Below are positions 1-37,671 of a stretch of 37,671 nucleotides of DNA, piece by piece. The stretch is from Patescibacteria group bacterium (GTDB lineage Bacteria > Patescibacteriota > Minisyncoccia > Phycocordibacterales > SBAW01): positions 1 to 37,671 of the forward strand of contig JBBTSH010000041.1 of NCBI GenBank assembly GCA_038064795.1. Direction: 5' to 3'. The notes under the pieces are model-generated. The model was not told the DNA's origin. It searched no databases and saw nothing but the letters and a program-made list of their open reading frames with translations. Both the position numbers and the translations under genes were made by a program. Each line of letters opens with the position of its first letter. Positions within the stretch are counted from its first letter, which is position 1.

Positions 1-1283
1 TAGGGGTGCTTGGTAGGGGATCGGAACTCAATTCCCTGCAATCTCTTGCGCAAGAATTGGGGATCGAGGCGAATGTCGTATTCGAACCCTATCAGGATCC
101 CTTTCCTTTTTATAAGGCGGCAGACCTTTTGTTGCTTACATCGCAGTATGAGGGCTATGGCATGGTGATAGTTGAGGCCTTGCTTTCGGGGTGTCCGGTT
201 GTGTCGCTTGATGTTGGCATTGCAGGTGAGGCGGGCGCGCTCATAGCTCCTAGCGGAGAAGCAATGGCTGCAATGGCCCTTGAGGTATTGCGTACCGGTG
301 CGCGCGGCCGGCTTGCCTTTTCGTTGCCGTCTGAAACCGAATATCGAGACCTGTGGCATGCACAGATGGTCCCCCACGGGGAAGATACAATGGTCCGCCC
401 TCCGCTCCAAGATGAAAAAAGTGTGGCACGGGTCGGGTTTGTGGGGCAGGGGTGGATAGGAAAAAACTATGCCGACGAATTGGAACGTCGCGGCATCAAT
501 GTCGTACGCTACGCCCTTGAGGAGCCGTATCGTGCCAATAAAGATTTAATCAAAGATTGTGATGTCGTGTTTATCGCGGTACCCACTCCAACTACCCCGG
601 AAGGATTTGATGATAGTTTTGTGCGCAGTGCTCTTGCCGTGGTGGGCGAGGGAAAGGTGGCGGTCATTAAGTCTACTATTTTGCCCGGCACAACGGAAAA
701 ATTGCAATCGTTACATCCTGACAAGTTCATCATGCATTCGCCGGAGTTTTTGGCCGAAGCAACTGCTACCTATGATGCGGCGCATCCAACCCGCAACATT
801 GTAGGTATTCCCAGGGAATCACCAGAAATGCGCCGCAGAGCGGAAGAGGTGCTGCGTCTATTGCCGCCGGCCTCTTTCGAACTCGTGTGTAAATCCATTG
901 AGTCCGAACTCATTAAGTATGTCAATAACGTCATGCTCGCGATGAAAGTTGTCCAGGTCAACTTGATGTACGAGTTGGCCCAGTGCCTCAGAGCCGATTA
1001 TGAGGTGGTGCGTGACGCGATAGGTGCAGACCCGCGCATTGGACGCAGCCACTTGGATCCCGTGCATAAGAGCGGTCATAAAGAAGCAAAACCGGGCCGC
1101 GGCGCGGGCGGAGACTGCTTTATCAAAGATTTTGAGGCATTTCGCCGGCTGTATACACGGCTGGTGGGTGATCAAGAAGGCTCGGCGCTTCTTGATACAA
1201 CGATTCAAAAAAATATCCGCCTTCTGCTTGATAGTGGCAAGGACGTAGAGCTGCTCAAAAGCGTGTATGGCGATAAGCTATGA
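1..1283 (+). CDS. Glycosyltransferase (GT-B/GT4 C-terminal half; 5' end cut by window edge) fused in frame to a short UDP-glucose/GDP-mannose dehydrogenase-like module
   Basis: The reading frame is open to the window edge (codon GGG at nt 3-5, no upstream stop). aa 1-~110 carry the GT4 C-terminal signature (YKAADLLLLTSQYEGYGMVIVEALLSGCPVV). From about nt 426 there is a Rossmann start VGFVGQGWIG, then FIAVPTP, STILPGTT, SPEFLAE and the catalytic-Cys-type motif GAGGDCFIKD. No stop codon separates the two modules. Confidence 0.7.
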   Translation, partial: GVLGRGSELNSLQSLAQELGIEANVVFEPYQDPFPFYKAADLLLLTSQYEGYGMVIVEALLSGCPVVSLDVGIAGEAGALIAPSGEAMAAMALEVLRTGARGRLAFSLPSETEYRDLWHAQMVPHGEDTMVRPPLQDEKSVARVGFVGQGWIGKNYADELERRGINVVRYALEEPYRANKDLIKDCDVVFIAVPTPTTPEGFDDSFVRSALAVVGEGKVAVIKSTILPGTTEKLQSLHPDKFIMHSPEFLAEATATYDAAHPTRNIVGIPRESPEMRRRAEEVLRLLPPASFELVCKSIESELIKYVNNVMLAMKVVQVNLMYELAQCLRADYEVVRDAIGADPRIGRSHLDPVHKSGHKEAKPGRGAGGDCFIKDFEAFRRLYTRLVGDQEGSALLDTTIQKNIRLLLDSGKDVELLKSVYGDKL

Positions 1284-2119
1284 AGTTGCTCATCTGCACG
1301 CAGGTAGTTGATGTCCACGATTCCGACCTTGGGTTTTTTGTGCGTTGGATAGAGGAGTTTAAAAAGTACGTCGAGGTTGAAGTTATTTCTCTGAAAGACT
1401 TGGGCGGCGGTGGTACATTGTCGCGAGCTCTGCATCTTATTCGTTTGGCAAAAAAACTCGACTACGACGCTGTCTTTGTGCATATGAACCCAGAATATCT
1501 TGTCGCCGCCGGTTGGCTGTGGCGCATACGCGGTAAAAAAACATCGCTTTGGTATACGCACAAAAGTGTGAACCTCAAACTTCGTATTGCCACGTTTTTT
1601 GCGGATATCATTTTTACCGCCTCTACAGAAAGTTTTAGACTACCGAGCAAAAAAGTGAGAGTCATGGGTCATGGCATAGATACTGTCTTCTTTACTCCAG
1701 ATCCAAGCGTGCTTCGTGGAGATTGGCTGTTGTCTGTTGGGCGGCTCATGAAGAGCAAACGGCATGATTTGGCAATTCTCATGGCGGCAAAAGAGGGCAA
1801 GACGTTGCGTATAGCGGGCGAAGGGCCGGAGCAACAATACCTTGAAAACGTAGCGCGAACGGCAGGTGCGCGCGTAGAATTTTTAGGAGGTCTTTCGCAG
1901 ACACAGCTGCGCGATGAATATCGCAAAGCCTCTGTACTGCTTCATACGAGCGAGACAGGAAGTTTAGACAAGGTAGTACTGGAGGCGCTTGCCTGTGGTC
2001 TGCCCGTCCGCACCAATGATCCCGCACTCAAATTTCTTGAATCGGAAGGGCCGGAGTATGTGCGCGAACACCACTCGCTTCAAAAACTCATCCCTGCCAT
2101 ACTCAAAGCACTCGTATGA
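1280..2119 (+). CDS. Glycosyltransferase, GT4-like (short, 279 aa)
   Basis: GT-B C-terminal signature RIAGEGPE...VEFLGG...YRKASVLLHTSETGSLDKVVLEALACGLPV. ATGA start/stop overlap with the upstream gene. Confidence 0.75.
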   Translation: MKLLICTQVVDVHDSDLGFFVRWIEEFKKYVEVEVISLKDLGGGGTLSRALHLIRLAKKLDYDAVFVHMNPEYLVAAGWLWRIRGKKTSLWYTHKSVNLKLRIATFFADIIFTASTESFRLPSKKVRVMGHGIDTVFFTPDPSVLRGDWLLSVGRLMKSKRHDLAILMAAKEGKTLRIAGEGPEQQYLENVARTAGARVEFLGGLSQTQLRDEYRKASVLLHTSETGSLDKVVLEALACGLPVRTNDPALKFLESEGPEYVREHHSLQKLIPAILKALV

Positions 2120-2739
2120 CACCCCAAGTAGACCGTTCTCATTATAATTTTGGCACATACGGTTTTGAGGGCCGGTTTGTAAGCTACTTTTGGCAGCTCA
2201 ACGAGGTGCTCGCCCTTAATCCCGCGTCCGTGCTGGAGGTGGGTGTCGGGGACAAAGTCTTCGGTAATTTCATTAAAGACAATACAGGCGTTGCATATAC
2301 TTCTGTCGATAGTGCAGAAGATTTAAAACCGGACGTCGTTGGCACTATTCTCAAACTGCCGTTTGCGGATAAATCGTTTGACGTAGCCTGCGCGTTTGAA
2401 GTTCTTGAACATCTGCCGTTTGATGAGGTTGATAAGGCACTCTCCGAACTCGCGCGCGTTGCGCAACGCCACGTGGTCGTTTCTGTACCGCACTTTGGTC
2501 CCATGTTTTCTTTTTCGCTTAAAATTCCTCTTATCCCGCAGATACAACTGGGTATAAAAATACCGTTTCCTAAACGCCACACATACAACGGCCAGCATTA
2601 TTGGGAGCTCGGTAAGCGCGGTTACCCCACATCGCTGTTGCGAAAAAAACTTCGAACTCTCGGCCGTGTGGTAAGGGATTTTGTGCCCTTCAACAGCGCC
2701 TACCATCATTTTTTTGTAGTTGATGTATCTCATGACTGA
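2116..2739 (+). CDS. Class I SAM-dependent methyltransferase
   Basis: Motif I-like VLEVGVGDK and Methyltransf_11-type FDVACAFEVLEHLP...RVAQRHVVVSVP. ATGA overlap with the upstream gene. Confidence 0.7.
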   Translation: MTPQVDRSHYNFGTYGFEGRFVSYFWQLNEVLALNPASVLEVGVGDKVFGNFIKDNTGVAYTSVDSAEDLKPDVVGTILKLPFADKSFDVACAFEVLEHLPFDEVDKALSELARVAQRHVVVSVPHFGPMFSFSLKIPLIPQIQLGIKIPFPKRHTYNGQHYWELGKRGYPTSLLRKKLRTLGRVVRDFVPFNSAYHHFFVVDVSHD

Positions 2740-3814
2740 TCCCAGAAAACTCGTCTTCTTTGTTTCGCCCGCGTGGCGCCGTGCAGGGTTTCAGCATATT
2801 CCTCTTCTCTATCCCTTTTGGGGCAACGCTTTGGACAAAGAGCGGGTGCCTTTTCAGTATGCTTTGTTCGAGCGTTTTGGGTATGATCCGGCTCACTACA
2901 GTATTACCGACAGGGAGGAGGAGGCCGATCTCATACTGATGCCCTATGCGCATAATCTTGTATTGAGGTTTATGCCGGAGCTGCTGCAAGAATGTCAGGC
3001 AGCAGCGAAGCGTCTACACACATTGCTTCTTGTTGATGGGGTGGGGGATATTGAACATCCAACTCCACCAGACGCATTGGTACTGCGCTACGGGGGGTAT
3101 CGTTTTTCACATACCCCAAACGAAATTATTGTCCCGCCCTACGCTGACGATCTTCTCGAGTTATATTGCGGCGGTCAGCTCCGTTTGCGGCAATGGAGGG
3201 ATGTTCCCGTTGTAGGATTTAGCGGTTGGGCGTCGCTCACTCCCCTGCAGGAGATGAAGGCACTGCTTAAAGAACTACCAGACCGGCTACGCGGTATTTT
3301 TATGAGCCGCTATCGAGCAAAACAGAAGGGCGTATTTTTCCGTCGTAAAGCGCTCAGTATACTCAGACGTTCGTCGAAACTTATGCTACACACGATGGTT
3401 CGCCATTCTTACTCCGGGCATAGAGACACCATGTCGAGTTCGGCAGATACATTGCGTCGGGAGTTTGTCGACAACTTGCTTGAGAGTGATTATGGACTTG
3501 ATATTCGTGGCGATGCCAATGCGTCAATGCGATTGTTTGAAATACTTTCTCTGGGCCGCATTCCCGTGGTAATCGATACCGAGCGCAATTTTCCTTTGCA
3601 AGAGAAGCTGGACTACAACTCTTTTGCGCTGATTGTCGACTTTCGTGAGTTGGGGAAGTTAGGAGAGCGTATCGCGGCATTTCATCGCTCGCTCACCCCC
3701 GAGCAATTTCAATCGATGCAGCGGCGTGCGCGTGATGCCTTTTGCAATTATTTGCGTACAGACGCTCTTACCCCGTTCTTAATGGAGGAAGTACGGAAGA
3801 GAGCCGGCTTGTAG
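2732..3814 (+). CDS. Exostosin (GT47)-like glycosyltransferase
   Basis: The C-terminal region LDIRGDANASMRLFEILSLGRIPVVIDTERNFPLQEKLDYNSFALIVDFRELGKL matches the exostosin-domain pattern (R..E.l..G.IPV.i.d...lPf...ldy..Fsv.v.e). The start is ambiguous: TTG 2720, ATG 2723 or ATG 2732. ATG 2732 gives an 8-nt overlap with the upstream stop. Confidence 0.5.
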   Translation: MTDPRKLVFFVSPAWRRAGFQHIPLLYPFWGNALDKERVPFQYALFERFGYDPAHYSITDREEEADLILMPYAHNLVLRFMPELLQECQAAAKRLHTLLLVDGVGDIEHPTPPDALVLRYGGYRFSHTPNEIIVPPYADDLLELYCGGQLRLRQWRDVPVVGFSGWASLTPLQEMKALLKELPDRLRGIFMSRYRAKQKGVFFRRKALSILRRSSKLMLHTMVRHSYSGHRDTMSSSADTLRREFVDNLLESDYGLDIRGDANASMRLFEILSLGRIPVVIDTERNFPLQEKLDYNSFALIVDFRELGKLGERIAAFHRSLTPEQFQSMQRRARDAFCNYLRTDALTPFLMEEVRKRAGL

Positions 3815-3850
3815 GGGAGCGGGCGCTTTGTTAGGATACCCATTACTTCT

Positions 3851-6226
3851 ATGCCCAAAGCGTATTTTGTTTTAATGATACATAACGAGGAGGATGCCAT
3901 TCCCTCGGTGCTCGCGAGCATCATGAGTGCAGAGCTGCCTGCGCGCTATGAGCGCCGGATTCTCGCCGTTAACGACGGCAGTGCCGATGAAAGCCAAGCC
4001 CTGCTCGAACGAGCGGCACAGTCCTTGCCACTGCAGATTATTTTCTACCCCACGCGCCAGGGCATGCCGGCGTCGTTTCGCGGGGCGTTCAAGCACCTTG
4101 AGCCCCACCTTACTGATGAGGATATCGTCTTTACTATGGAGGCGGATGCAACCAACGACATCGCCTGTGTGGCGCCGATGGTGCATGAAATAGAGCAAGG
4201 TGCCGATGTAGTCATCGCTTCCCGTTATGCGCCGGGCGCAATGTCGATAGGATTTCCTTGGTATCGGTTGTGGGGGAGCACCATAATCAACACGTTTCTG
4301 CGATTACTTTGGAATGTCCCGAACGTTACCGATTGCTCGGTTCTGTATAGAGTATATCGGGGGTCCGTCTTGCGGACCTATATCGCCGCCGATCTGCCCT
4401 TCGCCGCAAAAAAATCGTTCGCGGTTATTTCGGAAATCCTTCTTCAGATATCACGCTTTACTTCGAAATTTGCAGAAGTGCCTCTGCGCTACGACTATAC
4501 TTTGAAGAGAGGTCCTTCAAAGATGAAACTTTTTCAGACACTTTGGGAATATACGCGCATTACGCCGAGGACTCCTTTGCGCCGGCAGCCAATTTTTTGG
4601 ATTGCGGTCGGGGCATTTTTTTTGCGGTTGTGGGGGATTACCTACGGATTCCCAGACCTCGTGGTGCTCGATGAGCCCGCACTTACCCGCGGGGCGCTCA
4701 CCATGTTGAAACTCCCCACGCTTATTCCCGCTTTTCATCCAGCCGATTTCGCCACGATGTATTATCCGCCGTTCACGGCGTACCTATACCTCGTTGTTCT
4801 CGCCCCCGTCATGGGCCTTGGGTATCTGTTTTCGCATGCGCCAACAATCGGGCAGTATGCCACAGAGCTCATTCTTGACCCAACGCCCGCGTGGATAGCG
4901 ACACGCGCTGTTTCCGCTTTTATCGGCGCACTCACGGTGTATTTTTTAGGCAGACTCGCGGAGAGGATATATCCCGGGAGCGGTATCTTCGCGGCCGTAT
5001 TCTTGGCGACGAGCTTTTTGCATGTTGTCTTCTCCCACATAGCACGACATTGGACGCCCTCATTCCTTTGCATCGTCGGCTTGTTGTGGGCCGCCTACCA
5101 TATTTCCCATTCGGGCCAGAAGCGCTGGTATGTGCTCGCGGGCGGCTTTGGGGGGTTAGCCGTGGGTACCGGGGTTATCACGGGTGTCCTTATGCTTGCG
5201 CCCACCCTTGCTCACTTTTTGCGCGAAGGAAGATTCGTACAAAAACTTCAAAGCGGAGCTTTCTGGACTATGATCGGCATCACCGCTGCGTTAACCGCGC
5301 TAACGTTCGCGCTTCATCCGCTGATATTACAAAATTTGCTTGCAGGGCATGAAAACCAGGGGATTACGCTTGGGGCGGAGAAATCACTCTATGGTCTTAT
5401 GGAATTGGCGGTTTTCGAGACGCGGGATTTTGCGCAATCCGAAACAGTTATATTTATATTTGGATTAATAGGGTTGCCGTTTACGCTTCGCCGAGACCGT
5501 ACCTACGGAGCGGTTTTGGCTCTCACATCGCTCCTCACCGTACTGGCACTCTATCTTTTCCATTATTATCTTTTTCACTATGTGTCACTTATTCTGCCTG
5601 CATTCGTACTTTTTGCAGGGGCAGGGGTGTATGAAATAGTGCAGATGGCGCGCACACGGTCTGCAAAACTGGCACTCGCAGTACTTATTTTTGCTCTCCC
5701 CGTGCTTATTGCGTTTCGCTTCAGCTATCTTTGGACGTTGCCGGACACGCGGCACGAGGCACGGGCATACATAGAACAGAATATACCCCGCGAGGCGCGT
5801 ATCATTTCCTACACACCGAACATGAAAATAGTTACGCCAACCAAGGCGGCGCTTCGCGACCGGATTGCATTCGATCCCAGCTCATCGCGGCTGCTCGATC
5901 GTACGTTGCTTTCGCTCGCCACGTCGAGCTACCCCACGCCAGCATACCCGGTTTTTGAATTAGGGACCCTCTCTCTGGAAGGAGAAAAAAAATTAACACC
6001 CCAGTTTCTAAATTCTCAAAATTTTGTGTACGCGGTTGTTGATCGTTTCGCCACTCCATATCCGGCTCTTGAAGCATTGCTACAGAAGGGAAAAATCGTA
6101 GCGCGGTTTCCTATAAAAGGTTCAGCTACCGACATTCTTGATAACGAGTTCGGGGGACCCGCTCTTTCCGTGTTTGTGATGCGGCAGATGGGTCCGGAAA
6201 TCTGGATAGTACAATTGGGGCAATGA
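3851..6226 (+). CDS. Fusion protein: polyprenol-phosphate glycosyltransferase (GT2, DPM1/GtrB/ArnC-like) + multi-pass GT-C (PMT_2/ArnT-like) glycosyltransferase
   Basis: The N-terminal ~235 aa contain LMIHNEEDAIP, AVNDGSADES, TMEADATND and VVIASRY, which are GT2 polyprenyl-P-sugar synthase motifs. From about nt 4585 there are at least 10 hydrophobic segments. The first loop carries the GT-C acidic motif (WGITYGFPDLVVLDEPAL). Confidence 0.75.
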   Translation: MPKAYFVLMIHNEEDAIPSVLASIMSAELPARYERRILAVNDGSADESQALLERAAQSLPLQIIFYPTRQGMPASFRGAFKHLEPHLTDEDIVFTMEADATNDIACVAPMVHEIEQGADVVIASRYAPGAMSIGFPWYRLWGSTIINTFLRLLWNVPNVTDCSVLYRVYRGSVLRTYIAADLPFAAKKSFAVISEILLQISRFTSKFAEVPLRYDYTLKRGPSKMKLFQTLWEYTRITPRTPLRRQPIFWIAVGAFFLRLWGITYGFPDLVVLDEPALTRGALTMLKLPTLIPAFHPADFATMYYPPFTAYLYLVVLAPVMGLGYLFSHAPTIGQYATELILDPTPAWIATRAVSAFIGALTVYFLGRLAERIYPGSGIFAAVFLATSFLHVVFSHIARHWTPSFLCIVGLLWAAYHISHSGQKRWYVLAGGFGGLAVGTGVITGVLMLAPTLAHFLREGRFVQKLQSGAFWTMIGITAALTALTFALHPLILQNLLAGHENQGITLGAEKSLYGLMELAVFETRDFAQSETVIFIFGLIGLPFTLRRDRTYGAVLALTSLLTVLALYLFHYYLFHYVSLILPAFVLFAGAGVYEIVQMARTRSAKLALAVLIFALPVLIAFRFSYLWTLPDTRHEARAYIEQNIPREARIISYTPNMKIVTPTKAALRDRIAFDPSSSRLLDRTLLSLATSSYPTPAYPVFELGTLSLEGEKKLTPQFLNSQNFVYAVVDRFATPYPALEALLQKGKIVARFPIKGSATDILDNEFGGPALSVFVMRQMGPEIWIVQLGQ

Positions 6227-7053
6227 AGATTCTTCTTTTTGGAGGTTCGGGGATGGTAGGCAGCGAACTTACCTGTGCGCTTTCCTCGCATGAGGTCGTG
6301 GCGCCTCCGCATACCCATGTTGATATTTCCGATGCTACTGCAGTTGAACAGATAATCGCGAAAGAAAATCCTAATTTTATTATCAATGCGGCAGCGATTA
6401 TCAACATGAGCGCTATTGAGCAAGACCCAGCCTCTGCAATGCGGGTAAACGTTATGGGGGCGGCCGCAATAGCCCATGCCGCTGCCAAGGCCGCCACCCC
6501 TCAACTTTTGGTGAGTAGCAGCTACGTTTTTGGAGAGGCCGCCCAACCGTATGATGAGGATGCCGTAAAAAATCCCATTAATGCCTATGGAGAGACAAAA
6601 GCGGCAGCAGAAGATGCCGTTGCTGCCTGCAAGAGTAATGCTGCTCACTACATCGTGCGCACTTCATGGATCTACTCGACCTATCGCGACACGTTTGTGG
6701 ATGAGGTCGCAAAAACCTTACGTGAAGGTAAACCATTTGTTGCGTCACTACAGCGCGGCAATCCCACACAAGGTCGGGAGTTTGCAGTGACGATTATTAC
6801 AAATTTTATAGATTCCTCTTTGCCAAAGAGCGGTGTGTACCATGTCGTCAACGAAGGCTCCGCCTCACGCTACGAAATGGCGCGCGAAATCGCACGCACT
6901 TTGCACTTGCCCGAAACTCTCGTGACGTCGGATGACTTTCCCTCAAACGCAATACGTCCAAGCGTTGTACTCAAAAATACGAAACTCCCGCCGCTTCCGC
7001 CGTGGGAGGTGGCGCTTCGCCGGTACCTTGCGGTGCGTTACGCGCAAAAATAA
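6223..7053 (+). CDS. RmlD-family NDP-4-keto-6-deoxyhexose reductase (dTDP-4-dehydrorhamnose reductase-like)
   Basis: MKILLFGGSGMVGSEL (Rossmann), catalytic YGETKAAAE (YxxxK), and YIVRTSWIYS, which is typical of the RmlD substrate-binding domain. ATGA overlap with the upstream gene. Confidence 0.7.
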   Translation: MKILLFGGSGMVGSELTCALSSHEVVAPPHTHVDISDATAVEQIIAKENPNFIINAAAIINMSAIEQDPASAMRVNVMGAAAIAHAAAKAATPQLLVSSSYVFGEAAQPYDEDAVKNPINAYGETKAAAEDAVAACKSNAAHYIVRTSWIYSTYRDTFVDEVAKTLREGKPFVASLQRGNPTQGREFAVTIITNFIDSSLPKSGVYHVVNEGSASRYEMAREIARTLHLPETLVTSDDFPSNAIRPSVVLKNTKLPPLPPWEVALRRYLAVRYAQK

Positions 7054-7070
7054 AGGCCCAACGCGGGCCT
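7054..7070. terminator. Small hairpin between convergent genes (weak bidirectional terminator candidate)
   Basis: AGGCCC-AACGC-GGGCCT (6-bp stem) fills part of the 38-nt gap between the stops at 7053 (+) and 7092 (-). No flanking U-tract. Confidence 0.3.
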
Positions 7071-7091
7071 AGGAGGGGACATGAGGGGATA

Positions 7092-7646
7092 TCAAGCGCA
7101 ACCATTGAGCGTAAAGCCCTTCTTGCGTTTTTGTTGGACTGTAGTGAAGAACTTTTCAAGCGACCGTTCAAACCCGGTTGCAGCCCCGGCCCGAAGCACA
7201 ATGCCGAGGAGTCCGTACAAGAGCCGGGTACGCCACCCACCGGTGCTCGCGACTGATACGAAGGAAATTTTTACGTTATTTTCTGCCGCACGCCTGCGCC
7301 AGATTGGTTTTCCTGCAAACAGATACCAGCCGGACGAGACCACGACAATCTCGCGTGCTTCCAGATGCGGGACGGTTTGGCATGCCGCGCGAGCTTCGGA
7401 AAACGTTCCGACGCCGCCATACAAGAGGCATAGCGATTCCTCAGGGACGCCGTTTTTAATGAACCAATCGCGCATGAGCGTGCCGAGCGTTGGTCCTTCC
7501 GCCGCGTAGGGTACGTCTCCGGATAACAGAATGACGTCGCCTGGTTTCCTAACGGTCAGAGTTGTGTGCATGCGAGAAATCGTCGTCCCGCACAGTTCGG
7601 TGGGAGCACTGAAGTGGCAGGGAATCGAAATGATAACTTTAGGCAT
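7092..7646 (-). CDS. DUF218 (YdcF/ElyC-like) domain protein
   Basis: GDVILLSGD...TLMRDWFIKNGVPEESL...GTFSEARAA...EIVVVSSGWYLF resembles the DUF218 pattern. I chose the internal ATG at 7646 (MPKVIIS...), which is preceded by AAGGAAAA, rather than the track start at 7706. Confidence 0.45.
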   Translation of the reverse strand: MPKVIISIPCHFSAPTELCGTTISRMHTTLTVRKPGDVILLSGDVPYAAEGPTLGTLMRDWFIKNGVPEESLCLLYGGVGTFSEARAACQTVPHLEAREIVVVSSGWYLFAGKPIWRRRAAENNVKISFVSVASTGGWRTRLLYGLLGIVLRAGAATGFERSLEKFFTTVQQKRKKGFTLNGCA

Positions 7647-7720
7647 GCAGGTTTTCCTTTTTTGTGGGGATCGTCCTGGAGTGAGTTGTACACTTAAGAA
7701 TGACATCTGGCAACCTGCAT

Positions 7721-7749
7721 TAGACAGGGCACAAGCGCTTCGGTATAGT
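7721..7749 (+). promoter_or_regulatory. Sigma70-like promoter candidate upstream of the gmd fusion gene
   Basis: TAGACA (7721-7726), 17-nt spacer, TATAGT (7744-7749), lying 20 nt upstream of the ATG at 7770 in the divergent intergenic region. Confidence 0.35.
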
Positions 7750-7769
7750 ACCTGGGCATTTTTGCGGCC

Positions 7770-10010
7770 ATGAAAAAAGCGCTTATTACGGGCATTACCG
7801 GGCAGGACGGATCCTATTTGGCGGAGTTACTTCTCAAAAAAGGATACGAGGTGCATGGGTTGGTACGCCGCTCAAGCACCTTCAACCGCCATAACATTGA
7901 CCACCTTTTCACCACCGATACCGTACGCCACCAACATCTCCACTATGGGGACATGGCCGATATGAACTCGCTCATGTCGATTTTAAAAAAAGTGCGGCCG
8001 GATGAAATTTATAATCTAGCGGCGCAGTCGCACGTAAAGATATCGTTTGAGGTGCCATCTTATACTGCACAGACAGACGGGCTCGGCGTTCTTTCTCTGC
8101 TTGAGGCGGTACGGTTACTAGGTCTCAACACCAAGATATACCAAGCTTCCACCTCAGAGCTTTACAGCGGGGAAAGGGCGCAAGCTCCCCAAAACGAAAA
8201 TACTCCGTTTAAACCGCGTAGCCCCTACGGTGCCGCAAAACTATATGCATTTCAAATTGCGCGCGTATACCGCGAGAGCTACGGCATGTTTGTGGTCAAC
8301 GGTATTCTCTTTAACCACGAGTCTCCGCGGCGCGGCATGAACTTTGTCTCCAGAAAGATTGCGCACGGTGTCTCTGAGATCGCCGCGGGCATCCGCGACC
8401 ATATCGAGCTTGGAAATCTCGATGCGGCCCGGGACTGGGGATATGCGCCAGAATATATGGAGGCCGCATGGGCCATGCTCCAAGAGGATAAGCCGCAGGA
8501 TTTTGTTATTGCGACCGGAGAAACTCATACCGTGCGCGAGTTTGTCGAAGCAGCTTTTGCACATATAGGCATTACTCTCCGTTGGGAGGGCAAAGGTTTG
8601 GACGAGGTGGGTGTGGACAGCATAAGCGGCCAGATACTGATAAAAATTGATCCAGAGTATTTTCGTCCGAATGAAGTGGAATATCTGCGGGGTGATGCGC
8701 ACAAGGCCTTTACCACATTTGGATGGAAGCCCCATACAACATTTTTAAAACTCGTGGAGATTATGATGGAGAGCGAGCTTCAAAAAATACCGGGGGCAAA
8801 GTCAAAAGTACGCAAACCTGATCGACGAATCGGCGTTGGATGCCTTGAGATTACCGATACGGAAAAGCGCTATGTAAACGATGTCCTCGACTCTGGACGG
8901 CTTTCGTACGGACCATATCTCAAGCGTTTTGAGCAGGAGTTTGCGCGCGCACATGACGCGCGCTTTGCCGTGATGGTCAACAGTGGTACAAGCGCGCTCG
9001 AGATGGCTGTCGCGTGTCTTAAAGAAGTCCATGGCTGGCAAGACGGCGACGAAATACTCTGCCCGGCGGTAACGTTTGTTGCGTCAAGTAACGTCATTCT
9101 TGCAAACAATCTCAAGCCCGTTTTTGTGGATGTAGACTCGCGTACCTACAATATCGACCCCACAAAAATTGAAGAAAAGATAACATCCCGTACGAGAGCT
9201 GTTATGGCGGTGCATTTGTTTGGACAGCCTGCGGCGATGGACAAGATACAGGATATTGCTCGCAAGCATAATCTGCGTATTATCGAGGACTCGTGCGAGA
9301 CGATGTTTGCCAAATATCAGGGTACCTCGGTTGGAGTAATGAGCGACATCGCCTGCTTCTCAACCTATGTGGCACACATTTTGGTCACGGGGGTAGGGGG
9401 GCTCGCGGTCACCAACGATCCAAGATATGCAGAAATTTTGCGTAGTTTGGCGAACCATGGAAGAGACAACATATATGTTTCGATTGATGATGATAAAGGT
9501 GCAACCGGTAAAGAGTTACAAGAAGTAATAGCCCGACGATTTAATTTTATCCGCCGCGGCTATAGTTACCGCGTGACGGAAATGGAGGGAGCACTAGGAT
9601 GCGCGCAACTTGAGCGTCATTCGCCGATGATCGCAAAGCGCAAAGAGAACGGAGCATACCTCAAAAAACATCTTAGTCAGTTTAAAGAACACCTGCAGTT
9701 GCCGTGGTGGCCGGAGCATGCGGACCATGTGTTCATGATGTTCCCCGTTGTTATCAAAGAAAATTCTCCCATACGCAAGGCTGACCTCACTCAATTTCTT
9801 GAAGAGCGGGGCATCGAAACACGGGATATGCTGCCGCTCATTAACCAGCCGTACCAGAGGGCTCTTTTTGGAGATCTTGAGGCGCAGTATCCGGTTGCCA
9901 CGTGGATAAACAACAACGGCTTTTATGTTGCCTCGCATCAGATGCTCACGCCCGAGGAGCGCGAGTATATTGTCGCGGTATTTGAGGACTTTTTCGCCAG
10001 CCGACCGTAA
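7770..10010 (+). CDS. gmd: Bifunctional GDP-mannose 4,6-dehydratase (Gmd) / DegT-family PLP/PMP enzyme with His in place of the Schiff-base Lys (ColD-like GDP-4-keto-6-deoxymannose 3-dehydratase)
   Basis: aa 1-~345 align throughout with Gmd ([72 protein letters not shown]). aa ~355-746 are DegT/DnrJ/EryC1-like ([35 protein letters not shown]). In the motif [15 protein letters not shown] the position of the conserved Lys is His536 (CAC, nt 9375-9377). Confidence 0.85.
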
Positions 10011-10037
10011 GCATCAGTATTTTTTATTGCACAGATA

Positions 10038-10493
10038 TTACGACTGAGACTCGTGGCGTTTCCACACCCACAGTCGATACCCCGTGTAATTTGATATGAA
10101 GCCCAAAAGTATTCCCATTGCGTATGCGGTGTGGATGAGTAACAAGTTTGCGGTGACTGACTCCGCAATGAATACGAAGAGCCATTGTATAAATAAAGAT
10201 CCGGCTACGACGACATGAAAGCGCAGAAGCCTCACATACAGCGGCGGCACGGCATTAATATGAGCATGAAAGGAGTATCGATTATTGAGAAAAAAGTTAC
10301 ACAATACCGCAACCTCGCCTCCAATAAGTGTTGCGGTTGAGAGTCGCACGAGCTCCAGATAGACGCCAAGCAGCTCAAAAAGAGCGGTTTGGACGACAAC
10401 CCCCAAGCCGCCTATTATTGCAACTCGCACGAGGCGCGAGCGAAACAGCGAAGTCGTAACCCGTTGCAGAAAGTCCATAGTCAATTTAGGCAT
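10038..10493 (-). CDS. GtrA-family membrane protein (putative polyprenyl-phosphate-sugar translocase)
   Basis: 151 aa with four hydrophobic segments. Contains VAIIGGLGVVVQTALFELL and NFFLNNRYSFH, the GtrA family signature. Confidence 0.75.
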   Translation of the reverse strand: MPKLTMDFLQRVTTSLFRSRLVRVAIIGGLGVVVQTALFELLGVYLELVRLSTATLIGGEVAVLCNFFLNNRYSFHAHINAVPPLYVRLLRFHVVVAGSLFIQWLFVFIAESVTANLLLIHTAYAMGILLGFISNYTGYRLWVWKRHESQS

Positions 10494-10519
10494 TGTATCG
10501 TATTATCCCTTAATAGGCT

Positions 10520-11251
10520 TTGGTACACGGAGGGTTCTATCATTTCTTTAAGGTGTTATATAGGCTACTAAAACGCATCATCCCGCCTCAGTGGCATTAC
10601 ACTCTTTCTAACCTGAAACGAAAGCTTTTTGGATATAAAACGTACTCTCAATTTGGGGAGGACGCAGTGCTGCTTGAGATTTTTAAGGATACACCGAGGG
10701 GTTTTTATGTCGATGTGGGGGCGCACCATCCGAAACGCTATTCAAATACCCACCTTCTCTATACAAAAGGCTGGCGGGGGATTAACATCGACCCCAATCC
10801 GCACACCATAGATTTATTTATGTCTGCGCGACCCACTGATGTTAATGTGTGTACGGGTATCGCGTGTCAGGCGGGAGATCTTGCATACTATCGATTTTCA
10901 GATCCCGCACTCAACACATTTAAAAAGGAAGAGGCGCAAAAGTGGATGAATAAAGACTGGGTTGCCTATCTCGGTGCCGTACCCGTATCCGTAAAGCCCT
11001 TACGCGACGCGCTGCATGTCTACTCGCCATTGCCGCCCATTGATCTTATGAACATAGATGTCGAAGGTATGGATATGGAGGTGTTGGAATCCAATGACTG
11101 GGAAACCACTCGTCCGCGGGTCATTGTGGTTGAAAGTGCTGACTTTGACCCTGTACAGAGGGAACGCAGCGCCGTGTACCATTTCCTCTCAAAGAAAGGT
11201 TATACTCTGAGGGCCCAACGGGGCTCTTCACTTATTTTTGCACATCTATGA
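10520..11251 (+). CDS. FkbM-family SAM-dependent methyltransferase
   Basis: SQFGEDAVLLEIF...GFYVDVGAHHP...GINIDPNP...MNIDVEGMDMEVL. The start is uncertain: the track start is TTG, only 26 nt from the divergent GtrA-family start, and there is no early in-frame ATG. Confidence 0.65.
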   Translation: MVHGGFYHFFKVLYRLLKRIIPPQWHYTLSNLKRKLFGYKTYSQFGEDAVLLEIFKDTPRGFYVDVGAHHPKRYSNTHLLYTKGWRGINIDPNPHTIDLFMSARPTDVNVCTGIACQAGDLAYYRFSDPALNTFKKEEAQKWMNKDWVAYLGAVPVSVKPLRDALHVYSPLPPIDLMNIDVEGMDMEVLESNDWETTRPRVIVVESADFDPVQRERSAVYHFLSKKGYTLRAQRGSSLIFAHL

Positions 11252-12417
11252 AGATAATTTGCATTTCACACTGGAGGTTTCCTGCAGAAAAGACCATGAC
11301 TCCCTACATGATGCGAGTGGCAGAAAGTTTTGCCAAAGAGGGAGCTGTGGTTGAGTTTTGGGTGCCCCGCCGCTTGAACCCTGGGTTTGCGGGGGTAGAC
11401 CCTTTTGGCTACCATGCGATAGAAAAAAACTTCCGTATACGCCGCCTCCCCGTTATTGATCTCATGGGGGTTATCCCCGGCAGTATTAGTTTTTTTATTA
11501 TGCTCTTGAGCTTTACCGCCGGACTCTTTTTGTATGTCCTTAAAGAGCCGGACAAAAAGAATACTATTTTTTATTTTTTTGATTTGCGCGATGCATGGAC
11601 GACGCTTTTTCTTTCAAAAAATGTGTTTTCGGAAATCCACATGTATTACAAAAGCAGCGTGGATTTTATTAACCGTTGGGGATTTTCGCATATGCGGGGG
11701 CTGATCATCCCAACCAAGGCAATGATGGAGCCGGTTCGTTCGGGGTATCAGATCTCCTCCCAAAAAATGATCCATGCCCCGTGTGCGGTAAACTCAGAGC
11801 GTTTTGCCATAGATATCTCAAAAGAAGAGGCGCGCACTACGCTTGGTCTCCCCGCCGAAGGGTGCTTGATACTGTATGTGGGACATCTTTTCCCGGTAAA
11901 AGGGGTCGATATACTTTTTGATGCACACACCATGCTTGCGTCGGGGGAGACAATCTATTTTGTAGGAGGAACCGACGAGGATATCGGACGCTTCAAGATA
12001 AAGTGGGAGAATGCGGGAAAACCTGAGCGGGTTGTTATCGCGGGCCGCAGACCTCATCAAGAAATCCCGCTATGGTTGCGCGCAGCGGACATCCTTTCCA
12101 TACCGAATACTGCGCAAGAAGATGCGGGGAGCATAGAGTCGTCTCCCTCAAAACAAATGGAATATATGGCATCAGGGCGGCCGATCATAGCCTCAGACGT
12201 GCCTGGCATACGCGATGTTATGGATGATTCCATGGCTTACTTTGTACAGCCGGACAGCGCGGAGGCAATCGCACAGGCAGTACGCGAAATTGTTGCGAAC
12301 CCCGCAGAAGCGCAGGCGAAAGGACAAAAAGCACGCACCGCCGCCGCGCGGGATCTTAGCTGGGACGCACGCGCACAAAAGATAATCCGTTTTATTAAAG
12401 AGCGTATGTCGGTGTAA
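11248..12417 (+). CDS. Glycosyltransferase, GT4 family
   Basis: LILYVGHLFPVKGVDILFDA...YFVGG...ADILSIPN...EYMASGRPIIASDVPGIRDV. ATGA overlap with the upstream gene. Confidence 0.75.
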   Translation: MKIICISHWRFPAEKTMTPYMMRVAESFAKEGAVVEFWVPRRLNPGFAGVDPFGYHAIEKNFRIRRLPVIDLMGVIPGSISFFIMLLSFTAGLFLYVLKEPDKKNTIFYFFDLRDAWTTLFLSKNVFSEIHMYYKSSVDFINRWGFSHMRGLIIPTKAMMEPVRSGYQISSQKMIHAPCAVNSERFAIDISKEEARTTLGLPAEGCLILYVGHLFPVKGVDILFDAHTMLASGETIYFVGGTDEDIGRFKIKWENAGKPERVVIAGRRPHQEIPLWLRAADILSIPNTAQEDAGSIESSPSKQMEYMASGRPIIASDVPGIRDVMDDSMAYFVQPDSAEAIAQAVREIVANPAEAQAKGQKARTAAARDLSWDARAQKIIRFIKERMSV

Positions 12418-12426
12418 TATCCTTGT

Positions 12427-13029
12427 ATGTCTCAAGAGAGCCTATGGGCGCCGCGCATCTATACGCCAAACGGATTTGTAAAAGAAAATATACTGAATGA
12501 TAAGCGCGCACTCGATATTGGGTGCGGCAACCGCAAGCTTCCGGGCGCGGTTGGCATGGACGTACTGTCTTTGCCTGCGGTTGATGTGGTGCATGATATC
12601 AACCAGACTCCGTGGCCGTTTGAAAAGCATTCTTTTGACTTGGTGTTCATGAACCATGCGCTCGAGCATGTTGATGATGTGGTCAAAACACTTGAAGAAA
12701 CCCATCGAATATTAAAACCGGGCGGGCGCGTGGTTATTCAAGTACCGTACTTTCGCGCACTAGACAGTGTCGTTGACCCGACCCATCGACATTTTTTTGC
12801 TTCGCAGACACTGGATTACTTTGTCGAAGGGACCGGCTTGGCAAAGTATGCATACAGCAACGCTACATTTAAAAAAAGGGGGTTTTGGTACGGCTGGCCA
12901 CACGCTTCAACAAATCCTATACGGCAAATTTTTAAACAGTTTATACATTCCAGCCCGCTCGTGTATGACCAGTACCTCTCATTACTGATGCCTACCGAAT
13001 GTTTGACTTGGGAGCTTGAGGCGCTATGA
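12427..13029 (+). CDS. Class I SAM-dependent methyltransferase (Methyltransf_11-like)
   Basis: ALDIGCGNRKLPGAVGMDV, FDLVFMNHALEHV, LKPGGRVVIQVPYF, DPTHRHFF. A paralogue lies on the minus strand at 14842-15393. Confidence 0.75.
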   Translation: MSQESLWAPRIYTPNGFVKENILNDKRALDIGCGNRKLPGAVGMDVLSLPAVDVVHDINQTPWPFEKHSFDLVFMNHALEHVDDVVKTLEETHRILKPGGRVVIQVPYFRALDSVVDPTHRHFFASQTLDYFVEGTGLAKYAYSNATFKKRGFWYGWPHASTNPIRQIFKQFIHSSPLVYDQYLSLLMPTECLTWELEAL

Positions 13030-14039
13030 ATGCAAAAGTCAGTAAATTTCTGACCTTTAGGCCCGCCTCGATAGGAGATTCGTTAATGGGGAAATATTTT
13101 TTAGAGAATATTCGCACTCACCATCCAGAGGCGAAACTTGCGCTTGTTGTGGGGAGCCGCGGCAACATGATTCGCGACTTGTTTGCCGGAGAGCCATGGA
13201 TCGAAGTTATCGAGGCAAACCGCCGGAGTCCCGCCTCGCTCCTCACACTTTGGAAGAAATACCGAGGGAGCGATATTGCGCAGACGTACTACACGGCAAG
13301 CAAAGTTAATCTCTCGGCAAAACTCATCATGCGCGCGATTGCTCGAAAACTCATCGGATATGATGACCAATCCTCTTTAAACCGGTATATATACGATATA
13401 GTGTTGCCCCTCCCCGAGCGCCACAAAGAAGTGCGGTTGCATGAAGTAGATGCGCTCACGGCAGCGGGAGTACCTGTTTCGGTTGAAAGACTCTCGCTCG
13501 CGTATGTTCCGATTATAGGAGTCGAAAAAAAATTTAATATCACGGGCCCGTATATGGTGGTGCATCTTTTTTCGGGCAGTAAAACACGAGGTCTTTCAAC
13601 TCAAAAAATGCAAGAATTATTGCAAGCACTCGCCGAAAAAATGCCGGGCACCACTCTGGTAGTAAGTGGCGGGAAAAGCGACGCGGCGGAGGCAAAAGAA
13701 GCGGCAAAAAATTTACCGGCGGTAGTTATTGCGGGGAAGGCCAGCTTACAAGAACTGATGAATCTCATTGTCCGCAGCAAAGTGGTTATCTCGCTCGACA
13801 CCGGGGTAGGACACTTGGCCGCACATCTTCATCATCCGCTTGTCATCATGTCCACATGTTTGGGCAAAATTAGTTGGTGGGGGCCTAAGCAATATGGCCC
13901 TCATACCCCCACGGCGTTTTTTAGCCGCGATGATCTGTGCCAGCATGGGCATGTCTTTCAACAATTTCCCGTCTGTTTGAGCGAGATTTCTGTTGAAGAT
14001 GTGGCGCACGCTGCGCAGAATAGTATACAAGCGCAGTAG
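13026..14039 (+). CDS. GT9-family (heptosyltransferase-like) glycosyltransferase
   Basis: N-terminal LTFRPASIGDSLMGKYFLENIRTHHPEAKLALVV and C-terminal VISLDTGVGHLAAHLHHPLVIM match the GT9 pattern. ATGA overlap with the upstream gene. Confidence 0.65.
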   Translation: MNAKVSKFLTFRPASIGDSLMGKYFLENIRTHHPEAKLALVVGSRGNMIRDLFAGEPWIEVIEANRRSPASLLTLWKKYRGSDIAQTYYTASKVNLSAKLIMRAIARKLIGYDDQSSLNRYIYDIVLPLPERHKEVRLHEVDALTAAGVPVSVERLSLAYVPIIGVEKKFNITGPYMVVHLFSGSKTRGLSTQKMQELLQALAEKMPGTTLVVSGGKSDAAEAKEAAKNLPAVVIAGKASLQELMNLIVRSKVVISLDTGVGHLAAHLHHPLVIMSTCLGKISWWGPKQYGPHTPTAFFSRDDLCQHGHVFQQFPVCLSEISVEDVAHAAQNSIQAQ

Positions 14040-14044
14040 TTGTC

Positions 14045-14845
14045 TCAGCGTTTGTGCGTGAACAGTTGCCAGAGCAGTATCAAGAGCGTCGAGAGAGGGT
14101 TATGGTGAGGAATAGTGCGACTTTTTGGTATTGCTAGAATATCGAAATGATAGCCCTTTCTGCCGAGTAACACGACGCCGGGGAGTTTTAGCAACATAGT
14201 CAACCAAAGCGAAATGACTTTTCCATAGGTCTCCCCGGGGATAAAAAGGTTGTAAGAGCTCAAGACACGCCGGATGCTAGCAAAAGCCCCTTTGATTTCG
14301 AGATTTCTGCCACTTAACTCAAATAAGACTATTGGTGCACATGTTTTGATAGTCTTTTGCACCCCCCCCAATACCTTGCTCTCCATGCCTTGCACGTCTA
14401 TTTTCATCGCATTGATATGCAGATTAAAACTATCCAGCGTCCTCACTTCAACCGGCACTGTACCTTTCGAACCCCATCGATAGGTGCCCGCATTACCCTT
14501 ATCTTCTTCAAAAAAAGATAGTATCTCCTGCTTGTCTCCAAGTGCATAGGGGTGGATGAATACATTCGTGAGTGAATTGAGTTCAACGTTCCTCCGTAAC
14601 AGTTCAAGATTACGCGGAATAGGTTCGAAACAATGCACCTCTTTCGCAACCCTTGCAAGCGGAATTGCGACTATGCCTACATTTGCACCCACATCGGCTA
14701 CGACAGAATTTTTGTCCAAGAACGTACCGAACACTTCTAATATATCGTCATTCGGATAATATCCCTGCTCAATGGTAGTTATAAATTTGATATCCTCAAT
14801 TTCATCCAGGCAGATGCGGCCATATCTTGTCTCAAGGATTTTCAT
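14045..14845 (-). CDS. FkbM-family SAM-dependent methyltransferase
   Basis: VVADVGANVGIVAIPLARVAKEVHCFEPIP...LGDK...MKIDVQGMESKVLGG. ATGA overlap with the upstream minus-strand gene. Confidence 0.7.
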   Translation of the reverse strand: MKILETRYGRICLDEIEDIKFITTIEQGYYPNDDILEVFGTFLDKNSVVADVGANVGIVAIPLARVAKEVHCFEPIPRNLELLRRNVELNSLTNVFIHPYALGDKQEILSFFEEDKGNAGTYRWGSKGTVPVEVRTLDSFNLHINAMKIDVQGMESKVLGGVQKTIKTCAPIVLFELSGRNLEIKGAFASIRRVLSSYNLFIPGETYGKVISLWLTMLLKLPGVVLLGRKGYHFDILAIPKSRTIPHHNPLSTLLILLWQLFTHKR

Positions 14846-15393
14846 TTAATGAGGGTGATGAGAATATTTTCAGCAGGAAACAGACTCCGCAAAAAACTTG
14901 ATTCGTAATACCATTGTCTAGCTGGCTTTTTGTTTATAAATCGTTCCAGATACTTGTTATAAAACAGAGCCGGTCCGCCGGATTTCTCGAACGTGATGTG
15001 TTTGGTGATTGAGCTGAAAAGATGCGTAAATTGATACCCGTGGCGCTGGTGGAGGCCCGCCCCTTTTACATAAAAGTCGAAAAGAAAGATAGAAAATAGT
15101 TTTTTGTGAGTAGGGTCTACAAAGTTATTTTTAGAAGTAAAGTGTGGGACCCGTATATGCAATGCACCGCCGGGCGCCATAATACGATACAGCTCTTTCA
15201 TGAGGGGGGTATATTCCACATGCTCCAAAATGTCATTACAAAGGATCTCGCTGAAAGTATCGTCGGGGAAGGGGAGCGGCAATTTTTCGATATCGTGCAC
15301 AACGTCAGCCCCGACCACGTCGGAGATGTCAAGGTTCACCCACCCTTCTTTATGGTCGGTGCCGCAACCGAGATTTAACTTTTGTAAATGCAC
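14842..15393 (-). CDS. Class I SAM-dependent methyltransferase (Methyltransf_11-like)
   Basis: LNLGCGTDHKEGWVNLD, ILCNDILEHV, MAPGGALHIRVPHF, DPTHKKLF. GTG start. Confidence 0.7.
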   Translation of the reverse strand: MHLQKLNLGCGTDHKEGWVNLDISDVVGADVVHDIEKLPLPFPDDTFSEILCNDILEHVEYTPLMKELYRIMAPGGALHIRVPHFTSKNNFVDPTHKKLFSIFLFDFYVKGAGLHQRHGYQFTHLFSSITKHITFEKSGGPALFYNKYLERFINKKPARQWYYESSFLRSLFPAENILITLIK

Positions 15394-15399
15394 GAAGCT

Positions 15400-15428
15400 A
15401 TTGTAAAGGAAGAACGGTAGAGAAACAA
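15400..15428 (-). promoter_or_regulatory. Promoter candidate for the minus-strand methyltransferase pair
   Basis: On the minus strand: TTGTTT (15428-15423), 17-nt spacer, TACAAT (15405-15400), 6 nt upstream of the GTG start at 15393. Confidence 0.3.
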
Positions 15429-15475
15429 TTTACTTGCCCGTGTGGTTACATCTATGGTAGGTTGTTCCAATCATT

Positions 15476-16267
15476 ATGAAAGTAGGCATTATCGGCGTGG
15501 GTATGGTTGGAGGCGCTATACGTCACGGTTTTTCCCGTATCGGTCACGATATACATGTGCACGATGTGAGGCTTCCGGGGACGTCGCTTGCAGACGCGCT
15601 TGAGACGGAAATCGTGTTTATCTGCGTGCCTACCCCTTCGCGCCCGGACGGTACGTGCGACACCTCAATTGTTGAGCAGGTAGTCAGGGAAATAGCGCGC
15701 GCGGGGTATCGCGGTTTGGTGGCAATCAAATCAACCGTCGAGCCCGGCACTACCGACAAGCTCTCCGCACGCCATCCAAACCTACGTCTTGCGTTTTGCC
15801 CCGAATTCTTGCGCGAAAAGGCTACCTATACCGACTTTGTCGAGCAGCATGATGTATGTGTTATTGGTGCGTACCGTGCTGAAGATTTTGAACTACTCAA
15901 ACGAGTACACGATCCGTTGCCGCAGCACTACGCCGAGGTGGCTCCCCTTGAGGCCGAGTTTGGAAAATATTTCCTAAACGTCTTTAATGCGCTGCGTATC
16001 GTGTTTGCCAATCAATTTTACGATGTGACGAAAGCGGCCGGAGCGGATTATCAAAAAATAAAGAATGCGATAACCAAACATCGCGCTGTACCGGCGGTGT
16101 ATCTCGACTGCAACGAGAACTTTCGTGGGTTCGGCGGCGCATGCTTGCCCAAAGACACAGCCGCATTTGCACAATTTGCAAAAAAAATGTTGGGTCCCGA
16201 TGCACCGCTCTCCTTGTTTGAAGGCATCGTCGAAATAAACAAACGCTATAAACAGACGGTTTTGTAG
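15476..16267 (+). CDS. Short UDP-glucose/GDP-mannose dehydrogenase-family protein (no C-terminal nucleotide-sugar-binding domain)
   Basis: MKVGIIGVGMVGGAI, FICVPTP, KSTVEPGTT, CPEFLREK, and catalytic-Cys motif GFGGACLPKDT about 45 aa before the stop. At 263 aa it is well short of the roughly 390-450 aa of canonical family members. Confidence 0.7.
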   Translation: MKVGIIGVGMVGGAIRHGFSRIGHDIHVHDVRLPGTSLADALETEIVFICVPTPSRPDGTCDTSIVEQVVREIARAGYRGLVAIKSTVEPGTTDKLSARHPNLRLAFCPEFLREKATYTDFVEQHDVCVIGAYRAEDFELLKRVHDPLPQHYAEVAPLEAEFGKYFLNVFNALRIVFANQFYDVTKAAGADYQKIKNAITKHRAVPAVYLDCNENFRGFGGACLPKDTAAFAQFAKKMLGPDAPLSLFEGIVEINKRYKQTVL

Positions 16268-16271
16268 AATG

Positions 16272-16300
16272 TTGACAAAAAAGGAAAACTCGTGTCTACT
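16272..16300 (+). promoter_or_regulatory. Possible internal promoter upstream of the epimerase/dehydratase gene
   Basis: Perfect -35 TTGACA (16272-16277), 17-nt spacer, and a poor -10 TCTACT (16295-16300). Confidence 0.25.
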
Positions 16301-16328
16301 TGTTTAGGATCAACCACGAGGAACACCC

Positions 16329-17318
16329 ATGAAAAAAATTCTCATCACAGGCGGCGCAGGATTCATCGGCTACCACTTAGCTAAGCGCTTAGCGAGCCAG
16401 GGGCATGACATTACGCTTGCGGACAATTTTTTCCGTGGCAAACGAGATCAAGATTTCGAGGCGCTGTTGAAGCTCCCGAATATCAAATTCGTCGAAGGCG
16501 ATCTGACCGACCCCAAAGCGTGGGATGCACTCGGCACCGGATACGACGAGGTGTATCATCTGGTCGGCATCAATGGCACCGGGCTCTTCTACAAGATTCC
16601 GCATGAAGTCTTGCGCATCGGTGTTACGACAACACTCAATGCGCTTGAGTGGTTTCGCACGAAGAACGGTAAACCTGAGGCAAAGATCCTCTACACCTCA
16701 AGCAACGAAGCGTATGCGAGTGGATTCGATCTGGGCATCATCAAAATCCCGACTCCCGAGACGGCCCCGCTCGTCATTGCCGACACCTACAACGCACGCT
16801 GGTCCTATGGCGGGCAAAAGTTGATAGGCGAGCTCCTCTTCATCAACTACGCACGCATGTACAAGTTTCGTATGTCCATCGTGCGCCCGCACAACTTCTA
16901 TGGTCCGCGTGCCGGATACGACCATGCAGTCCCGCAGATCGTCGGCCGCGCGTCGCAGAAGATGGAGCCGTTCGAGATCTTCGGTTCCGACGAAACGCGT
17001 TCCTACTGCTACATCGACGATGCGGTCGAGGCCATGCAAATGGTCATGGACTCTCCAACGACCGACTTTGGCACCTATCACATCGGTACCAGTGTTGAAA
17101 CTAACGGCAAGGAGCTGGTTGAAAAGATCTTTGATTTCATGGATTGGCATCCAACAAAAACGGTCCTCCAAAGCTCACCCGAGGGTAGCGTAAAACGCCG
17201 CTTGGCTGATGTCTCAAAAATCAAAAAGGATACTGGCTGGGAGGCGAAGACTCCTCTCGAAGAAGGGTTGAAGAAGACGATCGAGTGGTATCTCGCGCAC
17301 CCTAAGCCGCAAGAGTAG
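16329..17318 (+). CDS. NAD-dependent epimerase/dehydratase (extended SDR)
   Basis: ILITGGAGFIGYHL, YTSSNEAY, YGGQKLIGE (YxxxK), IVRPHNFYGP. GAGGAA Shine-Dalgarno sequence 6 nt upstream of the ATG. Confidence 0.75.
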   Translation: MKKILITGGAGFIGYHLAKRLASQGHDITLADNFFRGKRDQDFEALLKLPNIKFVEGDLTDPKAWDALGTGYDEVYHLVGINGTGLFYKIPHEVLRIGVTTTLNALEWFRTKNGKPEAKILYTSSNEAYASGFDLGIIKIPTPETAPLVIADTYNARWSYGGQKLIGELLFINYARMYKFRMSIVRPHNFYGPRAGYDHAVPQIVGRASQKMEPFEIFGSDETRSYCYIDDAVEAMQMVMDSPTTDFGTYHIGTSVETNGKELVEKIFDFMDWHPTKTVLQSSPEGSVKRRLADVSKIKKDTGWEAKTPLEEGLKKTIEWYLAHPKPQE

Positions 17319-17883
17319 CCACCCCGTCTCTAATCAAAATAATGTCCCCGCTCGTATAGTCGCTCTCTCCAGCGACTATTTTTTTTATTTCTTCTGCAAT
17401 AACCGAGGGGCTTTGCATCTGGGCGGCGTCGCCTGCCACCCGCTGCCGCATCTCAGTGTTGGTAGGTCCGGGAGCGACAGCAAAAAACTTTAAGTTCTTA
17501 CGGTTGAGCGCCATCGCCTGCACGAACGCGTTTGCCGCCGTTTTCGAGGCTGAGTAAGCCGTGTATTTTCCATTTGGGTTTAGTCCAGCAGAAGAGGAGA
17601 GTACAATCATGTGTGCCTCGATAAATTCATTCGCTAAATAAAAAAGAGAGAAGGTATTGATAGCAAACGTTTTCTCAATAGGCTCGGGAAGCTCTATATA
17701 TCCGTGCGCACACACAATCCAATCAACAGTTCCTACCCGTGTCCGTAGTTTCCTTACTGCTTCAGGGTTGGTGAGATCGGTGTCATTCATAGTCGAAGTA
17801 ACGACTTCATGACCTGCAGATTTTAAAGTTTCCACAATCGCACTTCCGATGCCTCCATCTGCGCCGGTCACCAAAATTTTCAT
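17302..17883 (-). CDS. Classical short-chain dehydrogenase/reductase
   Basis: MKILVTGADGGIGSAI, SSSAG, YSASKTAANAF. I chose the internal ATG at 17883 because the track's 13-aa N-terminal extension runs into the terminator hairpin. Confidence 0.7.
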   Translation of the reverse strand: MKILVTGADGGIGSAIVETLKSAGHEVVTSTMNDTDLTNPEAVRKLRTRVGTVDWIVCAHGYIELPEPIEKTFAINTFSLFYLANEFIEAHMIVLSSSAGLNPNGKYTAYSASKTAANAFVQAMALNRKNLKFFAVAPGPTNTEMRQRVAGDAAQMQSPSVIAEEIKKIVAGESDYTSGDIILIRDGVATLAA

Positions 17884-17900
17884 GCCCCCTAATCGTACTA

Positions 17901-17933
17901 TAAAAAGAAAACCCGCGCCCAAGGGGCGCGGGT
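17901..17933 (-). terminator. Rho-independent terminator between the Nudix-like gene and the SDR gene
   Basis: A 9-10 bp GC-rich stem, ACCCGCGCC(C) at 17911-17920 paired with (G)GGCGCGGGT at 17924-17933. On the minus strand it is followed directly by TTTCTTTTTA. Confidence 0.65.
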
Positions 17934-17952
17934 TGTAATCGAGATCGAGCGA

Positions 17953-18573
17953 TCAGGGTACGGAGAACTGTCCGCTCTCAGCCGCCTGTAATATCTCCAC
18001 GAACCTGGGATGCTGATCGTATCCGAAGTTCTCCGGTCCCGGCAATGTCCGAAGTGTATACCACTCGACCTTGGCAGCTTCTTGCCCGCCGTGTGTGGTA
18101 GTACCGAACTGAGGTACGCCGAGCAATCGCACGGGTTCGTACATGGAAACCGTATGCTTGTTATCCTCGGGGCCGAAATCTTTCGGCCACGGGTCATTGA
18201 GCGGGTCCTTGAGCGGCGCATACTGGCCAACGCCCACGGGCTGGTCCCATGGACGCAGTAGTTCTATTTCGCAGCCGACGTCACTGCGGAATTGTCTGCG
18301 CAGGCAGTTTTCGTAGCTCTCGCCGTGCAGAAGCCTGCCACCGATCGAGCAGAGGCGACCTTTGAAGCATCCCGTGCCGCGTCGGATAGCCATAGCCTCG
18401 AGCTCATTTTTGTTGTTGCTCCGCACAGCGATTCCGTCAACACAAGGGAGTACACCGTACTTGCAGAAGAGTTGATAGACGGGGAAGACCAGCATGCCGT
18501 TCTGGTCGAGAACGTCAGGCCGTGTGAGGAGAGTCTTCGCGAGCGTATCAGTCGAAACCGAGTCGAGATTCAT
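17953..18573 (-). CDS. Nudix-fold protein with a degenerate Nudix box (possible GDP-sugar glycosyl hydrolase-like)
   Basis: GGRLLHGESYENCLRRQFRSDVGC (nt 18271-18339) fits GX5EX7 followed by RQ-F-x-SD-x-GC, where the canonical box has REUxEExGU. GAAAGG Shine-Dalgarno sequence upstream of the ATG. Confidence 0.45.
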   Translation of the reverse strand: MNLDSVSTDTLAKTLLTRPDVLDQNGMLVFPVYQLFCKYGVLPCVDGIAVRSNNKNELEAMAIRRGTGCFKGRLCSIGGRLLHGESYENCLRRQFRSDVGCEIELLRPWDQPVGVGQYAPLKDPLNDPWPKDFGPEDNKHTVSMYEPVRLLGVPQFGTTTHGGQEAAKVEWYTLRTLPGPENFGYDQHPRFVEILQAAESGQFSVP

Positions 18574-18633
18574 GGGCGCGGCCTTTCTATTTGAGGTTCA
18601 GTTCTAGTAAAACTCTATCACAGAACGATATGC

Positions 18634-18663
18634 TTGTCAAATATACTATGAGAGCGATATAGT
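18634..18663 (+). promoter_or_regulatory. Sigma70-like promoter candidate upstream of the C-methyltransferase gene
   Basis: TTGTCA (18634-18639), 18-nt spacer, TATAGT (18658-18663). The ATG at 18672 is only 8 nt downstream, which implies a leaderless or near-leaderless transcript. Confidence 0.35.
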
Positions 18664-18671
18664 TTGTCTAC

Positions 18672-19877
18672 ATGAAAATGACCGAGTGTCAGCTTTGCAA
18701 GTCAAACAAGTTAGAGCTCGTCCTCGATTTGGGCATGCACCCGCTCGCCGATACGTTTGTCAAAGACTCAATTGCCGCACGGGCACTCCCGCGCTATCCG
18801 CTCCAAGTATTGCTCTGCACCTCATGCGGCCATGCAATGAACTCCTATATTGTCCCTAAAGAACAGCGCTATCAGGAGCATGAGTACAGCTACGACTCGG
18901 CTAACTCCAAGGCCGCGGTCACACACTTCGACGAAATGGCGCGCGAAGTAAGTTCGAAATTTAACATCACGGCCGCAGATCTTGTCGTCGATATTGGCGG
19001 TAATGTCGGCACGCTCTTGCAGGCTTTTCATGCGCACAGCGGCGCGCGTATGCTCAATATTGAGCCGGCAGGCAATATCGCAACGATCGCGGAAAAAAAC
19101 GGTGTCCCCACGATCCGTGACTTTTGGAATGCTGATGCGGCGGATCGTGTTCTTGCTCAAGGCGGCGCCAAGGTAATAATCATCACCAACGCCTTTAACC
19201 ACATAGACGCGCTCGATGAATTTATGAGCAACATCTGCCGCTCTCTTGCCGCAGAGGGAGTTTTCGTTGCTGAGGTTCCGTATTTTCTGACCCTTGTACA
19301 ACGAGAGGCGTTCGACACCGTCTATCTCGAACATGTGTCTTATTTTTCCGTGCGTCCTTTGCGTTCTTACTTCCAAAAATTTGGACTCAGCATCCTCGAT
19401 GTTACACACAATGACTATATGGGCGGCTCGCTTCGTATCACCGTCGGTCGTGGTGCAGAAAGCTCAAAAGTGGTTGAGTATGTAGAACGCGAGGAAAAGG
19501 CAAGGTTGTTTGATTCAGACGCCTACGCCTCATTTCGCGATCGCGTCGCGGAATTTAAAAAGTCCTTGCTGCATGATCTGCGCGCTGCCAAAACCAGAGG
19601 CCGTATTATCGGCATTGGTGCGGCAACGAAAGGCAATACGCTGCTCAATTACTGCGGGATAGATAACACATTACTCGATTTTGTTACGGACGCTTCGCCG
19701 CTTAAGGTCGGCAAATTCACTCCGGGCTCGGGGATTCCGATACTTGCCGATGAAGCAATTACCGATGAGATAACGCATGCGCTCATCTTGCCGTGGAATA
19801 TTGCCGATTTGCTAAAGACAAAACTTTCCCCCCAATACCCAAAGCTTGCATTCATTATTCCTCATATGGCACCATAG
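18672..19877 (+). CDS. NDP-hexose C-methyltransferase (TylCIII/EvaC-like: Zn-ribbon + SAM MTase + C-methyltransferase C-terminal domain)
   Basis: The N-terminal CxxC...CxxC (CQLCKSNKLELVLDLGMHPLADTF...LLCTSCGH) is typical of this family. Also VVDIGGNVGTLL (motif I) and the C-terminal IIGIGAATKGNTLLNY...PGSGIPI. Confidence 0.7.
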   Translation: MKMTECQLCKSNKLELVLDLGMHPLADTFVKDSIAARALPRYPLQVLLCTSCGHAMNSYIVPKEQRYQEHEYSYDSANSKAAVTHFDEMAREVSSKFNITAADLVVDIGGNVGTLLQAFHAHSGARMLNIEPAGNIATIAEKNGVPTIRDFWNADAADRVLAQGGAKVIIITNAFNHIDALDEFMSNICRSLAAEGVFVAEVPYFLTLVQREAFDTVYLEHVSYFSVRPLRSYFQKFGLSILDVTHNDYMGGSLRITVGRGAESSKVVEYVEREEKARLFDSDAYASFRDRVAEFKKSLLHDLRAAKTRGRIIGIGAATKGNTLLNYCGIDNTLLDFVTDASPLKVGKFTPGSGIPILADEAITDEITHALILPWNIADLLKTKLSPQYPKLAFIIPHMAP

Positions 19878-19881
19878 CACT

Positions 19882-20274
19882 ATGCAAATCATTCATAAGC
19901 CTATTAATTTTGAGGATGCTCGGGGTACTATCACTGATATTTTTGTCAATGATCCAAAACAGCACTGCACCATCATTCTTTCAAAAAAAGGTTCGGTTCG
20001 AGGAAATCATTACCATAAACTCTCGCGTCAGCACGATTTTGTGGTCAGCGGAAAGTTTGAAATTTATGGACAAAAAATCGGCGAGCAGAACATTACCAAA
20101 AATGTTATCGGCCCCAATGATTTGGTGGTATGGGAGCCCGGCGAAGCCCATGAGTTCGTGGCTCTTGAAGACACGATCTTCATAACGTTTGTAGACGGGG
20201 TCAGGGGCGGCGAAGATTTTGAAAAAGACACCTACCGTCTGGAGAAGCCGCTTCATGAGCAGGTCATCCCATAA
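19882..20274 (+). CDS. Cupin-fold sugar-nucleotide 3,4-ketoisomerase/epimerase (FdtA/WxcM-like)
   Basis: FEDARGTITDIF and VRGNHYHKLSRQHDFVVSG resemble the FdtA/QdtA His-pair motif, and there is a downstream GEAHEF. I chose the ATG at 19882, 5 nt after the upstream stop. Confidence 0.55.
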   Translation: MQIIHKPINFEDARGTITDIFVNDPKQHCTIILSKKGSVRGNHYHKLSRQHDFVVSGKFEIYGQKIGEQNITKNVIGPNDLVVWEPGEAHEFVALEDTIFITFVDGVRGGEDFEKDTYRLEKPLHEQVIP

Positions 20275-20277
20275 GTA

Positions 20278-21501
20278 ATGAATATCGCCATCAGCATCAG
20301 ACGCCTGAATATCCGCGGCGGTGCGCAGCGTATGGTCGCGTACGCGGCCAAAGAATGGCGCGCAGCGGGACATAGGGTTGAGATCTACACCTTTTTTTAC
20401 GACAAGGAAGAATGTTACCCCGAAATTTTAAAGGATTTTAAAGTTATTGTCGCCGATGAGCCGGCGGTCATCCGGATGCGAACGTATTCGGGTAAAGGAG
20501 GGTTTATAGGTTTTTTTCAGAATTTCATCACCGAAAATCAAGCGGCACGCAATCTTGCCTTAAAGATTTCTCCTGATACGGATATCTTGCACCCGCACGA
20601 TCAATTGGTATATCGTACTGTGCGATATTTTAAAAAAGAAGTACGGAAAATCCCTGCAGTGTGGATGCTTGATGATATGACCACCAAAAAACATTCGCTG
20701 CTTCGCAACTCGCAATTTGATAAGACCTTAAAAGCCTCGCCGCTTAAACGCGTATGGTATTGGTTCGTGGACGCTCTCGACTACTATCTATTTCTGCGCT
20801 ACATCGACTCTATTGCGGTGGTTGATACCCGTGACAGGGTATGGGCCATCGAAGCGTACGGTAAACCAACCCGTATCGTCCGCAACGGTCTAGATGCAAG
20901 CGAGTTCCCTTTTCGACAGAGGCCGGGCATCAGGGATAAAAAAATTAACCTACTTGCCGTAGCTCTGCTGCTGCCACATCGCCGATTTGAGGATACGATT
21001 CTTGCAGTGCCGTACTTAGAGCGTCGCGGGTTTTCCGTCTCGCTGACGATCATTGGGGCCCCGATGGATGCTGCGTACTTTGAGCGGTTGCAGGCATTAG
21101 TGGCAGAGCAACATCTAGAGCAGGCGGTTCGATTTTTAGGCAAGGTATCACATGAAGTGCTTTTGGAATCTTTTCGCACTGCGGATATGTTTGTATTTCC
21201 GGCGCACCTGCAAAGCTGGGGACTTGCGATATTTGAGGCAATGTCGATGGGGCTCCCGGTTATTGTTTCTGAAACTACCGGTGCGTCCGAAGTGTTAGAA
21301 AATGGCGTAACGGCGATGCTCGTCCCTCCCTTTAGCCCGCAAAAAATCGCAGAGGCCGCTGAACGGCTTGCCGACCCCTCCCTGTATCAAAAAATTTCGA
21401 CAAACGGCCGGGCCTTTGTTGAAAAAGAAATAAGTTGGGACCGGTATGCCCGGGAGCTTATGGAGATGTTTGAAGAGGCAAAAACAACGTATGGCCAATA
21501 A
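20278..21501 (+). CDS. Glycosyltransferase, GT4 family
   Basis: VRFLGKVSHEVLLESFRTADMFVFPAHLQSWGLAIFEAMSMGLPVIVSETTGASEVLENGVTAMLVPP. Confidence 0.8.
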   Translation: MNIAISIRRLNIRGGAQRMVAYAAKEWRAAGHRVEIYTFFYDKEECYPEILKDFKVIVADEPAVIRMRTYSGKGGFIGFFQNFITENQAARNLALKISPDTDILHPHDQLVYRTVRYFKKEVRKIPAVWMLDDMTTKKHSLLRNSQFDKTLKASPLKRVWYWFVDALDYYLFLRYIDSIAVVDTRDRVWAIEAYGKPTRIVRNGLDASEFPFRQRPGIRDKKINLLAVALLLPHRRFEDTILAVPYLERRGFSVSLTIIGAPMDAAYFERLQALVAEQHLEQAVRFLGKVSHEVLLESFRTADMFVFPAHLQSWGLAIFEAMSMGLPVIVSETTGASEVLENGVTAMLVPPFSPQKIAEAAERLADPSLYQKISTNGRAFVEKEISWDRYARELMEMFEEAKTTYGQ

Positions 21502-23392
21502 ACAGACGCTCATAGCGATATATGAAGCAAAACAAATCAGAGAAGTTCTCCACTTTCTAGAGCAAAAATCTATCGCGATAGCCGAATGTCATTTCGTGGC
21601 GCTTGAGTACGAAGTTGAGGGGGAATTACTCAAGCGCGCCATTCCGTACACGTCGGTTCTCGCATATGTACCAACCTATACGAACTTTGAACGATCGTAT
21701 TATGAGGTACAAAAAATCGCCAGAGAAAGCTTGCAGCATCCGGCCCTACGCTTTTACGCCGCGCGCGGCATCGCTCTGGCAGAGGCGCATCAGGCGATTT
21801 TACAATTTTATCTCGACAAGCTGATTCATGCGTTCTATGTTGCAGAAAAAGTAGTGAGTGCGAATTCCCCATCGCGCATCATCGTCCCGCACTCAATGAT
21901 GGTGTTACCCTCAAGTGCGGGACTCCTGGCGCTTCAGTATGTACATGCACCGACGACGGCGTTTAAACACCTCGCCGAGATACGAGGTTTGGAGTGCATG
22001 GCGCTTGGTAGCGAGCGTATCGTGCATAGAAAACCATCGATGCTTGAAAGAGTTAGGCGAGGCACACTTGGCGTTGCGTTGAATATTCAAAATTTTTTAG
22101 TCGAGTCTTTAGTTCCACCAAAACCATTAAAGCTTTTTGTCAGCGACTATTGGCGCCATATCAAGCCTTTCATTACAAAAATGGATGACGTCGAACTGGT
22201 CGTCATGGATAGGACCGAGGCTGCGAATATTGGATTGGCGCAAATATGGAGGCACCGCATGCGCTTCTATCATCCGCGTGATTTTGAAACGAGTGCAATT
22301 TCTGAAGAAGTAGATCTGCTTATGCGGGAGTATGCGACGGGATGGGAAGCGGCTCGACAAACCCAGGAATTTAAGAATCTTTTTGTTTTTGGCGGTATGT
22401 CATTTTGGAAAGTAGTAGAGCCTGTTTTTGAGATTATTTTTAAGGACTACGCGCGCAAAGTCGCGACCGACGCCGTTTGTTTCGAAGAACTTTATAAAAA
22501 AAATACTATCAATCGCGTACTTCTGCGCGCCGGTAGAGGAGGACAGTATCACTACTTTGTCGCGGCACATATGGCCCACAGCCTCGGCATTCCTTCAATT
22601 GAACTTCAGCATGCCGGCGCGATTATCGATCCCGAACAAGCGTTCTCACTCCTCGATACTTCATACGTAGCGGCCTACGGCTCTCTTGTGCGGGATTTGT
22701 ATGTACAAAATCACGGGTATGCGCCCGAACGCATTGTGCCCATTGGTTCCCCGCGTTTTGATTGGTATCTCACGACCCCTCCGCCAAACGAAAAAGAGCG
22801 TGCGGCGCGCTTGCGTGCGCTTGGGCTTGACCCAACGCGACCAGTAGTACTTGTCTCGGTCCCGTGGGAAAGTTCCGGTCTGTCATCCGAGTATATTTCT
22901 TCGTATGAGATGATTCAATTTTTCCGGTCTCTTCAAAAAGTACAGCAGAAGGTCGCCGGTCTACAAATCATTTTTAAATTCCGGGCAAACAACAGTGCCG
23001 AAGTGTACCGGGCACATATTGCCCGATCTTTTCCTAACGACGTCGCCATTTCTTCGTTTGACGATCTCTTTTCGCTTATACAAATTAGCGACATGGTAAC
23101 CACCAATTACTCGACAGTTATGTACGAATCGATGATAGGTAAAAAACCGCTCATCCTCTTTCCTTGGAAGTCATACAATTATGCGCTCCGCGTGTACCAA
23201 GAGCCCGGACTATACGTCGCGACAGACGAGCAATTCATTGATACGGTGGGGGATCTCTGTAAGAAAGGCGAATATTATGCACACACGGTGGAGAAAGGAG
23301 AGAAGTTTCTCTCTCAACACTACTCATTTGACGGCAAGTCGGCAGAGCGTCTGGCCGCTCTTTTGCGGAGCGACTTGAAGCCCCTCCCGTGA
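21491..23392 (+). CDS. Large GT-B-like transferase with TagB/TagF (CDP-polyol phosphotransferase, Glyphos_transf)-like C-terminal half; N-terminal ~350 aa unassigned
   Basis: IVPIGSPRFD, PVVLVSVPWES and ISDMVTTNYSTVMYESMIGKKPLILFPW resemble the TagF-family motifs (tGyPR.D, ilYaPTwR, sD.liTDYSSv.fD....kPiifF). I chose the ATG at 21491, which gives an ATGGCCAATAA overlap with the upstream stop. Confidence 0.5.
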   Translation: MANKQTLIAIYEAKQIREVLHFLEQKSIAIAECHFVALEYEVEGELLKRAIPYTSVLAYVPTYTNFERSYYEVQKIARESLQHPALRFYAARGIALAEAHQAILQFYLDKLIHAFYVAEKVVSANSPSRIIVPHSMMVLPSSAGLLALQYVHAPTTAFKHLAEIRGLECMALGSERIVHRKPSMLERVRRGTLGVALNIQNFLVESLVPPKPLKLFVSDYWRHIKPFITKMDDVELVVMDRTEAANIGLAQIWRHRMRFYHPRDFETSAISEEVDLLMREYATGWEAARQTQEFKNLFVFGGMSFWKVVEPVFEIIFKDYARKVATDAVCFEELYKKNTINRVLLRAGRGGQYHYFVAAHMAHSLGIPSIELQHAGAIIDPEQAFSLLDTSYVAAYGSLVRDLYVQNHGYAPERIVPIGSPRFDWYLTTPPPNEKERAARLRALGLDPTRPVVLVSVPWESSGLSSEYISSYEMIQFFRSLQKVQQKVAGLQIIFKFRANNSAEVYRAHIARSFPNDVAISSFDDLFSLIQISDMVTTNYSTVMYESMIGKKPLILFPWKSYNYALRVYQEPGLYVATDEQFIDTVGDLCKKGEYYAHTVEKGEKFLSQHYSFDGKSAERLAALLRSDLKPLP

Positions 23393-23432
23393 CTTCATTG
23401 CTGCGAGGGAGGTTTAATACTAGAATCTCGCT

Positions 23433-24509
23433 ATGCGGTATTGCACACGATGCGTCCAACCGGACACCAGGCCCGGGATTAAGTTTAATGAGGCCGGAGT
23501 GTGCCCTGCCTGCCTCTATATGGAACAATTCGACTCCATCGACTGGGCAGCACGTCGCAAAGAGTTAGACCACATAATCGCTAATTCCAAAAAATCCAAT
23601 CACTCCGGTTACGACTGCATCATCGGTGTTTCGGGCGGCAAAGACAGCACTCGACAGGCCATGTTTGTACGCGACGTGCTCGGCCTCAAGCCTTTGCTAG
23701 TGTCATGTTCTTATCCTCCCGAGCAATTGACCGAACGCGGGGCGCACAACCTCTCGAACCTTATTTCTCTTGGTTTTGACACAATCACCATCTCTCCCGA
23801 CCCGCAGACGTGGAAGAAGCTCATGCGCAAGGGGTTTTTTGAATATGGCAATTGGGCAAAGTCGACCGAGACCGCCCTCTTTTCCACGCTTCCTAAGATG
23901 GCCATTGCCTATCATATCCCGCTTGTGTTTTTGGGAGAAAATCCGGCAACACAATTAGGTGACTTGGCGATTGGCTCGTTAAATTGGGATGCGAATCAGA
24001 TGCGTAATCAAAATACGATTTCGGCCGGCTCTGACATTTATTTGGGGGATGGAGTAACGGCCCAGCATCTGTTTTGGTACCGCTATCCCACCAGTGAAGA
24101 GTTCGAATGGGCGAATATCCAAATAGTATTCCTCGGTTATTTTTGGCCCAATTTTACGAAAGTGGATAATGCCGCTTTTTCGATAGCGCATGGGTTAGAG
24201 GTGCGTACCGATCGACCGGAGGAGAGGGGCTCCATCCATCCGTTTGAGGCGCTGGACGAGGATTTCGTGTTCGTTAATCAAATGATTAAATTTTTTAAAT
24301 ACGGTTTCGGCAAGGTTACGGATGAAGTGTGTGAGCTCATACGCTACGGCACAATGACGCGCGAGGAGGGGTTTGCGCTCGTCAAAAAGTATGACGGCAA
24401 GTGCGCGCCGGAGTATATTAAGCGCTTTTGCGACTATCTAGAAATTTCAGAAGACGAGTTCTGGCGCGTCGCCAACTCGTATAAAAAAGAATATGCCCCA
24501 GTCCTCTAG
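23433..24509 (+). CDS. N-acetyl sugar amidotransferase (WbuX/PseA/WbpG family, PP-loop ATP pyrophosphatase)
   Basis: N-terminal MRYCTRCVQPDTRPGIKFNEAGVCPACLY (Zn-ribbon-like) and PP-loop CIIGVSGGKDS. Confidence 0.8.
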   Translation: MRYCTRCVQPDTRPGIKFNEAGVCPACLYMEQFDSIDWAARRKELDHIIANSKKSNHSGYDCIIGVSGGKDSTRQAMFVRDVLGLKPLLVSCSYPPEQLTERGAHNLSNLISLGFDTITISPDPQTWKKLMRKGFFEYGNWAKSTETALFSTLPKMAIAYHIPLVFLGENPATQLGDLAIGSLNWDANQMRNQNTISAGSDIYLGDGVTAQHLFWYRYPTSEEFEWANIQIVFLGYFWPNFTKVDNAAFSIAHGLEVRTDRPEERGSIHPFEALDEDFVFVNQMIKFFKYGFGKVTDEVCELIRYGTMTREEGFALVKKYDGKCAPEYIKRFCDYLEISEDEFWRVANSYKKEYAPVL

Positions 24510-25131
24510 CACGCCCATACAAGTGTTGGTCATCGACTATGGTGTAGGAAACCACGGGTCGGTGGTCAACGCGCTCAAGCGGTTGGGTATTCGGTACGCG
24601 GTCTCTGCCCGTACGGAAGATATAGAAAAAGCTCCGGCATATATTTTGCCGGGCGTGGGGGCGTTTGCAGAGGCAATGCATAATCTCAAAAGACTCGGCA
24701 TCATCGATGTATTGCGTGAGCAAGTCATCGAGAAAAAAAAGCCCATTCTGGGCATTTGTCTTGGCATGCAAATTCTTGCAGATGACTCTAGCGAGAATGG
24801 GCAGCATGCGGGCCTGGGGTTTATCCCGGGACATGTGGTGCGGATCGAGAACAGTAAAGACATTCGAGTCCCGCATGTGGGGTGGAACGATTTAAAAATC
24901 CAGAAAAAAGATCCGCTATTTTTGCGACTCGACAAACGTATGCGATTTTACTTTGACCACAGCTATCAGTTTAAGACAGACGCAACATATGTGGCAGCAA
25001 CCTGTGAGTATGGTGAAATGCTTACTGCGGCCGTACAACATAAAAATATTTTCGGTGCGCAATTTCATCCTGAAAAGAGTCAAGTAAGCGGTCTGCGTTT
25101 ATTGCGGGCATTTTTTAACTATGCTGTCTAA
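24493..25131 (+). CDS. Glutamine amidotransferase subunit, HisH-like (WbuY-type)
   Basis: VLVIDYGVGNHGSV, GICLGMQIL (nucleophile Cys), PHVGWN, QFHPEKS (His/Glu). Confidence 0.85.
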   Translation: MPQSSSTPIQVLVIDYGVGNHGSVVNALKRLGIRYAVSARTEDIEKAPAYILPGVGAFAEAMHNLKRLGIIDVLREQVIEKKKPILGICLGMQILADDSSENGQHAGLGFIPGHVVRIENSKDIRVPHVGWNDLKIQKKDPLFLRLDKRMRFYFDHSYQFKTDATYVAATCEYGEMLTAAVQHKNIFGAQFHPEKSQVSGLRLLRAFFNYAV

Positions 25132-25990
25132 ACGGATTATCGGTAGTCTTATAGTTAAGGACGGCATCGTTGTGCAAAGCGTTGGTTTTGAACGTTATTT
25201 GCCCGTGGGTTCGCCCGAAATAGCGGTCGATTTTTTAAACCAATGGGGTATAGATGAAATTATCGTGCTCGATATCGGGGAAGCCCGCCTGAAGCGAGCA
25301 CCCGACTTTGCTTTGTTGGCCCGGCTCTCGAAGTTGAGTTTTGTGCCGCTCACTATGGGAGGCGGAGTGGACACCGTTGAAGTGATGCGCGAGCTCGTTC
25401 ATGGCGGCGCAGATAAATTTGTTATCAATCAAGCCGCGGTTGAAACACCGCAGATTATTAAGGAGGCAGCACGGATTTTCGGCAATCAGTGTGTTGTCGT
25501 TTCGATTGACGCAAAAAAAACTGATACTGGATATGAGGTGTATATACACGGAGGACAAACCCCGACCGGCAAAGATCCGGTGGTATTCGCAAAAGAATGT
25601 GCCGCGCTCGGAGCCGGGGAGATACTGATACGGAACGTTGGAAAAGACGGATCGAAAGAGGGCTACGATCTGGAACTCGTGAGAGCGGTCGCACGGGCGG
25701 TTGATATCCCTGTCATCGCGGCAGGCGGGTGCGGACATCCACGGCACATCCTAGAGGTCTTTACTAACGGTGAGGCGAGCGCAGCCGCCGTTGGAAATTT
25801 CTTTCATTTTACCGAGCATAGCGTTACGACCGCTAAAGCGTATCTGGAACAAGCTAAGATACCGGTTCGCCTCGACACATATACTGACTATAAAAATTTT
25901 ACTTTTGATGCAGATGGCAGGATACGCAAACAAGATGACGCGGTGTTGGAGAAACTCCGATTTGAATATCAGCCAAAAGAAGTCATATGA
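25121..25990 (+). CDS. HisF-like cyclase/ammonia-channel subunit (WbuZ-type)
   Basis: RIIGSLIVKDGIVVQSVGF, DEIIVLDI, VVVSIDAKK, GAGEILIRNVGKDGSKEGYD, IPVIAAGG. Confidence 0.8.
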   Translation: MLSKRIIGSLIVKDGIVVQSVGFERYLPVGSPEIAVDFLNQWGIDEIIVLDIGEARLKRAPDFALLARLSKLSFVPLTMGGGVDTVEVMRELVHGGADKFVINQAAVETPQIIKEAARIFGNQCVVVSIDAKKTDTGYEVYIHGGQTPTGKDPVVFAKECAALGAGEILIRNVGKDGSKEGYDLELVRAVARAVDIPVIAAGGCGHPRHILEVFTNGEASAAAVGNFFHFTEHSVTTAKAYLEQAKIPVRLDTYTDYKNFTFDADGRIRKQDDAVLEKLRFEYQPKEVI

Positions 25991-27237
25991 AATATTGTAC
26001 CCGCTGCGTATATCCGGCAAACCATCCTCTTAATCTCACCTTCGACAAAGATGGGGTGTGCAGCGGTTGCCGCGTCCATGAAGAAAAAGACATGCTTACT
26101 TGGGATGAACGTTTCCTAAAACTAAAGAAAATTACCGATTCGTATAAAAATCAATCCGGCAATAGTTACGATTGCGTAGTGCCGGTCTCGGGCGCTCGCG
26201 ATTCTTATTTTATTGTGCATACGGTAATTAAAAAGCTCGGGTTGCGTCCGCTTTTGGTAACGTATAACAAGCACTACAACACTGAACGCGGCATTAGAAA
26301 CCTGGCTTATTTGCGCACGCTTTTCGGGTGCGACATTCTCACCATGAACGTGAGTCCCGAGCGCGTAAAAAATGTTACCAGGGCTTCCTTACGTAAGATG
26401 GGCAGCATGTATTGGCACTGTCTTGCGGGGCAAACGGTTTTTCCCGTTCAGGTGGCGGTACGCTTTAAAATTCCACTTATTATTTGGGGAGTGCATCAGG
26501 GGATCGATCAGGTTGGGATGTTTTCGCACCTTGATGAAGTGGAGATGACCCGCAAATATCGCAAAGATCACGATCTCATGGGCTTTGAAGCCGAGGATTT
26601 AATAGATGAGAGTATGCACGTGACAGAGGATGACGTGCTGCCGTACCTCTACCCGCATGACAAAGAAATAGAGAAAGTCGGCGTACGGGGTATCTACTTA
26701 CAAAATTACATCCGCTGGGACAGCAAGGCGCAGCACGAGCAAATGATCAATGAGTATGAATATGAGAGCGCACCGCAGACACGGACGTTTGATACCTACA
26801 ACGATGTAGACTGTTTTAACTACTCGGACGTACACGACTATATAAAATTTTTGAAGTGGGGCTACAGTAAAATCACGGACCACGTGTCCCGTGAGATAAG
26901 ACTCAAGAGATTGACGAGAGACGAGGGGATAGAACTTGTGAAAAACTACTCGCTTCGTATGCCAAAAAATCTGCAGCTTTTTTTACGATGGATTGGAGTC
27001 GCCGAGAGCGGGTTTAATTACTTTATCGACGAGCGGCGCGACCCAACTGTGTGGCGAAAAAACGAAGACAGCGTGTGGGAGCTGAAGGACAGTGTCTTAA
27101 ATCATAGTAACGATGAAGGAGTAGACACGGTACGGCTTGATAAAAAGGAGGAGTGCAAATTCATCATCACACCCTCTAAAGTAACGGCTCCGGAAAAAGA
27201 AGACTATACGATAATCGGCAAAGGGTATGTTAATTAA
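25987..27237 (+). CDS. Second N-acetyl sugar amidotransferase paralogue (variant PP-loop SGARDS, longer C-terminus)
   Basis: MKYCTRCVYPANHPLNLTFDKDGVCSGCRVHEEK and CVVPVSGARDSYF. Shares architecture with 23433-24509. ATGA overlap with the upstream gene. Confidence 0.75.
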   Translation: MKYCTRCVYPANHPLNLTFDKDGVCSGCRVHEEKDMLTWDERFLKLKKITDSYKNQSGNSYDCVVPVSGARDSYFIVHTVIKKLGLRPLLVTYNKHYNTERGIRNLAYLRTLFGCDILTMNVSPERVKNVTRASLRKMGSMYWHCLAGQTVFPVQVAVRFKIPLIIWGVHQGIDQVGMFSHLDEVEMTRKYRKDHDLMGFEAEDLIDESMHVTEDDVLPYLYPHDKEIEKVGVRGIYLQNYIRWDSKAQHEQMINEYEYESAPQTRTFDTYNDVDCFNYSDVHDYIKFLKWGYSKITDHVSREIRLKRLTRDEGIELVKNYSLRMPKNLQLFLRWIGVAESGFNYFIDERRDPTVWRKNEDSVWELKDSVLNHSNDEGVDTVRLDKKEECKFIITPSKVTAPEKEDYTIIGKGYVN

Positions 27238-27745
27238 AGGCAATCGCGTATGTTTGCGCCCGTTGAAGCAAGGCGATGTGGGTGCGAGATACCTGCGCTG
27301 GATGAATGATCCGAAAGTGCAGGAGTATACACGCCGGCGCGGCATCAGGACGACACTCAAAGAGTTACAGTCATTTGTCACAGAAACAAAAAAATCTAAA
27401 AATCTATATTTTGCGATTCTGGTGGGCAAAAAGCATATCGGAAACTTGTTCTTGTACCTAGGAAAGAACAAGAGTGCAGACCTCTCTATTATGATCGGAG
27501 CGCGCAACGAGCAAGGTAAGGGCTATGCCAGCGAGGCGATTGGGGCGGCAAGCAAGTTCGCATTTGATCGGTGGGGCGTCTCTTCGCTGACGGCCGGCTC
27601 CGCAAATCCCGGCTTTAACGCCGTTATGCGAAAATTAGGATGGAAGCGCACCAAGGTAAAAAGAAAGGGCTTTGTGCTGGGGGCGCGGCGTCGGGATGTA
27701 GGATATTGGCGGATGGTAAAGAAAACCTATGCAAGAAGGAAATAA
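27227..27745 (+). CDS. GNAT-family N-acetyltransferase (RimJ/RimL/PseH-like)
   Basis: VCLRPLKQGDVGARYLRWMNDPKV...IGNLFL...GKGYASEAIGAASKFAFD. Confidence 0.65.
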   Translation: MLIKGNRVCLRPLKQGDVGARYLRWMNDPKVQEYTRRRGIRTTLKELQSFVTETKKSKNLYFAILVGKKHIGNLFLYLGKNKSADLSIMIGARNEQGKGYASEAIGAASKFAFDRWGVSSLTAGSANPGFNAVMRKLGWKRTKVKRKGFVLGARRRDVGYWRMVKKTYARRK

Positions 27746-28253
27746 TATATATCTGAGGCCGCTCGTCGAAGATGATTTCAATGATCGTTATTTAACGTGG
27801 TTCAAGGACGCGGAAGTCACTCGATTTTTAGAGGCGCGCAATATAACGCGGGAGGATGCCATAAAGCATCTGCACGATGGCGAAGATGGAAAGAACTGGC
27901 GGCTGTATGCGATCTGCGAAAAAGCGACCGAGAGGCATATCGGTAACATAAAAATAGGACCGATTGATTGGAAAAACGGAGTATCTGATCTGGTCACGGT
28001 GATAGGAGAGCGTGATGCGTGGGGCAAGGGCTACGCCAGAGAGGCAATCAAAAGGGGTATGGAGATAGCATTTGATGAATTGCACATTCGCAAACTTTCC
28101 GCGAGCATTGTGTCGGGGAACACGGGTTCGATAAAGGCGTATACCGCCGCCGGCTTTACCGTGGAGGCCACACTTAAAGATCAATATAAGGACGCTGCTG
28201 GTCAAATGTATGACAAGGTTTTTGTGAGCGCTTTTGCTCCTCTCAAGCAGTGA
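27729..28253 (+). CDS. GNAT-family N-acetyltransferase (RimJ/RimL/PseH-like), tandem paralogue
   Basis: IYLRPLVEDDFNDRYLTWFKDAEV...IGNIKIGPIDW...GKGYAREAIKRGMEIAFDEL...GNTGSIKAYTAAGF. Confidence 0.7.
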   Translation: MQEGNNIYLRPLVEDDFNDRYLTWFKDAEVTRFLEARNITREDAIKHLHDGEDGKNWRLYAICEKATERHIGNIKIGPIDWKNGVSDLVTVIGERDAWGKGYAREAIKRGMEIAFDELHIRKLSASIVSGNTGSIKAYTAAGFTVEATLKDQYKDAAGQMYDKVFVSAFAPLKQ

Positions 28254-28296
28254 CCTCAGGGTTGAAAAGGGCGTTATATCAGGGTAGGGTGGCCAT

Positions 28297-29058
28297 ATGT
28301 ATAAAGACAGGAGCGAGCGAATAGTGGCGACTATCGAGGCGCGGATGACCTCAACTCGTCTGCCCGGCAAAGTCTTGATGCCGCTTGTCGGTAAGCCGGT
28401 GCTGCAGCATATCATCGAGAGGCTCCAGCGTAGTCAGTACGTCGATGTCATCTGCCTGGCAACCACCACCAACAAGACGGACGACCCCACGGCAGCCCTG
28501 GCGGAAGATCTCGGGGTAGCGGTGTTTCGCGGCAGCGAAGAGGATGTGCTTGGCCGAGTACTCGGAGCAGCACAGTCAGTGCGGGCCGATCTCATTGTGG
28601 AGGTAAGCGGTGATTGCCCTGCAATTGACCACCGAGACATTGATCGCGGCATTGAAGAGTTTTTTAAAAGTGGTGCCGAGTATGTGGCAAACAATATTGA
28701 GGCCACCTATCCAACGGGCGGCTTTGAAGTAATTATCTTTCGGACATCTGCCTTGGCCGAAGTCGCGGCAATAGTCAAAGAACCGATATACCGCACCCAT
28801 GTTTCCTATTACTTTGCTACCCATCCTGAAAAATATCGGCAGCAAAATTTTAAGGCTCCGCTGAAAGCCACAGCCCCGGAACTTAGGGTGGTGCTTGATG
28901 AAAAGGCGGACTATGAACTGCTCAACAAAGTATTCGAGAGCCTTTATCCCCTCACGCCAGATTTCGGCGCTGAAGACGTTGTACAGTTTTTAAAAGCCAA
29001 CCCGCAAGTCGCAGCGCTTAATAGCAATGTACGAAGAAAAAAGGCCCATGAACTCTAA
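28297..29058 (+). CDS. Cytidylyltransferase, SpsF/acylneuraminate cytidylyltransferase family (CTP_transf_3)
   Basis: IVATIEARMTSTRLPGKVLMPLVGKPVLQHIIERL is the characteristic N-terminal motif of the SpsF-type enzymes. Confidence 0.65.
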   Translation: MYKDRSERIVATIEARMTSTRLPGKVLMPLVGKPVLQHIIERLQRSQYVDVICLATTTNKTDDPTAALAEDLGVAVFRGSEEDVLGRVLGAAQSVRADLIVEVSGDCPAIDHRDIDRGIEEFFKSGAEYVANNIEATYPTGGFEVIIFRTSALAEVAAIVKEPIYRTHVSYYFATHPEKYRQQNFKAPLKATAPELRVVLDEKADYELLNKVFESLYPLTPDFGAEDVVQFLKANPQVAALNSNVRRKKAHEL

Positions 29059-29902
29059 AAGACAATATACGGTGGCAATTATCGGGGCAGGTCGTATTGC
29101 TGCTTTTTTTGATACGCCGGCATCAACGCATATACTCACTCATGCACACGCGATTACGAAAAATTCCAGATTGAAACTCGTCGGGTTCGCAGACACGAAC
29201 GTACGGGCTGGCAGGGAAGCCGCGAAGGTGTGGAAGACATCGTTTTTTTCTTCCGCAAAAAAACTATTTACAGCGGCTAAGCCGGATATTGTGGTAATTG
29301 CTACTCCGGACAAGACCCACGTATCGCTCATGGTGGAACTTTCGAGGCTCAAACCACGCCTTATCATTTGCGAGAAACCCGTGGTCACCCGCAAAAGTGA
29401 CATTGCGAAATTGAAGAAACGGCGGTTACCGCCTGTTATTGTCAATTACTCGCGGCGCTTTGATCCTGTGGTGCAAAAAGTTGCCGGCGAAATAAAAAAA
29501 GGTCTCTGGGGCAAAATTATTGCCGCTCGAGGTATCTACACAGGCTCTTTACTGCACAACGGCTCTCACCTCGTCGACCTCGGACGGTTTCTTCTTCCGA
29601 ACGTCACGATACAGCTCACGGAAGGCGACGCGAAGGCATACTCGCTTTTTGAGCTTGATATCTTAACAAGCAAGGGCCGCCTGCGCTTTATAGAAAGCGG
29701 CCAAAAGTTAATGATCGAGCGACCGCACAAAGACCCGCTCTATAGGGGGTTTGTGACGCTCGGTCGTGCTTCCATACAAAAAACCGGACTCCATGATGCT
29801 TTGCCCAATCTTTACCGACATGCCATTGCGGTCTTGGATGGTAAAAAAAGTGCATCTCCTAACCTCACAGAAGCCCTAAAAACTGAAAGTGAAGTACTAT
29901 AG
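29048..29902 (+). CDS. Gfo/Idh/MocA-family NAD(P) oxidoreductase
   Basis: YTVAIIGAGRIAAFF, VVIATPDKTH, IICEKP. The start is ambiguous between 29027 and 29048. Confidence 0.6.
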   Translation: MNSKRQYTVAIIGAGRIAAFFDTPASTHILTHAHAITKNSRLKLVGFADTNVRAGREAAKVWKTSFFSSAKKLFTAAKPDIVVIATPDKTHVSLMVELSRLKPRLIICEKPVVTRKSDIAKLKKRRLPPVIVNYSRRFDPVVQKVAGEIKKGLWGKIIAARGIYTGSLLHNGSHLVDLGRFLLPNVTIQLTEGDAKAYSLFELDILTSKGRLRFIESGQKLMIERPHKDPLYRGFVTLGRASIQKTGLHDALPNLYRHAIAVLDGKKSASPNLTEALKTESEVL

Positions 29903-29906
29903 CGAT

Positions 29907-31115
29907 ATGTCGGAACTTGCAATCAATGGGGGGAAGGCCGTGCGCACCGCACCTTTCCCCCTGTACAACACGATAGGGAAGGAAGAAAAGAATGCCGTGA
30001 ACCGGGTTATGGACTCCGGCGTGCTCTCAAAATATATCGGTGTGTGGCATAAAGATTTTTACGGCGGAGTCGAGGTGCAGGCGTTTGAGCGTGAGTGGGA
30101 GAAGCGATTTGGAGTGAAGCACGCCATCGCCATGAATTCGGCCACCTCGGCACTCATCGCCTCTGTGGGTGCGCTTGGCATTAAGCCGGGGGACGAAGTG
30201 ATTGTAAGCCCCTATACCATGGTTGCTTCCGTTTCTTGTGTGTTGTGGTGGGGAGGTGTGCCTGTTTTTGCCGATATCGAACCGGAGTACTTTTGTCTTG
30301 ATCCGAAGTCCGTTGAAGCGGCAATCACCCCGCACACCAAAGCAATTATCGTCGTCGATATTTTTGGCGGCGTGTACGACGTCGAGCGAATTGCAGCGAT
30401 TGCAAAAAAACATAATCTCAAAATCGTAGAAGATGCCGCACAAGCCCCCGGTGCCAGCCACAAAGGCAAGGGCGCTGGCACGTTTGCCGATATTGGCGTT
30501 TATTCGCTCAATTTTCATAAGCATATACACACCGGTGAGGGCGGGGTGGCGGTTACTGAAGATGATGTTTTAGCAGAGCGGCTGCAGCTCATACGCAATC
30601 ATGCCGAAGCGGTGGTAGAAGCAAAAGGGGACCCCGATCAAAAACTCATTGGGCAAAACTACCGCCTGACGGAAATGCAGGCAGCGATAGGTCGTGAGCA
30701 ATTAAAAAAACTCGATGCACTGGTGGCACAGAGACGAAAAAATTGTGCGTATCTCGCAGAGCGTCTGCGCGATCTGCCCGGTATCGTGCCCGCGCCAGAG
30801 CGCGCGGGGAGCGAACATGTTTTTTATGTGCAGCCGTTCCTGTATGACGAAAAAATTGTCGGGGTAACGCGCAAACGCTTTATCGAGGCGCTCCTTGCTG
30901 AGCTGCCCGGGGCTTCAATTTCAGGCGGGTACGTCAAACCCATTTATCGAATGCCGCTTTTCGGTATAACCAAAGATCTGTGTCCTACCACCGAACGTCT
31001 CTACAACAGCGAACTTTTGCTGCATGAAATGATGCATCCAGGCATGAGTACAAAAGATCTCGATGACGTCATCGAAGCGTTTCATAAAGTATATCTTCAT
31101 CGAGACGAGCTATGA
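29907..31115 (+). CDS. DegT/DnrJ/EryC1/StrS-family PLP sugar aminotransferase (canonical Lys present)
   Basis: LAINGGKAVR, AMNSATSALIASV, GDEVIVSPYTMVAS, IVEDAAQAPGA, YSLNFHKHIHTGEGGVAVT. I chose the ATG at 29907, 5 nt after the upstream stop. The track start is a GTG at 29889. Confidence 0.8.
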   Translation: MSELAINGGKAVRTAPFPLYNTIGKEEKNAVNRVMDSGVLSKYIGVWHKDFYGGVEVQAFEREWEKRFGVKHAIAMNSATSALIASVGALGIKPGDEVIVSPYTMVASVSCVLWWGGVPVFADIEPEYFCLDPKSVEAAITPHTKAIIVVDIFGGVYDVERIAAIAKKHNLKIVEDAAQAPGASHKGKGAGTFADIGVYSLNFHKHIHTGEGGVAVTEDDVLAERLQLIRNHAEAVVEAKGDPDQKLIGQNYRLTEMQAAIGREQLKKLDALVAQRRKNCAYLAERLRDLPGIVPAPERAGSEHVFYVQPFLYDEKIVGVTRKRFIEALLAELPGASISGGYVKPIYRMPLFGITKDLCPTTERLYNSELLLHEMMHPGMSTKDLDDVIEAFHKVYLHRDEL

Positions 31116-31969
31116 AAAGCGTGTTAGTCGTGGCGCATGACGCCGGTGCCGCGGAGATTATTGGCGCATATCTAAAAACTCACACGAAGGGGAAGCACTA
31201 TAGTGTCTATGCCGCGGGACCGGCGGCGCGCATCTTTCGTCGGGAGCGCATTCCTTTTCGGGTGATTCGTGAAAACAAAAAAAACATCGCGCACATAGTA
31301 GCCAAACACAGAGACGCCGCGCTTGCGCTTCTTGGTACGGGATGGATGACCACGATTGAGCGGGAGTCGCTGACATGTGCAAAAAAAGCAGGGATTAGGA
31401 CCGCCGTGTATTTAGAATCGTGGGGCGATTATCGCACCAGATTTGGATACCCCGCCAAAAATTGGAAAGATACTTTGCCGGACGAACTATGGGTCGGAGA
31501 TCGCTTTGCGTGGACGCTTGCGGGACACTATTTCCCGGGGGTAGCGCGACGGATGGTCAGAAACCAGTACCTTGCCGGTATCGCATCTCGGTATAGAAAA
31601 TCGTCTAAGCGAAGAGACCGCATTGTGTTCATGAGTCGGCCAGCCCCAAACACAGCGCACATGATAAAGGAACTGCTGCAACACACCCACTACCCGATCC
31701 GAATCCGTCTGCACCCGGCCGAAGATCCTAAGCGGTTTGACGGACTCATTAAGCAGCACAAAGGCAGAATCGAGAAATCCCGCGAGAAAGATTTAGTCCA
31801 CGATCTCGTGCGTGCCCGCGCGGTGGTGGGACCCGAGACGGTTGCCATGGTCGCCTCAGCGTCAGTGCATATACCCACAGTCCGCATTTGTACGGGCACT
31901 CCGATACTTCCGCATCATATACAAACTGCAACAACCGTCGCACGCGCGCTTAAGATTTTAAGACTATGA
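31112..31969 (+). CDS. Hypothetical protein (two Rossmann-like halves; function unknown)
   Basis: A 285-aa ORF translationally coupled at both ends (ATGA overlaps), so coding status is secure. I recognise no diagnostic motif. Its size and position would suit a PseG-type hydrolase, but the PseG N-terminal motif is absent. Confidence 0.5.
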   Translation: MKSVLVVAHDAGAAEIIGAYLKTHTKGKHYSVYAAGPAARIFRRERIPFRVIRENKKNIAHIVAKHRDAALALLGTGWMTTIERESLTCAKKAGIRTAVYLESWGDYRTRFGYPAKNWKDTLPDELWVGDRFAWTLAGHYFPGVARRMVRNQYLAGIASRYRKSSKRRDRIVFMSRPAPNTAHMIKELLQHTHYPIRIRLHPAEDPKRFDGLIKQHKGRIEKSREKDLVHDLVRARAVVGPETVAMVASASVHIPTVRICTGTPILPHHIQTATTVARALKILRL

Positions 31970-34050
31970 TCACTAATCTCTACGAACATATTGCCCGTTT
32001 AGCCAAAGAGCATCCGCAAAAAGTGGTGCTGCTTTCCTGCGACGAAGCGGGAAACACGCTGCAAGAGATCACCTACGCAAAGCTGCTGGAGCATCTGTCC
32101 GTTGCGGCTGCGGGACTCAAGAAATTAGGCCTGCGGCCGAACGATAGAGTGGCGCTTAATTTCGGCAATTGCCCGGAACTCCTTATAGTGAGCTGGGCTG
32201 CATGGATGAGCGGAGTTGTCACCGTGCCGCTTGATACCAAACGCGATACCAGTGAGCTCACGGAGTTTAAGACGTCTCTGAGTAAGGCCGCCATAGTGTT
32301 GTCTCAAAAAGACGTACAAAGTTTTTCAGGAGGTGAGGCGCAGTGGATGAAGGATCTATCGCACGAGGCCCTTATCCTTTTTACCTCCGGGACCACTGCG
32401 CGACCCAAAGGGGCGCAACTTTCGTTGAAAAATCTTGTTGTGAACGCCGACGGTATTGCGAAGTGGCTTAAGATTACTCCCCAAGACCGTTTTTTGGTGC
32501 AGCTGCCGCTTCATCACATTAATTCCACCACCTTCTGTCTCTCGGCATTACTTGCGGGTGCAAGCATTGCCATAGTTCCTCGCTACTCCAATTCGCATTT
32601 TTGGCAGCAGGCTGCCAGAACGGGCTCAACGATTACCTCGATCGTGCAATCTATCGTGTTTGACCAACTACAGCGCAAAGAAGCATATGCTACGTCGAAA
32701 CATGATCTCAAACTATCGAGAATTCAGATAGGATCGGCTCCGGTGGTTGCCGCAAGTGCCAAGGAGTTTATTCAAACATTTGGCATCCCGCTGTATCAGG
32801 GCTATGGTCAAACGGAGACTGCTTTGCGGGTAACCGGAGTACCCACCGATCTCCCCGAACCGCTCTTTGAACAACTGGTCGAAGAAAACTCGATTGGCAC
32901 GCCGCTCCAATGGGCTCAGGTTGAAATAACTGATGAAGAGGGGAAAATCTTAGGAGAAAACAGCGAGGGCGAGCTCGTCGTGAAAGGCCCTGCGATAATG
33001 GCGGGGTATTTGGCAGGAGAGCCTGCGTTTAGAGACGGGTATTTTTTAACTGGCGATATCGGTCTGTATAAAGTGATCGAAGGCAAGAGGTTTTTCTATC
33101 TGCGTGGACGCAAAAGCGAGATGATAATTAAAGGAGGTGTTAATATCTCACCGGTCGCGGTTGAAAATGCTTTGAAAAAAGTCTCCGCTGACATCGATCA
33201 AGCATATGTTGTTGGTGTCGAGGACGAACGGTATGGTCAAGAGGTCGGTGCAATTATTATCCTCAAGAGTGGCGTAGAGGATGCTGCCGCCAAACGCCGG
33301 ATCAAATTCGCACTTTTGTCCGGCTCGCCTCACCTAAGTGCCTACGAGACACCAAAGTTTGTGCGCTTTGTCACCGTAGAGGAGCTGCCAGCGACATCAA
33401 CGGGCAAAGTTCAGCGCACGGTGTTAAAGAAATCGCCTAAAGAGAGTTACCAGTCGATATACGATCTGTTTGAAACTAAAGAAAACCGCTTCACAGTCAT
33501 AGATCCTCAATCCCGCTATGTGAGGCAGTCACACGAACTGTATAATCATTGTTGGCAACCGCTCCTCGTGACTCTAGATGCATATAAGAAAAAACTGAGC
33601 AAAGAAACTACGATCGCAGCAGTAGATACTCATGACCAAGTAATTGGACAAATCTCTTTTACACGAGACAAAGACACACTAACGTGTGTTTCTATCTGCA
33701 GCTCAGCATACAAAGCAAAACCGATAGTTCATGTAGAAAAGATTCCTTCGCCGCAAGAGGTGGAAACATATCTGCTTGCAGGACATGATCCGGTTATGAA
33801 TTTCCATACAAACTTGGGAGCGACTCTTATGAAAGTCATTCCACAGGGCAGGCCCGATGACAAAAGTTCGCTCGGCTATACGATGCTTCTCAAGTATCCC
33901 TCTGCTCCGGACATGAAGATTACCGAGAATAATCCCATCTCAAGCCAACTCATTGAGGCGGTTCGAATGCTCGGCACTGATATAGGTTCAGAGGTCTATG
34001 CGCTTTCGCGTCCCGGAGCTCTGGCGCACTATATGGCAAAGCAACGATAG
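31966..34050 (+). CDS. Adenylate-forming enzyme (acyl-CoA synthetase/ANL superfamily) with ~200-aa unassigned C-terminal domain
   Basis: ANL core motifs LILFTSGTTARPKGAQLS, GYGQTET, YFLTGDIG, GRKSEMIIKGGVNISP and PATSTGKVQR end near aa 490. aa ~495-694 (nt 33448-34050) are additional. Confidence 0.8.
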   Translation: MITNLYEHIARLAKEHPQKVVLLSCDEAGNTLQEITYAKLLEHLSVAAAGLKKLGLRPNDRVALNFGNCPELLIVSWAAWMSGVVTVPLDTKRDTSELTEFKTSLSKAAIVLSQKDVQSFSGGEAQWMKDLSHEALILFTSGTTARPKGAQLSLKNLVVNADGIAKWLKITPQDRFLVQLPLHHINSTTFCLSALLAGASIAIVPRYSNSHFWQQAARTGSTITSIVQSIVFDQLQRKEAYATSKHDLKLSRIQIGSAPVVAASAKEFIQTFGIPLYQGYGQTETALRVTGVPTDLPEPLFEQLVEENSIGTPLQWAQVEITDEEGKILGENSEGELVVKGPAIMAGYLAGEPAFRDGYFLTGDIGLYKVIEGKRFFYLRGRKSEMIIKGGVNISPVAVENALKKVSADIDQAYVVGVEDERYGQEVGAIIILKSGVEDAAAKRRIKFALLSGSPHLSAYETPKFVRFVTVEELPATSTGKVQRTVLKKSPKESYQSIYDLFETKENRFTVIDPQSRYVRQSHELYNHCWQPLLVTLDAYKKKLSKETTIAAVDTHDQVIGQISFTRDKDTLTCVSICSSAYKAKPIVHVEKIPSPQEVETYLLAGHDPVMNFHTNLGATLMKVIPQGRPDDKSSLGYTMLLKYPSAPDMKITENNPISSQLIEAVRMLGTDIGSEVYALSRPGALAHYMAKQR

Positions 34051-34101
34051 CTCTTTCACCGGAGTTATCTATGTGGTATAGTGCGCGGGCTTAAAAACGT
34101 C

Positions 34102-35091
34102 ATGTATACCCTTAAAAATAAGGTTATTTTGATTACCGGGGGCACCGGCTCTTTTGGTAAGGCATGTATAACAAAAATCCTCGCTGAACACGATCCGAAA
34201 GCAATCCGTATTTATAGTCGCGATGAGCTCAAACAGTGGGAAATGGCGCAAGAGTTTAGTTCCGACAAGCTCCGCTTTTTTATCGGTGATGTCCGTGACA
34301 GCGAGCGCCTTAAACGTGCCTGTGAGGGGGTGGATGTAATTTTGCATGCAGCAGCGCTCAAACAAGTCCCCGCGTGTGAGTACAACCCCATGGAGGCAGT
34401 TAAGACAAACGTAAACGGCGCCATGAATGTAATCAACGCGGCACTTGATAACAATGTTCAGAGGGTAATAGCGTTATCGACTGACAAAGCTGCGAATCCC
34501 ATCAATATTTATGGGGCGACTAAACTTGCTTCTGATAGGCTTTTTATACAATCAAATGCATACCGCGGGGCAGAGCGGGACACGCAATTTTCCGTTGTGC
34601 GTTACGGCAATGTGATGGGGAGTCGCGGCAGTATTATCCCGTTGTTTCGCGCGCAGCGTGAGAGAGGAGTGGTAACCATCACCGACGCACGCATGACTCG
34701 TTTTTGGATCACGTTGCCGCAGGCAGTCGATTTTGTACTCTCCTCACTCGCCATCATGCAGGGAGGCGAGTTGTTTGTGCCGAAAATTCCCAGCATGAAG
34801 ATAACCGATCTTGCAAAAATAATCGCGCCAAAAGCGAAACAGCAAATAATCGGCATTCGCCCCGGAGAGAAACTGCATGAGCTACTCGTCCCCGTTGGTG
34901 AAGCTCGTGAAGGGTTGGAGCTCAAAGACAGATACATTATTCTCTCTCAGTCCAGGGAATGGGATATAGACATCAGCAAATACCCCAAAGCACGAAAAAT
35001 GAAAAATGATTTTGAGTTTAACAGCAAAGATAATAAATATCTGTCGCAAAAAGAGATGCAGGCGCTCCTCAATATGCTTGATCTCGCGTAA
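34102..35091 (+). CDS. pseB: UDP-N-acetylglucosamine 4,6-dehydratase (inverting), PseB/FlaA1-type
   Basis: Near full-length motif agreement with PseB/FlaA1: KVILITGGTGSFGK, IYSRDELKQWEM, FFIGDVRD, LHAAALKQVPACEYNPMEAVKTNVNGAMNV, STDKAANPINIYGATKLASD, FSVVRYGNVMGSRGS, MTRFWITL, FVPKIPSMKITDLA, IIGIRPGEKLHE. Confidence 0.85.
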   Translation: MYTLKNKVILITGGTGSFGKACITKILAEHDPKAIRIYSRDELKQWEMAQEFSSDKLRFFIGDVRDSERLKRACEGVDVILHAAALKQVPACEYNPMEAVKTNVNGAMNVINAALDNNVQRVIALSTDKAANPINIYGATKLASDRLFIQSNAYRGAERDTQFSVVRYGNVMGSRGSIIPLFRAQRERGVVTITDARMTRFWITLPQAVDFVLSSLAIMQGGELFVPKIPSMKITDLAKIIAPKAKQQIIGIRPGEKLHELLVPVGEAREGLELKDRYIILSQSREWDIDISKYPKARKMKNDFEFNSKDNKYLSQKEMQALLNMLDLA

Positions 35092-35100
35092 GATACATTC

Positions 35101-36228
35101 ATGATCCCATACTCGACCCAAGATATTAATGAGGCTGATATCAGGGCGGTAGTAAAGACTCTGCGCTCAGGACGGCTCACTCAGGGCCCGGGGATCGATC
35201 GTTTTGAAAAAGCGCTCGCAAAAAAAGCGGGCACCAAGTATGCCGTAGTGCTCAACTCCGGCACCGCGGCGCTCCATGCGGCGTATTTTGCCGCCGGAGT
35301 GAAAAAGGACGATGAAGTTGTTGTGCCGGCACTTACCTTTGCCGCGACCGCGAATGCCGCTTTATATCTGGGGGCGAAGCCCGTCTTTGCCGATGTCGAC
35401 TTGGCAAGCGGGCTTATGACTGCAGAAACCGCACGTACGAAGATTTCAAAAAAAACAAAAGTACTCGTGCCCGTCGACTATGCCGGCCGCCCGGCCGACT
35501 ACCGTGCGCTGCGCACACTCGCTAAAAAACATAAACTCATACTCATTGCAGACGCTGCACAAAGTCTCGGAGCCCGATATCGTGGGAAGCCTGCCGCCGC
35601 GTGGGCCGATATGGCCATTTACAGTTTTCATCCGGTCAAGTCGATTACCACCGCAGAGGGCGGCGCGGTGGTGACAAACAATGCCGAGTACGCCGAGCGG
35701 GTAAAACTTTTTCGCAGCCACGGCATTACTAAAGATACTTCGCGTTTGGAGCACGCAGACGAGGGCGGTTGGTATATGGAGCAGCAGGCGCTTGGCTACA
35801 ATTACCGTATGCCTGATATTCTGGCGTCGCTCGGCGAGAGCCAGTTGAAGCGTCTTGAAGTATTTATCGCCAAACGCTCTGCTGCGGCCCGGCGATACTT
35901 TTCCTTACTCAAACATGATGTCCGCATAACGCTGCCCCCGGCCGATTCGGCAGACAACAAATCTGCCTGGCATCTCTACACAGTGCGCGTAGACTCCCGC
36001 AAACGCCGCGCAGCTTTTGACGCCCTGCGTGCTGCGGGGATAGGGGTGCAGGTACACCATATTCCGGTACATCTGCACCCGTACTACCAGAAACTTGGAT
36101 ATACAAAAGGGTCCTGCCCGAACGTCGAAGCCTGGTATGCGAGCGAAATCTCCCTGCCAATATTTGCTAGAATAAGCTCCGCGCAGCAGGCGCGCGTGGT
36201 ACGGACATTGCGTAAGGCACTCGCATGA
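35101..36228 (+). CDS. pseC: UDP-4-amino-4,6-dideoxy-N-acetyl-hexosamine transaminase, PseC-type (DegT family, Lys present)
   Basis: IPYSTQDINEADIRAVVKTLRSGRLTQGP, VLNSGTAALH, VPVDYAGRPAD, ADAAQSLGA, YSFHPVKSITTAEGGAVVTNN, LFRSHGITKD, YNYRMPDI, EISLPIF. Confidence 0.8.
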   Translation: MIPYSTQDINEADIRAVVKTLRSGRLTQGPGIDRFEKALAKKAGTKYAVVLNSGTAALHAAYFAAGVKKDDEVVVPALTFAATANAALYLGAKPVFADVDLASGLMTAETARTKISKKTKVLVPVDYAGRPADYRALRTLAKKHKLILIADAAQSLGARYRGKPAAAWADMAIYSFHPVKSITTAEGGAVVTNNAEYAERVKLFRSHGITKDTSRLEHADEGGWYMEQQALGYNYRMPDILASLGESQLKRLEVFIAKRSAAARRYFSLLKHDVRITLPPADSADNKSAWHLYTVRVDSRKRRAAFDALRAAGIGVQVHHIPVHLHPYYQKLGYTKGSCPNVEAWYASEISLPIFARISSAQQARVVRTLRKALA

Positions 36229-37535
36229 AAAACTCTGGACAAAAACTTTGGAAAAGGGCGAAAAAAATAATTCCTGGCGGCGGCCAACTGTTAAGCAAGC
36301 GCGCGGAGATGTTTGCTCCCGGGGTGTGGCCCGCATACTACTCGCGCGCAAAAGGTGCGACTATTTGGGATCTCGATGGTAAAAAATACACCGACTTTTC
36401 GCTGATGGGGGTGGGAGCCAACATGCTTGGCTATGCCAACCCTGACGTCGACAATGCGGTGATAGCCGCCATCAAGCACGGCTCAATGTCGACGCTCAAT
36501 ACTCCGAAGGAAGTCGAGCTTGCCGAACTGCTGTTGCGACTCCACCCGTGGGCGGACATGGTGCGCTACGCGCGCACGGGCGGCGAGAGTATGGCTATTG
36601 CCGCACGCATTGCGCGCGCATACAGCGGGCGCGACACGATTGCCTTTTGCGGGTATCACGGTTGGGCCGACTGGTACTTAGCGACCAATTTACAAAAAAA
36701 AGATGCGCTTGCCGCGCACTTGCTGAAGGGTCTCGAGCCTAAAGGAGTTCCCCGGGGCTTGCGTGGGAGTATTGTTCCTTTTCGGTACAACCACATTGAG
36801 GAACTTGAACAAATAATCAAAAAGCACGGCAAGCTCGCTGCAGTTATTATGGAGCCCGTTCATGGAGAAGAACCACAAAAAGGATTTCTTAAAAAAGTGC
36901 GCGCACTTGCCAACAAAGCCGGTGCGGTACTTGTATTTGATGAAATCACGATGGGGTTCCGGCTCACGCTTGGAGGCGCACATCTTACGTATGGCGTTAT
37001 GCCTGACATGGCGATATTTGCCAAGGGGATGAGCAACGGCTACCCGATGGCCGCAATCATCGGCAAGAAAAACGTCATGCAGGCTGCACAAGGGACTTTT
37101 ATTTCGAGCACCTACTGGACCGAAGCGGTCGGACCCGCTGCCGCTCTCGCCACAATTCGCACCATGAAAAAAAAGAAAGTGCAGACCCGTCTTGCCGCGC
37201 TAGGCCGCCGCGTGCGTGTGGTGTGGCAGAAGGCTGCTTTGAAACACGGGCTGGTGATTAATTGCAGTGGCGTAGCGCCAATGCAATTTTTCTCTTTTTC
37301 AGGCCCTGACGCGCAAATTATAAAAACAGTTTTCGTGACCGAAATGCTCAAGCGTGGATTTTTAGCATCGAACCTTTACTACGCGAGTTTTGCGCACACC
37401 GATGCTGATGTTGCCCGCTATGAACGGGCGCTGAATGAAGTCTTCGCGCTTATCGTTAAAGCGCAAAAAATGGGGCACTTGAAGAAACTACTTAAGGGAC
37501 CCGTCGCTCACACTGGTTTCGAGCGGCTTAATTAA
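36225..37535 (+). CDS. Class-III aminotransferase, glutamate-1-semialdehyde 2,1-aminomutase (HemL)-like
   Basis: GGGQLLSKRAEMF, DLDGKKYTDF, YARTGGESMAIAARIARAY, VIMEPV, LVFDEITMGFR, and FAKGMSNGYPMAA (PLP Lys). ATGA overlap with pseC. Confidence 0.8.
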   Translation: MKNSGQKLWKRAKKIIPGGGQLLSKRAEMFAPGVWPAYYSRAKGATIWDLDGKKYTDFSLMGVGANMLGYANPDVDNAVIAAIKHGSMSTLNTPKEVELAELLLRLHPWADMVRYARTGGESMAIAARIARAYSGRDTIAFCGYHGWADWYLATNLQKKDALAAHLLKGLEPKGVPRGLRGSIVPFRYNHIEELEQIIKKHGKLAAVIMEPVHGEEPQKGFLKKVRALANKAGAVLVFDEITMGFRLTLGGAHLTYGVMPDMAIFAKGMSNGYPMAAIIGKKNVMQAAQGTFISSTYWTEAVGPAAALATIRTMKKKKVQTRLAALGRRVRVVWQKAALKHGLVINCSGVAPMQFFSFSGPDAQIIKTVFVTEMLKRGFLASNLYYASFAHTDADVARYERALNEVFALIVKAQKMGHLKKLLKGPVAHTGFERLN

Positions 37536-37543
37536 AAAAATAA

Positions 37544-37563
37544 CCCCGCGGGAAACCGCGGGG
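37544..37563 (+). terminator. GC-rich hairpin after the last gene of the long operon (terminator candidate)
   Basis: CCCCGCGG-GAAA-CCGCGGGG (8-bp stem, GNRA-type tetraloop) begins 9 nt after the stop at 37535. The nearest T-run (TTTATTTT) is about 12 nt downstream, so this is not a textbook intrinsic terminator. Confidence 0.45.
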
Positions 37564-37671
37564 TCGAACACTCAGTTTATTTTGTGACACCGGGTGCTTA
37601 GGGCCGGTCCGGATTGAATGTAAGGAGTTCCATCAGCCCCCCTTTCATTTTTTTGTATGACGACCCGACTT

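Follow-up and report, generated by a model that had tools for sequence, protein, structure and literature searches.

A fusion of GDP-mannose 4,6-dehydratase with a histidine-type DegT domain in a Patescibacteria group bacterium, a candidate enzyme for GDP-3,6-dideoxyhexose synthesis

The DNA that we analyzed (the window) is the whole 37,671-nt stretch of contig JBBTSH010000041.1, from assembly GCA_038064795.1 of a Patescibacteria group bacterium. One of its genes joins GDP-mannose 4,6-dehydratase (Gmd) to a domain of the DegT/DnrJ/EryC1 fold. The following features were located in this gene and around it:

3851..6226, + strand: GT2::PMT_2 (GT-C) fusion, 791 aa, syntenic in the loci L004-L007
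6223..7053, + strand: RmlD-like NAD(P)H 4-ketoreductase, candidate third pathway enzyme, 276 aa (PF04321, 8e-60)
7092..7706, - strand: conserved small ORF separating the fusion from the reductase gene (65% identity to L006:5414-5965, E = 1e-92)
7770..10010, + strand: complete fusion gene (Gmd domain, linker and His-type DegT domain), 746 aa plus stop
7770..8804, + strand: GDP-mannose 4,6-dehydratase domain, aa 1-345 (PF16363, TIGR01472, motifs)
8805..8840, + strand: linker between the domains, roughly aa 346-357 (P0002-P0008 and P0012 aligned across the junction)
8841..10007, + strand: DegT/DnrJ/EryC1-fold domain, His-type "clade A" (PF01041, clade alignment, AF2 model, phylogeny)
9015..9053, + strand: insert before the GDE motif, a 13 aa segment, aa 416-428 (alignment)
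9285..9299, + strand: EDSCE, aa 506-510, with the Asp that should pair with the pyridine N of the cofactor
9357..9401, + strand: active-site strand, aa 530-544, with Ala-His as in E1, then Ile, and Val542
9375..9377, + strand: codon CAC of His536, in the place of the Schiff-base Lys (HMMER alignments, clade alignment, genome scan)
9456..9548, + strand: HGRD followed by a Cys-free insert of some 25 aa, together aa 563-593 (alignments, model)
10038..10493, - strand: GtrA-family small membrane protein (PF04138, 4e-14)

The fusion ORF starts with ATG and runs in a single frame throughout, with an unbroken reading frame at the junction and stops in both alternative frames. The same two-domain ORF was found in P0002-P0006 and P0008, which come from independent ENA and JGI assemblies, and relatives with 80-82% identity from independent assemblies keep a single fusion ORF with a variable linker, which differs between relatives in length and sequence (~15-35 aa, diverged in the junction alignment). 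Diverged relatives from independent assemblies share this ORF, so the fusion did not arise from an error in sequencing or assembly. The Gmd::DegT fusion is genuine, and the single polypeptide described in a first-pass annotation of this DNA holds.

The same annotation had assigned the N-terminal 345 aa to Gmd, in agreement with our profile searches. GDP_Man_Dehyd (Pfam PF16363) matched aa 5-332 (1.2e-135), and the gmd equivalog TIGR01472 covered aa 2-339 with 496.1 bits (curated cutoff, 415). The extended-SDR motif set (GxxGxxG nucleotide fold, STSE and YxxxK) is complete, with GITGQDG at aa 8-14, STSE at aa 127-130, YGAAK at aa 153-157 and NHESPRRG at aa 182-189; we take the catalytic roles of these motifs (Thr/Glu of STSE, YxxxK) to be those generally known for GMD.

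The DegT fold of the C-terminal domain, likewise proposed before, was recovered with DegT_DnrJ_EryC1 (Pfam PF01041) at aa 361-737 (2.9e-95; 320 bits versus a gathering score of 19.8) and by an AF2 model with a pLDDT of 94.5, for which Foldseek against the PDB returned TM values of 0.82-0.89 to many DegT-family structures. Alignment of this domain with E1, ColD and perosamine synthase placed a His, not a Lys, at the Schiff-base position. In HMMER pairwise alignments His536 pairs with Lys186 of the Caulobacter GDP-perosamine synthase (fsffgnKiittgegg) and with His220 of E1 (sfypaHhitmgegg), and its column aligns with the catalytic His of ColD; the PDB mutants 3b8x (ColD H188N) and 3bb8 (E1 H220K) mark the first His of the ColD/E1 motif as the catalytic one. 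This His is invariant in the clade (61/61 members in the alignment and 63/63 loci in the genome scan). The reading of CAC at 9375-9377 as His536 in the Lys position was correct, and the internal-aldimine Lys that a GDP-perosamine synthase or other 4-aminotransferase would use for catalysis is replaced by His. The two other DegT genes of the window, with the motifs YSLNFHKHIHTGEGG and YSFHPVKSITTAEGG, both bear Lys, as had also been observed. The only nearly invariant Lys of the clade is C-domain Lys75, which lies within the CLKE insert, 12 residues along the helix starting at the SGTSAL motif, and probably sits away from the cofactor. Replacement of the Schiff-base Lys by His is described in reviews as the hallmark of the characterized 3-dehydratases E1, ColD and SpnQ.

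Further characters distinguish the active-site strand, for which the clade A motif is FSTYxAH[IL]xxTGVGG. The residue after His536 is Ile (Ile or Leu in clade A), as opposed to His in the characterized 3-dehydratases, and Val542 replaces the Glu of "GEGG"/"EGG" that is conserved in the DegT family. A sister clade, A', retains the Glu but has His-Ile as in clade A, evidence of a stepwise divergence. The form ED-x-C-[ED] is common to clade A, ColD and E1 in the alignment, whereas aminotransferases have EDAA[EQ]; E163, D164 and E167 are invariant in the clade alignment. An insert of 6-10 residues before the GDE motif occurs in all His-type clades and in no Lys-type sequence aligned. The insert after HGRD, the least confident part of the AF2 model, matches the E1 segment that holds three of the four Fe-S cysteines, and E1 Cys251, Cys253 and Cys261 correspond to Asn, Tyr and a non-Cys residue in the fusion's DegT domain. 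From the [2Fe-2S] motif of E1 (C-X57-C-X1-C-X7-C) only the first Cys is present (EDSC), which ColD also has. The ETR motif retains its conserved Arg, and SGTSAL and the HxFMMFP segment (Met where E1 has Phe345) are aminotransferase-like.

The affinity of clade A was studied with NJ trees throughout, using a limited reference set. Clade A fell within a monophyletic His-type group (89-93% bootstrap), and the monophyly of all His-type sequences reached 96% after 10 Lys-type outgroups were added. Within this group it formed its own clade, sister to ColD+E1 and outside the ColD-type clade that includes PDB 2gms (monophyletic at 100%), and it joined the perosamine synthases in 0% of the bootstrap replicates. 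The signal for the His-type grouping came mainly from the C-terminal half of the domain; a tree of the N-terminal half alone was unresolved (20% bootstrap), and this half is 44% identical to perosamine synthase versus 34-36%. The clade profile scored highest against perosamine synthase (284 bits), followed by E1 (278) and ColD (235), and the Foldseek comparison, which did not tell dehydratases and aminotransferases apart, gave the lowest rmsd for perosamine synthase (1.7 Å; TMq 0.86-0.87), with a TMq of 0.89 for E1 and of 0.83-0.87 for ColD. Judged by its sequence, the DegT domain is a separate, widespread and uncharacterized His-type lineage related to ColD and E1. A ColD orthologue is ruled out by the separate clade, the score of only 235 bits and the missing "HH" and "EGG" signatures of ColD/E1, and the ColD-like identity initially suggested for the domain cannot be maintained in view of its sister position to ColD+E1 and its lower profile score to ColD.

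Among the 120 best database matches, 7-8 were Gmd::clade-A fusions and 1 more had the two domains in reverse order (P0001-8 in one order, P0009 in the other). In about 20, Gmd was combined, in either order, with a true ColD-type domain, and 3-4 carried a Lys-type perosamine-synthase-like domain fused to Gmd. P0004 and P0005 are RmlD-like::Gmd::DegT triple fusions syntenic with the window. The true Gmd::ColD fusions are chiefly metagenomic, their few named members being DPANN archaea, and the Gmd/DegT fusion proteins are annotated merely as "GDP-mannose 4,6-dehydratase". We found no description of Gmd fused to a His-type DegT domain in the searchable literature and no characterized clade A member in the literature searched; the earlier remark that no described Gmd::ColD fusion was known agrees with this, but such fusions do exist in databases, and the window fusion is not unique. 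A scan of species-representative genomes yielded at least 595 relatives, of which the best 80 loci were kept. Clade A makes up 63 of these 80 best-matching loci, all from uncultivated organisms (CPR, DPANN, Latescibacterota, Acidobacteriota, Elusimicrobiota, Omnitrophota and others).

The reductase encoded upstream of the fusion is 43% identical to the domain with which the triple fusions P0004/P0005 begin, and it reached 183 bits with TIGR01214, under the cutoff of 224. The small ORF at 7092..7706 gave no match in family searches, and its true start is probably Met21 (nt 7646). The GT2::PMT_2 protein is a candidate polyprenyl-phosphate sugar synthase plus periplasmic-side transferase, and the GtrA gene, which directly follows the fusion in every close relative, is a candidate for the flippase of the lipid-linked sugar. 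Neither an RmlC-type cupin epimerase nor a mannose-1-phosphate guanylyltransferase was found in the window, so that L-colitose as the end product is unsupported here. In unrelated genomes, stand-alone clade A genes are followed by a genuine gmd and an SDR gene, and SDR/Gmd-type genes were the commonest immediate neighbors of clade A in batch Pfam scans of the species-representative genomes; a true gmd within 4 kb was detected at only 15 of the 63 genome-scan loci with a Gmd-specific HMM, which under-detects SDRs. At 11 loci the clade A domain is fused to a GT2-like extension, and at the locus L089 to a Lys-type aminotransferase, beside GT2 and gmd and with no reductase, a natural control implying that clade A passes on a keto-sugar. 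A gene for a sugar C-methyltransferase recurs close to clade A genes.

From this analysis we propose, with a probability of about 0.65, that the protein is bifunctional and combines Gmd with a PMP-dependent, ColD-like 3-dehydratase recycled by glutamate, making GDP-4-keto-3,6-dideoxy-D-mannose for a GDP-3,6-dideoxyhexose. The N-terminal SDR domain would convert GDP-mannose to GDP-4-keto-6-deoxy-D-mannose. With His536 in place of Lys, the C-terminal domain would form no internal aldimine; by analogy with ColD, PMP would condense with the 4-keto group of the substrate, His536 would take the C4' proton and aid the loss of the 3-OH, and hydrolysis of the enamine would release GDP-4-keto-3,6-dideoxy-D-mannose and ammonia, while L-glutamate would return PLP to PMP. 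No Fe-S cluster or reductase partner would be involved in this cycle. The upstream RmlD-like reductase could then reduce C4 to give the GDP-3,6-dideoxyhexose, and the GT2::GT-C protein and GtrA may use a lipid carrier to transfer the sugar to a surface glycan. The cofactor cycle, the stereochemistry at C4 and what becomes of the sugar are our inferences, as is the 3-dehydration itself, which we deduce from the His together with phylogeny and gene context. The conversion of GDP-mannose to GDP-4-keto-3,6-dideoxymannose, put forward in the first-pass annotation, stands to this extent as the most likely one.

Support for 3-dehydration comes from the Rosetta-stone link to Gmd, with fusion in both orders, from the triple fusion with an RmlD-like domain, and from derived characters that clade A has in common with ColD and E1 (the pre-GDE insert and ED-x-C-[ED]). 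The gene context points the same way, with a 4-ketoreductase fused or nearby, or a Lys-type aminotransferase in its stead. Counting against it are, as far as the alignments indicate, the Ile/Leu after the His and the Val for the "EGG" Glu, unlike every characterized 3-dehydratase, as well as SGTSAL, HxFMMFP, the nearness of the N-terminal half to perosamine synthase and the profile and fold rankings. The 15/63 loci with a nearby gmd and the 11 GT2-like fusions, which recall ArnB/ArnC logic, also weigh on this side.

The fold and the His at the Lys position are shared with ColD/WbdK of E. coli O55 (2gms) and with the GDP-heptose C3-dehydratases of Campylobacter jejuni. ColD and the fusion domain both lack the Fe-S cysteines and both have ED-x-C-E, the pre-GDE insert and an amino-acid-binding Arg, and, as the gene context suggests for the window enzyme, both would receive a GDP-linked 4-keto-6-deoxy substrate from a Gmd-type enzyme, with an SDR acting next on the 4-keto group. 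Unlike ColD, the window domain is covalently joined to Gmd. Ser187-His188-His189 and x-EGG of ColD contrast with Ala535-His536-Ile537 and GVGG of the window domain (Ser187 varies among dehydratases), as do SGSTAN with SGTSAL and MEGG with GVGG. The 235 bits of the window domain against the ColD profile compare with 288 bits for the true ColD-type domains of archaeal fusions, and the SDR of the next step is RmlD-like here and a GDP-fucose-synthase-like ColC in the ColD system. It is unlikely, though worth considering, that the reaction starts as a 3-dehydration and ends differently from that of ColD, with the nitrogen kept (a 3-deoxy-4-amino product), with an epimerization or with an unidentified partner. 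The changes of Glu to Val and of HH to H[IL] are clade-specific, nearly invariant and located in the catalytic strand, and would mark such a new outcome; the stepwise divergence seen with clade A' and the recurrent C-methyltransferase fit as well. However, nothing positive speaks for another chemistry, and the conserved reductase and aminotransferase partners suit a plain 4-keto-3,6-dideoxy product.

GDP-perosamine synthase (Per/RfbE; Caulobacter, 3bn1/3dr4) would share the substrate GDP-4-keto-6-deoxymannose, and Per-type domains are likewise found fused to Gmd, which makes the joining of Gmd and an aminotransferase a common design. A lysine-less aminotransferase, in which glutamate-derived PMP aminates C4 of GDP-4-keto-6-deoxymannose to a GDP-perosamine-like or 4-epi product with no 3-deoxygenation, nevertheless appears improbable to us. 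It would agree with the fact that, in sequence and fold, the domain resembles GDP-perosamine synthase as closely as it does E1 and more closely than it does ColD, with the two aminotransferase-like motifs, with the GT2-like fusions, which recall the aminotransferase-then-GT2 logic of ArnB/ArnC, and with literature reports that the His-type enzyme SpnQ can act as an aminotransferase in certain conditions. Per itself, however, has the catalytic Lys, EDAAEA, GEGG and neither insert, and clade A never clusters with it; according to reviews, every characterized member with His at the Lys position is a 3-dehydratase. Moreover, consumption of the keto group would leave the fused 4-ketoreductase of P0004/5 without a substrate, and P0018, in which the domain is joined to a genuine Lys-type aminotransferase, would carry the same function twice.

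E1 (DdhC/RfbH/AscC; 3bcx) was the best single-sequence PDB match (full-length, 185.7 bits) and gave the highest query TM-score, and RfbH was the best NCBIfam match of the domain. It shares Ala-His at the catalytic position, a Tyr three residues before the His and a long insert after G-R-D, all of which might point to an E1-type dehydratase whose 3,4-ene intermediate would have to be reduced by an E3-like or ferredoxin-type partner. We nonetheless rejected the Fe-S mechanism because the cysteines are missing, with three of the four [2Fe-2S] ligands gone, and consider an E1-type enzyme very improbable: the domain reached 247.9 bits with the E1/RfbH equivalog NF011936, far below the cutoff of 423, its substrate would be GDP-linked and come from the fused Gmd and not, CDP-linked, from a CDP-glucose dehydratase, and neither the window nor the related loci showed an E3-like gene. 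The weakest alternative, that an error in sequencing or assembly has merged two genes or that the DegT domain is an inactive relic, is barely credible. In its favor, P0012 (an NCBI MAG protein from a Patescibacteria group bacterium, 82% identical) was called as a stand-alone protein of 415 aa that starts inside the last Gmd helix. Against it, the frame is continuous with stops in both others, the fusion is retained in at least seven diverged relatives that were assembled independently, the clade alignment has 61 invariant columns with cofactor-binding residues among them, and the structure model of the DegT domain is confident.

The joining of consecutive or related deoxy-sugar pathway steps by gene fusion is known (reviewed for L-fucose and L-rhamnose), for example from the bi- and trifunctional UDP-rhamnose synthases and from ArnA. 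Those proteins combine an SDR with another SDR or with a formyltransferase, whereas the protein proposed here would combine an SDR 4,6-dehydratase with a PMP-dependent fold-type-I enzyme, and, again unlike them, relatives of the window fusion also include the terminal reductase. The fusions suggest channelling of the labile 4-keto intermediate.

A bolder reading, possible but doubtful, takes clade A as a third, ancient and widespread lysine-less PMP lineage with non-ColD chemistry, involved in placing a novel D-series GDP-3,6-dideoxyhexose or C-methylated sugar on the CPR surface. In that case, the loss of the "EGG" Glu and of the second His would mean another fate of the 3,4-ene or another stereochemistry, and an RmlD-type reductase acting with no 5-epimerase would lead, e.g., to GDP-tyvelose, its 4-epimer or a C-methylated derivative. 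CPR bacteria would mount this sugar via a Gtr/Arn-like lipid-carrier route, and some lineages would hold the entire three-step pathway in one polypeptide. We know of no earlier description of such a sugar.

To our knowledge, only three lineages of sugar 3-dehydratases have been studied (E1, ColD and SpnQ-type), all from cultivated bacteria, and clade A points to a further large family. With its His kept and two other residues of the catalytic strand changed, it offers a natural test of how dehydration and transamination are steered, and the Gmd fusions and the triple fusions with a reductase would be ready single-polypeptide modules for GDP-3,6-dideoxy sugars. A dideoxy-sugar pathway is likely hidden behind proteins labelled "GDP-mannose 4,6-dehydratase", "perosamine synthetase" or "DegT family aminotransferase", and it concerns the surface glycans of ultra-small, host-attached microbes.

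The fusion gene stands in the order GT47-like gene, GT2::PMT_2, RmlD-like reductase, small open reading frame (ORF, minus strand), fusion and GtrA (minus strand), with the following positions:

3851-6226, plus strand, GT2::PMT_2 (GT-C) fusion, 791 aa
6223-7053, RmlD-like reductase, upstream of the fusion
7092-7706, minus strand, small ORF (listed length 204 aa) separating the RmlD-like gene from the fusion
7770-10010, plus strand, fusion, one ORF of 746 aa
aa 5-332 of the fusion, GDP_Man_Dehyd domain (Pfam, 1.2e-135)
aa 361-737 of the fusion, DegT_DnrJ_EryC1 domain (Pfam, 2.9e-95)
9375-9377, codon CAC of His536, inside the active-site motif of the DegT domain
10038-10493, minus strand, GtrA-family protein

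The first-pass annotation had read the N-terminal part as GDP-mannose 4,6-dehydratase (Gmd), and the fusion indeed scores 496 bits against the NCBIfam equivalog TIGR01472 (gmd; curated cutoff 415), with complete SDR motifs including NHESPRRG. The Pfam match agrees with the DegT fold proposed for the C-terminal part, and HMMER alignments place His536 where it had been assigned, facing the catalytic Lys of Caulobacter GDP-perosamine synthase and His220 of E1. The catalytic His is the first of the ColD/E1 'HH' pair (mutant entries 3b8x, ColD H188N, and 3bb8, E1 H220K). Both other DegT genes of the window carry Lys in this column, as originally noted, and all factual parts of that observation were confirmed.

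When the window domain was aligned with 60 stand-alone homologues (54-82% identity), this His (His193 of the domain) was invariant, as were the Asp/Glu of EDSCE, the Ser of FS, the Arg of ETR and the G-x-G-G after the His; the lineage to which the domain belongs, termed clade A, has Val where nearly all DegT enzymes have Glu ('GEGG'). The literature on this enzyme group discusses five 'specificity sites'; of these, the window domain has Glu at E1-Asp194 (as in ColD), Tyr at E1-Tyr217, Ala at ColD-Ser187 (like E1), the catalytic His, and Met at E1-Phe345. Three of the four [2Fe-2S] cysteines of E1 are absent from the domain in the alignment to E1. Confidence in the AF2 model is high (pLDDT 94.5, pTM 0.92), and a Foldseek search with it did not separate aminotransferases from dehydratases. 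The proposed likeness to ColD stood for the catalytic His and fell for orthology: against the PDB, the clade-A profile scores 235 bits to ColD versus 284 to GDP-perosamine synthase and 278 to E1, whereas the DegT domain of archaeal fusions such as P0027 (motif SFSFYFGHHMTTIEGG), by its sequence clearly a ColD, reaches 288 bits to 2gms versus 134 to perosamine synthase. On this evidence, the window domain is no orthologue of ColD.

Neighbor-joining (NJ) trees were built from the DegT domains of the database matches, the window's own aminotransferases, and ColD, E1 and perosamine synthase (Per) sequences rebuilt from PDB alignments. Clade A is monophyletic (100%), its sister is ColD-type plus E1-type (81-82%), and all His-bearing sequences form one group (89-93%), rising to 96% once a scan of species-representative genomes had contributed 17 sequences of more distant kinship, 10 of them Lys-type. 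Clade A joined the perosamine synthases in 0 of 300 replicates, in line with the separation from 4-aminotransferases such as perosamine synthase expected in the first-pass annotation. The C-terminal half provides most of the support (82%); the N-terminal one gives only 20% and is nearest to perosamine synthase (44% identity versus 34-36%). Shared characters of all His clades are a 6-10-residue insert before GDE and ED-x-C-[ED] in place of EDAA[EQ]; no Lys-type sequence aligned has either. The extended tree also exposed a small sister clade, A' (L071, L073, L075, L076 and L077; Omnitrophota and Planctomycetales MAGs; motif FSLYAAHI[IV]TTIEGG), which groups with clade A at 72% bootstrap and is an evolutionary intermediate because it shares His-Ile with clade A yet retains the Glu of 'EGG'. 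Clade A itself occurs almost only in MAGs, from many phyla.

The gene order of the window recurs in relatives at 82% identity, and GT2::PMT_2 and GtrA flank the sugar-nucleotide genes syntenically in all close relatives. In L004/L005, reductase, Gmd and DegT form a single 1042-aa protein at the same syntenic place, and the small ORF is absent, its two flanking genes being one fused gene. This ORF has no Pfam or NCBIfam match, probably starts at Met21 (nt 7646; 184 aa) and is kept at the same position in L006/L007 (65% identity, E = 1e-92). In unrelated long contigs (L001, L003), a genuine gmd (523-531 bits) and a ~300-aa SDR come after a stand-alone clade-A gene; the same SDR follows a reverse A::Gmd fusion, P0009. 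In L089, P0018 (65-2389) unites clade A (His) with a perosamine-synthase-like Lys-type aminotransferase; GT2 and a true gmd come next, and the reductase is absent. This is a candidate single-operon route to GDP-4-amino-3,4,6-trideoxyhexose. Among the 63 clade-A loci within the best 80 of the genome scan, a true gmd lies at most 4 kb away in only 15. SDR/Gmd-type genes are the commonest immediate neighbours of clade A (14/35 upstream, 8/41 downstream), and 11 loci have clade A fused to a GT2-like extension. Wherever the pathway is readable, the substrate comes from Gmd, and the leftover 4-keto group is handled by another enzyme, a reductase or an aminotransferase; this is predicted for a 3-dehydratase and not for an aminotransferase.

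We consider it probable (roughly 0.65) that the DegT domain is a glutamate-recycled 3-dehydratase working without an Fe-S cluster. The Gmd domain would convert GDP-mannose to GDP-4-keto-6-deoxymannose, with which the PMP-loaded DegT domain would form a ketimine; His536 would take the C4' proton and aid departure of the 3-OH, hydrolysis would release GDP-4-keto-3,6-dideoxymannose and ammonia, L-glutamate would restore PMP, and the RmlD-like enzyme would then reduce C4. The steps of the DegT domain follow the ColD cycle described in the literature. Since neither an RmlC-type epimerase nor a ColC-like enzyme was found in the window, a D-series 3,6-dideoxyhexose would be a more likely end product than L-colitose.

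A dehydratase-like enzyme with another outcome, tied to the Glu-to-Val and HH-to-H[IL] changes, is the least improbable alternative, though an unlikely one. Slightly less likely still is a lysine-less aminotransferase, which would fit the perosamine-synthase-like N-terminal half and leaves unexplained the separate reductase or aminotransferase for the 4-keto group. An E1-type enzyme dependent on a reductase is very improbable, given the missing cysteines.

Least probable of all is an artefact or dead domain: at the Gmd-DegT junction, whose integrity had been flagged for checking, one frame is open throughout and the other two contain stops, and the Gmd-linker-DegT order is kept in P0002, P0003 and P0006 (80-82% identity), P0008 (56%) and the longer P0004/P0005, from independent ENA and JGI assemblies, so that an artefactual origin of the fusion is excluded for practical purposes. 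The linker (~15-35 residues) varies among relatives and its flanks are conserved. P0012 (415 aa, NCBI Patescibacteria MAG) begins within the last Gmd-domain helix (MMHSELGKIPG...), which suggests that the MAG holds a fusion gene of 82% identity, either broken by a frameshift or mis-called. The 120 best database matches include 7-8 Gmd::A fusions, one A::Gmd, ~20 fusions of Gmd with a ColD-type domain in both orders, 3-4 Gmd::Lys-type and one Gmd::E1-like; Gmd has thus been joined to the next enzyme repeatedly. P0031 (762 aa, 4.6 kb ENA contig) joins Gmd to a His-type domain resembling E1 (motif IAHNVQVGELG) and holding a Cys-rich insert, CVCDICRRNEGKC; this protein may act on a GDP-sugar as an E1-type dehydratase that contains Fe-S. 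P0044 (1213 aa, 390 kb NCBI contig) combines Gmd, B12-binding/radical-SAM and Lys-type DegT in one protein.

Elsewhere in the window, an NDP-sugar C-methyltransferase (PF08421, PF08484; 18672-19877, plus strand) belongs to a type recurring near clade-A genes (L004:1-213, L031:339-1667; a 7-locus neighbour cluster; 3/41 downstream neighbours); its substrate could plausibly be a 3-deoxy-4-keto sugar, a hint of a branched-chain product. Two plus-strand ORFs (6-1283, 15476-16267) hold only the N-terminal and central domains of a UDP-glucose/GDP-mannose dehydrogenase, the first of them joined to the C-terminal half of a GT1, an odd architecture; the corresponding place in L004 is taken by a GT1::UDPG_MGDP_dh protein of 654 aa. 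A nonulosonic-acid-type cluster occupies ~23400-37535 (plus strand):

29889-31115, plus strand, Lys-type DegT, preceded by a GFO/IDH/MocA oxidoreductase
34081-35091, plus strand, PseB-like
35101-36228, plus strand, PseC-like

It further contains a class-III aminotransferase, a CMP-sugar-type cytidylyltransferase, two GNATs, a HisH/HisF-like pair and an AMP-binding enzyme.

Among characterised enzymes, ColD, E1 and GDP-perosamine synthase come closest. In its action the domain would most resemble ColD, yet membership tests place it outside ColD proper, outside E1/RfbH (248 bits, cutoff 423) and, having no Lys, outside the aminotransferases. In public databases such proteins carry the names 'GDP-mannose 4,6-dehydratase', 'perosamine synthetase' or 'DegT family aminotransferase', and the literature searched describes neither a Gmd-3-dehydratase fusion nor clade A. 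GT2::PMT_2 and GtrA look like a Gtr/Arn-type module of lipid-carrier sugar synthase, flippase and outward-facing transferase, and their family annotations suggest that the sugar may be transferred via a polyprenyl phosphate carrier. Clade A and the fusion introduce no new principle; they are a worthwhile lead for enzymology and annotation.

What the first reader, a model, noticed from the sequence alone, without database searches (positions are those of the whole stretch)
28297..37535. Pseudaminic-acid-like branch in scrambled order with no NeuB/PseI synthase and no clear PseG, ending at a terminator hairpin
PseB and PseC are confidently recognisable (34102-36228). PseH-like GNATs and an SpsF/PseF-family cytidylyltransferase are also present. 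However the window has no nonulosonate synthase (NeuB/PseI/LegI TIM-barrel with SAF domain), and no protein carries the PseG N-terminal motif. PseB and PseC also sit at the end of the operon rather than the start. They are followed by a HemL-like enzyme and an 8-bp GC hairpin. Extra enzymes are interleaved: a Gfo/Idh/MocA oxidoreductase, a second DegT, an unknown 285-aa protein and an ANL adenylase. There are two readings. The synthase may be encoded elsewhere. Alternatively, this operon diverts the UDP-4-amino-4,6-dideoxy-hexosamine intermediate into a different, possibly new, CMP/CDP-activated or N-acylated diamino sugar.
Basis: partly seen in the sequence, partly recalled or inferred. Interest (0 to 1): 0.65.

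Follow-up and report, generated by a model that had tools for sequence, protein, structure and literature searches.

The report
Pseudaminic-acid locus cut by window edge
This is a pseudaminic-acid-type sugar pathway from an uncultured groundwater Patescibacteria bacterium; its "missing" synthase gene lies just past the window's right edge, so it is not a synthase-less pathway, but it does lack the usual PseG hydrolase and carries a widespread, unnamed enzyme family that may do that step.

Summary
The gene calls in the finding are correct. PseB and PseC pass NCBIfam equivalog cut-offs, and no NeuB homologue lies in the window. That absence is a window-edge effect. Two metagenome contigs 99.97-99.98% identical to the window continue downstream. 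About 3.7 kb past the window end they encode a PseI equivalog (419.9 bits, cut-off 340.25). Next to it are an SpsF-type cytidylyltransferase fused to an aldo-keto reductase and a PseH-like GNAT.

No canonical PseG was found in the 57 kb examined.

The "interleaved extras" are not random. Cytidylyltransferase, Gfo/Idh/MocA, DegT, an optional GNAT and the 285-aa protein form a module found next to NeuB/Pse genes across phyla. The 285-aa protein is a confidently modelled GT-B fold. Its family is large (5,464 representatives) and unannotated.

In some loci this module plus PseB and a NeuB variant stand alone, without PseC or PseG. My best inference (about 0.45) is therefore that the 285-aa protein is the sugar-nucleotide hydrolase or epimerase. 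The main rival (about 0.3) is that it is a CMP-nonulosonate transferase serving a tailoring branch.

The ANL enzyme carries a rare C-terminal GNAT-like domain. Two WbuX proteins with HisH and HisF predict acetamidino groups.

Verdict: a new variant of a known pathway, of moderate interest.

The parts
21446..23392 (+). 648-aa GT-B protein. Candidate nonulosonate transferase (inference).
   Evidence: Pfam Glyphos_transf 47 bits. Weak NCBIfam hits to the BFO_1060 family glycosyltransferase and to TIGR04396 surface carbohydrate biosynthesis protein.
23433..24509 (+). WbuX-type N-acetyl sugar amidotransferase, copy 1
   Evidence: TIGR03573 312 bits, cut-off 203.2.
24493..25131 (+). HisH-type glutamine amidotransferase subunit
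   Evidence: TIGR01855 232.6 bits, cut-off 105.4.
25121..25990 (+). HisF/WbuZ-type cyclase subunit, a partner in acetamidino formation
   Evidence: PF00977 192 bits. WbuZ 252.3 bits, below its 299.7 cut-off.
25987..27237 (+). WbuX-type amidotransferase, copy 2
   Evidence: TIGR03573 337.9 bits, cut-off 203.2.
27227..27745 (+). GNAT N-acyltransferase (172 aa)
   Evidence: PF13302 63.9 bits. No NCBIfam hit.
27729..28253 (+). GNAT N-acyltransferase (174 aa). This is the GNAT type that accompanies the module in other loci.
   Evidence: PF13302 86 bits. PseH only 30.6 bits against a 93.1 cut-off. A homologue lies next to the 285-aa family in 29/80 loci.
28297..29058 (+). SpsF/KdsB-type cytidylyltransferase (CTP253)
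   Evidence: PF02348 97.7 bits. PseF 24.3 bits against a 205.7 cut-off. Best PDB sequence match is 6OEW, 'cytidylyltransferase', 127.6 bits. Overlaps the next gene by 32 nt.
29027..29902 (+). Gfo/Idh/MocA oxidoreductase (Gfo291)
   Evidence: PF01408 58.8 bits. Weak matches to inositol 2-dehydrogenase. Co-occurs with the 285-aa family in 45/47 full-flank loci.
29889..31115 (+). Second DegT aminotransferase (DegT408), a clade separate from PseC
   Evidence: PF01041 318 bits. Closest relatives are PseC, ArnB, LegC, perosamine synthase and KdnA, all below cut-offs. Co-occurs with the 285-aa family in 47/47 full-flank loci.
31112..31969 (+). 285-aa protein (GTB285), a member of an unannotated GT-B family. 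Candidate sugar-nucleotide hydrolase or epimerase, or alternatively a CMP-nonulosonate transferase.
   Evidence: No Pfam, NCBIfam or PDB sequence hit. AlphaFold2 pLDDT 95.4. Foldseek finds a GT-B fold: UDP-sugar 2-epimerases and NeuC at TM 0.69-0.76, PseG at TM 0.57. Family size is 5,464 representatives. Invariant H9-D10 and an 'R-x-H-P' motif.
31966..34050 (+). ANL adenylate-forming enzyme (residues 1-494) fused to a rare GNAT-like domain (residues 495-694)
   Evidence: PF00501 and PF13193. The C-terminal 200 aa has 6 homologues in 5.8 billion proteins. pLDDT 91.4. All top Foldseek matches are GNAT folds, E from 3e-4.
34081..35091 (+). PseB, the inverting UDP-GlcNAc 4,6-dehydratase. The called start is 34102.
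   Evidence: TIGR03589 488.6 bits, cut-off 407.75.
35101..36228 (+). PseC aminotransferase
   Evidence: TIGR03588 457.7 bits, cut-off 423.5.
36225..37535 (+). HemL-like class-III aminotransferase, part of a recurrent AKR + class-III aminotransferase + cytidylyltransferase accessory set
   Evidence: PF00202 159.8 bits. PRK06209 275 bits, below cut-off. Found fused to CTP_transf_3 in L009.
37542..37565 (.). GC-rich hairpin shared by the convergent transcription units. Canonical intrinsic terminator on the minus strand, A-tract on the plus-strand side.
   Evidence: Sequence. Terminator scan at L002 11341-11318, minus strand, 10 pairs followed by ATTTTTTTAA.
37598..37671 (-). 3' end of a convergent 358-aa gene (u358). 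GT-B-like, specific to this lineage, weakly related to the 285-aa family.
   Evidence: Gene at L002 11374-12450, minus strand. hhalign to the family: probability 18%, E 1.3e-3. No homologue in the other loci.

Best explanation
The region is the left two-thirds of a complete pseudaminic-acid-type CMP-nonulosonate (NulO) biosynthesis and tailoring locus. It sits in a glycan island longer than 57 kb in a Patescibacteria (CPR) bacterium from groundwater.

Shown by model scores:
- PseB and PseC are in the window.
- PseI lies about 3.7 kb past the window end.
- An SpsF-type cytidylyltransferase fused to an aldo-keto reductase, and a PseH-like GNAT, sit beside PseI.
- These downstream genes are separated from the window operon by two convergent genes specific to this lineage.

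Inferred core pathway: UDP-GlcNAc is converted by PseB to the UDP-4-keto sugar. PseC converts that to the 4-amino sugar. A GNAT N-acylates it. A hydrolase releases the free 2,4-diamino-2,4,6-trideoxyhexose. PseI condenses it with PEP. An SpsF-type enzyme activates the product with CMP.

The canonical hydrolase PseG is absent. The interleaved genes (cytidylyltransferase, Gfo/Idh/MocA, DegT, optional GNAT, 285-aa GT-B protein) form a conserved accessory module of NulO loci in many phyla.

My best inference (about 0.45) is that this module is a second, LegC/LegH/LegG-like branch acting on the PseB product. Under that reading the 285-aa GT-B protein is its sugar-nucleotide hydrolase, possibly with 2-epimerase activity, and it fills the PseG gap here.

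Further inferences:
- The two WbuX proteins with HisH and HisF convert N-acetyl to acetamidino groups.
- The ANL-GNAT fusion installs a non-acetyl N-acyl group.
- The 648-aa GT-B protein upstream is the likely NulO transferase.
For: Downstream continuation: contigs L001 and L002 are 99.97-99.98% identical to window 26225-37671 and continue downstream. PseI scores 419.9 bits against a 340.25 cut-off. NCBI names a protein at least 90% identical 'pseudaminic acid synthase [Patescibacteria group bacterium]'.

In-window enzymes: PseB and PseC are above their equivalog cut-offs.

PseH candidate: the GNAT beside PseI matches the PseH half of PseG-PseH fusion proteins at 78 bits.

PseG absence: no PseG in the window, 10 kb upstream or 10 kb downstream.

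Module conservation: in 47 loci with full flanks, the 285-aa family co-occurs with the DegT408 type in 47, with the Gfo type in 45 and with NeuB in 43.

Stand-alone loci: 13 loci carry a variant NeuB. Twelve of them lack PseG and 9 lack PseC, yet they keep PseB plus the module. Examples are L006 and L025 (CPR) and L059, L078 and L088 (Proteobacteria and Desulfobacterota). In these loci the 285-aa protein is the only GT-B candidate for the obligatory hydrolase step. Other genes there, such as Capsule_synth, can serve as transferases.

Structure: GT-B model at pLDDT 95.4. The nearest folds are UDP-sugar 2-epimerases, including the hydrolysing NeuC (TM 0.76), and PseG.

Conservation pattern: 28/165 N-domain positions are at least 90% identical, against 7/120 in the C-domain. 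This fits a fixed small-molecule substrate.

DegT408: most of its closest characterised relatives are C4 aminotransferases of NDP-4-keto sugars.

Other parts: WbuX, HisH and HisF scores. GNAT fold of the ANL C-terminus. SpsF-AKR fusions have already been noted in a Vibrio Pse cluster as likely PseF replacements (PMC7371886).
Against: - In 28 loci, for example Citromicrobium L055, the module sits beside a complete canonical pseBCFGHI set with a single synthase. So the 285-aa protein is not simply a PseG substitute.
- Profile comparisons of the family with PseG (0.7-13.5%) and with NeuC (0.6%) are insignificant. The best, still weak, matches are the C-terminal 'HP-motif' regions of the CMP-ulosonate transferases KpsS (48.6%) and NeuS (15.7%). 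Six of 45 members weakly hit Pfam polysialyltransferase.
- The near-obligate Gfo partner has no role in this model.
- Only 57 kb of the genome was inspected, so a PseG could lie elsewhere.
- No biochemical data exist for any of these proteins.
Confidence: 0.65

Rival explanations
1. Tailoring-and-transfer model. The core Pse pathway makes the nonulosonate. The Gfo/Idh/MocA enzyme then oxidises a remaining hydroxyl (C8 or C4). DegT408 transaminates the resulting ketone, and a GNAT or the ANL-GNAT fusion N-acylates the new amine. CTP253 activates the resulting triamino sugar, and the 285-aa GT-B protein is its CMP-dependent glycosyltransferase. The UDP-sugar hydrolase step would be done by something else, for example u358, a NUDIX plus phosphatase pair, or a gene elsewhere.
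For: - Dehydrogenase-aminotransferase pairing is the classical logic of Gfo + DegT couples such as WbpB/WbpE, NtdC/NtdA and KdnB/KdnA (established knowledge). Gfo and DegT408 co-occur in 45/47 loci.
- KdnA is among the best PDB matches of DegT408, at 186.8 bits.
- The module coexists with full pseBCFGHI sets.
- The family has an invariant 'R-x-H-P' motif that aligns to KpsS 'HHP' and NeuS 'KPHPKE'. There are weak PF07388 hits in 6/45 members.
- CTP253 overlaps the Gfo gene by 32 nt.
- An 8-amino-3,5,7,8,9-pentadeoxy-manno-nonulosonic acid exists in Tenacibaculum maritimum, and its genes are unknown (PMC3210612, PMC9796276).
Against: - About 12 loci have PseB, the module and NeuB but no PseC or PseG. 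Under this model they have neither a C4 aminotransferase nor a hydrolase.
- The N-domain, which would bind the acceptor, is the most conserved part of the family across phyla whose acceptors should differ.
- No sialyltransferase appears in the Foldseek top 50.
- The loci already contain other candidate transferases.
Confidence: 0.3
2. Independent second sugar. Gfo, DegT, GNAT and the GT-B protein form a WbpB/WbpE/WbpD/WbpI-like route from UDP-GlcNAc(A) to a UDP-2,3-diacetamido-2,3-dideoxy-hexose and its 2-epimer. WbuX with HisH and HisF would act like WbpG. The resulting sugar merely travels with the Pse genes as part of one glycan block.
For: - There is a one-to-one family correspondence: Gfo = WbpB, DegT = WbpE, acetyltransferase = WbpD, GT-B = WbpI (established knowledge of the P. 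aeruginosa O5 pathway).
- The top Foldseek hits by E-value are WbpI-type UDP-2,3-diacetamido-2,3-dideoxy-glucuronate 2-epimerases.
- WbuX/HisH/HisF genes are adjacent here and in L008, L048 and L053.
Against: - DegT408 scores lower against the C3 aminotransferases WbpE, QdtB and NtdA (125-129 bits) than against C4-type enzymes (about 188 bits).
- There is no Epimerase_2 sequence signal.
- This model does not explain the 43/47 linkage to NeuB, the coupled cytidylyltransferase, or the stand-alone PseB + module + NeuB loci.
Confidence: 0.1
3. One reading: the operon has no nonulosonate end point and diverts UDP-4-amino-4,6-dideoxy-hexosamine into a new CMP/CDP-activated or N-acylated diamino hexose.
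For: There is no synthase inside the window. Extra acyl-activating and aminotransferase genes are present.
Against: A PseI equivalog with a SAF domain lies 3.7 kb downstream on the same contig in two independent assemblies. The same module is linked to NeuB in 43/47 loci.
Confidence: 0.04

Closest known systems
Canonical CMP-pseudaminic acid pathway (PseB, PseC, PseH, PseG, PseI, PseF of Campylobacter jejuni and Helicobacter pylori)
   Same: PseB, PseC and PseI are equivalogs by NCBIfam score. A GNAT and PF02348 cytidylyltransferases are present.
   Different: - No PseG.
- The cytidylyltransferases are SpsF/KdsB-like, not PseF equivalogs (24 and 34 bits against a 205.7 cut-off).
- The GNATs are below the PseH cut-off.
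- The genes are spread over at least three transcription units with pseB and pseC late in the operon, and carry many accessory genes.
Legionaminic acid pathway (LegB/C/H/G/I/F) with the hydrolysing 2-epimerase LegG/NeuC, and the Gfo/Idh/MocA genes that accompany such clusters (Aeromonas group III islands, PMC7874193)
   Same: An aminotransferase + N-acetyltransferase + GT-B hydrolase/epimerase + synthase + cytidylyltransferase logic. The 285-aa model is closest in fold to the UDP-sugar 2-epimerases including NeuC. A Gfo/Idh/MocA gene is paired with a nucleotidyltransferase.
   Different: No sequence-level membership in Epimerase_2. The dehydratase is PseB-type, not LegB/PglF-type. The 285-aa protein is about 80 aa shorter than NeuC/LegG.
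Pse clusters with SpsF-AKR fusions and class-III aminotransferases (Vibrio sp. B9-25K2, PMC7371886; Aeromonas group I flagellin glycosylation islands, PMC7874193)
   Same: An SpsF-like cytidylyltransferase fused to an aldo-keto reductase next to the synthase. A class-III aminotransferase and an AKR among the pse genes. A PseH-type domain fused to a lipid-metabolism-type enzyme there, and an ANL-GNAT fusion here.
   Different: Those clusters retain PseG. The functions of the accessory genes are unknown there too.
WbpB/WbpE/WbpD/WbpI plus WbpG/HisH/HisF (UDP-ManNAc3NAcA / acetamidino sugars of P. aeruginosa O5)
   Same: The same family set: Gfo oxidoreductase, DegT aminotransferase, acetyltransferase, GT-B epimerase-like protein, and WbuX-type amidotransferase with HisH/HisF.
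   Different: DegT408 is closer to C4 aminotransferases. The GT-B protein is not an Epimerase_2 member. The module is tightly linked to NeuB and to a cytidylyltransferase.
CMP-ulosonate glycosyltransferases with the 'HP motif' (KpsS, polysialyltransferase NeuS)
   Same: An invariant R-x-H-P motif followed by a V-V-G-x-E-S region aligns to KpsS and NeuS C-terminal domains. Weak PF07388 hits.
   Different: The hhalign probabilities are only 16-49%. No contiguous D/E-D/E-G motif is evident. The protein is 285 aa against about 400 aa. Its N-domain is more conserved than its C-domain.
KdnA/KdnB (Kdo8N) and the 8-amino nonulosonate of Tenacibaculum maritimum
   Same: An oxidoreductase + DegT pair that could aminate a hydroxyl of an ulosonic acid. 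KdnA is among DegT408's best PDB matches.
   Different: KdnB is an iron alcohol dehydrogenase, not a Gfo enzyme. No link between this module and T. maritimum could be tested.

Membership tests
CMP-pseudaminic acid pathway | PseB: inverting UDP-GlcNAc 4,6-dehydratase | tested here: met
   TIGR03589 488.6 bits, cut-off 407.75.
CMP-pseudaminic acid pathway | PseC: C4 aminotransferase | tested here: met
   TIGR03588 457.7 bits, cut-off 423.5.
CMP-pseudaminic acid pathway | PseH: N-acetyltransferase | tested here: inconclusive
   The best candidate is the GNAT at L002 16238-16705. It scores 44.5 bits on TIGR03585 (cut-off 93.1) but 78 bits against a model that includes the PseH half of PseG-PseH fusions. 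The window GNATs score at most 30.6 bits.
CMP-pseudaminic acid pathway | PseG: UDP-sugar hydrolase | tested here: not met
   No TIGR03590 hit for any protein scanned. A custom PseG HMM finds nothing in the window, L002 or L090, though it finds PseG in 38 other loci. The rest of the genome was not searched.
CMP-pseudaminic acid pathway | PseI: synthase (NeuB TIM barrel + SAF) | tested here: met
   Outside the window, at L002 15115-16203. TIGR03586 419.9 bits, cut-off 340.25. Pfam NeuB + SAF.
CMP-pseudaminic acid pathway | PseF: cytidylyltransferase | tested here: not met
   TIGR03584 gives 24.3 bits (window 28297-29058) and 34.2 bits (L002 13557-15101) against a 205.7 cut-off. Both are PF02348 members, so the function is plausible but equivalog membership is not shown.
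PseG / GT28-like hydrolases (as the identity of the 285-aa protein) | Sequence membership, and the G-x-G-H catalytic loop | tested here: not met
   hhalign of the family against PseG alignments gives 0.7% and 13.5%. There is no GxGH motif. The family instead has an invariant H9-D10-A-G in the equivalent beta1-alpha1 loop.
PseG / GT28-like hydrolases (as the identity of the 285-aa protein) | GT-B two-Rossmann fold of about 280 aa | tested here: met
   pLDDT 95.4. Foldseek matches PseG 3HBN/3HBM at E 1.3e-6, TM 0.57.
UDP-GlcNAc 2-epimerase / NeuC / LegG (Epimerase_2) | Pfam PF02350 membership | tested here: not met
   One of 45 members hits at E 0.004. hhalign against E. coli NeuC gives 0.6%.
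UDP-GlcNAc 2-epimerase / NeuC / LegG (Epimerase_2) | Fold similarity | tested here: met
   These are the top Foldseek hits, E 4e-9 to 1e-6, TM 0.63-0.76.
Bacterial sialyl/Kdo transferases with HP motif (GT38 NeuS, KpsS) | HP motif in the C-terminal domain | tested here: met
   H201-P202 are invariant and R199 nearly so. The motif aligns to NeuS 'KPHPKE' and KpsS 'HHP'.
Bacterial sialyl/Kdo transferases with HP motif (GT38 NeuS, KpsS) | D/E-D/E-G motif, and Pfam membership | tested here: inconclusive
   No contiguous D/E-D/E-G. The nearest candidates are D124-E125 and D/E102. PF07388 is hit weakly by 6/45 members, best E 5.9e-6.
WbuX/HisH/HisF sugar amidotransferase system | WbuX PP-loop protein plus HisH and HisF paralogues | tested here: met
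   TIGR03573 312 and 337.9 bits (cut-off 203.2). HisH 232.6 bits (cut-off 105.4). The HisF/WbuZ family protein is present but below its equivalog cut-offs.
ANL adenylate-forming enzymes | AMP-binding and AMP-binding_C domains | tested here: met
   PF00501 208 bits and PF13193 42 bits. No specific NCBIfam equivalog is reached.

The most novel reading that the evidence does not exclude
The cytidylyltransferase-Gfo-DegT-(GNAT)-GT-B module could be an uncharacterised branch of nonulosonate metabolism, found across phyla. It would either make a new sugar, or a new stereoisomer of a known one. A new sugar might be a triamino (8- or 4-amino) pseudaminic-type acid like the one chemically known from Tenacibaculum maritimum, whose genes are unknown. 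Under this reading the 285-aa protein founds a new enzyme family, with more than 5,000 representative sequences and no Pfam or NCBIfam model. That family would be either a non-PseG, non-NeuC sugar-nucleotide hydrolase/epimerase or a new nonulosonate transferase. In Patescibacteria it would be part of the machinery that decorates the cell surface.
Probability: 0.35. Interest if true: 0.65.

Novelty: new variant of a known kind. Interest (0 to 1): 0.42.

Why it matters
Nonulosonic acids decorate flagella, S-layers, capsules and LPS, and they shape recognition by hosts and phages.

The headline anomaly, a Pse pathway without a synthase, is an artefact of where the window ends. Three points remain of interest:
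- Several Patescibacteria carry Pse-type loci with no recognisable sugar-nucleotide hydrolase.
- A large, unannotated GT-B family is almost always tied to a Gfo/DegT pair beside NeuB genes across phyla. This gives a concrete candidate for a missing or new step, and it can be tested with existing Pse/Leg substrates.
- Accessory genes already noted in Vibrio and Aeromonas Pse clusters (SpsF-AKR, class-III aminotransferase, ANL-GNAT) recur here. They point to tailored pseudaminic acids that have not been characterised.

Cultured carriers of the module exist for experiments: Citromicrobium, Massilia, Chlorobium ferrooxidans and Neptuniibacter.

Tried and rejected
- Synthase search: I looked for NeuB/PseI in the window by Pfam on all large ORFs and by tblastn. 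None was found.
- PseG search: NCBIfam plus a custom HMM built from 18 PseGs, run over the window and 10 kb on each side. None was found. The first version of that HMM was contaminated by PseG-PseH fusion proteins and hit GNATs. I rebuilt it from unfused sequences.
- 285-aa protein equals PseG: rejected as a family assignment (hhalign 0.7-13.5%). It also coexists with true PseG in Citromicrobium and 27 other loci.
- 285-aa protein equals NeuC-type epimerase by sequence: rejected (0.6%).
- PDB sequence searches with the single protein and with the family profile gave nothing significant.
- Two Pfam calls aimed at locating the weak polysialyltransferase hits missed the six members that carry them.
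- I tried to test the 8-amino-nonulosonate idea against Tenacibaculum maritimum. The literature says the genes are unknown, and I could not query that genome.
- Literature searches for Gfo/Idh/MocA roles in Pse or Leg clusters returned only descriptive mentions.
- The downstream 358-aa GT-B-like protein was compared with PseG (5.7%) and with the 285-aa family (18%). Both results are inconclusive.

Full report
**1. Observation**

The window is a single large glycan-biosynthesis island. From 18672 to 37535 every gene is on the + strand, and neighbouring genes have short gaps or overlap by 4-32 nt. Pfam and NCBIfam scans confirm each call in the finding:
- an SpsF/KdsB-type cytidylyltransferase (28297-29058);
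- a Gfo/Idh/MocA oxidoreductase (29027-29902);
- a DegT aminotransferase below every equivalog cut-off (29889-31115);
- a 285-aa protein with no hit in Pfam, NCBIfam or PDB sequences (31112-31969);
- a 694-aa ANL enzyme (31966-34050);
- PseB (488.6 bits, cut-off 407.75);
- PseC (457.7 bits, cut-off 423.5);
- a HemL-like class-III aminotransferase.

Immediately upstream lie two GNATs, two WbuX amidotransferases flanking HisH and HisF, and a 648-aa TagF-like GT-B protein. No NeuB homologue is in the window.

The hairpin at 37542-37565 is real. The scan scores it as a minus-strand intrinsic terminator for a convergent gene whose 3' end fills the last 74 nt of the window. On the + strand it has an A-tract before it and no T-run directly after it, so it could work in both directions.

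**2. The missing synthase is a window-edge effect**

An exact-protein look-up of the last gene returned two longer contigs. One is an ENA assembly of a 0.1-µm groundwater filtrate ('Hain_H43_01um'). The other is MAG GCA_964363285.1. They match window 26225-37671 at 99.97% and 99.98% identity and run 10 kb further.

Past the hairpin come two convergent genes: a 358-aa GT-B-like protein and a 294-aa membrane protein. After a 91-nt divergent spacer comes a 514-aa fusion of a CTP_transf_3 cytidylyltransferase with an aldo-keto reductase. Next is a NeuB+SAF protein that is a PseI equivalog (419.9 bits, cut-off 340.25). After that come a GNAT on the opposite strand, DUF218, an MsbA/PglK-like ABC exporter, a B12-radical SAM protein and a Wzy_C-TPR protein. 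PseI starts about 3.7 kb beyond the window end.

NCBI names a protein at least 90% identical 'pseudaminic acid synthase [Patescibacteria group bacterium]'. It also assigns the ABC exporter, whose sequence is identical, to the same taxon. The 10 kb upstream of the window holds more glycosyltransferases, methyltransferases and sugar-modifying enzymes. The island therefore exceeds 57 kb.

**3. PseG is absent from what could be inspected**

No scanned protein reaches TIGR03590. I built a PseG HMM from 18 unfused PseGs recovered in related loci. It finds PseG in 38 of 80 comparison loci, but nothing in the window, the downstream 10 kb, the upstream 10 kb, or any Patescibacteria locus.

A first version of that HMM contained PseG-PseH fusions. 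It showed incidentally that the GNAT beside PseI is the best PseH candidate, at 78 bits. Both cytidylyltransferases are far below the PseF cut-off. An SpsF-AKR fusion of this kind was previously noted in a Vibrio Pse cluster and proposed to replace the missing NeuA/PseF (PMC7371886).

**4. The 285-aa protein**

Family size depends strongly on search sensitivity:
- A word-index search found 54 unnamed homologues.
- An exhaustive profile search of 1.84 billion representatives found 5,464 at E ≤ 1e-3 and 1,075 at E ≤ 1e-30.
- A broader profile found at least 2,061 clusters, nearly all 'hypothetical protein'.

The family is therefore large but unannotated.

AlphaFold2 with the family alignment gave pLDDT 95.4. 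Foldseek places the model in the GT-B fold. It is closest to UDP-sugar 2-epimerases: WbpI-type, MnaA, and the hydrolysing NeuC at TM 0.76. PseG ranks 37th (TM 0.57, E 1.3e-6).

Sequence-profile comparisons are all weak:

| Compared with | hhalign probability |
|---|---|
| PseG | 0.7-13.5% |
| NeuC | 0.6% |
| NeuE | 0.1% |
| NeuS | 15.7% |
| KpsS | 48.6% |

The NeuS and KpsS matches cover the C-terminal region. There an invariant R-x-H-P motif aligns with the 'HP motif' of CMP-ulosonate transferases. Six of 45 diverse members weakly hit Pfam polysialyltransferase, best E 5.9e-6.

Conservation is concentrated in the N-terminal domain: 28 of 165 positions are at least 90% identical, including H9, D10, E83, D/E102, W104, R110, D124, E125, D130 and N151. 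The C-terminal domain has 7 of 120.

**5. Comparative context**

A scan of one genome per GTDB species found 135 relatives, of which 80 loci were fetched. The closest, at 43-47% identity, are Patescibacteria MAGs. At 25-31% identity are Methylobacter, Gallionella, Massilia, Citromicrobium, Neptuniibacter, Devosia, Chlorobium ferrooxidans, Leptospira and others.

I used tblastn with the window's proteins. In 47 loci with at least 6 kb on both sides, the family co-occurs with:
- a DegT408-type aminotransferase in 47;
- a Gfo291-type oxidoreductase in 45;
- NeuB in 43;
- PseB in 33;
- canonical PseG in 30.

A cytidylyltransferase of the CTP253 type often precedes Gfo, and a GNAT (or, in L009, a formyltransferase) often lies beside the family member.

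Three architectures emerge from the 49 loci with at least 6 kb of flank on both sides, two of them fetched separately from the GTDB scan:
1. In 28 loci, the module follows a complete canonical Pse set. In Citromicrobium, pseB, pseC, pseF (280 bits), pseG (207 bits), pseH (133 bits) and pseI are followed directly by Gfo-DegT-GNAT-GT-B (pseF, pseG and pseH were scored and pass their cut-offs, the other three are tblastn matches at 44-53%).
2. In 13 loci the NeuB is a variant, under 40% identical to the window's PseI and undecided between the NeuB and PseI models. Twelve of these lack PseG and 9 lack PseC, yet they keep a PseB equivalog plus the module. This group includes Patescibacteria (L004, L006, L017, L018, L025) and also Proteobacteria and Desulfobacterota (L059, L078, L088).
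3. The window's own type has PseB, PseC, a PseI-type synthase and the module but no PseG. It is shared with the Patescibacteria loci L023, L026 and L071.

**6. Interpretation of the module**

A nonulosonate synthase needs a free hexose, so a sugar-nucleotide hydrolase is obligatory. In architectures 2 and 3, the 285-aa protein is the only recurrent GT-B candidate. Other genes can supply the transferase role: Capsule_synth in L004 and L006, and the 648-aa TagF-like protein here.

Most of DegT408's closest characterised relatives are C4 aminotransferases of NDP-4-keto sugars: perosamine synthase, PseC, ArnB, LegC and DesI. C3 aminotransferases score lower, although KdnA and the inosose aminotransferases score about as high as the best C4 enzymes.

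Together with the epimerase/NeuC-like fold and the strongly conserved N-domain, I favour (about 0.45) a second LegC/LegH/LegG-like branch on the PseB product, whose GT-B member is the hydrolase, possibly with 2-epimerase activity. In this genome it would cover the missing PseG step.

The main rival (about 0.3) is a tailoring branch. Gfo makes a keto group on the finished nonulosonate, DegT408 aminates it, a GNAT or the ANL-GNAT fusion acylates it, CTP253 activates it, and the GT-B protein transfers it. This explains three things:
- the near-obligate Gfo-DegT pairing;
- the coexistence with full Pse sets;
- the HP motif.

It has a chemical precedent in the 8-amino nonulosonate of Tenacibaculum maritimum, whose genes are unknown (PMC3210612, PMC9796276). 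However, it leaves architecture 2 without an aminotransferase or a hydrolase.

A WbpB/E/D/I-like independent 2,3-diamino sugar route (about 0.1) fits the family set, but not the NeuB linkage.

**7. Other accessory genes**

The ANL enzyme's C-terminal 200 residues have only six homologues in 5.8 billion proteins. They fold confidently (pLDDT 91.4) into a GNAT-like domain. The fusion would be suited to activating a carboxylate and transferring it to an amine, so a non-acetyl N-acyl group is likely (inference). The closest syntenic locus, L012, has the same fusion at 66% identity.

The HemL-like aminotransferase, the aldo-keto reductase and an SpsF-type cytidylyltransferase recur together next to NeuB. 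They appear variously fused: CTP-AKR here, and CTP-aminotransferase in L009. Aeromonas group I flagellin glycosylation islands likewise combine pseBCFI with an aldo/keto reductase and a class-III aminotransferase (PMC7874193). Their chemistry is unknown.

The two WbuX proteins with HisH and HisF predict conversion of one or two N-acetyl groups to acetamidino groups. This follows from established knowledge of the WbuX/WbpG/PseA-type systems.

**8. Verdict**

- The sequence-level observation is confirmed.
- The reading 'synthase encoded elsewhere' is correct and trivial in cause.
- The reading 'diverted to a non-nonulosonate sugar' is very unlikely.
- The absence of PseG stands for the 57 kb examined.
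- The locus is a new variant of a known pathway.

The most useful product of this analysis is the definition of a large unannotated GT-B family and its fixed Gfo/DegT partners in nonulosonate loci.

Noticed in passing
window 6-1283 (full gene at L090 8058-10004): The first window ORF is the C-terminal part of a 648-aa fusion of a GT4 glycosyltransferase with a short UDP-glucose/GDP-mannose-dehydrogenase-like module.
   Followed up: partly
window 7770-10010: A 746-aa fusion of GDP-mannose 4,6-dehydratase with a DegT aminotransferase, a single-polypeptide GDP-perosamine-type route.
   Followed up: no
window 15476-16267 and 16329-17318: A short (263-aa) UDPG_MGDP_dh-like protein that lacks the C-terminal domain, followed by an SDR. 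The same pair plus a class-III aminotransferase is conserved in the Patescibacteria locus L006.
   Followed up: no
L002 11374-13465 (minus strand); window 37598-37671 is its 3' end: Two convergent genes specific to this lineage are inserted between the hemL-like gene and the CTP-AKR/pseI unit. One is a 358-aa GT-B-like protein with an 'IHPGHGE' motif, weakly related to the 285-aa family (hhalign 18%). The other is a 294-aa multi-pass membrane protein.
   Followed up: partly
window 13026-14039; L002 17402-21311: A Patescibacteria genome, where no outer membrane is expected, encodes a GT9 heptosyltransferase-like protein, an MsbA/PglK-like ABC exporter, a B12-radical SAM enzyme and a Wzy_C (O-antigen-ligase-like) TPR protein in the same island.
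   Followed up: no
window 17953-18573 (minus strand) and L090 3377-4123, 6337-6975: Two NUDIX hydrolase genes and a HAD-type hydrolase lie in the island. In principle a NUDIX plus phosphatase pair could release a free sugar from a UDP-sugar and bypass PseG.
   Followed up: no
window 18672-19877 and L090 5074-6255: Two sugar C-methyltransferase-type genes (Methyltransf_13/14). Two FkbM methyltransferases are also present (10520-11251; 14045-14845 minus strand), which points to heavily methylated sugars.
   Followed up: no
L009 3226-5193 (also L038): A 655-aa fusion of CTP_transf_3 with a class-III aminotransferase sits next to NeuB in an Acidobacteria MAG. In several proteobacterial loci it occupies the position where pseF normally lies.
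   Followed up: partly
L083, L047, L057, L062 and others (about 5000-6600): In Methylobacter and Gallionella loci, PseG and PseH are fused into one protein of about 500 aa. This initially contaminated my PseG model.
   Followed up: yes
window 26225-37671 compared with L001 and L002: Independent assemblies of the same groundwater population differ from the window by only 2-4 substitutions in 11,447 nt.
   Followed up: yes
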